The notes: generated by a model from the sequence alone, not told the origin. DNA of 64,000 bases from Neoechinorhynchus agilis (GCA_051530055.1 CM121343.1:156389-220388); one strand, 5' to 3'; shown: positions 1-64,000, numbered from the stretch's first letter. Translations and numbers: made by a program.

Positions 1-418
1 GACAATCATTTTGTAGCCTTGACTCTCTTTTTCTACCTTGTTGGAATCTATTGAACTCGGACGACCACGGTATTGTTTCACGCTCTTGGCGATTGTACTG
101 TCTTGTTTCCCGCCAGTAATTTCGATATCTTTTATAATTTCGGTTGTGTGATGGCGGTCGATAATTAGAATTTCGATTGGCTCTCCATTGAAGTTTATAA
201 AAACTACTTTCATTATCTTGGCGTCGCCGGCTAACATTTTGTGAGTGCCGTGTTAAGTGATCGCCTCTACGCTCGAAAGCTGGCATTTGATTTCGGTCTC
301 TGTTGCGTGGTTGGTGATAGTTTGTTGACTGTCGATTAGTTTCGATTCGATTTGAACGTGACCAAGACTGTTTTGATCTCTTGAAGATTGGTGAGTGATC
401 ACTGATTCGCCGTTGCAT
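1..418 (-). CDS. Arg/Asn/Gln-rich disordered protein, 5' part only (runs off the left edge); paralog of the gene that seeded the 3.8-13.2 kb satellite; probably ends in a FoP/UBM-like LDKQLDDYM motif
   Basis: Manual translation: ATG at 418, preceded by an in-frame TAA, is open to base 1 (MQRRISDHSPIFKRSKQSWSR...RETRQYNRQERETIPWSSEFNRFQQGRKRESRLQNDC). Bases 1-210 are nearly identical to 13006-13225. It is absent from the ORF track because the stop lies outside the window. Confidence 0.55.
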   Translation of the reverse strand, partial: MQRRISDHSPIFKRSKQSWSRSNRIETNRQSTNYHQPRNRDRNQMPAFERRGDHLTRHSQNVSRRRQDNESSFYKLQWRANRNSNYRPPSHNRNYKRYRNYWRETRQYNRQERETIPWSSEFNRFQQGRKRESRLQNDC

Positions 419-1471
419 CTCTCTTTAAGTTGTAAAATATCGCAATTGTTATCGATAGACGTTATATTCGAAGGAAGGAGATACGATCGTGGGTTTGTTC
501 GAACTGTTAATAAATAGTAAACCGAAGCTGTTGATAAACTTATTTGTTAGTGTTAGGCTCGCTTCTCACGTTACCACGTGATCATTTCTATTGTTAGCTG
601 CCTAATAAATATGCCTTTTAATTGCTGTTAATTAGAGAACATCATAATATTTATAGAGTTTTACGAGACCGATAATTTTTACTTTGATATTACAAGCGAT
701 TGACTTGTTTGACTATCTGATAAATTTTTGCTGGCAGCGCTCCCAAGCCAAAAGCGTATAGTCCTCATGCCATAGATGTTTTTAGGAGTGCCAATACCTT
801 GAAGTAATGGAAATTTACTTAAAAGGAGGACAAATGAAATCAGCAATCGATGTTCGTTAAAGATGAGAAAATCGATACCTAAAGCTCTATAGGTACGTTA
901 AAAATCCAGTTTCATTAGATTGGGGTCCGAACATATCGGAAAAGTTGACAATATAATTAAAGTTCGATCGTAACTATTTTATCGTCACGTTTCCTGTAGA
1001 AAAATTAGCCGGAAAGGATGAATAGAACGCCAAGCGACAAATCTTCAACTGAAGCTGTCCGTGCAAGTTACCAGCTTAGCAAGGCAGTGGATAAATGTCG
1101 CAAGTTCTTAAACCATTCGTGAGAGAACTCATGTTTTAAAGCCATGATTAGCTTTAGAGCGTTAATCAATTTACACGCTACACTTTGTCGACTAATGAGT
1201 CGTTTTTGCATAATTTTGGAATCTTATTCCGTGGCGGTTAGTATTTGTTACTGATTTATTGAAACCTTTGCTTTGTAGCCAGCCAAATTAAAGTCACATC
1301 CAAAACTGCAATGACCAATATATTCGCAGTCGCAAACACATAGCGAAAAGTTCACCAAAGCGATTCTCCACCATTTCAAAAGACATCAAATTATGTTTCA
1401 TCGCAGAAATTCTTAACCGTGTTAGCAACATTCTATTTATTAAGTGTATAATTCTAACAAAAAGGTTATAT

Positions 1472-2480
1472 TCAGTTTTCATGTTCCCGTATAAGCCTCT
1501 TCACAAAACTTTCTCCTGCAGGATCTCTTCCTTTCCCGAATACTCCTTTGAAAAGGAATTCCTTGTTCCTAATCCTCATGAAAACGTTTCTAATCTTGAA
1601 ATGTTGTACGTCCCATTTCATATATTTTGGTTCGCTAATTCCAATAATTATATCATCGGTCTCAGGGTACTCTTCGACGTCTTCACCGCTCAGAGAATCT
1701 GCCGAATCAATTGTTATCCTTTCACTTTTATCAATTTCTACTTTTTCAATACTTTCTTCACTTATATCACCAATGTCACTGTCTTCTATCTTGTTTTGCA
1801 TTGAATCTTCTAAAGACAAGTCACTACTATTTTGATTCATCGAGTCTCCAACACGAGTCCTGGCCTCCATCCTTCCTCTAGTTAAAGTTTCTATCTCGTT
1901 AGATCCATCGATATCACACGTATCGATTGAAGAGACGCTTACAAGGTCTTCCTCCATATCCTCTAACATTCTTCTATTTGAAATTAGTACCTCATTCATT
2001 TCATTGATATTAGACGAATCGATTGAAGATATGCTTATAGCGTCGTCATCTTTGCTAACTTCATTATTTGAACCAAATCTTTTAAATGGAGCAATTCTTT
2101 GCAGCACTTCATGATCTAAGCAAATTAGAGTTTGTTACAATTGTTAAGAGTTCAAGCCGAACCTACCCGCTGGCCCACCAAAAGTTCCAGCCTTGGTCAA
2201 CAAATCAATCCATTTCTGGCGTAATATTAGCAAAACTTTAAAATGATAAATCTAAATTAACATACCTCCTTCAATTCCGCAATTTTGCCTGCTTCAATAC
2301 CTCTCCTCGAGAATATCGGTTCTAGCCGTTTACCAACTTCCCGTATCGCCCCATAATATTGATTTCTCTGCGGAAATATAAATTTCTTATTAGATCAATA
2401 AAGATTTCTTTTACCGTTGTAGCTGATCTTCGACTGGTCGCAAAATGAATTGGTCTTTCACATCCCCTAGTTCTTCCCAT
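1472..2480 (-). CDS. GTF2A1: Divergent TFIIA large subunit (alpha/beta precursor)-like protein, 286 aa; complement(join(1472..2115,2167..2215,2266..2367,2415..2480))
   Basis: Three GT-AG introns (47, 50, 51 nt) join in frame to the 211-aa acidic ORF. N-terminal QYYGAIREVGKRLEPIFSRGGIEAGKIAELKEKWIDLL fits the TFIIA-alpha helical pattern (Y..I..V.....IF...G.....L.ELK..W...L). The middle is acidic. C-terminal ETDDIIIG...HFKIRNVFMRIRNKEFLFKGVFG fits the TFIIA-beta strand pattern (DTENVVVC...KFHLKDGIMNLNGRDYIFSKAIG). Alignment by eye. Confidence 0.62.
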
Positions 2481-3781
2481 TATAAGATTTTATCCTCTTT
2501 GCTGAGCTTCCGGGATATTTTGTGGGTATCACAGATACTATTTTTGAGTGGGTTTATCGATGTATATTAATGTTTTTGGGAAACCTTTTCGAACACAATA
2601 TTTGTTGCCATCACAGAATATTGATGATCCTTAGCGTTTCTTCAAAATATGTTATTCAAAGACTATTTTTTAGCACAAAAGCTTTTCTGTTAACCTTTTA
2701 TTTAATATGAAGTTTGCGTATTTTAAATGGGAAATTTAATAAAATCAGCCCCATTGCAGGTTCGGCAATGAACTACCCGTCGGCTCTGATCAACAGAAAA
2801 TGTTATTTATGTAATTTATCACTGGTTACACAATAGGAGAAGAGTCCAAAAAATCGAGATCTCCAATCAAAATAAACCGATTGATGTCGTTTTATTAAAA
2901 TTTAAATTGTCTACGTTAGCCAAATGTTCGTAGCGGACGTCTACCGATTTTCAACTGTTTAGCTAATTCTACCCCGATGTTTGATTGCGCGAGATTTTCT
3001 TTAATAAATGGTAAAATACATTCCGATCTCTCCCAATTGAAAAAATATAAACTGAAAAAATAATATGAAGTTCATAAGGTCAACCACGTAGAGCACTTAA
3101 TACTTCTTTGATCGTCAAATTTTATCTTATTGAATTAAAAGTTGGAGAATTCTAGTAAAGGACGTCTTTTTCAAAAATTTAAATACTGCAACAGTTTTGT
3201 CTCATTTAAAAAATGAAAATACATATTAAAGTAGCCAATTAAATTGCAACATTTACAGATATTGATGTTGTGCGAATAGAAACATTTTTCGCACAATCTC
3301 CAATTCTGCAACTTTAAACTCATGGCAGAATAAGTTATTTCCGGTAAAAGGAAACAAAATTATGAATACAGAAAATACTGAAGATCACGTTTCCGGAAGC
3401 ATCAAATATGGAAAATAAATTTTCTATTCGACATTCAACTCAATTATTTAGATCGAAACAATTATTTTACTCAACGCTTGATTTCGACCGATCCACGAAA
3501 CAGCGATTTCTTAACAGTCTGGGCTTTTTGCTTTCCAATTTAATAAAGACAATGCAATCGAAATTTAGAAGATCATTTTTTAGTACTTCAATAGGCATTA
3601 AGAATTCTTTGCCATATTCAGGGTTTGTGATCGGATATCATTTTTGTTCACGATGCTGATATTCTAATTTAAATTTAACAACCTTCCACAATCAACCATC
3701 GTTATTTTATGACTTTTATTAGAAAAAGTCTAAACCCCATGCTGACATATACAGCTTTGAATTATATAAAGTCTACGGTTT

Positions 3782-6700
3782 TTAATTTTTCTCCGAAGTA
3801 GCCTCTTGTGCAGGTCCCATTGCCATTCGCTCCCTTGCACATTTTGCCATGTAGTCGTCCAATTGTTTGTCGAGAAACTCCAATGTCACGCGAGGACGTT
3901 TTCTGATCGGACAATCATTTTGTGGCCGTAACTCTCTTTTTCTACCTTGATGGAATCTATTGAACTCGGACGACCACGGTCTTGTTTAATTTTGCCATGT
4001 AGTCGTCCAATTGTTTGTCGAGAAACTCCAATGTCACGCGAGGACGTTTTCTGATCGGACAATCATTTTGTGGCCGTAACTCTCTTTTTCTACCTTGATG
4101 GAATCTATTGAACTCGGACGACCACGGTCTTGTTTCATTTTGCCATGTAGTCGTCCAATTGTTTGTCGAGAAACTCCAATGTCACGCGAGGACGTTTTCT
4201 GATCGGACAATCATTTTGTGGCCGTAACTCTCTTTTTCTACCTTGCTGGAATCTATTGAACTCGGACGACCACGGTCTTGTTTCATTTTCATGTAGTCGT
4301 CCAATTGTTCGAGAAACTCCAATGTCACGCGAGGACGTTTTCTGATCGGACAATCATTTTGTGGCCGTAACTCTCTTTTTCTACCTTGATGGAATCTATT
4401 GAACTCGGACGACCACGGTCTTGTTTCATTTTGCCATGTAGTCGTCCAATTGTTTGTCGAGAAACTCCAATGTCACGCGAGGACGTTTTCTGATCGGACA
4501 ATCATTTTGTGGCCGTAACTCTCTTTTTCTACCTTGATGGAATCTATTGAACTCGGACGACCACGGTCTTGTTTCATTTTGCCATGTAGTCGTCCAATTG
4601 TTTGTCGAGAAACTCCAATGTCACGCGAGGACGTTTTCTGATCGGACAATCATTTTGTGGCCGTAACTCTCTTTTTCTACCTTGATGGAATCTATTGAAC
4701 TCGGACGACCACGGTCTTGTTTCATTTTGCCATGTAGTCGTCCAATTGTTTGTCGAGAAACTCCAATGTCACGCGAGGACGTTTTCTGATCGGACAATCA
4801 TTTTGTGGCCGTAACTCTCTTTTTCTACCTTGCTGGAATCTATTGAACTCGGACGACCACGGTCTTGTTTCATTTTGCCATGTAGTCGTCCAATTGTTTG
4901 TCGAGAAACTCCAATGTCACGCGAGGACGTTTTCTGATCGGACAATCATTTTGTGCCGTAACTCTCTTTTTCTACCTTGATGAATCTATTGAACTCGGAC
5001 GACCACGGTCTTGTTTCATTTTGCCATGTAGTCGTCCAATTGTTTGTCGAGAAACTCCAATGTCACGCGAGGACGTTTTCTGATCGGACAATCATTTTGT
5101 GGCCGTAACTCTCTTTTTCTACCTTGCTGGAATCTATTCAACTCGGACGACCACGGTCTTGTTTCATTTTGCCATGTAGTCGTCCAATTGTTTGTCGAGA
5201 AACTCCAATGTCACGCGAGGACGTTTTCTGATCGGACAATCATTTTGTGGCCGTAACTCTCTTTTTCTACCTTGCTGGAATCTATTGAACTCGGACGACC
5301 ACGGTCTTGTTTCATTTTGCCATGTAGTCGTCCAATTGTTTGTCGAGAAACTCCAATGTCACGCGAGGACGTTTTCTGATCGGACAATCATTTTGTGGCC
5401 GTAACTCTCTTTTTCTACCTTGATGGAATCTATTCAACTCGGACGACCACGGTCTTGTTTCATTTTGCCATGTAGTCGTCCAATTGTTTGTCGAGAAACT
5501 CCAATGTCACGCGAGGACGTTTTCTGATCGGACAATCATTTTGTGGCCGTAACTCTCTTTTTCTACCTTGCTGGAATCTATTGAACTCGGACGACCACGG
5601 TCTTGTTTCATTTTGCCATGTAGTCGTCCAATTGTTTGTCGAGAAACTCCAATGTCACGCGAGGACGTTTTCTGATCGGACAATCATTTTGTGGCCGTAA
5701 CTCTCTTTTTCTACCTTGCTGGAATCTATTCAACTCGGACGACCACGGTCTTGTTTCATTTTGCCATGTAGTCGTCCAATTGTTTGTCGAGAAACTCCAA
5801 TGTCACGCGAGGACGTTTTCTGATCGGACAATCATTTTGTGGCCGTAACTCTCTTTTTCTACCTTGATGGAATCTATTGAACTCGGACGACCACGGTCTT
5901 GTTTCACGCTTTTGGCGATTGTACTGTCTTCTTTGTGCCGATTCACAAATATTTAATTTGGTAGCCTCTTGTGCAGGTCCCATTGCCATTCGCTCCCTTG
6001 CACATTTTGCCATGTAGTCGTCCAATTGTTTGTCGAGAAACTCCAATGTCACGCGAGGACGTTTTCTGATCGGACAATCATTTTGTGGCCGTAACTCTCT
6101 TTTTCTACCTTGATGGAATCTATTGAACTCGGACGACCACGGTCTTGTTTCATTTTGCCATGTAGTCGTCCAATTGTTTGTCGAGAAACTCCAATGTCAC
6201 GCGAGGACGTTTTCTGATCGGACAATCATTTTGTGGCCGTAACTCTCTTTTTCTACCTTGATGGAATCTATTGAACTCGGACGACCACGGTCTTGTTTCA
6301 TTTTGCCATGTAGTCGTCCAATTGTTTGTCGAGAAACTCCAATGTCACGCGAGGACGTTTTCTGATCGGACAATCATTTTGTGGCCGTAACTCTCTTTTT
6401 CTACCTTGATGGAATCTATTGAACTCGGACGACCACGGTCTTGTTTCATTTTGCCATGTAGTCGTCCAATTGTTTGTCGAGAAACTCCAATGTCACGCGA
6501 GGACGTTTTCTGATCGGACAATCATTTTGTGGCCGTAACTCTCTTTTTCTACCTTGATGGAATCTATTGAACTCGGACGACCACGGTCTTGTTTCACGTT
6601 TTGGCGATTGTACTGTCTTCTTTGTGCCGATTCACAATATTTAATTTGGTAGCCTCTGTGCAGGTCCCATTGCCATTCGCTCCCTTGACATTTTGCCATG

Positions 6701-9700
6701 TAGTCGTCCAATTGTTTGTCGAGAAACTCCAATGTCACGCGAGGACGTTTTCTGATCGGACAATCATTTTGTGGCCGTAACTCTCTTTTTCTACCTTGCT
6801 GGAATCTATTCAACTCGGACGACCACGGTCTTGTTTCATTTTGCCATGTAGTCGTCCAATTGTTTGTCGAGAAACTCCAATGTCACGCGAGGACGTTTTC
6901 TGATCGGACAATCATTTTGTGGCCGTAACTCTCTTTTTCTACCTTGATGGAATCTATTCAACTCGGACGACCACGGTCTTGTTTCATTTTGCCATGTAGT
7001 CGTCCAATTGTTTGTCGAGAAACTCCAATGTCACGCGAGGACGTTTTCTGATCGGACAATCATTTTGTGGCCGTAACTCTCTTTTTCTACCTTGATGGAA
7101 TCTATTGAACTCGGACGACCACGGTCTTGTTTCATTTTGCCATGTAGTCGTCCAATTGTTTGTCGAGAAACTCCAATGTCACGCGAGGACGTTTTCTGAT
7201 CGGACAATCATTTTGTGGCCGTAACTCTCTTTTTCTACCTTGCTGGAATCTATTCAACTCGGACGACCACGGTCTTGTTTCATTTTGCCATGTAGTCGTC
7301 CAATTGTTTGTCGAGAAACTCCAATGTCACGCGAGGACGTTTTCTGATCGGACAATCATTTTGTGGCCGTAACTCTCTTTTTCTACCTTGATGGAATCTA
7401 TTGAACTCGGACGACCACGGTCTTGTTTCACGCTTTTGGCGATTGTACTGTCTTCTTTGTGCCGATTCACCAATATTTAATTTGGTAGCCTCTTGTGCAG
7501 GTCCCATTGCCATTCGCTCCCTTGCACATTTTGCCATGTAGTCGTCCAATTGTTTGTCGAGAAACTCCAATGTCACGCGAGGACGTTTTCTGATCGGACA
7601 ATCATTTTGTGGCCGTAACTCTCTTTTTCTACCTTGATGGAATCTATTCAACTCGGACGACCACGGTCTTGTTTCATTTTGCCATGTAGTCGTCCAATTG
7701 TTTGTCGAGAAACTCCAATGTCACGCGAGGACGTTTTCTGATCGGACAATCATTTTGTGGCCGTAACTCTCTTTTTCTACCTTGCTGGAATCTATTGAAC
7801 TCGGACGACCACGGTCTTGTTTCATTTTGCCATGTAGTCGTCCAATTGTTTGTCGAGAAACTCCAATGTCACGAGACGTTTTCTGATCGGACAATCATTT
7901 TTGGCCGTAACTCTCTTTTTCTACCTTGCTGGAATCTATTGAACTCGGACGACCACGGTCTTGTTTCATTTTGCCATGTAGTCGTCCAATTGTTTGTCGA
8001 GAAACTCCAATGTCACGCGAGGACGTTTTCTGATCGGACAATCATTTTGTGGCCGTAACTCTCTTTTTCTACCTTGCTGGAATCTATTCAACTCGGACGA
8101 CCACGGTCTTGTTTCATTTTGCCATGTAGTCGTCCAATTGTTTGTCGAGAAACTCCAATGTCACGCGAGGACGTTTTCTGATCGGACAATCATTTTGTGG
8201 CCGTAACTCTCTTTTTCTACCTTGATGGAATCTATTGAACTCGGACGACCACGGTCTTGTTTCACGCTTTTGGCGATTGTACTGTCTTCTTTGTGCCGAT
8301 TCACAAATATTTAATTTGGTAGCCTCTTGTGCAGGTCCCATTGCCATTCGCTCCCTTGCACATTTTGCCATGTAGTCGTCCAATTGTTTGTCGAGAAACT
8401 CCAATGTCACGCGAGGACGTTTTCTGATCGGACAATCATTTTGTGGCCGTAACTCTCTTTTTCTACCTTGATGGAATCTATTCAACTCGGACGACCACGG
8501 TCTTGTTTCATTTTGCCATGTAGTCGTCCAATTGTTTGTCGAGAAACTCCAATGTCACGCGAGGACGTTTTCTGATCGGACAATCATTTTGTGGCCGTAA
8601 CTCTCTTTTTCTACCTTGCTGGAATCTATTCAACTCGGACGACCACGGTCTTGTTTCATTTTGCCATGTAGTCGTCCAATTGTTTGTCGAGAAACTCCAA
8701 TGTCACGCGAGGACGTTTTCTGATCGGACAATCATTTTGTGGCCGTAACTCTCTTTTTCTACCTTGCTGGAATCTATTCAACTCGGACGACCACGGTCTT
8801 GTTTCATTTTGCCATGTAGTCGTCCAATTGTTTGTCGAGAAACTCCAATGTCACGCGAGGACGTTTTCTGATCGGACAATCATTTTGTGGCCGTAACTCT
8901 CTTTTTCTACCTTGCTGGAATCTATTGAACTCGGACGACCACGGTCTTGTTTCACGCTTTTGGCGATTGTACTGTCTTCTTTGTGCCGATTCACCAATAT
9001 TTAATTTGGTAGCCTCGTGTGCAGGTCCCATTGCCATTCGCTCCCTTGCACATTTTGCCATGTAGTCGTCCAATTGTTTGTCGAGAAACTCCAATGTCAC
9101 GCGAGGACGTTTTCTGATCGGACAATCATTTTGTGGCCGTAACTCTCTTTTCTACCTTGCTGGAATCTATTCAACTCGGACGACCACGGTCTTGTTTCAT
9201 TTTGCCATGTAGTCGTCCAATTGTTTGTCGAGAAACTCCAATGTCACGCGAGGACGTTTTCTGATCGGACAATCATTTTGTGGCCGTAACTCTCTTTTTC
9301 TACCTTGCTGGAATCTATTGAACTCGGACGACCACGGTCTTGTTTCACGCTTTTGCGATTGTACTGTCTTCTTGTGCCGATTCACAATATTTAATTTGGT
9401 AGCCTCTGTGCAGGTCCCATTGCCATTCGCTCCCTTGCACATTTTGCCATGTAGTCGTCCAATTGTTTGTCGAGAAACTCCAATGTCACGCGAGGACGTT
9501 TTCTGATCGGACAATCATTTTGTGGCCGTAACTCTCTTTTCTACCTTGCTGGAATCTATTCAACTCGGACGACCACGGTCTTGTTTCATTTTGCCATGTA
9601 GTCGTCCAATTGTTTGTCGAGAAACTCCAATGTCACGCGAGGACGTTTTCTGATCGGACAATCATTTTGTGGCCGTAACTCTCTTTTTCTACCTTGCTGG

Positions 9701-12700
9701 AATCTATTGAACTCGGACGACCACGGTCTTGTTTCATTTTGCCATGTAGTCGTCCAATTGTTTGTCGAGAAACTCCAATGTCACGCGAGGACGTTTTCTG
9801 ATCGGACAATCATTTTGTGGCCGTAACTCTCTTTTTCTACCTTGCTGGAATCTATTCAACTCGGACGACCACGGTCTTGTTTCATTTTGCCATGTAGTCG
9901 TCCAATTGTTTGTCGAGAAACTCCAATGTCACGCGAGGACGTTTTCTGATCGGACAATCATTTTGTGGCCGTAACTCTCTTTTTCTACCTTGATGGAATC
10001 TATTGAACTCGGACGACCACGGTCTTGTTTCATTTTGCCATGTAGTCGTCCAATTGTTTGTCGAGAAACTCCAATGTCACGCGAGGACGTTTTCTGATCG
10101 GACAATCATTTTGTGGCCGTATCTCTTTTTCTACCTTGCTGGAATCTATTGAACTCGGACGACCACGGTCTTGTTTCATTTTGCCATGTAGTCGTCCAAT
10201 TGTTTGTCGAGAAACTCCAATGTCACGCGAGGACGTTTTCTGATCGGACAATCATTTTGTGGCCGTAACCTCTTTTTCTACCTTGCTGGAATCTATTCAA
10301 CTCGGACGACCACGGTCTTGTTTCATTTTGCCATGTAGTCGTCCAATTGTTTGTCGAGAAACTCCAATGTCACGCGAGGACGTTTTCTGATCGGACAATC
10401 ATTTTGTGGCCGTAACTCTCTTTTTCTACCTTGCTGGAATCTATTCAACTCGGACGACCACGGTCTTGTTTCATTTTGCCATGTAGTCGTCCAATTGTTT
10501 GTCGAGAAACTCCAATGTCACGCGAGGACGTTTTCTGATCGGACAATCATTTTGTGGCCGTAACTCTCTTTTTCTACCTTGCTGGAATCTATTGAACTCG
10601 GACGACCACGGTCTTGTTTCATTTTGCCATGTAGTCGTCCAATTGTTTGTCGAGAAACTCCAATGTCACGCGAGGACGTTTTCTGATCGGACAATCATTT
10701 TGTGGCCGTAACTCTCTTTTTCTACCTTGCTGGAATCTATTCAACTCGGACGACCACGGTCTTGTTTCATTTTGCCATGTAGTCGTCCAATTGTTTGTCG
10801 AGAAACTCCAATGTCACGCGAGGACGTTTTCTGATCGGACAATCATTTTGTGGCCGTAACTCTCTTTTTCTACCTTGCTGGAATCTATTCAACTCGGACG
10901 ACCACGGTCTTGTTTCATTTTGCCATGTAGTCGTCCAATTGTTTGTCGAGAAACTCCAATGTCACGCGAGGACGTTTTCTGATCGGACAATCATTTTGTG
11001 GCCGTAACTCTCTTTTTCTACCTTGCTGGAATCTATTGAACTCGGACGACCACGGTCTTGTTTCACGCTTTTGGCGATTGTACTGTCTTCTTTGTGCCGA
11101 TTCACCAATATTTAATTTGGTAGCCTCGTGTGCAGGTCCCATTGCCATTCGCTCCCTTGCACATTTTGCCATGTAGTCGTCCAATTGTTTGTCGAGAAAC
11201 TCCAATGTCACGCGAGGACGTTTTCTGATCGGACAATCATTTTGTGGCCGTAACTCTCTTTTTCTACCTTGCTGGAATCTATTCAACTCGGACGACCACG
11301 GTCTTGTTTCATTTTGCCATGTAGTCGTCCAATTGTTTGTCGAGAAACTCCAATGTCACGCGAGGACGTTTTCTGATCGGACAATCATTTTGTGGCCGTA
11401 ACTCTCTTTTTCTACCTTGCTGGAATCTATTGAACTCGGACGACCACGGTCTTGTTTCATTTTGCCATGTAGTCGTCCAATTGTTTGTCGAGAAACTCCA
11501 ATGTCACGCGAGGACGTTTTCTGATCGGACAATCATTTTGTGGCCGTAACTCTCTTTTTCTACCTTGCTGGAATCTATTCAACTCGGACGACCACGGTCT
11601 TGTTTCATTTTGCCATGTAGTCGTCCAATTGTTTGTCGAGAAACTCCAATGTCACGCGAGGACGTTTTCTGATCGGACAATCATTTTGTGGCCGTAACTC
11701 TCTTTTTCTACCTTGCTGGAATCTATTGAACTCGGACGACCACGGTCTTGTTTCACGCTTTTGGCGATTGTACTGTCTTCTTTGTGCCGATTCACCAATA
11801 TTTAATTTGGTAGCCTCGTGTGCAGGTCCCATTGCCATTCGCTCCCTTGCACATTTTGCCATGTAGTCGTCCAATTGTTTGTCGAGAAACTCCAATGTCA
11901 CGCGAGGACGTTTTCTGATCGGACAATCATTTTGTGGCCGTAACTCTCTTTTTCTACCTTGCTGGAATCTATTCAACTCGGACGACCACGGTCTTGTTTC
12001 ATTTTGCCATGTAGTCGTCCAATTGTTTGTCGAGAAACTCCAATGTCACGCGAGGACGTTTTCTGATCGGACAATCATTTTGTGGCCGTAACTCTCTTTT
12101 TCTACCTTGCTGGAATCTATTCAACTCGGACGACCACGGTCTTGTTTCATTTTGCCATGTAGTCGTCCAATTGTTTGTCGAGAAACTCCAATGTCACGCG
12201 AGGACGTTTTCTGATCGGACAATCATTTTGTGGCCGTAACTCTCTTTTTCTACCTTGCTGGAATCTATTCAACTCGGACGACCACGGTCTTGTTTCATTT
12301 TGCCATGTAGTCGTCCAATTGTTTGTCGAGAAACTCCAATGTCACGCGAGGACGTTTTCTGATCGGACAATCATTTTGTGGCCGTAACTCTCTTTTTCTA
12401 CCTTGATGGAATCTATTGAACTCGGACGACCACGGTCTTGTTTCACGCTTTTGGCGATTGTACTGTCTTCTTTGTGCCGATTCACCAATATTTAATTTGG
12501 TAGCCTCTTGTGCAGGTCCCATTGCCATTCGCTCCCTTGCACATTTTGCCATGTAGTCGTCCAATTGTTTGTCGAGAAACTCCAATGTCACGCGAGGACG
12601 TTTTCTGATCGGACAATCATTTTGTGGCCGTAACTCTCTTTTTCTACCTTGCTGGAATCTATTCAACTCGGACGACCACGGTCTTGTTTCATTTTGCCAT

Positions 12701-13238
12701 GTAGTCGTCCAATTGTTTGTCGAGAAACTCCAATGTCACGCGAGGACGTTTTCTGATCGGACAATCATTTTGTGGCCGTAACTCTCTTTTTCTACCTTGA
12801 TGGAATCTATTGAACTCGGACGACCACGGTCTTGTTTCACGCTTTTGGCGATTGTACTGTCTTCTCTGTGCCGTTTCACCAATATTTAATTTGGTAGCCT
12901 GGTGTGCAGGTCCCATTGCCATTCGCTCCCTTGCACATTTTGCCATGTAGTCGTCCAATTGTTTGTCGAGAAACTCCAATGTCACGCGAGGACGTTTTCT
13001 GACCGGACAATCATTTTGTGGCCTTGACTCTCTTTTTCTACCTTGTTGGAATCTATTGAACTCGGACGACCACGGTCTTGTTTCACGCTCTTGGCGATTG
13101 TACTGTCTTGTTTCCCGCCAGTAATTTCGATATCTTTTATAATTTCGGTTGTGTGATGGCGGTCGATAATTAGAATTTCGATTGGCTCTCCATTGAGGTT
13201 TCTAAAAACTACATTCATTATCTTGCTGTCGTTTCGGC
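3782..13238 (-). pseudogene. 5'-truncated paralog of the gene at 1-418, internally expanded into a satellite
   Basis: Homology to the 1-418 copy stops at about 13225-13238 next to LINE sequence. This copy has TAG where the other has TAT (TTT TAG vs TTT TAT). The native 3' end ...LDDYMAKCARERMAMGPAQEATSEKN-TAA has its stop at 3782-3784. Confidence 0.75.
3800..13090. repeat. Tandem satellite: about 56 copies of a 148-bp core, 10 of which carry a 98-bp insert (246-bp units)
   Basis: Counted directly. Inserts start near 5907, 6596, 7430, 8264, 8954, 9347, 11065, 11755, 12445 and 12839. Cores differ mainly at two SNPs (ttgatgg/ttgctgg and attgaac/attcaac). Confidence 0.97.
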
Positions 13239-13239
13239 T

Positions 13240-14225
13240 CTTTCCTCCGAATCAATCCGCATTTGGAGGATTGGACGGTTGGGAAGAAGGAGCGGAGGTA
13301 GAGATTTGTGCGAGGAACTGAAGGATGGAAAATGTTGGGGCGACGCGAGTGTTGTAAGTGTGTGCAAAAGGAGAAATTTGTGGTAGAAATTGAAGAGGAG
13401 GAAGAGAATCAAGGCGTTTTTCGTGTTTGTGAAAGATTAGAGGAAGGTCAGGAGTTCGGTGCAAAAGATTAGAGCGCATCTCTTGTGAAATGTATTAAGT
13501 TTTTTGAATAGATAAGAAGAACAATTGCAGAAGGTTTAATATGCGCGTAGGTGATCGTTGGCAGGATAGCGGACATTTAGAAGTACTTAAGAACTTTGGA
13601 TGATAATCTAATTTAAGGAATTGGATGCGTTTAAGAAGATAGAGCTTAATGGACCATTTGTGCAACAGGATTGATGCGTGCTTGTCCCACTTCAGATTTT
13701 TCTGAAAATAAAGACCAAGGATACGAACAGAGGAGACACGATTGATAGGAAATAGAAGAAGCGGCTGATTGGAAGGGCTACTTGAGATTGAGGCGACGAT
13801 TTAGAAGCACTTGGTAAAGTTAGGGGTTAGACATTTAGAGGAACAAAATGCTTGAACGTGAGAATCTCGTTAGAAGTAATTGAGCCGTTGCATGCGTAAT
13901 GATTGTAAGATCATCTCAGCATACAAGAAGTATTTAGAATAAGAAGATGGAATAAGATCGTTCAGGGAAATGTTGAAAAGAATGGGGAGAGAACAGCCCT
14001 TTGGGGAACTCCCTTGTTGATAGCTAAGGTGTTCGAGACGATGCTACCTATTTCGATAAATTGTAATCTAAACCATTTGATTTGCTGGGTGGCAAGACCA
14101 AATTTAGAGCATGTATAAAGGAGAAGATTGTGATCGATGGAATCAAAATCTTTATGAATGTAGATTTGGATGAGTTGAGAGATGAACAAAGGTTTTGCGT
14201 CGAGGTTATGAAGAGGAATTCGACA
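13240..14225 (-). mobile_element. Degenerate non-LTR retrotransposon (CR1/L2/Jockey-like), RT 3' half
   Basis: RT motifs KDFDSIDHNLLL and KGVPQRAVLSP, similar to the element at 22.9-25.6 kb. Stops and frameshifts follow. Confidence 0.75.
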
Positions 14226-14229
14226 AGAC

Positions 14230-15500
14230 TGACGTCCTCTGTACCGAAAATAGGAAATTGCATCATGGTATCCCGATCGAAATACGGAAAGCGTTGGGCA
14301 GTTTTGGTATCCAAGTGTTGACAAATCTATATCGAAGTAATCACAAATCGGGAAAATGCCCGAAGCTTTCCGATCTACGAAAAGGACATATTGAACAATG
14401 CAGTAACAATGGGGGCATAAAGCTTATGGGTCACACAATGAAACTATATGAAAGGATTCTAAACAGTAGACTGAGAGAAGAGATCCGCATCGAAAAACAT
14501 CAGAGAGGTTTTATGCCAGGGCGGAGTACAACAGAAACGATCTTTCTAATCAGACAATTGTACGAGAGGTACAATGAAAAACAGAAGCCGCTATACAGTG
14601 CATTCGTGGACCTCGAGAAAGCTTATGATACAGTGCCGAGAGATCTAATATGGACACGAAGGATCCTGTACTTGTGTCAGATGCAGTGTTGGAGAGACAA
14701 ACGATTTTGAGGTTACAGTTGGATTGCATCATGGATCAGCCCTCAGTCCGTTCCTATTCGTCACGATCATGGATGTGTTGGGTTCTAAGCAAATCGTCCG
14801 AAAGCCTCCATGGACACTATTGGTCGCTGATGTCTTGATGGTGACAGCTGAAACACGTGAAAGGTCTCAGCGAAGTCTAGAAGGGTAGCGTGAGGCATTG
14901 GAAGCCACCGGTCTTAAGGTAAAAAGGTTGAAGACAATATGCATGGGACCGGAAGCGTTAAAATTAGAAGGTGTGGATTTGACGATGAGAAGAACAGTGA
15001 AATATAAAGGCAGCGAAGTAAATATGGCAAATTCCTCCGAACCCGAAATAACTGCTCATATACAAAGGGAGTGGCTCAATTGGAGGAAGATCTCTAGTGT
15101 ATTATGCAACAAAAAGATCTCACCAAAACTGAAAGGGCGGGTGTTCGAGACCGTGGTGCGGCCAGCCATGTTATATAGCGCAGAAACTTGGACGACCAAG
15201 CAAAACGACCTCAGAAGATTAGAAACGCACGAGACGAGGATGGTGAGATGGGCAGCAGGGTGCACTCTCAAGGATAAGCAAAGAAATGTGGACATCAGGG
15301 AGCTGTTCGGCACTTGCCGCTGTTCAGAGTTGATCGTCCAAAGAAGGTTACGCTGGCACGATAAAGCTTCGAAGTGCGAAGCAGATCACATACTGCGTAG
15401 CACGGAGAAAATGGAAATAACGGGAAATCGCCGACGAGGAAGGCCGAGGAAACGATAGGTAGATTGCATCAAAGAGGATAAGTTGGTTGTCGAGGGAACT
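14230..15500 (+). mobile_element. Degenerate RTE-clade LINE (RT and C-terminal domain)
   Basis: GIKLMGHTMKLYERIL, QRGFMPGRSTTETIF, FVDLEKAYDTVPR, VVRPAMLYSAETW, RRLRWH and GNRRRGRPRKR are typical RTE motifs. The frame is broken. Confidence 0.9.
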
Positions 15501-17358
15501 GCAACCTCTCGAGAGAGAAAAATGCGTGAGTGAGAAGAATAAAATGATTTTTAATCGGGATTATCTTCACCACAAGTCAAAAAGCATTTTTGTTCCGTGA
15601 GTCACTGTGCAATACAAATTAATATTTTATAAATGTGTATGTCGCAATTCATTAAGCACATTAGGACAAAATAGAAGGATAAATCTTACAATTGCAATTA
15701 CCGGATGAATAGAGGCTCATAAACGTAGTCCTTTATTATCTTCTTCGCAAAATAAATATTACTCGGGTGTCGTACAAGACTTCCTAATAATTCAAATGAC
15801 AACCATTTGTATATTCACCTTTTAAAACCATAAATGTCGGTATTGTCAATTGAGTGATGAACCAGCACATGTAGAAGTGATCTTAAAGCAAAGTTTTATT
15901 TTTAAGATACCTTCGATTTTTGCCCAAAGGGCTATTCCGCGCTAAAGGCACGAATCCCTTGGATTAAAAAAATTAAAACCATGAGTCACAGAGAAAAGTG
16001 CAGCAAACTTCATCATTGAATGTAGATCACTTTTCTTTGAGCAATTCACTGCCTAAAACTATACACCACGACTATAGCGGAGTGTTAGTTCCAAAGATAT
16101 GTACACAATACTCACTAAAGGTCTTTTATACGCTTAACATGTTAGCGTTTGTTGGCCAAATATCAAATTTGTTGAATAAAATAACAACTCGTCTGGTGCA
16201 TGTTATTATAAAGGATGAATTCGCTACTTAAACCGCAAAAAAGGATATAAAGAACAGCAAGATCGGGTTAAAATGTATTGATCTTTGCAACTTGAGTGGT
16301 CCTTTTTTCTTCTCATTGCTAAAAATGTGGATTTTTATTTTCGTAGAATTCAGCATTTGATTCAAGAATATAACTTCCTCGATGAGAAACATTCCCTAAC
16401 TATATTGGCCGTCCATTGCCTAAAGGTATCTCGTGGATCTATTAATTTCAACGATCTTTGATCTCTACATTTTAGCTACTTTTCAATAAATAAAAAGAGC
16501 CCTCACCACCTTTTACAACTAATATTTTCATTGTTGATAATCACTTTCAAGTGAATTGTTGACCCAAGGATATTGGTAAGCTTCATTAGTTAGTGAACCA
16601 TGTCGTTTCAATGCTTCTCCTCTACACAGTGCCATGATTTAACTTCTCACCAAGGTTAACCTACTCCCCTATGATCAAACTGAACGCCGTTAAAATATCT
16701 CTATTGATGAAGACGGGTACAGCGTCACTTTATTTATCCCTAGAAAACACAAACATGTTATACCAATGAGCTAAATGATATTGAAACCCATGTAGCAAGT
16801 GCATCGAACTTTTATAATCATAGCCAACAGCTTTTTCGATGTACATCGAGATCACTTCTTTGAGTTGTTCCCGCTTTTCAGTGTATTAAAGTAGTTTAAG
16901 AAAACATTTTTGATGAAATTATGCAACCGAACTATCGCAGCCTCGTATCTAAGTTCGAACCTTTAAATTTTACCTTGGCAAAATTAAGTCTTTCAGGAGT
17001 TTTTTCTATTCGAATAAGATTTAACTTAAGAATTAGGCTAGTTCCACACTTCAGGACTTTTACTCTGGAACGCAAAGAAATACTTCTGTTCAAAAAAATT
17101 ACATCGGAAGTTGGACAAGGTTCAGTTACCAGTTTGGATTTCAAGCCATGATTGAATTGGACATTTTACCGTGTCACTAAGATTTCTCGGCGTTCGTGCC
17201 TAATAGCGAACGATGCTCATCCTCAATCCTGATCATTGAAAGTTTTAATTATGAACCACTTAGGTCCGATTTTAAAAAGAATAGATTTAAAAATAATTGA
17301 TTTAGTTCAAAAAAAAGGTGGAGAAAATCGAACTTTTAATTTAAAACACATTTTTTAG

Positions 17359-17772
17359 ATGCCTAATAGAGCAGGACAGCAAAATGGGATTGGCCGAAAT
17401 ACAAACCAGGACAGAAGCGAGAATTCCGGTGAACTCTCACAGTTGAGAGCGATTTGTTATATGAGCGTGGAGTCAATGGTCTCTTATATGTATAATCTGG
17501 AACAAGAAGCCTTGAACACGCAAGGTCGAGATGCTGTTCCCAGAGGCGAACCTAACTTTTTTCATTCTCACGCTGCACACGAAATAAAAGAACAATGGAA
17601 AGTAATTACTGCTATGTTGGAAGAGCTTCAACACTTCGTTCTTTCAAATGATCCGGGATGTCCATCTATACAAGACATGATAAGAATCCGAGTAATATCG
17701 ATTAAGGAGAAGCTGGAACAAGTATCTGAGGACGCAGGTGAAGTGATTAAGTCCAGCATCAAAGAAGAATAA
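17359..17772 (+). CDS. Hypothetical 137-aa protein (helical, orphan)
   Basis: Long ATG-TAA ORF in very AT-rich flanks with protein-like composition. No family recognised. Confidence 0.45.
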   Translation: MPNRAGQQNGIGRNTNQDRSENSGELSQLRAICYMSVESMVSYMYNLEQEALNTQGRDAVPRGEPNFFHSHAAHEIKEQWKVITAMLEELQHFVLSNDPGCPSIQDMIRIRVISIKEKLEQVSEDAGEVIKSSIKEE

Positions 17773-19255
17773 TTGATGAGGAATTAGTTAGATAGATGAC
17801 AAGCTTTTACGTAGAAAATAAAGCTTGTTATAGATTGCAATATTTGACACAGTTCAAATTCCTAATTTAGTAGCGTAAATGTATTACAGGTTGAACTGAG
17901 CAGACAATTGCTGTTTCAATGATTTATTTTTCTTAGCGCCTAAACAGAAATTTAGAAAAAATTAAGAAAAAGCAGTTAGAAGTATTATTTAGGTCTTTTT
18001 CACCCGGCAAATAACACTTGTAATCGTATAACCAGGTACCACATTTTTATATAAATCCATTAGTAAATTTAGGAGATCGAAGCAAATCAATAATATCCGT
18101 TTGCGATTGGAAAACCGTTTTGATTTCCATTTGGAATTTCAAACTGTTCTACGCTCTTTAATAGACACTTAGCGTATAGAATCGTGAGAAAACAAATAAT
18201 GAAATAATTAAAGAGAATGATCGACGATTTCAATTTCAAAAAATTCTGAATCTTAAAAAATGATAATAATTTTGATTATTGTACATTCGACCACATTTAC
18301 AAGTTCAATAGATATTAAATTTTAGGAGAAAACAAAATATAAACGAACATTCCCCTTTTCTGCATGGCATTATGATACTAAATAACAAGCATTAAAACTA
18401 TTTGTTTTTGCTGCTAATGAGACAAGTCGATTAGGATTTTTAATATAGTCAGTGCTTCGGTATTGCAGTTCGTCTGTGAAAGATATTTGAGTAAACCAAT
18501 AAAATTATTTTTAGAATGATGATAGTGTTCTAGTAAATTAAGATGTTTGATAGAACAATATGGAAGCAAAAAGCTTTGTAATTTTCCAAATTTTCAGCAA
18601 ATTAAACAGAAAAGATTTATTGGGCGGACTTACATGCACTGGCATCAAATTTGTTTAATTTTAACCGGTCGTACGGATCATCAGTGAAAATTATTTTTGG
18701 TTTGTCGCAAAAAAAGGGTGCTAATAATGCACCGCTGCGTTAAATTAATTTTTGGACTAATAAAAATCTGTCTGGTCAAATAGTTATTCCGAACCGGACA
18801 AATAGAAGTTGATCGTTAGATGCGATTTTCGCAACATTAAATCTTGATTATCTTCTACGAATCACCAAAAATGGTTTTTTAGGATTTTAACGTATTTGGC
18901 ATTCAAACTGAAGATGAGAAAAGCAACTAGAGCTAACCGAGTTTGTTATTAATAATAGTGAAAGTTTTTGTTCACTTTAAGAACTCGTCCAATTCATGAT
19001 ATCAATTGGACTTTCACTTGTTAAGGTCGCGCTATAAGATATTTTACAAAAACTCAAAAAATATAATTTTCCATTATACAGTGCCTTTTTATATCAAAAG
19101 TTTTGGATATGAGTAGCTACTGATACCAAACACTTGCCTTATAAAGATTAGCCTTGAATTTTACATAAATATCATCTTTCAATTTTCCCAATGTCCACTT
19201 AAGTCGTATTTTTTCACGTATTAATAGGTGACTGGATAAACCGCGGATTAAACAC

Positions 19256-19302
19256 TTTTACAACCTGAAGAAGTCCGACGAGATGGACGAAATATTGTAA
19301 AA
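19256..19302 (+). ncRNA. Possible minimal hammerhead-ribozyme-like motif
   Basis: CTGAAGA-(A)-GTCC-loop-GGAC-GAAA-TATT, flanked by ttttac/gtaaaa complementarity. There is an extra A before stem II and stem I is bulged. Confidence 0.3.
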
Positions 19303-19846
19303 TGAACATAATAAATCAATCTCTATATCACCAAACAAAATATATCCACGAACAACTTCTTTACAATAATCAGACCATTGAAGCAAGACTATCAGTTATT
19401 TCAAAAATCTACGGACTAAATGCGGGAAATTTTGGATACTGGCTCTAAGCTAGAAATCCATTAAGCTCGTCACAATAGTACACTATCTTTAACTTTAAAA
19501 TTCAATTGAAGAACTAATCTTATTTGTAAAATTTTAATTTCAAACGCACACTGAGCAAATAAGATGATCAATAAGCGCACCGATCTGCGACATGTTAAAA
19601 AAGCTCGTAAATCAAATGGACACACATGTTTCCCACAAACTTTAAATCACTCAAATTTCAATGTTAAAGGAACAGTGAACTTTTAAATTTACGACTACAT
19701 TATGGTACTCAAAACAAATGATATAAATACCAACGATAGCATTCAGTTTAGCACCAACATCATCAGGTAAAACTTTCCCTTCGATCTTTACAGTAAGTAA
19801 ATCCTGTAATAACATGCAAAATGAATATTGAAATAGCTACTACGAT

Positions 19847-21108
19847 ATGTACCATCTACGGGCTTTTGCGGCCATCATTGCTATGGTCTTGATTAGTAAT
19901 ACATTCGCTGCTTTTTATCCGTACCCTTATGGTTATAAAAGGTAAACATTAGAAATTGAACCACGAGCAAAGTATGCTTATGATTTTTGTAGATTTTACA
20001 AACAAGGATATGGTGCTGGAGGAGGATTTTATGCAAAAGGTTACGGAATGCGTGGAGGTTCTATTCAAGGTGGAATCATTGATCAAGGTGGCATGTATGC
20101 TCGCGGGGGCATGTTAGGAGGCGCTAAAGTATATGGAGGAATCGGAATGGCGGAGGGAGCCGGAATTTTAGGCCGTTCTAAATTAGCCGGTGTTGGTGGG
20201 ATTGTTGGTGGACGTCAAGTAGTCGGCGGCGGAGGAGGCATTATTGGAGGAGGAGGAATCTATGGGCGTTCTGGAATCATTAGTGGTGCAGGCTTATATG
20301 GAGGCCGTGGAATATACGGCGCAAAATTATATGGAGGCCGTGGAATATACGGCGCAGGATTGTATGGAGGCCGTGGAATCTACGGCGCAGGATTATATGG
20401 AGGCCGTGGAATATACGGCGCAGGATTGTATGGAGGCCGTGGAATATACGGCGCAGGATTATATGGAGGCCGTGGAATATACGGCGCAGGATTGTATGGA
20501 GGCCGTGGAATATACGGCGCAGGATTGTATGGAGGCCGTGGAATCTACGGCGCAGGATTGTATGGAGGCCGTGGAATATACGGCGCAGGATTGTATGGAG
20601 GCCGTGGAATCTACGGGGCTGGAATGTATGGAGGCCGTGGAATCTACGGCGCAGGATTGTATGGAGGCCGTGGAATCTACGGGGCTGGAATGTATGGAGG
20701 CCGTGGAATCTACGGGGCTGGAATGTATGGAGGCCGTGGAATCTACGGGGGTGTCATAGGCGGCGGGCGTTTTGGTGGATACGGGAAATATGGTTACCAC
20801 CGACATGCAGCTTGTAGAAGATGGTAATATTTTTGCTAATTGGCAACCAAACCGCTAATGATTACTTTTAGGAAGTTGATTTCCCCCAGTTTGGGATACG
20901 GTGTAGTAAGCATATATGGTAGACCATGTGTAAGATTAAAGGAACTATACAAATATCTCAATAATAATTGTAACATTTAGGCACGACCAATCTATCGACC
21001 ATGGGTCGGAGGAATGGTAATAATATCGCTTAATTTAAATTTCTTTTAATAATGCAATTTATTTAGATGAGGCCATGGGGTGGCGTGCCGTATGGCCATA
21101 ACTACTGA
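19847..21108 (+). CDS. Secreted Gly/Tyr-rich structural repeat protein, 353 aa; join(19847..19941,19993..20823,20872..20929,20981..21016,21067..21108)
   Basis: Signal-peptide-like N-terminus MYHLRAFAAIIAMVLISNTFA. Four GT-AG introns (51, 48, 51, 50 nt) keep frame to TGA at 21106-21108. The protein has 14 x GAG(L/M)YGGRGIY repeats and RPW/YG-rich terminal exons. Confidence 0.8.
20285..20746 (+). repeat. Coding minisatellite, 33 bp x 14
   Basis: 462 bp = 14 units. Variation is mostly synonymous (tta/ttg, ata/atc, gca/gct). Confidence 0.95.
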
Positions 21109-21451
21109 TCACTTAGAAAGTAGCTGAAAACAACTGCAAGTTACGCTTCAACGAAAACAATGACTTTAACTTTCGCTAACCATTGTTTCGCGCGTTCTGC
21201 AATCAATAAATCGTTTCCGCCGCGAGTTATTAGAAAGCATGAATTATATGTTTCTAAAATTGACCCGATTTATTATAAGTAGTGCGTAGTGGTATCACTA
21301 CGGATTCGAAACTTATTTTACAGTACAAATCATTTATTCAGAAATATTTTGCCATCATTAACTCGCTTTTGCCGTACTTTTGAATTTGATATTCAAAAAC
21401 GTCAAACTCACTTTAGCCCTTTCTTTAGGTAGTTTTGTCGCCTCAGATTTA

Positions 21452-22870
21452 AATTCACTGATTTATTTCTGATATTTCACGTCTGATAATTCTGAAATTT
21501 CCCCAAGGTTTGACAACTAAAACACAAGTGTTATCCTGTAGACTAGATATTGCCGGGCAATGGGTGGGTCAAAACTCTGTTCTTGGACTCATTGTCGATT
21601 CGAAACCTCTAAGCTAGAGCACCACTGTCTTCTCAATGGCAATTTTAAACGGATGCTGGCTTTATTACCTTCCATTGGTTGAACTAAGCAGCCTATTTCA
21701 ATGGCTTCCATTATAAAACGATTTCGTAAATATGGTTGTACGCTTATCACACATTCGCGCCATTAAAATCAATTTGATGTCCACATTTCACCGCATGATT
21801 TGATAAGGCTGAGAAAGCATCATAAAGTCCACATTCATATCTGTGCTATGAAAACATTTTGCAGATTTCCCGTTTGGTATGTCTCACACATTTGAATGGG
21901 CAGTCTTTGCAGTGGACGGCAAATGCCACTTCATCGTATTTTGGCTTATTTTTCAATATACCTGCAAAGTTGCCACCCTATTAGTATACAAAATGATCGT
22001 CTTGTCCAGGTTACGCAAATCCCGTCTTAGGTTCGATTGAATTTCATTATCCACAAATTTTATCCGTATATATTTTGGTTTATCATTCTGAGTACCTGTC
22101 ATGATTCTTTTCTCGTGTCTATTTGCGGTGTTTCTGGCTTTGTGGAAAGATCTTCGCCGATTCGAGATAGTCACTTGCTTTCAGAGCTTGAGTAATCAAA
22201 CGTATTTCAGCTTGCCGTAACCTGTAAGTAGAGCGTATTTTGTGCACTATCAAAAACAGGGACACTACTGCCGATATCTTATATGACTCCGGAGTGAAAC
22301 GAGAACAGAATCATTACATGTACTGCGATTGATTCTATTGCTTTCATCACCGAAAAATACATATATATGAACAACTTCTCTACAAAAACCCAAATATATA
22401 GACGTCCACTGCAAAGACTGCCCATTCAAATGTGTGAGACATACCAAACGGGAAATCTGCAAAATGTTTTCATAGCACAGATATGAATGTGGACTTTATG
22501 ATGCTTTCTCAGCCTTATCAAATCATGCGGTGAATTGTGGACATCAAATTGATTTTAATGGCGCGAATGTGTGATAAACGTACAACCATATTTACGAAAT
22601 CGTTTTATAATGGAAGCCATCGAAATAGGCTGCTTAGTTCAACCAATGGAGGGCAATAAAGCCAGCATCAGTTTAAAATTGCCATTGAGAAGACAGTGGT
22701 ACTCCAGCTTAAAGGTTTCGAATTGACAATGAGTCCAGGAACAGAGTTTTGACCCACACATTGCCCGACAATATCTAGTCTACAGGATAACGCTTGTGTT
22801 TTAGATGGCAAACCTTGGGGAAATGTCGGAATTATCCGACGTGAAATATCAGAAATAAATCAGTGAATTG
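21452..22870 (-). mobile_element. Penelope-like element remnant with about 467-bp inverted arms (21452-21918 / 22403-22870)
   Basis: The arms are reverse complements (roughly 90-95% by eye) and encode a decayed GIY-YIG C-terminal half (HCKDCP...FSALSNHAVNCGHQIDFN...MEAIEI). The spacer encodes the PLE linker KPKYIRIKFVDNEIQSNLRRDL. Confidence 0.75.
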
Positions 22871-25620
22871 AAATCGAGGAGGGGAAAGTACGGCGCCTTG
22901 GGGGACTCCTTTAAATATGGGCAGAGAAGAGGAGCAAGAAGTTCCACATTGGATATATTGTTTGCGGTTGGAGAGGAAAGAGTAAATCCAAGCGAGTTGC
23001 CAGGTTGGGAGGCCGAAGGAAGCACATGATTGGAGGAGAAGGGAGTGATCTACCGACTCGAACGCTCTGGAAATATCCAGTTGCACGAGACGGACGGTTG
23101 ATTCTGGATTAGAATCTAAGCTGCGACCAAGGAGGGCACCAGAACAAGAGTAATTGGGACGGAAAGCGAATTGCGAAGGGGATATGTTTTTGAGGAAGAA
23201 GGCAAGTAGGCGGGTTTTAAAACATTTTTCTAAGATTTTAGAGAAAGGTGAGAGGATAGAGACGGGACGAAAGGATGTGGGGGAAATCGGCTTATCGTTT
23301 TTGGGTAGGGGGACGACACGGTCTTCCTTGAGACACAATGGGAAAGAGCTCAGTAGAAAGCTAAGGTTCGTTATGTGCGTTAGAGGATCGATAAGTTCCG
23401 GGATGATGAAACGAATTGCCCAATTTGGGATAGTCGAATTAGGGGAAGAATGGTGGGGCAGCCGTTTAAGGATCTCTAGGATTTCGAAAGGGGAAACTAA
23501 CGAAGGGCATGTATGAATGGGCGAGTCGGAAAGTGAGAAGGGAGCTTGGGACAATGGATGGGAGGTTTGGGGAGGACAGAGGTTTTTATCCATGGAGTTA
23601 AGGATTGAGAGGAGATCAGATTTGGGGAGAGATGCGAAGCGGGTGGATCTACCAAGACCAGTGACATTTTTTATTTCACGCCACCAGCTTCGATTGGGAA
23701 CGGACGAGAGACGAGATGAGAGGAATAATTTGCGATCTGTACGGATGCGTTTGGTCAGTGTGGAGTGGAGGGAGGGGTAAGCGGGATTGCCTGACCGGAA
23801 AGCTTTGGTGACCTGCATTTGAAAGGTTTTTAGAAAAGGCGAGAACCGTGGAGGGTCGCGGTTCGAGATTCGTATTGTTTTGCGAGGAATGGAGGTCTTC
23901 ATCGCAGATTCTATTAGATATAACAAAGAGCCCATTGCAATCGAGGGGTCGGTGCCAAAGATGGTAGAGCGGTTTTGCGTGATAAGAGAATTGACACATA
24001 CAGCAAAGGATTGGGTATGATGATCACGTTTATCCCAGACAACGTAGGGGTCGGAAAAGGAACGTTTTTGAGGTGATGAGGGGGAGAGAAGGATGGAGCA
24101 ATGGTCAGACGAAGAACGAGTTGGGAAAGATGAGAAAGTGAGGACGGGATCGGCAGTTTGTTAAAATCGCCCAATATGATGAAGTGATTTGAGGAAATGG
24201 AAAGTAGGTCAGTAAATAGGTGGTCTATTTGTTGAAGTGTGTTGGGGATGTTTGAGGAAGGAGGGCGATAAAGGCCAGCGGTAGAGATCTCACGTTGGCC
24301 ATTGCGGAGGGCGAGATGAAGTTGGATGTGAAGTCATTCAAGATCGTCGGAGATGAAAAGGCAGGGTGAAGAGCAATGGTAAGGGAGAGAGGCGCGGATA
24401 AAGATCGATATTCCTCCCCCGTTTCGGAAGTCCCTTGTGAGGTGAAAAGCTTGAAAGTTTGGAAGGAAGGAAGATAATTTGCTATGGGGTGAGAGTCATG
24501 TTTCCGTAATTACAAGGATGTAGGCGTTGCAAGAAGAGGCCACTATATAGAGCTCATCCAGTTTGGGGAGGAGGCTGCGGATGTTAGAATAAAAGATTAT
24601 TGGAAAGGGATGTTTAGAAGGGACATGAGGGGTGGACACTGACGGAGAGGGTTGAAGCTGCGCAGAGAGAGAAGGGATGGGAGTTGGCCGATGGGGTAGT
24701 TCGTAAGGGATTCGTGGGTGGACATTGTAGTGAGGAGTGATTTGAGTGTAGGGACCATAAGGGGGAACTGCGCATGCGGGATGAAGTCGGGGGGCAAGAG
24801 GATATTGAGAGTTGAAGAGGTGGTCGTAAGAGGTGAGGTAGTGTGAGCGTACAAGGTATTTTTCGCTTCTGAGGGGCGAAGCGAAAATTTCCAGATTTGG
24901 TAGGTTGCAGATTAGTGGTTTTAGGCAGATGAGAGATGAGTGGAGGCAGGGATGAGAGGGGTTTAGGATGAGTTAATTTACGAGGCGAGGGATGCTTAAC
25001 GTAGTCGTTGAAGGATGGTAGGGGTGTGTGCTTTTTACTAGAAAATCGAGGTACAGTAGAGAAGGTGGTATGTTTTGATGGGGCTAACGTTGAAACGTAA
25101 TCGTAGAAGGATGGAAGGGGTTTATGGTTTTTTCTAGCAGTACGGGGTGCTAGAGAGGAGGTGGAGGATTTAGATGAAGCCTAGGATGAAGGGGGGTTCG
25201 GTTTTAATCGTGTAGCAGAGTGAGACTTAGAGTGCAGGGACGAGGGAAGGGTGGTATGATAGATGATAGGAGCGGAATTAAGGAGGGGAAAAGATTGTTG
25301 AAGAGAAGTCGAATTTGAGTGTGGAGAGGAGTCTTGGAGGGCGCCGACAGCAAAGGGTGGGTGGACAGTATTTAAAGAGTGAAGCGAGGGAGAAGAGGAG
25401 GTTTGGGGTGGGGAAACTGAAGATGGAAGGGGTTTGGGTTTGGGAGTGGTTAGTGTTTGAGTACTTATTGGGAAGGGGGGGGGAACCGGAGAACACGGTT
25501 TGAGCAAGGCGGTACAGGGTATCGTTGGCCCGTGCAAAACGGCGTGGCAAATTGTGTACAATACGCAATCCAATAAATTCGGGTTGTACTTATTAGCTAC
25601 GGCGATCAATATACAGCTTC
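22870..25620 (-). mobile_element. Near-full-length degenerate CR1/L2/Jockey-like LINE (ORF1 remnant, APE endonuclease, RT to motif B)
   Basis: APE motifs NIRSLLPKLDEL, VITET*L, GLYRPP and ILGDFNK. RT motifs FRPVSILSPFSKILEK, QLDISRAFESVDH and KGVPQGAVLSP. The RT breaks off into the Penelope arm at about 22870. Confidence 0.9.
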
Positions 25621-25626
25621 AGATAT

Positions 25627-25875
25627 AGCAAATTCTAGGACGAGTTTTCACGACGTGACAATGACAAATACTATTACCGATATCCACAGGGTGAATCTTA
25701 CCAGGACCTCGTTGCACGGCTGGAACCCGTTATTTTAGCCATAGAACGAATGGAAAGTGTCCTTGTGATATGCCATCAGGCCGTAGCGAGGTGCCTGATT
25801 GGATATTTCCGAGGAATCGCGCCAGAATTAACGCCGTATATTCCCGTTCCATTACATACAGTAGTAAGAATTTCG
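25627..25875 (+). pseudogene. Inverted partial duplicate of the PFKFB bisphosphatase coding region
   Basis: Reverse complement of about 27069-27322 with only a few substitutions. Encodes [48 protein letters not shown]. Confidence 0.92.
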
Positions 25876-26835
25876 TCTAACTGTCGCTGCGCATCCGAAA
25901 GCTCGATGAGTATGTACCAGTCGAAACCCTATGGCCGATCTTCGTTCAAAATAAATAGCCGTTATTCACCAGCGCCACGTATTGCTTTATCTTATTGGAT
26001 TTCGAGTAACAGTCATCCACACTCATGCGGGTAGTTCGTTATAATAATTTCGGAAAATAATACGATCTATAAACTGCTTTCATCGGTTGTGCGTATATTT
26101 TGTAAAGTTAGATTAGCTAAGAGAAATGGAAAACGGTTATTCAAATCACACAGTCTTATTAATCGGCTTTTTCATAATTAAAAAAGATATCTGATGAATG
26201 TTTGTGAAAGAAATCCATTTTGAATTTAGCAAATAGTAAACACAAGAAAGGTTTGGCCTGGTAAATTCACTTGTGTTACCATTAATCTTGTAGTTTTAAA
26301 CACTCCAGCAACGTCTGAATATATTTGCTATTTCAAGAATGGCATTGACTTATGTGTTCTTAGAGAAAATTCATTGAAATTTATTCCATAGAAGTATTGC
26401 GCTTTTATGGAAGGTTTGAGCATCTTCAGGAATTATTGAAACTTTCTGGAATTGATATTTCTTCAGTGCGTAAAAATGCCTTCGAGGCTTCTATAGAAAG
26501 ATTGTTTGCGATCGTTTAAACAGTGGGTTCGGACACGACTTGAGCCGAAAAGATTGGAAGGTACTATAAATCGACCGTACAGTGAATTGAAGAGTATATT
26601 TATTAAAGCTTCCGATGGCATAAGAAAAACTGAAGTTACATTTCCAAACATTGTTCTCGTTTGATAAATAATTTGAACATTGTTGATGGGTACAGCTATT
26701 TATTTAGCGTTTTATATGAGTATGGCCCACATGAGTGCACCAAACTCCAGGGTAGCATGCTAGTAAAGTAAAACAGTCGAACGTGTAGTAAAGTTGGAGG
26801 ATATATATGCACTAACGTACATGGACAATACCTGA

Positions 26836-28525
26836 TTAGTTCCCATGGCGATTGGCAGATTGATGATTATGTTTGACATCTATTGATGTGTTTTCTTCAA
26901 TATCTTTGTCATAACTCTGATGTTGATTACTTCTGAAAGATTGAGAAACCGTGGACAGAGCTTCCTCAATAGTTCTACTTGCATTTAAATTTTGAGGACG
27001 AGGACGGTGAGTATCGACACAGTCAACACCAAGTGCGATTTCTTCGTAGGTGACTCCATAAGAGCCAGGAGAAATTCTCACTACTGTATGTAGCGGAACG
27101 GGAATATACGGCGTTAATTCCGGCGCGATTCCTCGGAAATATCCAATCAGGCACCTCGCTACGGCCTGATGGCATATCACAAGAACACTTTCCATTCGTT
27201 CTATGGCTAAAATAACGGGTTCCAGCCGTGCAACGAGGTCCTGGTAAGATTCACCCTGTGGATATCGGTAATAGTATTTGTCATTGTCACGTCGTAAAAA
27301 CTCGTCCGGATATTTGCTGGCTATTTCATAGTAGGTGAGCCCATCGCATAATCCGGCGGAGATTTCATCGAGAGCACCCCAGTGCTGCTTGTGTGCATCG
27401 ATTTTAGCCGCCGTTTGGATTGTTCGTCGATATGTACTCGTGAATACAACAGTATGCGACGAGGCGTGCTCGTAGAAATATTCAGATAGTCTCGATGCGA
27501 ATTGCTTTCCTCGGTTGGTTAGCTGACTATCCCCGCCGATTCGACATTGGGTATTGAAATGCGATTCGCCATGTCGCACTATATAAACTACAGGATTTGG
27601 GAGTACCTTTAAATTCATCAAGTAATAAACAACACGACTGGGGACTCGTCCTTGAAGTTTGTTAACAACAAACTTTTGACCAATATTTATAACTTTTATA
27701 AAACTTCCATCATGAGCGGGGCACAAGGGCTCATAATCGTGTTTAAAGTAGTTGATGCGAACTTGCATGTCATCAAAACTAAGGCCTTGCCCTCCTTTAG
27801 CTTGAGCGGATGTTGGATCCGTAAAAATATGTGGACTATCACAAACTATTTCAACGAAGAAAAGTTTGAAACCTTCCCGTTCAGCACACTCTTTGATTCT
27901 CTGTCGTCGTTCGCGACGACTATTTGTAGCATCTATAATCGCAACTTCACCTTCATCTTCAATAGATCCTCTTGGACAATTGCATGATGAATCGGCGTTT
28001 GTTTCCAATAAATCAGCATGGCCACTTTTGAGCCATTCGCATACATCAGAAAGTGCATGATCCAAGCATACATCGAGCATCCGTTCAATTTTGTCGCGAT
28101 GAGCAAGATCGAACACGACGTCTCCGCTGTCTGATACCAAAGTTGCTGAGCTCTCATTTTAAGTTCCCAACAACAAAATGGAAGCAAAGCAATAAAGAAA
28201 TATCACTCTCTTTCATTTGAATACACGATCCTCGCCGACTGCATTTGATATGTTCGTCCATGCCAATTTCATGCTGATCGAAATTCTCATGCGATGAATC
28301 AGAAATCGCGGTTGTCTTGCGCCGGCATGTAAATTGCCGTCGATACTCACCAACATTGAACGTTTTTGTACGGATACCTATCCAATTCAAGTAGCTACAT
28401 ACCTTGCGGGATAAGAATGTCTTCGCTGTGCCAGGCAAACCGACCATTGCAACAACCGTCCGGGTATTTACCAGTTTTTCACAACCTTTCTTTGATAACA
28501 ATGGAACCGTCGATGTAGTCAACAT
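26836..28525 (-). CDS. PFKFB: 6-phosphofructo-2-kinase/fructose-2,6-bisphosphatase; probably one short intron (candidate 28146-28206, giving 542 aa)
   Basis: [40 protein letters not shown] and CHQAV. The two ORF-track pieces are joined in frame by a GT..CAG intron. An alternative phase-1 donor exists at 28224. Confidence 0.9.
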
Positions 28526-29289
28526 CTTTAGTATTTTTTCGTTTTTGAACAAGTTTCATACACTGATGAAAAAAAATACAACCCAAATTAACAAAAATTC
28601 GTAACTCCCCACGCTTAATCGTTCAATACACGAGCTGATTTCATTGTTAAGAGTTGTTGGAAGTGAACAAGGGATTATTAAATAGAGAAATAAAACTTTG
28701 CGAAAGAATTAGTTCGCCGCTTTGAACTCTGAAACCAATATATTCCAGCGGAAAACGGTTTTTACAAACACAACTACGCAGTTCAAATTGTATATTCTTT
28801 TTTGTTAAACTTAGAAGATAAAAAATCAAGACCTTCTCCTATCGTATGACTTCCAAACTAATTTTATGGTATCTCTTTTTTTGTCGTATAAAAAAAACTT
28901 ATCATTGTTTACATTTTAAACTCACAATAAACAATCTAAGATATTGTTGTTTCTGAATCGTTTGTGTGCGGTTAAAAAGTCAACCAATCCCAAGAAGTTC
29001 AATAAAGACACTTTCTAAAACGCCAAAAAAAGGGCTAATAGCAAAAAAAGCAAAAAACAGTGCAGTAAATGAAATGCCGCCATTAAGACCTGAAATCAAT
29101 CAATTTAGGAATTTAATAAGGTCCCAAAAGGTGGTTAGCGTGATGAATTGAGTCTTGGAAAATCTATTATAAATAATCAATAGTATTTTAAGAATGTCGA
29201 TATGAAGAGGTCCCTGTTTTATATGATTAGAAATGTGTTATTTAGAAGTCTTCACCCCTACTTTAAGGAGTTTATTAAAAAAGGTTCTA

Positions 29290-29470
29290 CGAACCTAGTA
29301 AGAGAGATTCATCATTGGCCCTCCTGAAGGACTTGGGGAAACGAATCAACGCGGCGACCTGAGAGCCAAGATCGACGTCGTTCTTGGCGCAAAAAATAAG
29401 CATTGCGGTGCATCGGGGCACCACCATTTTGGCCAGCGCCGATGAATAGGAGCGGAGAGGTTGTAAACAA
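29290..29470 (+). mobile_element. CRE-clade non-LTR retrotransposon 3' remnant
   Basis: LLKDLGKRINAAT*EPRSTSFLAQKISIAVHRG matches the CRE C-terminal ...QxISxAxQRG motif. Confidence 0.6.
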
Positions 29471-30129
29471 TGCATAGATAGCATTAATTAAATCATTTAC
29501 ATAAAAAAATTAGTAATTAAAAGACGTTCAAGAACTAATGATGAATCAGTCTTACGAGATTCGTAGAACTTTTTTCTAATAAAGAAGGTTTCTTCTAAAT
29601 AACACATTTAAAGAATCTTATTCGATGGGAAAGCAGTTTAAAAAAGGAAGACTAACGCCGAACATGAGATGTGTGTTCGGAAAGTCGAAGATAATCACAT
29701 GCAAAAGCAATGAGCGCTATTGATGGTACATCCGGAATGCAGCAGGAATAAGCGTATTTGCTGCCGAGAAAGAGTGCAAATGCTCGTGCAAAAGAATACG
29801 TCTTAAATGAGATGGATGTTCCTAGTGGCTCATAAACTGCTTCGTTCATATCTTCATCCAATCCAGCGCTTTTGATGAAATCTTCAACCGTAACGATTTA
29901 CAAGTACATTTGACTAACAGAAAGTTGGTATCAAACTCATTGGCCATTAATAGAATTCAAAAATAATGAGTGTGAAACCGTCAGCAACTAATTATTTTAT
30001 TTTTGTGTTTATAAATCTACTTTGCCTTCGAAGAACCTTACAAATTACTCGGAAACTCATGAGTTGACATTGAATCAACGTTATCTGAGTTCAGAATTAC
30101 ACATAAAGCAACGTTATCATCAAACAATC

Positions 30130-30420
30130 AAAGAAGCACGTCCTCGGTAACGGGAGGTTCAGCGTTCGTGGCGAAAAAAGCAGATAAATGCGTCGTTTTG
30201 CCATTTGGGCCCGAGGCAAATGGGACGCTCGGGAAGTCCGTCCTTGAATTATGCGACAAATTGGGCCGTCGAGTGAAAGAAGCGATCGGCGACCATAGGA
30301 ACTTCCCCTAAAATAAATAAACATGGCTGCTGCCCAGCGATGGAACGCCTACAGCATTATAGGCACGATATCATTCCTAGGCCAGCTGGGGCCGTGATTG
30401 ATGTTGTTATAAATAATCAT
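30130..30420 (+). mobile_element. CRE-clade 3' remnant
   Basis: LPFGPEANGTLGKSVLELCDKLGRRVKEAIGD...AAAQRWNAYSIIGT. Confidence 0.55.
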
Positions 30421-30859
30421 AGATTTCAAATAGTATTTTAAGAATGTCGATATGTGAGAGCGAACGACCCGAGGAGAGGTTGGCAGAACGTTTGTAACAA
30501 AAAACTTATCAAGTGAAGACTTTTAAGCACTAATTCTTTAAAGAATGTTAGAAAAACCCGATCGCAATTAACCGCCACAGGACGACAACGAGTAAAACGA
30601 AGTTCTGCAGCAAATATGGATCATCATTTAAAGCTAGCTCTTTGGGTCATTGCAGTACTCGAATATAAAGCGTAATTGGGATCGTAGAGCTGCTTGTTAT
30701 GCAGCGACATATACAATAAAACAATGCTTTGTGTACAACACTTTTTTTTATTAAGAAGCAAGTTGTGTAAAGTAAACAAAAGGTGAGAGTGGATATCGAT
30801 TACTCTCCAACGTAAAAAAACACAAAAATCGCAGGGAGAAAATCATTCGGAATGATAGA

Positions 30860-31621
30860 ATTGGAGAATAATTTTACTGGAATAAAAAATATTTTATTGA
30901 TTTGAAATATTTCACGAAGAAGCCTCGCTGCGAATAAAACAATTAAACAAAGACTAATGAGGCGAGGCTTCTTCGCGAAATATTTCAAATCAATAAATTA
31001 TTTGAATTGTGTGGATTATAATTCCCCGCAATAAAAGATATTTTATTGATTCAAAATATTTCGCGAAGTAGCCTCAGTGCGAAAAAAACGCTCTGGCAAA
31101 GACTAATGAGACGAGGCTTCCTGTAAAATATTTCAAATCAATAAAATACATGAATTGTGGTCATCATAATTCCTCGGATAAAAGATATTTCATATAAATA
31201 TTTGAATTGTGGTAATCATAATCCCCGAAAAATAAGATATTTTATTGGTTTGAAATATTTGAATTGTGGTAATAATAATTTTCGGAAAAAATGTATTTCA
31301 AATCAATAAAATATTTGAATAGTGGTGATAAAAATTAACAAGGCAAACGATATTTTATTGATTCGAAATATTTCGCGAGGAAGCCTCGCCTCGTCAGTCA
31401 TTGTTTGAGCGTTTTATTCGCAGCGAGGCTTCTTCTCGAAATATTTCAGATCAATGAAATATCTTATTTTTCGGGGAACTATGATAACCATAAGTCAAAT
31501 ATTTAATTGATTTGAAATATCTTTTATCCAGTGGATAATGATCACCACAATTCCAATAATTTATTGATTTGAAATATTTCACGAAGAAGCCTCGCCTCGT
31601 CAGTCATTGTTTGAGCGTTTT
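30860..31621. repeat. Foldback-type AT-rich element made of nested palindromic modules
   Basis: Hairpin module TTATTGATTTGAAATATTTCRCGAAGAAGCCTCGC...GCGAGGCTTCTTCGCGAAATATTTCAAATCAATAA at about 30893, 31039 and 31352, plus a half copy at 31559, with ~45-bp TGAATTGTGG subrepeats. The right half is inverted relative to the left. Confidence 0.85.
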
Positions 31622-31951
31622 AGGCGAAGGAAATTAGCGGACAACAAACTACGTGCTGAATCCTAGAAATCATCGACTTTTTTTGTTGGAAATAATCGAC
31701 TGGTCCTAACACATATTTATTGGAAATATTTCGAACCGATTGCCCTCGCTTCATTATCATTTAAAGATGTGTTGTAGATGAGAATACTTGGTTCGAAACA
31801 TTTCAAATAAATCAGATAGGTTATGAGTGGTTGATTCTTTTGAACAAAAGAGTTTGTACAATGTGAAAAAGATGGCCTAGAAATTCGAAAGTGATTTGTA
31901 TGTTTGCAACGCGCCGTAGAGTACCGTGTATTTTATGGTCAACAGAATCAC

Positions 31952-32608
31952 TCAGCCATAATGAAATCCTTGGAGTGCAGCGACGCCGTATTCGAGAAAG
32001 TGTGGCGGAACGAGTAGTCTTGTTCCGCCCGGTTGCAAGGGGTATACGTCTTCGAGGTAATAATAAAGATGTCCGACCATGATACCGATGACGTCCGCAG
32101 CGATGGGGGCTTTGACAAGAAAGGAGAAACACAGCAATACCCACGGTAGATAAGGAGCGGTTAAAGTGATCATACCGAGAAGATTGACATGAACGAATGG
32201 ATTCCTGCGGCTCCATACGTAAACTAGCATCGTTGCAAGTGAGTTGCCGAGGAAGACGACATTGCTGAACATGGCAAGGATGAGCATAAGTGAACATCCA
32301 AAGAGAAACATCGTAATAAAGTCCGCTGGTCTTAGTCTGAATGAGACTTCCTCGAGTGATCGGCAATATCGATAGACAAACACGAGGTGGAGTAGGAAAT
32401 TGAGACCAAATCGCTCAAGAAACAGAAAGCATGTGAAAACCCGCCATACTTGCCAATGGCGAAAGACCAGCTCTGGGTTAAAATAAAGTTGAAGTGGACT
32501 CAATGCGTCCAGGTACACGAGCACGGACAATGCAACACACAGTGTCGTGTAGATTCTGGTCACGATCGGTATCGAAGTGTACGCCGACCAAAGCGACGGT
32601 GATGGCAT
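31952..32608 (-). CDS. DERL2: Derlin-2/3-like ERAD rhomboid pseudoprotease, 218 aa, intronless
   Basis: IPIVTRIYTT, LSPLQLYFNPELV, WQVWR, YRYCRSLEE, YVWSRRNP, APYLPWVLL and GHLYYYLEDVYP. Confidence 0.93.
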   Translation of the reverse strand: MPSPSLWSAYTSIPIVTRIYTTLCVALSVLVYLDALSPLQLYFNPELVFRHWQVWRVFTCFLFLERFGLNFLLHLVFVYRYCRSLEEVSFRLRPADFITMFLFGCSLMLILAMFSNVVFLGNSLATMLVYVWSRRNPFVHVNLLGMITLTAPYLPWVLLCFSFLVKAPIAADVIGIMVGHLYYYLEDVYPLQPGGTRLLVPPHFLEYGVAALQGFHYG

Positions 32609-32829
32609 CTATCTGGAATAATCGAAACCAAATAATACATTTCAGCAATGTTCGACAAACTAAACCACTATCGCTTGGCATTAATCTCAACTTGTCATTT
32701 ACTGAGACTTCGGATCCATGCCTTTCTTTCGTAGTACCAAGCACAATGACCACCCAAAAAAACGCGAACTGCGCTGACGTAATTCCAGTGACGTCACCTC
32801 TTTATTCATATTATTAATTTTTTTTTAGT

Positions 32830-33160
32830 AATAAGCATTTATTTTTTTTAAAAAGTTAACTTATATTATTCTGAATTGTCCTTCACCGTCCCCACGACAC
32901 TCGCTGCGCTTCCTCGCTGGATAGCCAAGGATATGTTCTGTACTAGGAACGAGCGAGCCCTCCTGTCATTGGTCGAGTTGATCAGTCGATGCCCCAGTTC
33001 GAGAACAAAACTCCTCGCCGCACGTCCGAAAGCTCCTAAGGTTTCCACTGCGAAGGGGACAAAATGATAAGAATTTGTAAAATCGGCGTATTTTGCAACC
33101 TTACGAAGCTTGTTCTTGTGCAACTTTATAAATCGTTGCCATGGTAACCTTGGTTCAATT
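32830..33160 (-). mobile_element. CRE-clade 3' end (restriction-like endonuclease tail)
   Basis: YHFVPFAVETLGAFG...FLVQNISLAIQRGSAASVVGT, followed by an A-rich tail. Confidence 0.85.
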
Positions 33161-34699
33161 TTTTAACGGGTTTCCGATTTTTTAGTTTTTATTTGTTGTC
33201 TTCAAATGTTATGTTTGTTCGGCAGCTTCCTTGATGACCGCGGCATCATGAAATCATTCACACCACCCCTCTGGAACACACTCAGCTGCCGTTATGGTGT
33301 TCAGGTACACGGCTCATTCAAACTTCAATTAATAATTTAAGCGCATATTGTAGATGTCTGAAGAGGACCCCATGCGGTCGAGGAAATTTACAATAAATCA
33401 ATATTGCGGGGAGGTTAATGTTGCGCTAGAACAATTAATAATTTCATCCCCCCCTCCGAGTACAATCCAAAAAAATATTTATCCGCGGATTTCGCCCAAA
33501 TTTAACGTTTTGCGTGCATTTGTTTCTGTTGTATTCTGCGGCGAGCACTCAGGGCGGTGGCGGCGACAATTATCCATCTCAATGTTGTTTGAACGCTGGT
33601 ATATATTGACATTTAGAGAGTTTCGGCGTTCGATTCTCTCAACTACAATATCATAACTCGTCCGAAAGGACAAGGAAAAGTGATGGAAACAGCAACGTGA
33701 ATGCTCTCAGTAACCAGTTTCTACGCAGTGGTGGCTTGGTGATCGGATGTAACGGAAGAGTGCTCAAATCGGCTGCAGACCTCTCTTCCTGGTGCCCTAC
33801 ATCGTTTTATCCGGTAAAAAGTCTTTATTCTGTATATCCCGTTAGTCGGATCAATGTTTCTCTTCTCCATGAGAGTGTTTCCAAGAATTATTTCTTTGGG
33901 TTAGTTTCATCGTAGTCTGTAGGCAAATTTGTGTTGTATGGTCGGTAATTGAATCTTTTGATTCCACAGTATATTATCCAGCGAGAATATCCCTTTACTT
34001 TCGATTCCGCGGCGATCCGATTTCCTTTTATTACGCAACACAAATCGAATTGATAAAATCAGAAAAGCTACTTGACTTTTAAAATGAGACATTTTTCCTT
34101 AAATATTCCGGGGCACCACCTTCATCCAACAAAGGTTGTTGAGGGTTAGGAGGTCCCAATGTAACAACATGATGTGAAAATCCATTTACGAGGCCCAGTC
34201 TAACGCGTGGGCCGACTGGAATGAGAGTTTTGCTTAGCTATTCAAGAGTGTGCAGCAGAATTTCTGGCGCAGGTCGGGCTTTCGCCTGGGGGCGCCAGAA
34301 ACATCAAACGTGCGACAGAGTTCGCATTCTCCACAGATAGAGAATTAGTTGCTTATATTTGAGGCAAGAATGTTTTCCAATTGTGGTTTTCTTTTTCAAA
34401 ACTGGTTCTTAGATCACCCAGAATGAATAATTTATCTCTCACTTGAGTCCAGAGATGGAGCATAAACACTTATTTTAGTCATTTGGTTATCAAATTCCAC
34501 TTGGATTGTGACAGCTATCAATTCATCGTTGATACACGAGTCAAGGTGAGTGACCGTTCAACGGCGTAGTCACCTATCGCAGCAGTTTTAGACAAATCGT
34601 ATGTTTAGGCGTCCTTTTCTCCACCTTTCCCTATTTGTGGTCAGCAATACTCTTCCTCGATAAGGCTGCTCAATGATGAACGAAGCTGCCCAAGTCACT

Positions 34700-34930
34700 T
34701 GTTGTACCGGTCAGTATGAACTGATCGAGAATCTATAGCTCACCGCTGGTGTTGAAACGCGTAATACTTACACCTTCCAAGACGGAGGTTTTACTAAGAA
34801 AACTTTGAACATTAAATTTTAGCCAACAGTTTAACTTCGATCGCAGCAGCTTCCTGCTGCAGCGAATCAGCGCGGCGATCCAACGCGGCAATGCCGCGGC
34901 CATCAAGAAAGCTGCCGAACAATCATAACG
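34700..34930 (+). mobile_element. CRE-clade 3' remnant
   Basis: SFLLQRISAAIQRGNAAAIKKAAEQS* at about 34845-34930. Confidence 0.6.
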
Positions 34931-35481
34931 TATGGGTAATGCGGATTATCTCCTTCGAATGAAGTGTTATAACGGAGGTTTAAAAAATGAAAAACCACTT
35001 TAGAGTTAGCGCTTTGAAGGTTATGCAGAATCCAGCCTTATAGACACTTTGATGTTAATTAGCAGTAAAATAGCATTTTAATTTTTATTAGTTTCAAAAT
35101 AAAAATTGAAACTTCTTTATAATTCCTTAGCAACTGAGCCTTTCAATTGATGGATGGCTGTATCTTCTATGTTATTCCTCTAACAATGAAGTTCCCTTGT
35201 TTTTTGAACGAGTTCGAACGGGACTCGTCCACCCGAAGGATTTTCGGCACAGGAGTTCACTCTACCACCTTTCCAGGCGTTAAGCCAGGACTATGTTGGA
35301 TTTATATAACGCTAGATAGGGGCTTCACTGTGCTTCAACTGCCAAAGAATTTTATTGCTTTGCACCTTCTTCGCGCGGGGAAAGATCCGTTTATTCGGCT
35401 CAGAAATGCGTCCCCGAATTTCATTGAGCGCCATAGAAATAAGACAGTTGTTTTGGTACGTTTCCTTTAGTCCGGGATTGC

Positions 35482-35553
35482 GGCTCAGTGGTCTAGTGGT
35501 ATGATTCTCGCTTTGGGTGCGAGAGGTCCCGGGTTCAATTCCCGGCTGAGCCC
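35482..35553 (+). tRNA. trnP-UGG: tRNA-Pro(UGG)
   Basis: Acceptor stem GGCTCAG/CTGAGCC, A-box TGGTCTAGTGG, anticodon arm CTCGC-TTTGGGT-GCGAG, B-box GGTTCAATTCC. Confidence 0.97.
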
Positions 35554-35567
35554 AGCAACAGCGCTTG

Positions 35568-35957
35568 GGGCCGCAAAGGTCAACGGTGCGCCGAGATTTC
35601 ACATGATTTTTTTAAACGTTTTATAAACCTCATCATTAGTTTGTTCTTCTTTTTCTGGTCGCTGTTGGGGACTTTTGCTTTGACTTGTCCCGAACCCAGA
35701 CCTGATGCCGACCCCAAGCCCGGATAAATGAAGAGAGTTGGTGACAGGAAGGGCATCCAGCCGGGCCGCAAAGGTCAACGGTGCGCCGAGATTTCACATG
35801 ATTTTTTTAAACGTTTTATAAACCTCATCATTAGTTTGTTCTTCTTTTTCTGGTCGCTGTTGGGGACTTTTGCTTTGACTTGTCCCGAACCCAGACCTGA
35901 TGCCGACCCCAAGCCCGGATAAATGAAGAGAGTTGGCGACAGGAAGGGCATCCAGCC
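35568..35957 (+). repeat. 195-bp tandem duplication containing an RTE 5'-UTR with a twister-ribozyme-like motif
   Basis: Units 35568-35762 and 35763-35957 are nearly identical. Each contains GCCGACCCCAAGCCCGGATAAATGAAGAGAGTTGG. Confidence 0.9.
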
Positions 35958-38190
35958 TTAAAACGTGCCTCAAACTCAAACAACATCATCAAAAGTCACA
36001 ATTGGACTAGGGCGTTCCCTTCATGCGACGCGCAGATGATCCGCTCAGCATCGGATCGAGCAATTTTAGAAACGGAGTGGGCATTGTATTAGATGAGGAT
36101 CGAATAATGGCGATGAGAGTGGATCTTGGTGCTCAGAACTTGACGATAACATCTTGCTACGCTCCGCAATTTGGTCGTCCTCAACAAGAGAAGGATGATT
36201 TCTGGAAGGAGCTATATGAACTGTTAAGGACGATAGATTCATAGTCTGTGGCGACTTTAATGGTCATGTTGGGCAGAACAATCAAGCTTGCAAAGATGCC
36301 TACGGTGGAAGCAACATTGGAACACAAAATGAAGAAGGTCAACTAATCATCGATTTCGCGCTTGGAAACAAGCTCAAGATCGCGAACACCATACGTTTCC
36401 GGAGGAAGGCGTACACGGATCGACTTTATTCTTTACCCGCTCGAGAAATGGAACGAAGTCCAAAATGCAAAGATCATATCAGGAGAAACATGCACCACCG
36501 AACATTGATCTTGAGATAAAGACTTTAAGAAGATCTAAATATACGATGCCACGGAAAATCAAATGGTGGAGACTTCAGGACAGGCAGTTGGGCAATCAGT
36601 TTAAGAATGTTGTAGCTCAAAATATGGTCCAAGTGATCGAGGACGAAGCTGCGAACGTCCTCCGAAAAGCGGGAAGAGAGATATTAAGAGTAACCTCAGG
36701 AAAGACAGGTAGGAAAAGAAAACATGGTGGTAGAATGAGACAGTTCAGGAAACGATAGCTGCCAAAAAGGAAGCGAGAAAGCAGATGATATCGGACAATA
36801 GCGATCAAACTAGGGAAATGCACAAATCAGCGAAAATGCAAGCCAAAATAGCCGTGTCGACCTCGAAACGTGAAACGGATTCGGTATGCTATTCCAAAAT
36901 GCAGATTAGCAATGATTTCCCCTTTATGCTGAAAGTAGCGAAGATAAAGGACAAGAAATCCAAAGATATCACGAGGGTGCGTTTGATAAAGAACAAGGAA
37001 ATGTGCTGTGTAGGATAGCGAAATCAAAGTACGTTGGAGAGAATACTTCAATGAGATTCTAAATACTGTGAATTACGCGAAACAATCGAAAGAGGAAATT
37101 CCTATCGAAGGACTGGTGATGGAAGTCTCGGATGAAGAGGTCAACTTGGCGTTGTGCAGGATGAGGAATGGTAGGGCGACTGGACCAGACGAGATCTCAG
37201 TGGAAGTTTGGAAAGTTCTGAGCGATATGGGAATCCGGTTATTGACGATGGTCATTCGACAAATCATGCGGACGTGGCGAATACCGGACGAGTGGAGACG
37301 AAGCATTCTTATCCCGATTTTCAAGCAGAAGGGTGATATTCAGTCATGCACCAATTATCGAGGGTTTAAACTAATATGCCACACACTGAAATTGATCGAA
37401 AGGATCATCGATAAGCGGATAAGAAGAGAGACAACCATTCGGGACGACCAGAGGGGGTTTATGCCCGGAAGGAGCTGCACAGGGGCTATTTTCGAAATGC
37501 GGCAGTTATTCGAGAAATGCCACGAAAAGCAAAAGAAGTTCCATTGCGTTTTCGTTGATCTCGAAAAAGCGTTCGACACGGTACCGGGGCGATTGGTTTG
37601 GTCGTGCTTGAAAAGAAAGCTGTCCTGAAAAGCATGTTCAGGCGATTCAGGATATGTACGACAAAAGCGAAACATCCGAACGCCTGTTGGGGATACTGAG
37701 GCTTTCCAAGTAAATTTTGGTTTGCACCAAGGATCTGTTCTTGACGAGATAATTAGTAGCGTGAGCAGAGGACCCCCGTGGAACATGATGTTCGCGGACG
37801 ACATCGTTCTGTGCGGTTTCTCCCGCAAAGACCTCAACGAGGATCTCGAGAAATGGAGAGAGTCGTTCGAAGATAACGGCCTAAGGATTTGCAGGGAAAA
37901 GACAGTTTGTGTGGGGCCTGATGCTGTCAGTTTTCAGGAAAGAGCCCTAAATCGTCAAGACCACTTCCGTTATTTGGGTTCCATAGTCAACTCTGCGAGC
38001 GATATGAAGGCAGAGGTAACGACTCGAATTCAAAGCGGTTGGTCGCGGGGTAGGTTCAATAGACCCAAGAAGCGTTGGAAGGACTGTCTCCCAAAATCAG
38101 TGACCGCGTGAGGATATTGAAGCAACTCAGAATAGGGAGATGCTTAAGAAAGTGTGTGAAAACCTGGTCCAGGCGCAGCTTCGATTCTAT
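35650..38190 (+). mobile_element. Degenerate near-full-length RTE-clade LINE with internal deletions
   Basis: APE motifs NGVGIV, CYAPQ and CGDFNGHVG. RT motifs GRATGPDEI, NYRGFKLICH, QRGFMPGRSC, FVDLEKAFD and MMFADDIVL. Confidence 0.92.
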
Positions 38191-38779
38191 GTTTCTGCCT
38201 TGCCAAATTAGCGAAGATTTAGAAATGGACGAACAATCACAGGAAGTTGGCCGGAGGTTTACAAGATCTGATCACAAAGATGGAATCTGATTTGCGATGA
38301 ACCTGAAATTGGGACTGTGGAGAGAAGGTGAACCCTAGGCAATTCCTCGCTTTTTAGACGGTCTCACTCAGATATTGCTTTCTCAGTTTTTATTGTAAAT
38401 ATCATCACAACTTTAATTTAAACTGTAAAGATATCAAAGCACCGTACTTCAAGATTGATTGTTAGTTCTCAACATAACTCATTCGTACTTCGATTTGATA
38501 CCTCCAAGCAACGTGCTTCCATTCGCTTCGAAGATGAGAAACTAAGAAGTCTCCTAATGCTTCCACTCGCTTCTTATGACTTTTATTAATATTCCCGGCT
38601 TGACAACGAGCTTCTTCAAAGACTTGTTGCACTGGTGAATATATCTCAAGGATGACATTCAATTCACGATACAATCCATGCATCGAATTCATTTCCATTC
38701 ACCGGAACTTTGATTTGACCGACGTCGAATTGCTCCGGGTATTGAAGCAGATTGAGGTCCTCGATTGACTCTTATCCAT

Positions 38780-39180
38780 GCGGATTTAACAGCTTGAAGC
38801 AGTGGAATATGCTAAATACCAAGGCTCCTTTGCTGGGCATTAGAATCCAGAATGAACAGATTCAGTATGGCACGTATCGAAGCTTTGCTCACAACTTCAA
38901 TCGACAGTTGAGAATGTTATGCAGGAAGCAAGTTAAAAACTTAAATTTAAATTGAACATCGTTCCTATCCATGAGATATCCGAACATCGTTCCCTCGGGC
39001 AGGTTTCGGGAAGCGTATTATTGGGATTCATATTGGACCGCAAAAGGTGCGTTGCGGAATGGTCGACACTGTTAAAGATATTATTTTAAATATGTTCGAC
39101 GTGATCAAATACGGGTTCGTTCCTAATGGCGGGCGAGTTTATTACACAACTCGATCACAACCACCCGTCTTTACTATAAA
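38780..39180 (+). pseudogene. Trehalase (GH37) fragment A; inverted copy at 48616-49016
   Basis: IVPSGRFREAYYWDSYWT...KYGFVPNGGRVYYTTRSQPPVF are the hallmark GH37 motifs. A stop and a frameshift are present. Confidence 0.88.
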
Positions 39181-39649
39181 AGGACAAAAGATAAAGAATT
39201 TGTTCGAAGCGGTATCGGAACGATGGAAAAGTTCGATTTTCCGGTTCGGAACCGGATTGTGAGAATAAGTCGTAGGATTTGTTCGGATTTAACTGTTCGG
39301 GAAAACAATACTCAATATAAACCGATGGAAAATGCAAACTAATACTCAAGTCCTTGAAATTTGTTTCTAGCAGATTAACGTATATCACAGCCATTCCAAA
39401 GGGAGATTGGGCTCTCCGACAAACTTAAACTACTAAAACTAAACTATATCAGCCGCAAAAAGTCTTGAAAATGGGTTCCTTGGTAAGAGACAAAAATACA
39501 AACAGAACAGTAAATTCTTTTCTATAAATTTCGAACAAGGAATTCTGAGAATGAGAGCGACCATCGTAAGTTAAAAGATTCCACCCTCTAACTATACTCA
39601 ATACCGGTTCCTTACCCAGAAGTCGTACTATTTCTCCGTTGGTCCGATG

Positions 39650-39930
39650 CCGATTCTTCAAATCCTTTAATGTCCTTTCATAGAAATCGTTCACCATTAA
39701 AGTAAATACGGACGGTTGCGATCGAGTTATGTAGTAAACGCGACCGCATTCGGGAACGAATCCATATTTAATCGGACTATCGAACATATTTGAAATCATA
39801 TCCTTCACTGTATCTTCCATTCCGCACCGCACATTTGGCGGTCCACTACAAGTCCCAATAATAAACTTACTGAATGCTCCCTCCTGGAAAACGGTTTAGA
39901 TATTTCATTGGGAGAAACGATATCCAATCT
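39650..39930 (-). pseudogene. Trehalase (GH37) fragment B, tail-to-tail with A; inverted copy at 47866-48146
   Basis: FPGGSIQ*VYYWDL*WT...KYGFVPECGRVYYITRSQPSVFTLMVNDFYERT. Confidence 0.85.
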
Positions 39931-40649
39931 AAATTTATATTCTCAACTTGCGCCCCGCACAATCGATTATTGACATCAAAACAGCAGAAATTATATCGCA
40001 CTCAACATTGAAAGCCTCCTGTAGTTTGTAGAAGGAGTATTAATGGCATTGATATTATCAATCAAGAAGATAAAGACGATGAATTAAATGCCTGATGATC
40101 GCGTCCACTGCTGCTTCACCAGCATACAAAAAGTGGACGATTTTGCAGGTTTGAATCATTGGTGCAAACATGTAGATGTGAATTTTAAAACTAATTTGCA
40201 ACATGGCAACTGCGACCATATTAAAAAATCGATATGCATTTAAAAAAATCGATATGCATTAAAAATGTCAACTACGTCAATCGCAATGTTTTCGTAACCT
40301 GTTGAGGGGGAAGTTCTCAATCACATTCGGTACTGAAAAAGCAATAACTTGCTCGAAATCCAGACCAAAGGGTCTCATAGTTTGGTAAACTCCATTGGAG
40401 AAATGGTCTCACTCCTCGAATATTTCCAAGTGGATTCAAAGAGGATCCTATATTGGGAGTACCTTGTTCGTTATCACTGATCCTTTAATCATAATGTAAA
40501 ACGGGACGACCCTGAAGTACACAGTACATCTTCGCTTCAAATAAAAGCTTAAACTAATGAAGTCGATCATCGACAACAACATCAAAGTTTCTTGGTCAGA
40601 AAAATGACCCCGGCATCGTGCACGAGAACTGCTCATACTAATCGACGTT

Positions 40650-41450
40650 CGGGGTTTTGCGGATCTTGTTGAACCGAGGACACCATCGGTGGATGCAACG
40701 CACTGCTGTTCGACGAAAAGACTCCTCGGCTCTATTATAGTATTGTAATGTTCGAAATCCATTATCAAGGACTGCATTCGGGATAACATCTCTTGTTATC
40801 GTTATTTTAACCAGTGCCTCATAATCATCACCGCTCCCTGGAAACATTGGCCTATAAACCGCGAGTTCCCCGATGGTGCAACCAAGGCTCAACGCGATGG
40901 GTAAACCCACGATCATTTCCGCAGCAAGATAGTACGAAGTTTGGAGGTATTCATAAGGAGACTCTTGGTTTCGCAGTTGTACGGCAGGACCAAAATCAAT
41001 GAGTTGTTAATTGTTCAGGTGTACCCAGAAAACTGACCATCATAATGTTCCTTGGTTTCACATCTCCATGAACAATGTTCAAATCTTTTAACTTCTCTAA
41101 AGCTCGCAATATTTGGTATCTCAATCAGAGAACAATCGATTTATTTGCATTTGTCCAAATGTGTTCAAAAACACATGAAGGTCCATTTCGTAATGTTCAA
41201 AAATCATGCACCGATTATCACAGCAATTGAACATTCCGAGGGAAACTGCGATATTGGCTCGTTCTCCTTCGATTTCTTTTATTGCCTTAAACTCTTTAAG
41301 ATTTTAACTGCAAGGTTGCGGTTGGATTTCCTCTGTTTGCATTTAATGATTTTACCCGAAGCTGCCGAACGAAGGGAGATGAGTTTTAAAAAACCCGATT
41401 GTATTCTCGATTCGAATTGCATCCGTCTCCGACGATGGAAAGTAACCAGG
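40650..41450 (-). pseudogene. CMGC (HIPK/DYRK-like) protein kinase pseudogene
   Basis: Across frameshifts: FGSFG-KIIKC, LAVKILK, CMIFEHYEMDL, IVHGDVKPRNIMM, LIDFG, YLQTSYYLAAEMIVGLP and SLGCTIGEL...MFPG. The subdomain IX D-x-W is missing. Confidence 0.78.
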
Positions 41451-42046
41451 GTGGTGTCAAGTTCATTTCGCTCACTTTGACGATTCTCTACGTTCTTCGA
41501 ATCTAAAATATTCTGATCAGACTTCTCGTCTTGTTCGTTATCAGTTGTACAATGCCTTTTCTAATGGTTTGGTTTCTGTTCGTTTTATTGTCCATCTACA
41601 AGTATAAGAATCTTAAAAACTGAACGAATCCAACATCATAAAGTGTCGGCTCCTTTCTCACTTGATTTATACGCGATCGCCCCTTGGAAGCATCATTATT
41701 CCCATTTATAATTGGAACAATAAAAGTAATCTGCTCTGAGATTTATACACAAGTGAACTACTTTATTTGGTTATTCTTCTAATGTGACTTATTTACTATC
41801 GCCTTTTCAATCTAATGCTTTAAATGAAGAAGAGTCAGTTCTTGTAAAGTCGTTTAGCGCGGAGGGAAAGCATTTCGGACTCCTATCCTCATCTCCATCA
41901 TCATATAGAAGATTAAAAATTGTAGAAACTGCGAAAGGATAAGAGAACAATATAAAATAATTGCATCCGTCTCCGACGATGGAAAGTAACCAGGGTCGAA
42001 AAACGTATAAAACTGCTCTCGTGCAGCGACCAAACGTTATTAGACA

Positions 42047-42047
<1 letters not shown>

Positions 42048-42134
<87 letters not shown>
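42048..42134. repeat. 87-nt poly-C/poly-G tract flanked by the 9-bp direct repeat ATTAGACAT
   Basis: Counted directly. The repeats are at 42039-42047 and 42135-42143. Confidence 0.9.
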
Positions 42135-42736
42135 ATTAGACATTTCGATCTGTGATTCGTCATTCCTGTATTAAATCGCTTATTAATCAATCAATGTGAT
42201 TTTGAATTTACTCCTGATATTTGGGATGTTTCATAAGTATCCGCTTAGTAGCTCTCTCTGACCGATCTAATTTGTGAAAATAAATAATTTACTTTTGAAT
42301 TTCGAAGACGGTATAAAAGCAATTAGTTGCTAAACGCCATCGATGATTTGAATGATCATATCTCGATTTTTGATATCGCAGAATATTCGTCGCCCATTTC
42401 ACGATGATAGAAGTAAAATGCACATTCAAAAGCTTCAACATGAAGCCTCTTATCGATTTCTGACAAATCCCTTTAATAACAAAAGCTATTAACTTATTTC
42501 ACCGAGTAATCCCTCACTCTTGTTTTTTCGGCAGCGAATAATTGGTGCATATAATTGTTAGATTAAAAAAATTAATTCTATCATTCTATTTACCAAATGA
42601 ACTCGATAAACAATCTTTTTAACATGGAAGGATAGAAACAAAGATGATAAATTAAGTCCTGTAAATGACTTCATAGGAAACCGCAAAATTTTTCCAATTA
42701 AGAAAATATTTTATAATTTTTTAAATTATTGTTAAC

Positions 42737-42930
42737 GTCTACACCCGGTAAGTGAATATTTATTAAAGACGTTTCGAACCTCGTCGGGTTTATTATCAGT
42801 TCTAAAATACCCCGAGGAGGTTCGAAACGTCTTTAATAAATATTAATTTACTAGGGTTTATTATCAGTTCTAAAATACCCCGACGAGGTTCGAAACGTCT
42901 TTAATAAATATTCATTTACTAGGTGTAGAC
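42737..42930. repeat. Small hairpin element: ~53-bp terminal inverted repeats around an internal ~68-bp tandem duplication
   Basis: gtctacacc..gtaa.tgaatatttattaaagacgtttcgaacctcgtcggg at the left is the reverse complement of 42879-42930 with 3 mismatches. Confidence 0.85.
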
Positions 42931-43959
42931 CTAAACAAAAATTCTAATCAAATTCCCCGGTACCTCGCATATCGACATTTATATAATTTTTTATTTGCAG
43001 ATTATCGAAGCTACAATATTTTATCAAGATCTTTATGAATTAACTTTTAAAAGTATACATTTTTCTAGCTTTAACATGGACGAAAAGATTGGCGAACATA
43101 TAACTAAGAAAATATTTTTGTTTAGAATCATGAAATTGCCATCTTCTTGAAAAACTGAAGGCAATAAAGGTAATTTTGCACTGCGATTGCCCATCAAGGA
43201 TATCAATGTAAGGAGGAATGCCGGTTACCCAATCGCAGGGGCTTCGTGGGGCATTTAATGCCCCGATCCACGGGAATGGCAACCCCGCGATCCCGAGCCA
43301 TGCAGAGCAATCGGAAATCGGCTAATGCAATCTATGTTTCGGTTTTCTTTTCAGATGACAATGTTTGAAAAGGTGGGTATGGCCCACGAAATATTACAAA
43401 ATAAAACTGATTCTCGGGGTGCGAATCGCCACAAGAGGATTATTGGGCATTTGTACTCTTTTATTGCCTTTCATTGAAATGCGTTTGGAAGTCGCTGGGC
43501 ATCTTCAATAGTATTCAAAAAATTTACTTAATAAATGGAGACTAGAATTCGTTTAAGATTGCGTTAATTTTAATTCGACGTTTACACGAAACCACAATGG
43601 AATATTTTAATTTTTTTGCGGTAAAATCGATATCGCCGTTAATCTCCTTATTTTTCTTCATACTTGCAAACGATACCTACAATGCATCCTTGATCACTTC
43701 GTCACCAATGTCGAACCAATCCTACAATCACGTTCACATATCGAATTTATCACTGAAATGTATTTCTATTAATAACACTTCAGTTTCTAAGAGTTTACAC
43801 TTTTCGCCGATTAAAAAACAATTTCATTCTACAGAATAAAAAAGGGACTATAACATCGGAATACAAAACATCGAGCTTACAAATCGTTACGAACATTTCC
43901 CGTAGACCCGCATTAATGGATTAATCAATTAAGAAACACTGCGGCTCCGCGACTTCTTC

Positions 43960-45680
43960 CACTTCGGATCAAACATTCAAACCGGATCTGCAATCAATCC
44001 TGGATCCGTAATCCACCCTGGACCCGTAATCCACCCTGGATCAGACATCAACTCCGGATCCGTCATCCACTTCGGATCCAACATCATAACCGGATCCGTC
44101 ATCCACTCCGGATCCGTCATCCACGTCTGATCCAACATCAATTCCGGATCAGTCATCCAAACCGGATCCGTAATCCATCCTGGATCAGTCATCCAAACCG
44201 GATCCGTCATCCACTTCGGATCCGTCATCCACTTCGGATCCGTCATCCACTTCTGATCCAACATCCATTCCGGATCAGTGATCATAACCGGGTCCGTCAT
44301 CCACTCCGGATCCGTCATCCACTTCTGATCCAACATCCAAACCGGATCCGTCATCCACTCCGGATCCGTCATCCACTTCTGATCCAACATCCATTCCGGA
44401 TCCGTCATCCACTTCTGATCAAACATCCATTCCGGATCAGTCATCCAAACAGGATCCAACATCCATTCCGGATGCGTCATCCACTTCGGATCCAATATCC
44501 ATTCTGGATCAGTCATCCAAATCGGATCCGTCATTCACTTCTGATCCAACATCCATTCCGGATCAGTGATCCAAACCGGGTCCGTCATCCACTCCGGATC
44601 CGTCATCCACTTCTGATCCAACATCCAAACCGGATCCGTCATCCAATTCTGATCTAACATCCATTCCGGATTAGTCATCCAAACCGGATCCGTAATCCAT
44701 CCTGGATCAGTCATCCAAACCGGATCCAACATCCATTCCGGATGCCGGATCCAATATCCATTCCGGATAAGTCATCCAAATCGGATCCGTCATTCACTTC
44801 TGATCCAACATCCATTCTGGATCAGTCATCCAAACCGGATCCGTCATCCACTCCGGATCCAACATCCATTCCGGATGCGTCATCAACTTCGGATCCAATA
44901 TCCATTCTGGATCAGTCATCCAAATCGGATCCGTCATTCACTTCTGATCCAACATCCATTCCGGATCAGTGATCCAAACCGGATCCGTCATCCACTCCGG
45001 ATCCGTCATCCACTTCTGATCCAACATCCATTCCGGATCCGTCATCCACTTCGGATCCAACATCCATTCCGGATGCGTCATCACCTTCGGATCCAACATC
45101 AATTCCGGATCAGTGATCCAAACCGGATCCGTCATCCACTCCGGATCCGTCATCCACTTCTGATCCAACATCCATTCCGGATCAGTCATCCACTTCGGAT
45201 CCAACATCCATTCCGGATCAGTGATCAAAACCGGATCCGTCATCCACTCCGGATCCGTCATCCACTCCGGATCCGTCATCCACTTCTGATCCAACATCCA
45301 TTCCGGATCAGTCATCCAAACGGGATCCGTCATCCACTTCGGATCAAACATCCATTCCGGATCAGTCATCCACTCCGGATCCGTCATCCACTTCGGATCC
45401 AACATCCATTCCGGATCAGTGATAAAAACCGGATCCGTCATCCACTCCGGATCCGTCATCCACTTCGGATCCAACATCCATTCCGGATGCGTCATCCAAA
45501 CCGGATCCGTAATCCATCCTGGATCAGTCATCCAAACCGGATCCGTAATCACTTCCTGGATCAGTCATCCAAACCGGATCCGTCATCCATTCCGGATGCC
45601 GGATCCAATATCCATTCCGGATAAGTCATCCAAATCGGATCCGTCATTAACTTCTGATCCAACATCCATTCCGGATCAGT
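43960..45680. repeat. 18-bp minisatellite (CGGATCCG/GATC core) with higher-order duplications
   Basis: Reads (M/I)(T/L)D(P/Q)(E/K/V/G)W on the minus strand and (P/S)DPSS(T/K) on the plus strand. Blocks recur at about 404-bp and 850-bp spacing. A short copy lies at 54830-54865. Confidence 0.92.
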
Positions 45681-45873
45681 AAGGCCGAAATGCCGCTATT
45701 AAGTAGGGATTGGCCAACGAATCCATGGAAGCGTGTACGCGTGGACCTCGCTGGCCCAACGGTTTATTCGGTTGATTCGCTTGACATATCGAACAAGTTC
45801 CTATCTTGCTTTTGATAGCATCCTCAATTTCCGGCCAATATGCATAATATCGACCACTGAGTGAAAACGACAA
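45680..45873. mobile_element. Ty3/Gypsy integrase fragment with an internal micro-inversion
   Basis: Minus strand: RYYAYWPEIEDAIKSKIGTCSICQANQPNKP. Plus strand at 45680-45760: KAEMPLLSRDWPTNPWKRVRVDLAGP. Confidence 0.8.
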
Positions 45874-46239
45874 ACGAGTTTTAAAGCCAAAAGCTTAAAC
45901 TGTTTAGAGCAATAAGGAAATCATGAAAGATCCGACATCATAAACGAGACAAAAAGTGATCGATTAGTCGTGAGTGTCATTAAAGTCGATACAATTCTCT
46001 TAAAAACAACGAAAAGGATTGAACTTTTTAACTTTGACGGCGATAAAGTAGCGAGCACGATTCGCCAAGTCATCTGCACAACAGTCATGAACAAGAAATT
46101 GGCGGAGGATATATTAACCTTTGATTTTTGTATGTGTCATTTTCCCTAGTTAACACTTACCGATTTCAATTTTTATCTTACTTGATGAGCCGAGATACTC
46201 ATGTGCAATGCTTACTTGATTCGAGCATCCGAGAGTCGT

Positions 46240-47259
46240 CTGCGAAATGTTTCAACATGGTACCGCCATACATACTCAAATTGCGACTATGCTTTATTTT
46301 AGAAAAATTATGAAACGATCACGCCCATCGATTACCGTAATTCGTTCAATTTCCACTCTCGGTCTACCGTCCTTGTCTATTGCGTCTTCTACTGTGGTGC
46401 TTTTTTCGTCTTGGTTGCTCGCCATTATTTTCATTAAAGCGATTTGCGCTCCGATCGCAGTAGTCGTTGACGTATTTTGTAATAATTTCCGCATTTTTAT
46501 TACCTTCCGCCGTACCGAGTATTCGAGAATTGTGAGCAACTTCAAGGAGATAATGTATGCAAAGTTCCTCCTTTTTCAAAAGATCGACGAATAAACCCTT
46601 ATAGAACTGCAAACAAAGTCCAATGAGACTGGAATTCACGAACCCATTGAAGACTCTTGGCTCAAAATTGTTTTGTTGATTCTCTTGGATTTTGTAATTA
46701 AATTGTGGCATCGCTTGAAATGAATATTGATGATCACAAGGATGGAAGTATGATCTCGGATGAGTAAGGACCTCCGGCATCGTAACGTTTGTCATTGAAG
46801 GCGGATATAGCACCAAATAAGGATTACAAAAATGCATCGGCGAGAGATTGTGAGTCTAAGAACCCATCAATCGGGAAAATTGGCGGAACATAAACAAATA
46901 ATTAGAGCGTAACATTGAAATGTTTTGTAAACAACTCGATTTGCTTTCCGGCAAATCACGGTATTTATCAGCAAACGTCCGTATTCGAGTGAACCCAAAG
47001 AATTAATTGGCCTTTCTAAAGCGCTGTTTTAATTAAAAAAGCAAAAGATATGTGAAGGGGATTGGCTTCCGTATTTTTCACGAGAAATAAAGTTAATTCC
47101 AAATCCCAGTAGTCTACGAGATTTTTAACTAGCAAATTCTATAACCGATTTAAATCGGACTTCATCAAAACTTAAACTTTGGTCACTACGTTGCGTCCTA
47201 ACTAATTGGATTTTAGACGTCTAACGTTGCTAATAAAATTTATATTTGCAATACAGTCT
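46240..47259. repeat. 1.02-kb block duplicated in inverted orientation at 55971-56993; carries a 157-aa ORF (46364-46837, minus strand)
   Basis: Direct reverse-complement match, roughly 95% by eye. Confidence 0.95.
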
Positions 47260-49607
47260 AGCGAAGATGTACTGTGTACTTCAGGGTCGTCCCGTTTTAC
47301 ATTATGATTAAAGGATCAGTGATAACGAACAAGGTACTCCCAATATAGGATCCTCTTTGAATCCACTTGGAAATATTCGAGGAGTGGGACCATTTCTCCA
47401 ATGGAGTTTACCAAACTATGAGACCCTTTGGTCTGGATTTCGAGCAAGTTATTGCTTTTTCAGTACCGAATGTGATTGAGAACTTCCCCCTCAACAGGTT
47501 ACGAAAACATTGCCATTGACGTAGTTGACATTTTTAATGCATATCGATTTTTTTAAATGCATATCGATTTTTTAATATGGTCGCAGTTGCCATGTTGCAA
47601 ATTAGTTTTAAAATTCACATCTACATGTTTGCACCAATGATTCAAACCTGCAAAATCGTCCACTTTTTGTATGCTGGTGAAGCAGCAGTGGACGCGATCA
47701 TCAGGCATTTAATTCAGCGTCTTTATCTTCTTGATTGATAATATCAATGCCATTAATACTCCTTCTACAAACTACAGGAGGCTTTCAATGTTGAGTGCGA
47801 TATAATTTCTGCTGTTTTGATGTCAATAATCGATTGTGCGGGGCGCAAGTTGAGAATATAAATTTAGATTGGATATCGTTTCTCCCAATGAAATATCTAA
47901 ACCGTTTTCCAGGAGGGAGCATTCAGTAAGTTTATTATTGGGACTTGTAGTGGACCGCCAAATGTGCGGTGCGGAATGGAAGATACAGTGAAGGATATGA
48001 TTTCAAATATGTTCGATAGTCCGATTAAATATGGATTCGTTCCCGAATGCGGTCGCGTTTACTACATAACTCGATCGCAACCGTCCGTATTTACTTTAAT
48101 GGTGAACGATTTCTATGAAAGGACATTAAAGGATTTGAAGAATCGGCATCGGACCAACGGAGAAATAGTACGACTTCTGGGTAAGGAACCGGTATTGAGT
48201 ATAGTTAGAGGGTGGAATCTTTTAACTTACGATGGTCGCTCTCATTCTCAGAATTCCTTGTTCGAAATTTATAGAAAAGAATTTACTGTTCTGTTTGTAT
48301 TTTTGTCTCTTACCAAGGAACCCATTTTCAAGACTTTTTGCGGCTGATATAGTTTAGTTTTAGTAGTTTAAGTTTGTCGGAGAGCCCAATCTCCCTTTGG
48401 AATGGCTGTGATATACGTTAATCTGCTAGAAACAAATTTCAAGGACTTGAGTATTAGTTTGCATTTTCCATTGGTTTATATTGAGTATTGTTTTCCCAAA
48501 CAGTTAATTCCGAACAAATCCTACGACTTATTCTCACAATCCGGTTCCGAACCGGAAAATCGAACTTTTCCATCGTTCCGATACCGCTTCGAACAAATTC
48601 TTTATCTTTTGTCCTTTTATAGTAAAGACGGGTGGCTGTGATCGAGTTGTGTAATAAACTCGCCCGCCATTAGGAACGAACCCGTATTTGATCACGTCGA
48701 ACATATTTAAAATAATATCTTTAACAGTGTCGACCATTCCGCAACGCACCTTTTGCGGTCCAGTATGAATCCCAATAATAAACTTCCTGGAACCTACCAC
48801 CGGGAACGATGTTCGGATATCTCATGGATAGGAACGATGTTCAATTTAAATTTAAGTTTTTAACTTGCTTCCTGCATAACATTCTCAACTGTCGATTGAA
48901 GTTGTGAGCAAAGCTTCGATACGTGCCATACTGAATCTGTTCATTCTGGATTCTAATGCCCAGCAAAGGAGCTTTGGTATTTAGCATATTCCACTGCTTC
49001 AAGCTGTTAAATCCGCATGGATAAGAGTCAATCGAGGACCTCAATCTGCTTCAATACCCGGAGCAATTCGACGTCGGTCAAATCAAAGTTCCGGTGAATG
49101 GAAATGAATTCGATGCATGGATTGTATCGTGAATTGAATGTCATCCTTGAGATATATTCACCAGTGCAACAAGTCTTTGAAGAAGCTCGTTGTCAAGCCG
49201 GGAATATTAATAAAAGTCATAAGAAGCGAGTGGAAGCATTAGGAGACTTCTTAGTTTCTCATCTTCGAAGCGAATGGAAGCACGTTGCTTGGAGGTATCA
49301 AATCGAAGTACGAATGAGTTATGTTGAGAACTAACAATCAATCTTGAAGTACGGTGCTTTGATATCTTTACAGTTTAAATTAAAGTTGTGATGATATTTA
49401 CAATAAAAACTGAGAAAGCAATATCTGAGTGAGACCGTCTAAAAAGCGAGGAATTGCCTAGGGTTCACCTTCTCTCCACAGTCCCAATTTCAGGTTCATC
49501 GCAAATCAGATTCCATCTTTGTGATCAGATCTTGTAAACCTCCGGCCAACTTCCTGTGATTGTTCGTCCATTTCTAAATCTTCGCTAATTTGGCAAGGCA
49601 GAAACAT
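47260..49607. repeat. Right arm of the 2.35-kb inverted duplication (partner 38189-40536), carrying both trehalase fragments
   Basis: Reverse-complement match, about 99% by eye except one substitution cluster at 48763-48801. Confidence 0.97.
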
Positions 49608-50130
49608 CACTCGTCCTTTCCTTTGCTCTTAGCAAGATCAGGAAAGGAAGTTAAAGATTTAAGGTTTATTACAGTCGTACATACTGTAAAGTCTCAATTC
49701 GCGAAGAAGCGCTGGTTAGACACCGTACACGTGGACCTTAGAGAATCGAAGCTGCGCCTGGACCAGGTTCTCACACACTTTCTTAAGCATCTCCCTATTC
49801 TGAGTTGCTTCAATATCCTCACGCGGTCACTGATTTTGGGAGACAGTCCTCCTAACGCTTCTTGGGTCGTCTTCGCCTTCGTAGTTCGCAGCTTCTTGCT
49901 CCAGTTGGTTGGGATCCTGTCCTTTTGTGTTCGTAGAATCTTGAATGTTGTTCGCAGAAACCAAGTCACCGATTTTGTCCACATGAGCAGATCCTCGCAT
50001 ATATTTGCTTTCGATTCTATCCAGCCGATGTTTCGCTTTTGTCGTACATATCCTGAATCGCCTGAACATGCTTTTCAGGGCACAGCTTTCTTTTCAAGCA
50101 CGACCAAACCAATCGCCCCGGTACACGGAA
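49608..50130 (-). mobile_element. RTE fragment related to the 35.6-38.2 kb element, with different internal deletions
   Basis: 49742-49868 mirrors about 38063-38188, and about 50025-50125 mirrors about 37580-37680. Confidence 0.85.
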
Positions 50131-50570
50131 CAAGAAAAAGCTCCAATAAATGGCCACTGGCAGTCGGTTAGATCACGACTAATGGCGAGCGGGTCGAAGG
50201 AGTCCTGATGAACGTTGTTCTGATCAGCATCAAGTGCACTTTGCTGATCGCTGTTTCACTGAGGCAAAATGTGCCAAAACTATGCCCGTGTGTGCAAACG
50301 GTCAAGTTACCGGGCGTTTCACTTAGCACAAAGAGCTTAACGCTCTATCATCAGCAGCGCCTTGGACTCCGCCCACGCCCATAATATCCTCGAACCCGGG
50401 CATCTATTCCGATCTGATGGCAAGCGACCAGAGGGGATTATAATTTTCCCTTTGCAGTATAGAAAATGCATAGTCTCGGACGCCACATGCGCCGATTCGC
50501 TAGCAGCAATCAATCAAAGTAACGCGTTCTCGATGCCTAAAAGTGCCACGCCCGTGGCGGAAAGTCCAGG
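50130..50570 (+). mobile_element. CRE-clade zinc finger / restriction-like endonuclease remnant
   Basis: GRFT*HKELN...ALDSAHAHNILEPGHLFRSDGKRPEG...DATCADSLA. Confidence 0.8.
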
Positions 50571-50639
50571 AAGGAGTTCTCAATTTTCGTACAGTAATCA
50601 CTACCACACTCTTCATCTTTCATAGGCCCCCTAAGAAAT

Positions 50640-52302
50640 GGTCTTGGAGAATTCACTATTGCTGGCGTCTACCGCCCTCCTACCTCTCTTCCTGAGTCCT
50701 CTTTATGTCAACTGCAATTGATGATGGAGCTAATAAACTCGGCAAATTCACACCATTTTCTGACTGGAGAGGACTTCAATATACTATTTCCTCTCTCACT
50801 CTTGAGTCCTACTCAGAATGGCATTGATTTCAGCATGCCTTGGAAATCGTCCCGCTGACGTCTTGCATATGAGACCGTGTCTCCCCGAAGAGTCCACTGA
50901 ACAAGCTACCAGCCGGACCTGAGACACCTCACGCAGAAGATCCTTGAAAGAGTTGTGAATCTTCTGAACAAGAGGAATGTCCCAAGACGACTGCCATTGA
51001 GATAATCCTGTTTCAAAGATCGCATCCTTCGGTGATGTGCCTAAAATGGCATCGACATAGACTTTACTTGCCCGGCAAGAGGAGAGGAATTCAGGTAAAG
51101 CGACGTGTGAAGTGGTGCGAACTCCCAAACAACCATAAGCCGTGGGAAAAGTAGCCTGTCGCCAACCTGTGTCAGAAAATTTGACATTCAATATATGTCC
51201 CAGCTGCTTACGAATTGCCCCGTCGAGCTCTCCTAACAATTTGTCTTCTCCGAAACATGGAGCTGCTCTTATGAAGCAATTTCGGCATATAGAGGCAATT
51301 CTTGATCAAGAAGAGACCCTCATGTGCCGAAAGCTCAAAAGTTCGGCTGCAGAGCAACTCCATTTTCGGGATTTGTGCGCGCAGGTCCTTCGCAACATTC
51401 TTAGTTAGAACGCAGCTCCCGAGGAGTGTGAGCTGGTCAAAGGTGATCAAACCTAGACCAGGAGCAACTGATTCAAAATCGCTAGAGATTTGAGAGCGCT
51501 CGTTGTCAGTTGCGTTCAGGACGAGAAGTTCGCATTTTTGGGGATTTATTTCTATTCCCAAGCGGTCTGCATCATTCACGATCCTTTGATGGTCGCCTAA
51601 AACAACACTTTGATCGCTACCGAGTGTGGCATCGTCCAAGTACTAAGCGTTGAAAGGAGAAAAGATTGAATGGGCAAGATCATTTACTGCAACGGAGAAG
51701 CCTATGGGGCCGAGTGGATCTCCCTGTTGTACACCACTCCGAGAACAAATTATTTTGTCGGTGTACAGCAGTGGCGTATGGTTAGCATTTGCTCTCCAGA
51801 AATAAGGGTAAGCCTCTGGGACGACATCCTCAATCGCTTTTAACATTATTTCCCTTTTTAAGGTATTGAAAGCGTTTTTAAAATCTATTTTCAGAATTGC
51901 TGTTGGCTTCGTTCTTTGGGAGATAAATTTTCGCAGAGCATGCACGACCGCTTCAACTCCACAAGGAGTGCAGCAACCTAACTGACGGGGTCTTAAAAAT
52001 TCTTCCATTTTATCGGAGATTCTCCTACATAAAGCTTTCGCGGCTAACCTGCGCAAAGTGCAGCAAATGGCGATGGGACAAATCCCACCATCTTCCTTGG
52101 ACAAAGCACACAAAGAGGCGCCGAAGAAAAGATGTGTAGCCAAATTGCCAATATAGACCTCGATGAAAATATCAACTATTTTAAGCAAAGCAGTTCCGAG
52201 GGCTATTCCCGAAGCACTTGTAGAAAAAGACATCATATCTTTGAGGTGCTGTGGACGTAAGCCATCCGGCCCGTGTCCTGAGCCATTGGCGAAGGAGGAC
52301 AC
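50640..52302 (-). mobile_element. CRE-clade non-LTR retrotransposon RT region, degenerate
   Basis: GSGHGPDGLRPQHLKD, GGICPIAICCTLRRLAAK, KIDFKNAFN, GVQQGDPLGP, (Y)LDD, GCLGVR and GRHGLICKTSAGRFPRHAEIN. Confidence 0.9.
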
Positions 52303-52319
52303 AGCTTTCCTTATTTCTA

Positions 52320-54400
52320 AAATATTTGTTCGGAAAGCCTAATGTTCTACCTCAGCTTGATTCTATTGAATACATTTCCTTTATTTCTGATCCATTTGGA
52401 AAATCCTCCCAAGGACTAATTTCTGTCTTCAAATCTTCTCTTAATCCATCTTTAATATCTACATTCATGTCGAATGAGCTATCCTACTCTATCTTCAAAT
52501 TTTTCTTTACTCGCCGGCCTTTCACTCTTTATTCATCGTCCGGCCGTTAAGAATATCATGGCCTTCTCCGCTCCAATATCGACTTCATTGCTGGCGATTT
52601 TAACGATCCCTCAATGAAATGGTCCGAAGCCATAGTTAACTCTGTTAAACCTCAATACGAACTCTCCGCTCCTCTCACTCCATCGTTTCATATTGTAACG
52701 AAAATGCCCATTCCTTCTTGGACCTTACCATTCACAGAAAATGCTTGAACCTGCTAGTTCAAGTAGAGCGACAACTGTCTCTCTTCCACCTAACGGGCCA
52801 TGATGTCTTAATATAGTCCATCGGCTCCGACAATACACCTAGGAGAGTCCTTCAATTGTCTCCTCATAAAATCGCTCTGTTCAGATCGGTTAATTACTCA
52901 CTTCTCTCTCATCGCTATGTTTTAGACAACAATCTAAATTATGCCCTCCCTCATATTAACAGTATTATCAATACCACAGCTAATCTGTTTCTCTACCAGC
53001 CACAAAGAGTTTATTCTAGGCCTTATGAAAGCAGATCTTTTCGATTTATTGGGCGTCAATTATATCAAGCCAAAATTCGTGGTGATGCTCTTCTTGTCAA
53101 AGTGCTCTCTAGACATTCTTGGGCTGCCCGATGTCGACAACAATTGGCATCCGACCGCGCTATCACAACCATTCCCCTCGATGTGGTGGAATACAGTTTC
53201 TAGCATGAAGTTTATCAGTTGGAGATCGAAGCTCACCTCCTGGTTGAAAACATCCACCATGGATCATATACTCTCGTCTATCTTTGATTTTCATACCTCC
53301 TCTTGTTCTAAAGGCATCACACCGCCAGTCATTTTTAGGAGACTAATTCGTAATCGATCTGACTTTAATCAATCTGATATTGCCAAAGTTTGGTCCCTAA
53401 ATCCAAAATTGTCCTCATCCAACAGCACCTCAGGGACCAAATGCCACTCACTGCTTTCTTGGGATTGCGTCCTCCTTATAGCGAGTCTGATGTTGAAGTG
53501 CTCCCCTCATGCCTGGAGAGATATCAACATTTCGAGGCGCATTTTCTTGGTTAAAAATGGGAGAAAGTTAGTTAAGGCTCCCAACAACCTTCGGCCGATC
53601 TCCCTGCAAAATCCTTTGGTCACCATCTATGAGCAGGTTCAAGCGCATAAACTAAATCTTTTTATCAGGGAACACAACTGCACTTCCCGTAATTGCCATG
53701 GCTTTTCTAAAGGTCGAACTTCGGCTACGATGCTTACCCTCTTCGCGCTATTCTACCAGTGGACCTGCCTTAAACCTTTGACAAAATCTCCTTGAGCTTC
53801 ATTGTCGAGATGTTAGAATTTTTCAGTGTTCCTCATAATATCATTGCCAGGATTCAAAATGCACTTTTTTCAAAGGCTTTTTATTACGACGATGATGCTG
53901 GAAAACCCTTATATTCCCCTCTTAATGGTGTTCCACAGGGATCGCCGCTCTCTCCTTCTTTATTCCTCCTGGCTTCTCAATATTTTGTACAAAATTTTCC
54001 TTATAATGCTGCTTTGATCTGTTATGCTGATGATACCATCTTTGTGATGAAATCTCAAAAAGTCGCCAGCTTAAAACTTTTAATTGAACAGTCAATAGAC
54101 TATCTTAACACTATGCTACCTCGCATGAACCTCTCTCTCAATTTATCAAAAACAAAGTTGATCTTTAAAACCCGCTCAAGTCGTTTACGCAGAGATCTAA
54201 AACTATTCTTTTCCTCACTCCTTTCCAATAATTCTTTGTCCTTGCCTGTCGAGCCTTTTATGCCCAGTAAACTGCGTTTTCTCGGTCACACGTTTACAGT
54301 TAACTTATCCCCAGGACTGACATTTCTCAAATGAAGAAACTTCTGAAAGTAGCTAAATCAAAAGCCACTCGCGCCTACAATTTGGGACTTAATTGATTCG
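52320..54400 (+). mobile_element. Degenerate APE-type LINE (copy 1 of an unusual family)
   Basis: AGDFNDPS, LRPISLQNPLV, GVPQGSPLSP, CYADD and RFLG. Confidence 0.85.
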
Positions 54401-55970
54401 CTACCAAAATCGTGGGCTGGGTTCCTGAAGGATCTTTGCCTGCAACGGTGCAAACGTTGGACATCTAACCCACATTTCTAACTCACTTCATTGTCTATCG
54501 CATTAACTGTAAACCTCGCTATGCCGAATAAATTCCTCATTATTATTGGACTTTTGTAGTCCAGTGAATTAGATTCTTATTGGAAGAGGATGAATTCAGT
54601 TCTTGATATTGATAATTGGTTTCCTTGTGAGAAACGCCCGCCAAGTTTGCTTTAACCGTCATTCTAACAATCGCATGAGTAAGATTTACCCGTTGGAGAT
54701 AGTTTACAACAAAGCATAAATATGCCAAGATTGCGATCATCAACCGGGTTATAATAGCAACACGTTTTATTTATTTATTTTGCTTAAGAAGAGGAATTAT
54801 GTTTCTCTGGATCCTCGTGATCATTTTAGAGTGGATTACGGATCCGGTTTGGATGACTGATCCGGACTGTGTTTAGGAGTTCATCTTTGGACGATTTCAT
54901 TGTTTTGGTTACGCGTTCACCATTAGTCTTCAATGGATTTCACTGAGCCGATGATTACTTTTCATATTGACGCTGCAAATCCAAAGCTCTGCTCTAGGCC
55001 GTAGGTTTCCACTAGAATTGCACTTGTCACATTGGTTGAGTGCCTGGAAAGCTCAAGAACTTCGTTTAGATAACCAGCTTCTTGATTGGCTTCTTCATAA
55101 TCGCATGATGTGAATCTGATAGGCTTCCGTGATTAACGATAGATGCGGTGGTGCCCTGGGCTAGGCTGGACCAGCCCATCAATTAGGGGTCCCAGCCCAA
55201 GCGCTCGCAAGTTGGACTTTGGTAGCCATTGCATAAAAGGAGACACTCCTCAATAGAATGATGCCCCTCGAGAATGAAGCTGTCAAACATAACTGAACGG
55301 ACCATTGACACAAACTGAACCAAATTTTAGCCACAAAGAATATATCAAGGTCTTTAATTAACATGTTCATTGAATCATAAGATAACCACTTAATTTTCAT
55401 TATATTTGGTAAAAATTTATAAAACATGTTAAGTCTCTGCTCCGGTTGTCTTCCTCTTGCAAAAAAGTAAATGGTACTAAAAGTAAGAGTCTTAACTACG
55501 TTAACGATGAATCGTTGGTTTAATCCCTATCACTTGACGACCCTCTTGACCACGCATTTGACTCTTTTAAATTCGCGAGGACCGGAAAGTAGTAGATTAT
55601 ACAACTCTTGATCGCTCATCCACAATGCTAATGAATTCTTAGTCTTAGGCAGAGCTTCGTTCATATATCCATTCACATTGTTACACTCATAACGGTCAGA
55701 GGAACCCAATATTGCCCAAATCCGAGGCACGAAGAAATTCGACTATATCACATCGAACGATTAATTCAAGTTAAGTCTCACCCTTTCGAAGCTCAACTTA
55801 TTGCGGATACCTTAATCTGCCCGAACCACTCACGAGAAGAGGACGACACCTCGGACTGAGGCAGAAAAGGAAAATGACCCAATTATCAATTTAGGTCTAC
55901 AAACATTGGGCAGATGATATTAATTTAGGCATGAGCCTTGGCGATAGCCGACACTCGTCGCATCCACGCA

Positions 55971-56993
55971 AGACTGTATTGCAATTATAAATTTTATTAG
56001 CAACGTTAGACGTCTAAAATCCAATTAGTTAGGACGCAACGTAGTGACCAAAGTTTAAGTTTTGATGAAATCCGATTTAAATCGGTTATAGAATTTGCTA
56101 GTTAAAAATCTCGTAGACTACTGGGATTTGGAATTAACTTTATTTCTCGTGAAAAATACGGAAGCCAATCCCCTGCACATATCTTTTGCTTTTTTAATTA
56201 AACAGCGCTTTAGAAAGGGCCAATTAATTCTTTGGGTTCACTCTGAATATTGACGTTTGCTGATAAATTCCGTGATTTGCCGGAAAGCAAATCGAGTTGT
56301 TTACAAAACATTTCAATGTTACGCTCTAATTATTTGTTTATGTTCCGCCAATTTTCCCGATTGATGGGTTCTTAGACTCACAATCTCTCGCCGATGGATT
56401 TTTATAATCCTTATTTGGTGCTATATCCGCCTTCAATGACAAACGTTACAATGCCGGAGGTCCTTACTCATCCGAGATCATACTTCCATCCTTGTGATCA
56501 ACAATATTCATTTCGAGCGATGCCACAATTTAATTACAAAATCCAAGCGAATCAACAAAACAATTTTGAGCCAAGAGTCTTCAATGGGTTCGTGAATTCC
56601 AGTCTCATTGGACTTTGTTTGCAGTTTTATAAGGGTGTATTCTTCGATCTTTTGAAAAAGGAGGAACTTTGCATTCATTATCTCCTTGAAGTTGCTCACA
56701 ATTCTCGAATACTCGGTACGGCGGAAGGTAATAAAAATGCGGAAATTATTACAAAATACGTCAACGACTACTGCGATCGGAGCGCAAATCGCTTTAATGA
56801 AAATAATGGCGAGCAACCAAGACGAAAAAAGAACCACAGTAGAAGACGCAATAGACAAGGACGGTAGACCGAGAGTGGAAATTGAACGAATTACGGTAAT
56901 CGATGGGCGTGATAGTTTCATAATTTTTTCTAAAATAAAGCATAGTCGCAATTTTGAGTATGAATGGCGGTACCATGTTGAAACATTTCGCAG
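55971..56993. repeat. Inverted partner of 46240-47259; carries a 157-aa ORF (56394-56867, plus strand)
   Basis: Reverse-complement match. The ORF length is the same in both copies. Confidence 0.95.
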
Positions 56994-57347
56994 TACAGTT
57001 TTGAACAATATATTGTGTTGCCAAGCAAAAAAGAATTGGAGACAGTGGTAAGCTTTGAGGCAGGCCCTTGGTCTGATAAAATGTTCTTCGAAGAGGGTTG
57101 TTTTGGAAAAAGAAGGACTTTGAAACGAGTGTGTTATTGACCCGGGCGATTATGTTGTGCAGATAGTTAAAAAAATTTCGTTGTCTTAATTATAAAATCG
57201 ATATCAATGTTATCGAGTGCCTTTGAAATGTTGAAAGAAATTAAGACATTTGTTGGATTGGGGTGTCTGTAGAAATTATCCATTATTTCTCGGATTGCGG
57301 TATGTACATGCAATTGTGTTTCAATGCAAATTGCAAAATAGAACGAG

Positions 57348-59590
57348 CTAATGCTCTCTCGTAGATGGAGACCAGAGAGTTTTGGATTGCAATTGGTCTA
57401 ACTTCGTTCGATGATCTAACCTTACGGCGCTTGTTTTTGACCAAAAAAATCCGCTTGGCTGTGTTAATAGATTGGTGGCCTTGAAGGAAGCAGAGGAGTC
57501 GTTAGATGAGACCCTATTCTTGGAACCCCAGTGCGTAATAATATCACTGACCAATAAATCAAATCTGCGTCGCTTAATGGGTAAAAAGATGAGGTTAGTA
57601 GTGGACAAAGAGCATCCCGAGGAGTGGTCAAGACATACGGAAGTGACCACTGCATTGAGCCCATCTTCTTTAATCCATGCAGCAGCGGCACTGCGCCAGG
57701 GAATAAACTTCTTTTTGGCAACGATATTCCACCAAGACAACGAGTTGGGGAGAAACGAGCTGATATGCTTTTTATCACAATTCATTTGAAGGTGAGCTCG
57801 GCATGGATAGCACAATGCTGACCATAGTTTGGCAAGTTCAGAGTTTCCTTCATTATTGGCTCTAAAGAGTTCTCTACCGTAAAGGGAAGGAAGATTGGAT
57901 TTGCCCCTGCCCCATGCTTGCTTAGTGACCGTCGATAGAAAGGAATCGCTTGAATTTGCCAGAAATTCGTTGATTTCCTTAAGAGGCGGCTTACTACTAC
58001 TGCACTCGAAGAAGAGTGATGTGGAGTTATTAAAAAGTTGGATAAGATGAATTTTCGATTTAAAAGGATATTTCTTGAGAGATGCCAGATAAGAGCGTCG
58101 TGACCAGACGTTCGAAAAAACGTCGATTGGGAGCTAACTCTTGGTTTGATAGAAGACAATTTCCTTGCTAGACACAGGTCTAATGCTGAATTGTAGTTTG
58201 GAGCAGTGAACGTCGGGAAGGGAAGGGTAGATAATTTCGTGTGAGTCCGATGCACGAGATATCGCGCGAATCCATTTTCCCGAGGGGTCATTAAAGTCCC
58301 CGAATAGAAAATCAACTCCAGCGAATAGAAAATTCTTGATAATTGTTTTGTAGACCCTGAGAATTTTAGCTAGCTGGAGGAGTAATAAATGTAGATGAGA
58401 ATTGGTTAAGTTTTTTGATACCTTCGGGTAAGTCATAAAACGTGTGAATGCTTTTCGTTTCTTGGATAAAAACCACCTCGTAATTCTCTACGTCGGTTAA
58501 AATATTTGGAATTCCTAAGCGACCACCAGAGTTCCACTGGACTAACCTTAACTCGTTCATGAGCCGGTCTTTCTCCTTTTAATAAGATCCACTACACCCT
58601 CGGAGCACATTGGTTTCTGTTCTTCGATTATCTGCCGAACGAAGACTTCTTCATCCATCATTTCTGTGTCCGAAGCATCGATCCCTATTGGTTCGTCCTT
58701 GTTATGGAGAAACGACCTTTTAACGGGAGCCTGAGCAACTGCTGACGGAATCACTCGACTGAGGCCATTAGAAATAGAGGCAGTAAAATCCTCAAGAAGC
58801 CTCTCAAATCGTTTTTCCATATGCTGTATCGCGGTAGCGATTCTCAAGTCCACCATTCCCAAAATGTTTGTTGAAAAGTCGCTCAGGATCTTGTCTATAT
58901 TTTTCCCCTCGTTACAGCTTGAGACGGCCTCCAAGTGAATGCGAGAATGGGGTTGGTCCGTATTCGAATTATTTCTCAAGAAAGATGGCCGAGACTCCAA
59001 GTTCTTTTTTTGTTGGATCGGAGGGCTTTATTTTTAGCCCAAGCAACATATTGTTTGAAGACGGAGCAATTTTTCGCGAAAGCGCAATGGCCAATTTGTC
59101 CACAGTTTGCACAGTTTTTAATTCCTTTTGAACAGTTTGAGCTACAGTGTTGTTCGCCACAATACGCGCATTTGGATATCTTAGATGGGCAACGTTGAAT
59201 CCCACTGCTGACAACCTGCGCATCGAGGAAAAGTGAAATCGTCCATTCTAGAGATTTCGTTGGCAATAAAAGAGATTTCCATTGACTGAAAAAAACACCG
59301 CTTGGATATCAGGGAATTTCTCGTCTCTAAATCGGCTTTCAGGGCTGCCCTCGGAATTGGTTTACCGTTGCTTCGGGACTTCAAAAAAAATGGAATTTTG
59401 CATCCGAATTTGGATTCAAATAACCTTTTGTCATCCGATTCGATGTCCGGAGAACGACCCGACACAATAAAAGTCGACATGTATGAAGATTTCTCGAAGA
59501 CAACACCCTGCTCGTTGAACGAATCCAAGAAAGTTTGATCGAGACGTCTGTTCGATTCATTTGTAAGTTAAACCTTGAGCTTGCCACCGA
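57348..59590 (-). mobile_element. Degenerate LINE (copy 2): ORF1 with CCHC zinc knuckles, APE, and start of RT
   Basis: CAYCGEQHCSSNC and CANCGQIGHCAFAKNC; LVQWNSGG...FIQET; FGDFNDPS; VRPIAIQNSLVSIYE. Confidence 0.85.
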
Positions 59591-60257
59591 AGTATGTGAC
59601 CTTTAGGATACGTTGGATGTCGTCGTTGAACGATCGGGGCCATGGAATGAGGAATTTTTTATACAAGGTTTCCCTTGATTGAAATGGATGATATAGAGAT
59701 GGAATATGGCCATCTCTTTATCGGACTCTCCAGAAAATTTGGAGTGACGGATTGTATGCTGTGTGCTTTATCGATGGGAAGAGTTTAATTTTTTTTCCGG
59801 AGGCAAAGGGGTCTTCAGAAAGTTGGGTGGCCGTATGCCACCCTCCGCCGCAACGTTCGGTTGCGATATATATAATAATAATAATAAATATATATTACAA
59901 ACACACACGTGATAGCGGTCAACTTATCAATTATGGAGACTTAGTTATTTGTTAATTTTTTATAGTTGTAGCCAGTAATTCATCCTTTTTACCAATTCCA
60001 TCTTATCTTTTTGTCTTAAGAATGACGGGTTTTGTAGCAAGGCCTCACCGAAAATGAGCCGCTGTTCGGGTGGACGACCGCGACTAAAAAAGGTTAGTGC
60101 AGAAATTGCTCATGTTTTCCAGATAAAATATTGTTTTTTATAGCTCAGTTGCAGCCTCAACGCTCTTCCAATTTGCGTTAAAACTGTATCCTAAAATTTT
60201 AATTTTGTTAAAACGTAAATAACCAACGATGTTGGTTTGATCTAAAATATATAAAAA

Positions 60258-61800
60258 TTAATTTTTAATTATTAAATTAAGTTCCTTATTTACATATCCG
60301 CTGCCCACTACAGCCATAATATTGGTTTTGTTAGGGTTCAGCCCGATGCCCATGAGTACTGCGTGTTTGTTGATATGGGCTAACAGTTCCTTCAGTAGTA
60401 TAGGTAATTCCCAGGAGTTGTTGGTAAATAAAACTGCACTTATATCGTCAGCATATATAAAAATATTGACACCTTCCTTATAGAAATCGGCCATAAGTTG
60501 CATGGCTATTAGAAATAGGAGATAGTGGGGAGCCCTGTGGTATACCTTTTTTAGGATAAAAGATTTTATGATCCTCGTCGTCATCAAAATTAAAGGACTT
60601 GGTGGCTAAAATATCTTTGATACGAACTACAATATCTTGTGGGAAGTTGAGAAGGACCACGCAGTGCATTAAAAATTGAAGATCAATGTTGTCATACGCT
60701 GCGGAAAAAATCGAATGAAACGAGGCAGCGATACCTAAAATTTTGGTACCTAAGGGAATCATAGATGGCTCTTGTTGCAGAAGTTACGGATCTCCCTTGG
60801 TAAAAACCGTGGCAGTTTCGGTTTATAACGTCCTTTTCCGTACAAAATTCCATCAAACGAATGGCAAGAGCTTTCTCATAAAGAGATACTAGGGCGTTCT
60901 GAATGGAAATTGGCCTAAGATCTGAGGAGGAATTGACCACCTTCTTTTTGGCTTTTACGATAAGAATTCCCCGTGCCAGGTTAATGCTCAACCAATCCTC
61001 TCTAGATGCTCTAAGCATACAAGAGGCGATTAGGGGTCAAATTGAAGGTTCTATATACCTTAGGCATTTACTAGAAGCACAAACATTATTTGATGACAAC
61101 TTTATCATACTTCCCCGTGCTTTTAAAATATCATCCATATGTAAATCTCCTTCATTTAATGATCGCAATAGTGGGAGGGTTAGCCAATCATTAGTAGGGG
61201 AAACATTTGTTGCTCCAACGGAGAGTTTGCCCAAAATGTCGTACAATATCACCTTATACGATGAAGACCTGATCCATCTTAAAGATTTGTCCTTCCATTT
61301 GATAAATTTCGAATTCTTCAAAACTCGCCAAAAGGATTTTGTAGAGGAGGAAAGATTCTTCATTACTCTACGATGTTGTTGCAAATGCAGATTATAATTG
61401 CAAGCCAAGTATTTGTTGGACCAAAACTTTTGCATGGGAGCATCCTGATGCAAGTTAGCTTTTTTAATTTGGGATGCACAGTATTTAAGATAGTTTGAGG
61501 TAACTGCTCGTCTTGAAAAATGATTGGGAATAGATAAAAATTTGTTTGAGAGATTAAAAAGTAAAGAATTCCATTCCTGGAGATTCAGAAATTCGTGAAG
61601 GGAGCGCTTAATGGCGAAATTGAAAAAAACTACGTTAATGGGCGAAAACCGGAATCTGCGGCTTAAAGACTTGTCGCTGGATAAGTACCATGTTATCAGA
61701 TCATGATAGCATGCTTCCGATAAATCGCATTGTTTTGCAACTGTAATGCCTTCCTGTCGGTTGGATGGGACATAGCATCCATCCAACCAAGAATGAACAT
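60258..61800 (-). mobile_element. Degenerate LINE (copy 3): linker and RT
   Basis: LRPISIQNALVSLYEK, CHGFYQGRS, KGIPQGSPLSP and IYADD. Confidence 0.85.
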
Positions 61801-61936
61801 TACTCGATATCCTCTGAAATGTGGGTTGGGTGGGTGTTAAAAATACATGAGAGCCCTCTCTATTGGCTATAGCTTTCGTTCATTTTCCCGCAGGGTCGTT
61901 AAAATCACCAAATAAAAAGATGTTGCCCAAGCTTAA

Positions 61937-62490
61937 AATCGTAGCTGTTCCACACCAATTCTAAAATAAAAACTCGTTACTCACATTGCCAATCACTCAT
62001 CCCAGAACAAATTTTCTATTCGCGCCCGTACTTCTCCCTTAGGGATAATAAATCCTTTGAAATCATAAACTTGTATCGTTTTCTCCTTTAATTTATCATC
62101 CATGACAACCAACGCAACCGCAATCTCAATTATCACTTTACCCACACACAAATATACCATAAATCGGCAAACCCAATCGTAGCTGTTCCACACCAATTCT
62201 AAAATAAAAACTCGTTACTCACATTGCCAATCACTCATCCCAAAACAAATTTTCTATTCGCTCCCGTACTTCTCTATTAGGGATAATAAATCCTTTGAAA
62301 TCGAAAACTTGTATCGTTTCCTCCTTTAATTTATCATCGATGACAACCAACGCAACCGCAATCTCAATTATCACCTAACCCACACACAATTATACAATAA
62401 ATCGGCATACCGAATCGTAGCTGTTCCACGCCAATTCTAAAATAAAAACTCGTTACTCACATTGCCAATCACTCATCCCAAAACAAATTC
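61937..62490. repeat. 238-bp tandem repeat, about 2.3 copies
   Basis: aatcgtagctgttccac starts at 61937, 62175 and 62413. Confidence 0.92.
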
Positions 62491-62834
62491 TTAAAGTGAT
62501 TTAATGATCTTTTTGCAATGCAAATTCTCTCTTTTAAGAATCGCTTCTATGGAACCTCATCCTATTTCTCTTCTACTCTTATCATTTGCAACTTCGTGTA
62601 CACGCTTACCAACGCTCTCATTAATTCAAATTTAGAACATTGGAGGATTGGCTACCACAAATAAAGAAATGGTGCGATATAAAAATCAAGTGCTCCCAAA
62701 TATTTGTATGATTGTATAAGTGATAATGAGCCAAGGCCTTGTTCGAATATGAAACATTTTTAATTTCACGAACAGTTACAAAACTATATAATAATAACAC
62801 ATTTTATTAATAATCGATACTTAACTTTGAACGG

Positions 62835-63680
62835 TCAGAAAAATATCCTTCTGAAGTAGTTGAATGCCGCAACGGCTACTTGGTAAACGGCATCAATAAT
62901 ATTCTTTATTGTTGTCAATCCATTCCAAGGTTTCGATACGATATTCGGCTCCGTTTGCGTGCTACTTTCCTGCAAATCTATTATCTTGCACGTCGCTGGG
63001 CGTACATAACGACCTTGAGGTTCTTTTGGCTCTACTTCACTAAATAAAGTGAAAAACTCGCTGTATTTTTCGAATTCCAACGACGACTCATTAAATATAA
63101 CGGTTGATTCCTGAAAATCGAGAAACGATTCGTAGTAATCTTCGTTTCCATTCCAAACGTGATTAAAGGCCGGATTCTCACAATAGAGAAGAGGTGAGCC
63201 ATATTCGTCCATTCCTGATCGTGAATCGTAATAATCAAAAGTCACGTTCTCGAAACCTGGTGGAGTTGAGAAGTATCCTTCGTTTTCGGGCTCGTTATCG
63301 TAATAAGTAAACGAGCAATTTTCAAAACCTGGTGGAGGTAAGCAATATTCTTCATTTCCAATCGATGAATGATTATTACTGAAGTCATCTATGCTTGGTG
63401 GTGACTCATTGAAAATAAAAGTGAAATCATCAAAGCCGGGCGGAGGTGCACAATTATTTATAGTATTATCTGCGTTTTCCAAAATTTTTTCGACTTCTCG
63501 ATCGAGGTAAAAATCATCATCGAAGGGATTATATATTTGGTGACCTTGGTGAATAATGTTGAACGTTGGTGGATCTGGATGGCTGAAACTATTGGGCTGA
63601 CCAGAGATGTGGTTCCGCAGGAATTGTGCGCTTTCCTCGATTGGTGGTGCCCTTATCCCGAATTGTTGTCTTGTTGTCAT
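62835..63680 (-). CDS. Orphan 281-aa acidic/aromatic protein with three (P/T)PPGF repeats, NPF and TQT motifs, and a hydrophobic C-terminal helix
   Basis: Uninterrupted ATG-TGA ORF in AT-rich flanks. The internal peptide repeats have diverged in DNA but kept the PPGF motif. Confidence 0.7.
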   Translation of the reverse strand: MTTRQQFGIRAPPIEESAQFLRNHISGQPNSFSHPDPPTFNIIHQGHQIYNPFDDDFYLDREVEKILENADNTINNCAPPPGFDDFTFIFNESPPSIDDFSNNHSSIGNEEYCLPPPGFENCSFTYYDNEPENEGYFSTPPGFENVTFDYYDSRSGMDEYGSPLLYCENPAFNHVWNGNEDYYESFLDFQESTVIFNESSLEFEKYSEFFTLFSEVEPKEPQGRYVRPATCKIIDLQESSTQTEPNIVSKPWNGLTTIKNIIDAVYQVAVAAFNYFRRIFF

Positions 63681-64000
63681 ACTTCAAATCTGTAGCTCTG
63701 AACTGTCTAAAATTAGGAAACTACGGTTAGTCGAGATTTTGGAGGCTTTACTTTCTTTATCAGGTCTTCTAATGATCTACCAAAAAGTTCAGTTACTTAA
63801 CAGCTAAATGTTTCTATAAACCTGACGCAGCGCTTCGAATGACAGGTGATTTTCAAATCATTCCAAATTAAAACTAATGCAATTTCTGCAAATTTTATGA
63901 CATTTCATATCCCTAAAACCCCGCTGAATTGCAACATTCTGATTGTGGAATTCTTTACTGTATCGCTTTCGACACTTATCAAGACAGAACAACGGATATC

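Follow-up and report, generated by a model that had tools for sequence, protein, structure and literature searches.

How does the end of a protein-coding gene come to be present in 56 nearly identical copies, set head to tail between the two halves of that gene? The question is raised by a locus of the acanthocephalan Neoechinorhynchus agilis (GCA_051530055.1), situated at ~160.2-169.5 kb (160,228-169,473) on the 7.8-Mb scaffold CM121343.1, hence ~160-169 kb from the scaffold start. It was analyzed within a stretch of 64,000 nucleotides (the window), whose position 1 is ~156,389 of CM121343.1 and to which all coordinates below refer unless another sequence is named. Based on the evidence presented here, the locus is probably best understood as a young, neutral tandem array that unequal exchange has built up within a dead member of a coding gene family.

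The initial annotation had described ~56 copies of a unit carrying a UAP56-binding-like motif. This number, which is that of the MaSuRCA hybrid assembly (ONT R9.4 and Illumina reads from a pool of ~50 worms, Hi-C scaffolding; PMC12690905), is borne out by 56 head-to-tail units at 3840-13085 whose coding sense is on the minus strand, and by the 15-mer anchor GTAGTCGTCCAATTG, found 56 times in the array. Alignment of all units in coding sense refines the census to 45 short units (148 bp; a few of 144-147 bp through small indels), 10 long units (246 or 242 bp) and the native first unit of the gene. Spacings from anchor to anchor are 148 bp (37 instances), 246 bp (8), 242 bp (2) and 144-147 bp (8), and TRF resolves the interval into period-148 blocks of 97-100% identity (scores to 4015), with composite periods of 292-296, 394 and 444. 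The 246-bp long unit is in frame over 82 codons, as had been proposed. The short unit is the long unit less 98 bp lost between TG microhomologies, the junction sequence being GGCAAAATGTGCAAGGGAGCG in the long and GACTACATGGCAAAATGAAACAAGACCGTGG in the short unit; the loss makes a TGA directly after ...TLEFLDKQLDDYMAK, which ends in DDYMAK. This derivation, also part of the original description, is upheld by one and the same junction, GGCAAAATG joined to AAACAAG, in 45 out of 45 short units: the short unit is a deletion derivative of single origin. In no short unit is any of the three sense frames free of stops.

Substitution divergence averages 0.9% and is the same within the short units, within the long units and between both classes, with a unit-to-unit likeness of ~99% across the array. 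The main differences are two common SNPs and a few deletions of 1-4 bp; indels of this size are present in 10 units and may be assembly errors. The arrangement of the variants is ordered: over the right two-thirds of the array, one unit in every 4-5 is long; the 13 units at the left end are short without exception; and the two SNPs are graded along the array. A 690-bp block stands in two exact consecutive copies (Table 1), which argues for exchange in a multi-unit register, and further exact repeats, in runs of 520-670 bp, occur at larger offsets. A strict higher-order repeat was considered and rejected, the pattern amounting to a loose spacing of long units and a single exact 690-bp duplicate. 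The designation as satellite stands insofar as 56 head-to-tail monomers, ~99% alike and with stops in the short units, form near-identical non-coding tandem DNA. As a name for a family abundant in the genome, spread over many loci or heterochromatic, it would be putative: observed is one array of 9.2 kb, and the six other loci of the gene family that were covered (~120 kb) show at most three units each and not one unit of 148 bp.

Table 1. Features of the array locus and its surroundings, in window coordinates.
Feature	Position	Strand	Basis or remark
Gene A, 5' part; intact paralog (P0007, 349 aa)	1..585	-	Family ATG at 418-416; annotated model with an additional short 5' exon at ~585
Gene encoding an acidic protein of 286 aa; duplicated together with the FoP-like gene	1472..2480	-	Same gene pair in L002 and L007
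Native C-terminal tail of gene B (CARERMAMGPAQEATSEKN), TAA stop at 3782-3784	3782..3839	-	3' flank collinear with the P0001 locus
Tandem array, 55 units (45 short, 10 long)	3840..12935	-	TRF, anchor spacing, unit alignment
Block of 13 short units, no long unit, at the array 3' end	3840..5756	-	Enriched for the T variant of the second common SNP
Example of a short unit, 148 bp; ...TLEFLDKQLDDYMAK followed by TGA, read across into the next unit	4427..4574	-	
Higher-order block of 690 bp (1 long and 3 short units), present twice in succession without a difference	10743..12122	-	
Example of a long unit, 246 bp, 82 codons, in frame	11606..11851	-	97% identical to gene A units 2 and 3
First unit of gene B (native) with what is left of its upstream coding sequence (gene A codons ~65 onward)	12936..13231	-	No homology to gene A or P0001 beyond ~13232
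In-frame TAG in gene B; TAT (Tyr) in the paralogs	13202..13204	-	
Sequence replacing the gene B 5' end; 73% identical to L002 7980-8530 (upstream of P0001), inverted	13232..13853	+	Rearrangement breakpoint
Degraded reverse-transcriptase ORFs, fragment of a non-LTR-type retroelement (RVT_1), adjoining the breakpoint	14195..15458	+	

The array sits inside the remains of a gene, here called gene B. At its left edge, minus-strand translation reads ...RKRPRVTLEFLDKQLDDYMAKCARERMAMGPAQEATSEKN up to the stop; on the other side, native upstream coding sequence continues beyond the last array repeat, from 13085 to ~13231. The initial annotation had placed the native C-terminus with its TAA and the native upstream coding sequence on opposite sides of the array and had taken the monomer for the final stretch of coding sequence in an Arg-rich gene; the translations of both flanks and the collinearity of the 3' flank agree with both statements. 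Gene B is devoid of the start codon and the first ~64 codons, and its missing 5' part does not turn up at any other place in the window. Homology to gene A and to P0001 breaks off at ~13232, and the sequence to the right of this breakpoint gave one weak match only among the fetched family loci. The retroelement fragment that adjoins the breakpoint is oriented away from the array. Given the loss of the first ~64 codons at a rearrangement, together with the TAG in frame, gene B is, as judged from its sequence, a 5'-truncated pseudogene, and the array it hosts appears devoid of coding capacity. The annotated model of gene B (P0003, 12689-13218) skips the TAG by means of an 11-nt 'intron', implausibly short for one, and ends at the first short-unit TGA. 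The region around the array contains retroelement debris and large inverted repeats; the window also has a poly-C run of 87 and 2.3-kb inverted repeats that are 99% identical.

The identity of gene B follows from its native context. Window positions 1-3900 (minus strand) are collinear with L002 10674-14188, where the order is P0001 (a gene of two units), a gene for an acidic protein of 175/286 aa, and P0002. Thus, ~3.9 kb downstream of the array match the P0001 locus, the co-duplicated gene for the 286-aa protein (for which there was no Pfam match) and gene A included. The segment composed of two-unit gene, 286-aa gene and one-unit gene is present on two scaffolds, the two family copies on CM121343.1 being gene B and gene A; by this collinearity with L002, gene B is the counterpart of the two-unit gene and has retained its native 3' context. 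The second copy of the Arg-rich gene, which was correctly said to start at 418, is gene A. It extends ~620 bp to the left of the window, has three 246-bp units in frame and 96% alike, and ends in SEKN-TAA exactly as gene B does. The long unit of the array shares 97% identity with units 2 and 3 of gene A; the identity of the array to the other paralogs is 82-88%.

The family comprises at least ten copies, cluster members included: gene A (P0007), gene B, P0001, P0002, P0004, P0005, P0006, P0008, P0009 and an unannotated copy at L005:4814-5144. The majority are found on CM121341.1, at 9.6-11.1 Mb. Over an 87-codon core, the Nei-Gojobori dN/dS is 0.19-0.44 in the frame of the motif, whereas most comparisons in the two remaining frames give ~1 or more (range 0.37-3.7); by these ratios the family is truly protein-coding and under purifying selection. 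An alternative open frame (MLAGDAKIMKV...) was rejected as the true one, with a dN/dS mostly >1 (0.86-3.7) and no Pfam match. Homologues among 5.8 billion proteins were confined to hypothetical proteins of N. agilis, and 1.84 billion representative proteins, searched with a profile, yielded nothing beyond this family and no orthologue in other taxa. The family is therefore classed, from its sequence relatives, as lineage-restricted and specific to Neoechinorhynchus. Searches of PDB sequences with the unit peptide and the family profile gave chance-level matches only (E 0.1-1.5; SPT20, eosinophil cationic protein, calcium-channel alpha2/delta subunit) and no relative of solved structure. In the N. 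agilis genome paper, FoP, CHTOP, ALYREF and UAP56 do not appear in the supplement, nor do satellites or tandem repeats in the main text.

The relationship to known mRNA-export adaptors rests on the C-terminal motif. The 82-aa unit peptide matches Pfam FoP_duplication (PF13865), the affiliation suggested at the outset, with 27.0 bits (E 7e-6) against a gathering cut-off of 24.6 bits. The profile is matched by five of six family proteins at E<=0.01 (best 4.6e-10); the single-unit proteins taken alone fall under the cut-off, at 19.1-21.6 bits. The segment PRVTLEFLDKQLDDYMAKC aligns with 11 identities out of 19 to PVLTKEQLDNQLDAYMSKT, the first motif of CHTOP, an alignment that provides a lead and not a test. 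An AlphaFold2 model of P0002 (mean pLDDT 56) has a single confident element, the helix 149-169, LEFLDKQLDDYMAKCARERMA, at a pLDDT of 81-85; the protein outside this predicted helix is probably disordered. The model and the CHTOP alignment together agree with the form of the UAP56-binding motif (UBM) of ALYREF-like adaptors, a short helix-forming acidic/hydrophobic motif of the LDxxLDxY type in a disordered basic protein. CHTOP has two closely spaced UAP56-binding motifs (PMC7744094). Like CHTOP- and ALYREF-like adaptors, the family proteins are Arg-rich and, as predicted, largely disordered, and they end in at least one short helical motif. Unlike CHTOP, they do not possess an RGG (Gly-Arg-rich) region, their basic region being rich in R, N, Q and Y, and they are confined to N. 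agilis among the 1.84 billion representative proteins. There are, furthermore, at least ten copies with 1-3 motifs each, for which binding to UAP56/DDX39B is putative. They do not qualify as CHTOP orthologues, given the missing RGG repeats and the lack of relatives beyond the family in those 1.84 billion proteins. What the motif does suggest is a family of candidate mRNA-export-adaptor proteins with CHTOP-like C-terminal motifs.

Comparison across this family places the 82-codon duplication in time. P0001, P0004 and P0009 contain two 82-codon units each, with a common junction (..ATKLN..); P0006 contains two, the second of them disrupted, and P0002 and P0008 have one each; with genes A and B included, unit number in the family is 1, 2, 3 or 56. 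Within P0001, the two units are 86% identical. Across genes, the first units form one group (91-96%) and the second units another (87-90%), and they carry distinct signatures, DDYKAK in first and DDYMAK in second units. Both the occurrence of paralogs with one, two and three in-frame units that share the same junction and the clustering of units by position indicate, at the level of sequence comparison, that the in-frame duplication predates the array as well as the divergence of the two-unit paralogs. The idea of the initial annotation that an in-frame duplication of the motif escalated into satellite DNA is supported in part; the duplication as such is an older trait of the family and did not start at this locus.

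The proposed origin combines several elements, in whichever order gene death and amplification took place. The family already had the in-frame 246-bp duplication of the motif-bearing C-terminal segment, and a segment of two genes occurs on two scaffolds, with gene B and gene A as the copies on CM121343.1. At a rearrangement beside retroelement debris, gene B was deprived of its promoter and of ~64 initial codons, and it contains the TAG in frame. A single deletion of 98 bp between TG microhomologies generated the out-of-frame 148-bp unit. Unequal exchange between sister chromatids or homologs, or else replication slippage, acting on the pre-existing duplication could have raised the unit number, and the frame-breaking short unit could have spread by drift or turnover to 45 of the 56 units, a spread made possible by the presumed freedom of gene B from selection. 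Repeated exchange in single- and multi-unit register fits the block pattern, the spacing of the long units and the grading of the SNPs. As far as its anatomy tells, the array would have no function of its own.

Of the explanations that compete with neutral growth in a dead gene, the one that survives best, unlikely as it is, assumes a functional non-coding locus, the RNA of which would give rise to piRNA/siRNA or act as repeat RNA on the intact paralogs, comparable to the action of Su(Ste) on Stellate in Drosophila. Identity of the array to units of the neighboring gene A is 97%, and to the other paralogs 82-88%; retroelement debris and large inverted repeats lie in the region around it; and N. 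agilis keeps PIWI, ping-pong piRNAs and clustered piRNA loci, small-RNA libraries of the worm having been published (PMC12256650). Gene B is, however, stripped of its own promoter region, the neighboring reverse-transcriptase fragment faces away from the array, and scans with Rfam and for tRNAs found no match inside it. The more specific proposal, according to which the array is a newly born small-RNA source that feeds a piRNA/siRNA pathway and dampens the intact multi-motif paralogs, is a doubtful one. If true, it would imply a conflict or dosage system of the Su(Ste)/Stellate kind that acts on a candidate mRNA-export-adaptor family, and would represent a conversion from gene to regulatory satellite caught in the act.

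Rather improbable, too, is that the array is in whole or in part an artefact of assembly, with a true unit number that is far lower or different, the hybrid assembler having inflated or scrambled a short repeat. The sequence comes from a MaSuRCA/Flye build on ONT R9.4 data of the ~50-worm pool, with very little HiFi; some of the 1-4-bp deletions in ten units lie in short homopolymer runs; and the poly-C run and the 2.3-kb inverted repeats of the window might reflect assembly problems. Sequencing error could not, however, create an identical short-unit junction in 45 copies, and two SNPs and several subtypes of long unit are ordered and graded along the array. ONT reads were kept at >=5 kb, moreover, which makes reads spanning 9 kb plausible.

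A transposable element that had captured a gene fragment and carried internal tandem repeats, the monomer being dispersed along with the element, would account for the exact coincidence of the gene B truncation with the start of unrelated sequence and a reverse-transcriptase fragment. It is nevertheless highly improbable and was rejected on the 3' flank, which is native and collinear over ~3.9 kb with the paralogous P0001 locus; none of the six other family loci has more than three units or any 148-bp unit, and the sequence right of the breakpoint has its one weak match among the fetched loci. Dispersal of the monomer within a transposon, which the initial annotation had named as a finding that would speak against its reading, is thus not what the family loci display. 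That gene B is a working gene for a protein with many UAP56-binding-like motifs can hardly be credited at all and is contradicted already by the sequence as read, for in spite of in-frame long units and the annotated model P0003 the first short unit brings in a TGA after the second motif, stops interrupt each sense frame of the short units, the start codon has gone along with 64 codons, and only the 11-nt intron lets the model bypass the TAG.

Understood as a neutral array in a pseudogene, the locus invites comparison with coding minisatellites, VNTRs and macrosatellites, of which the mucin repeats, kringle IV-2 of LPA and D4Z4/DUX4 are examples. Common to them and to the present case are a coding segment that is tandemly amplified by unequal exchange and a variable number of units, here 1, 2, 3 and 56 between paralogs. 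Different from these is that the dominant unit is a frame-breaking deletion derivative, that the host copy is by its sequence features a pseudogene and that the array seems to encode nothing. Su(Ste) units are whole-gene-sized, have a transposon insert and have been shown to make antisense piRNAs. Shared with Stellate/Su(Ste) are a gene-derived tandem array, intact paralogs of high identity in the genome and a piRNA pathway in the host, whereas the units of the present array are sub-exonic pieces of 148-246 bp. In a review of the origin of satellite DNA, tandem duplications in rDNA spacers or in transposable elements are given as seeds (PMC5615363). The array resembles satellites so seeded in having started from a small internal duplication, followed by homogenization and higher-order blocks (690 bp), and it differs from them in its seed, a protein-coding exon, and in being a single array of 9.2 kb. 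Since the same review names rDNA spacers and transposable elements and not coding exons, an array seeded by an exon, with all intermediates present, is uncommon, yet mechanistically it is ordinary.

The importance of the locus lies in the tidy, if solitary, case it provides of coding sequence giving rise to repeat DNA. All stages are represented in one genome, from functional paralogs with one, two and three in-frame units under purifying selection to a dead copy in which a frame-breaking unit predominates among 56 units set between the halves of a gene. It offers, therefore, a clean case for teaching and testing how relaxed selection and unequal exchange turn coding repeats into non-coding tandem DNA. 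Practical weight is modest unless the array turns out to be abundant, transcribed or a source of small RNA. The study additionally draws attention to an acanthocephalan family of CHTOP-like proteins that is expanded and unstudied. The length of the short unit, 148 bp, is close to that of the nucleosome core, a numerical coincidence that does not count as evidence, and the predominance of a single deletion variant of this length could reflect something besides drift.

The FoP-like genes, an Arg-rich family with a CHTOP-like C-terminal motif, do not always travel alone. At three loci (the window and the fetched paralogous loci L002 and L007), a gene for an acidic Ser/Asp/Glu-rich protein of 286 amino acids lies directly upstream of the FoP-like gene, and this repeated adjacency shows that the pair duplicates as a unit. 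The acidic protein gave no match in Pfam. Upstream of gene A, the intact three-unit paralog at the left edge of the window, an insertion of ~560 bp (window 653-1214) is present relative to the collinear locus of the one-unit protein P0002 in L002. The annotated model of P0008 (ACOME3_002239, scaffold CM121341.1), 314 aa long, consists of a one-unit FoP-like gene that continues past ...SEKNEKP into some 130 aa of unrelated C-terminal sequence; this model may be chimeric.

Tandem repeats accompany the paralogous clusters. The 298-306-bp repeat, found downstream of the second FoP-like gene in both L006 and L002, is a further small array whose copy number differs between the duplicated segments. 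The 18/36/54-bp repeat of the window has open frames on both strands, and a related 18-mer occurs in three copies downstream of the paralogous FoP-like cluster (L002 17994-18047); it may represent a repeat-protein gene travelling with the FoP-like cluster.

Features of the window and of paralogous loci (coordinates are of the window unless a locus is named)
Feature	Location	Strand	Details
286-aa acidic protein gene	1472-2480	-	
286-aa acidic protein gene	L002 12643-13278		
286-aa acidic protein gene	L007 8500-9508		
RVT_1 reverse-transcriptase fragment	14195-15458	+	non-LTR-type retroelement
RVT_1 reverse-transcriptase fragment	22832-23935	-	non-LTR-type retroelement
Gly/Tyr-rich ORF	20048-20827	+	33-bp repeat, 14 copies, encoding GAGLYGGRGIY
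PFKFB-like exon-sized ORF	26836-28140	-	6-phosphofructo-2-kinase and histidine-phosphatase domains
tRNA-Pro(TGG) gene	35482-35553	+	
Direct repeat	35568-35957		195 bp, 2 copies, 99% identity; immediately after tRNA-Pro(TGG)
Inverted repeat, pair 1	38189-40536 and 47260-49607		arms 2348 nt, 99% identity, 6.7 kb apart
Inverted repeat, pair 2	46303-47269 and 55961-56928		arms about 0.9 kb, 98%
18/36/54-bp tandem repeat	43984-45677		36-mer in about 46 copies, 70-76% matches
298-306-bp tandem repeat	L006 14597-15171		1.9 copies
298-306-bp tandem repeat	L002 16094-17159		3.4 copies

The two retroelement fragments are separate from each other, and the one at 14195 adjoins the breakpoint that truncates gene B, the array-bearing pseudogene. 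Farther into the window, both pairs of inverted repeats could be the sign of a palindrome or foldback, or the terminal inverted repeats of a large element; they could also have been produced by the assembly. The spacer of the large inverted repeat contains 87 C without interruption (42048-42134), a run atypical of genuine sequence that may have arisen in assembly or gap closing.

Among the other genes, the PFKFB-like ORF represents a common housekeeping function and lies at a distance of about 14 kb from the array. The Gly/Tyr-rich ORF, placed by the annotation within a gene of 309 aa, encodes a repeat protein with no match in Pfam, which may be structural, of the eggshell or tegument type.
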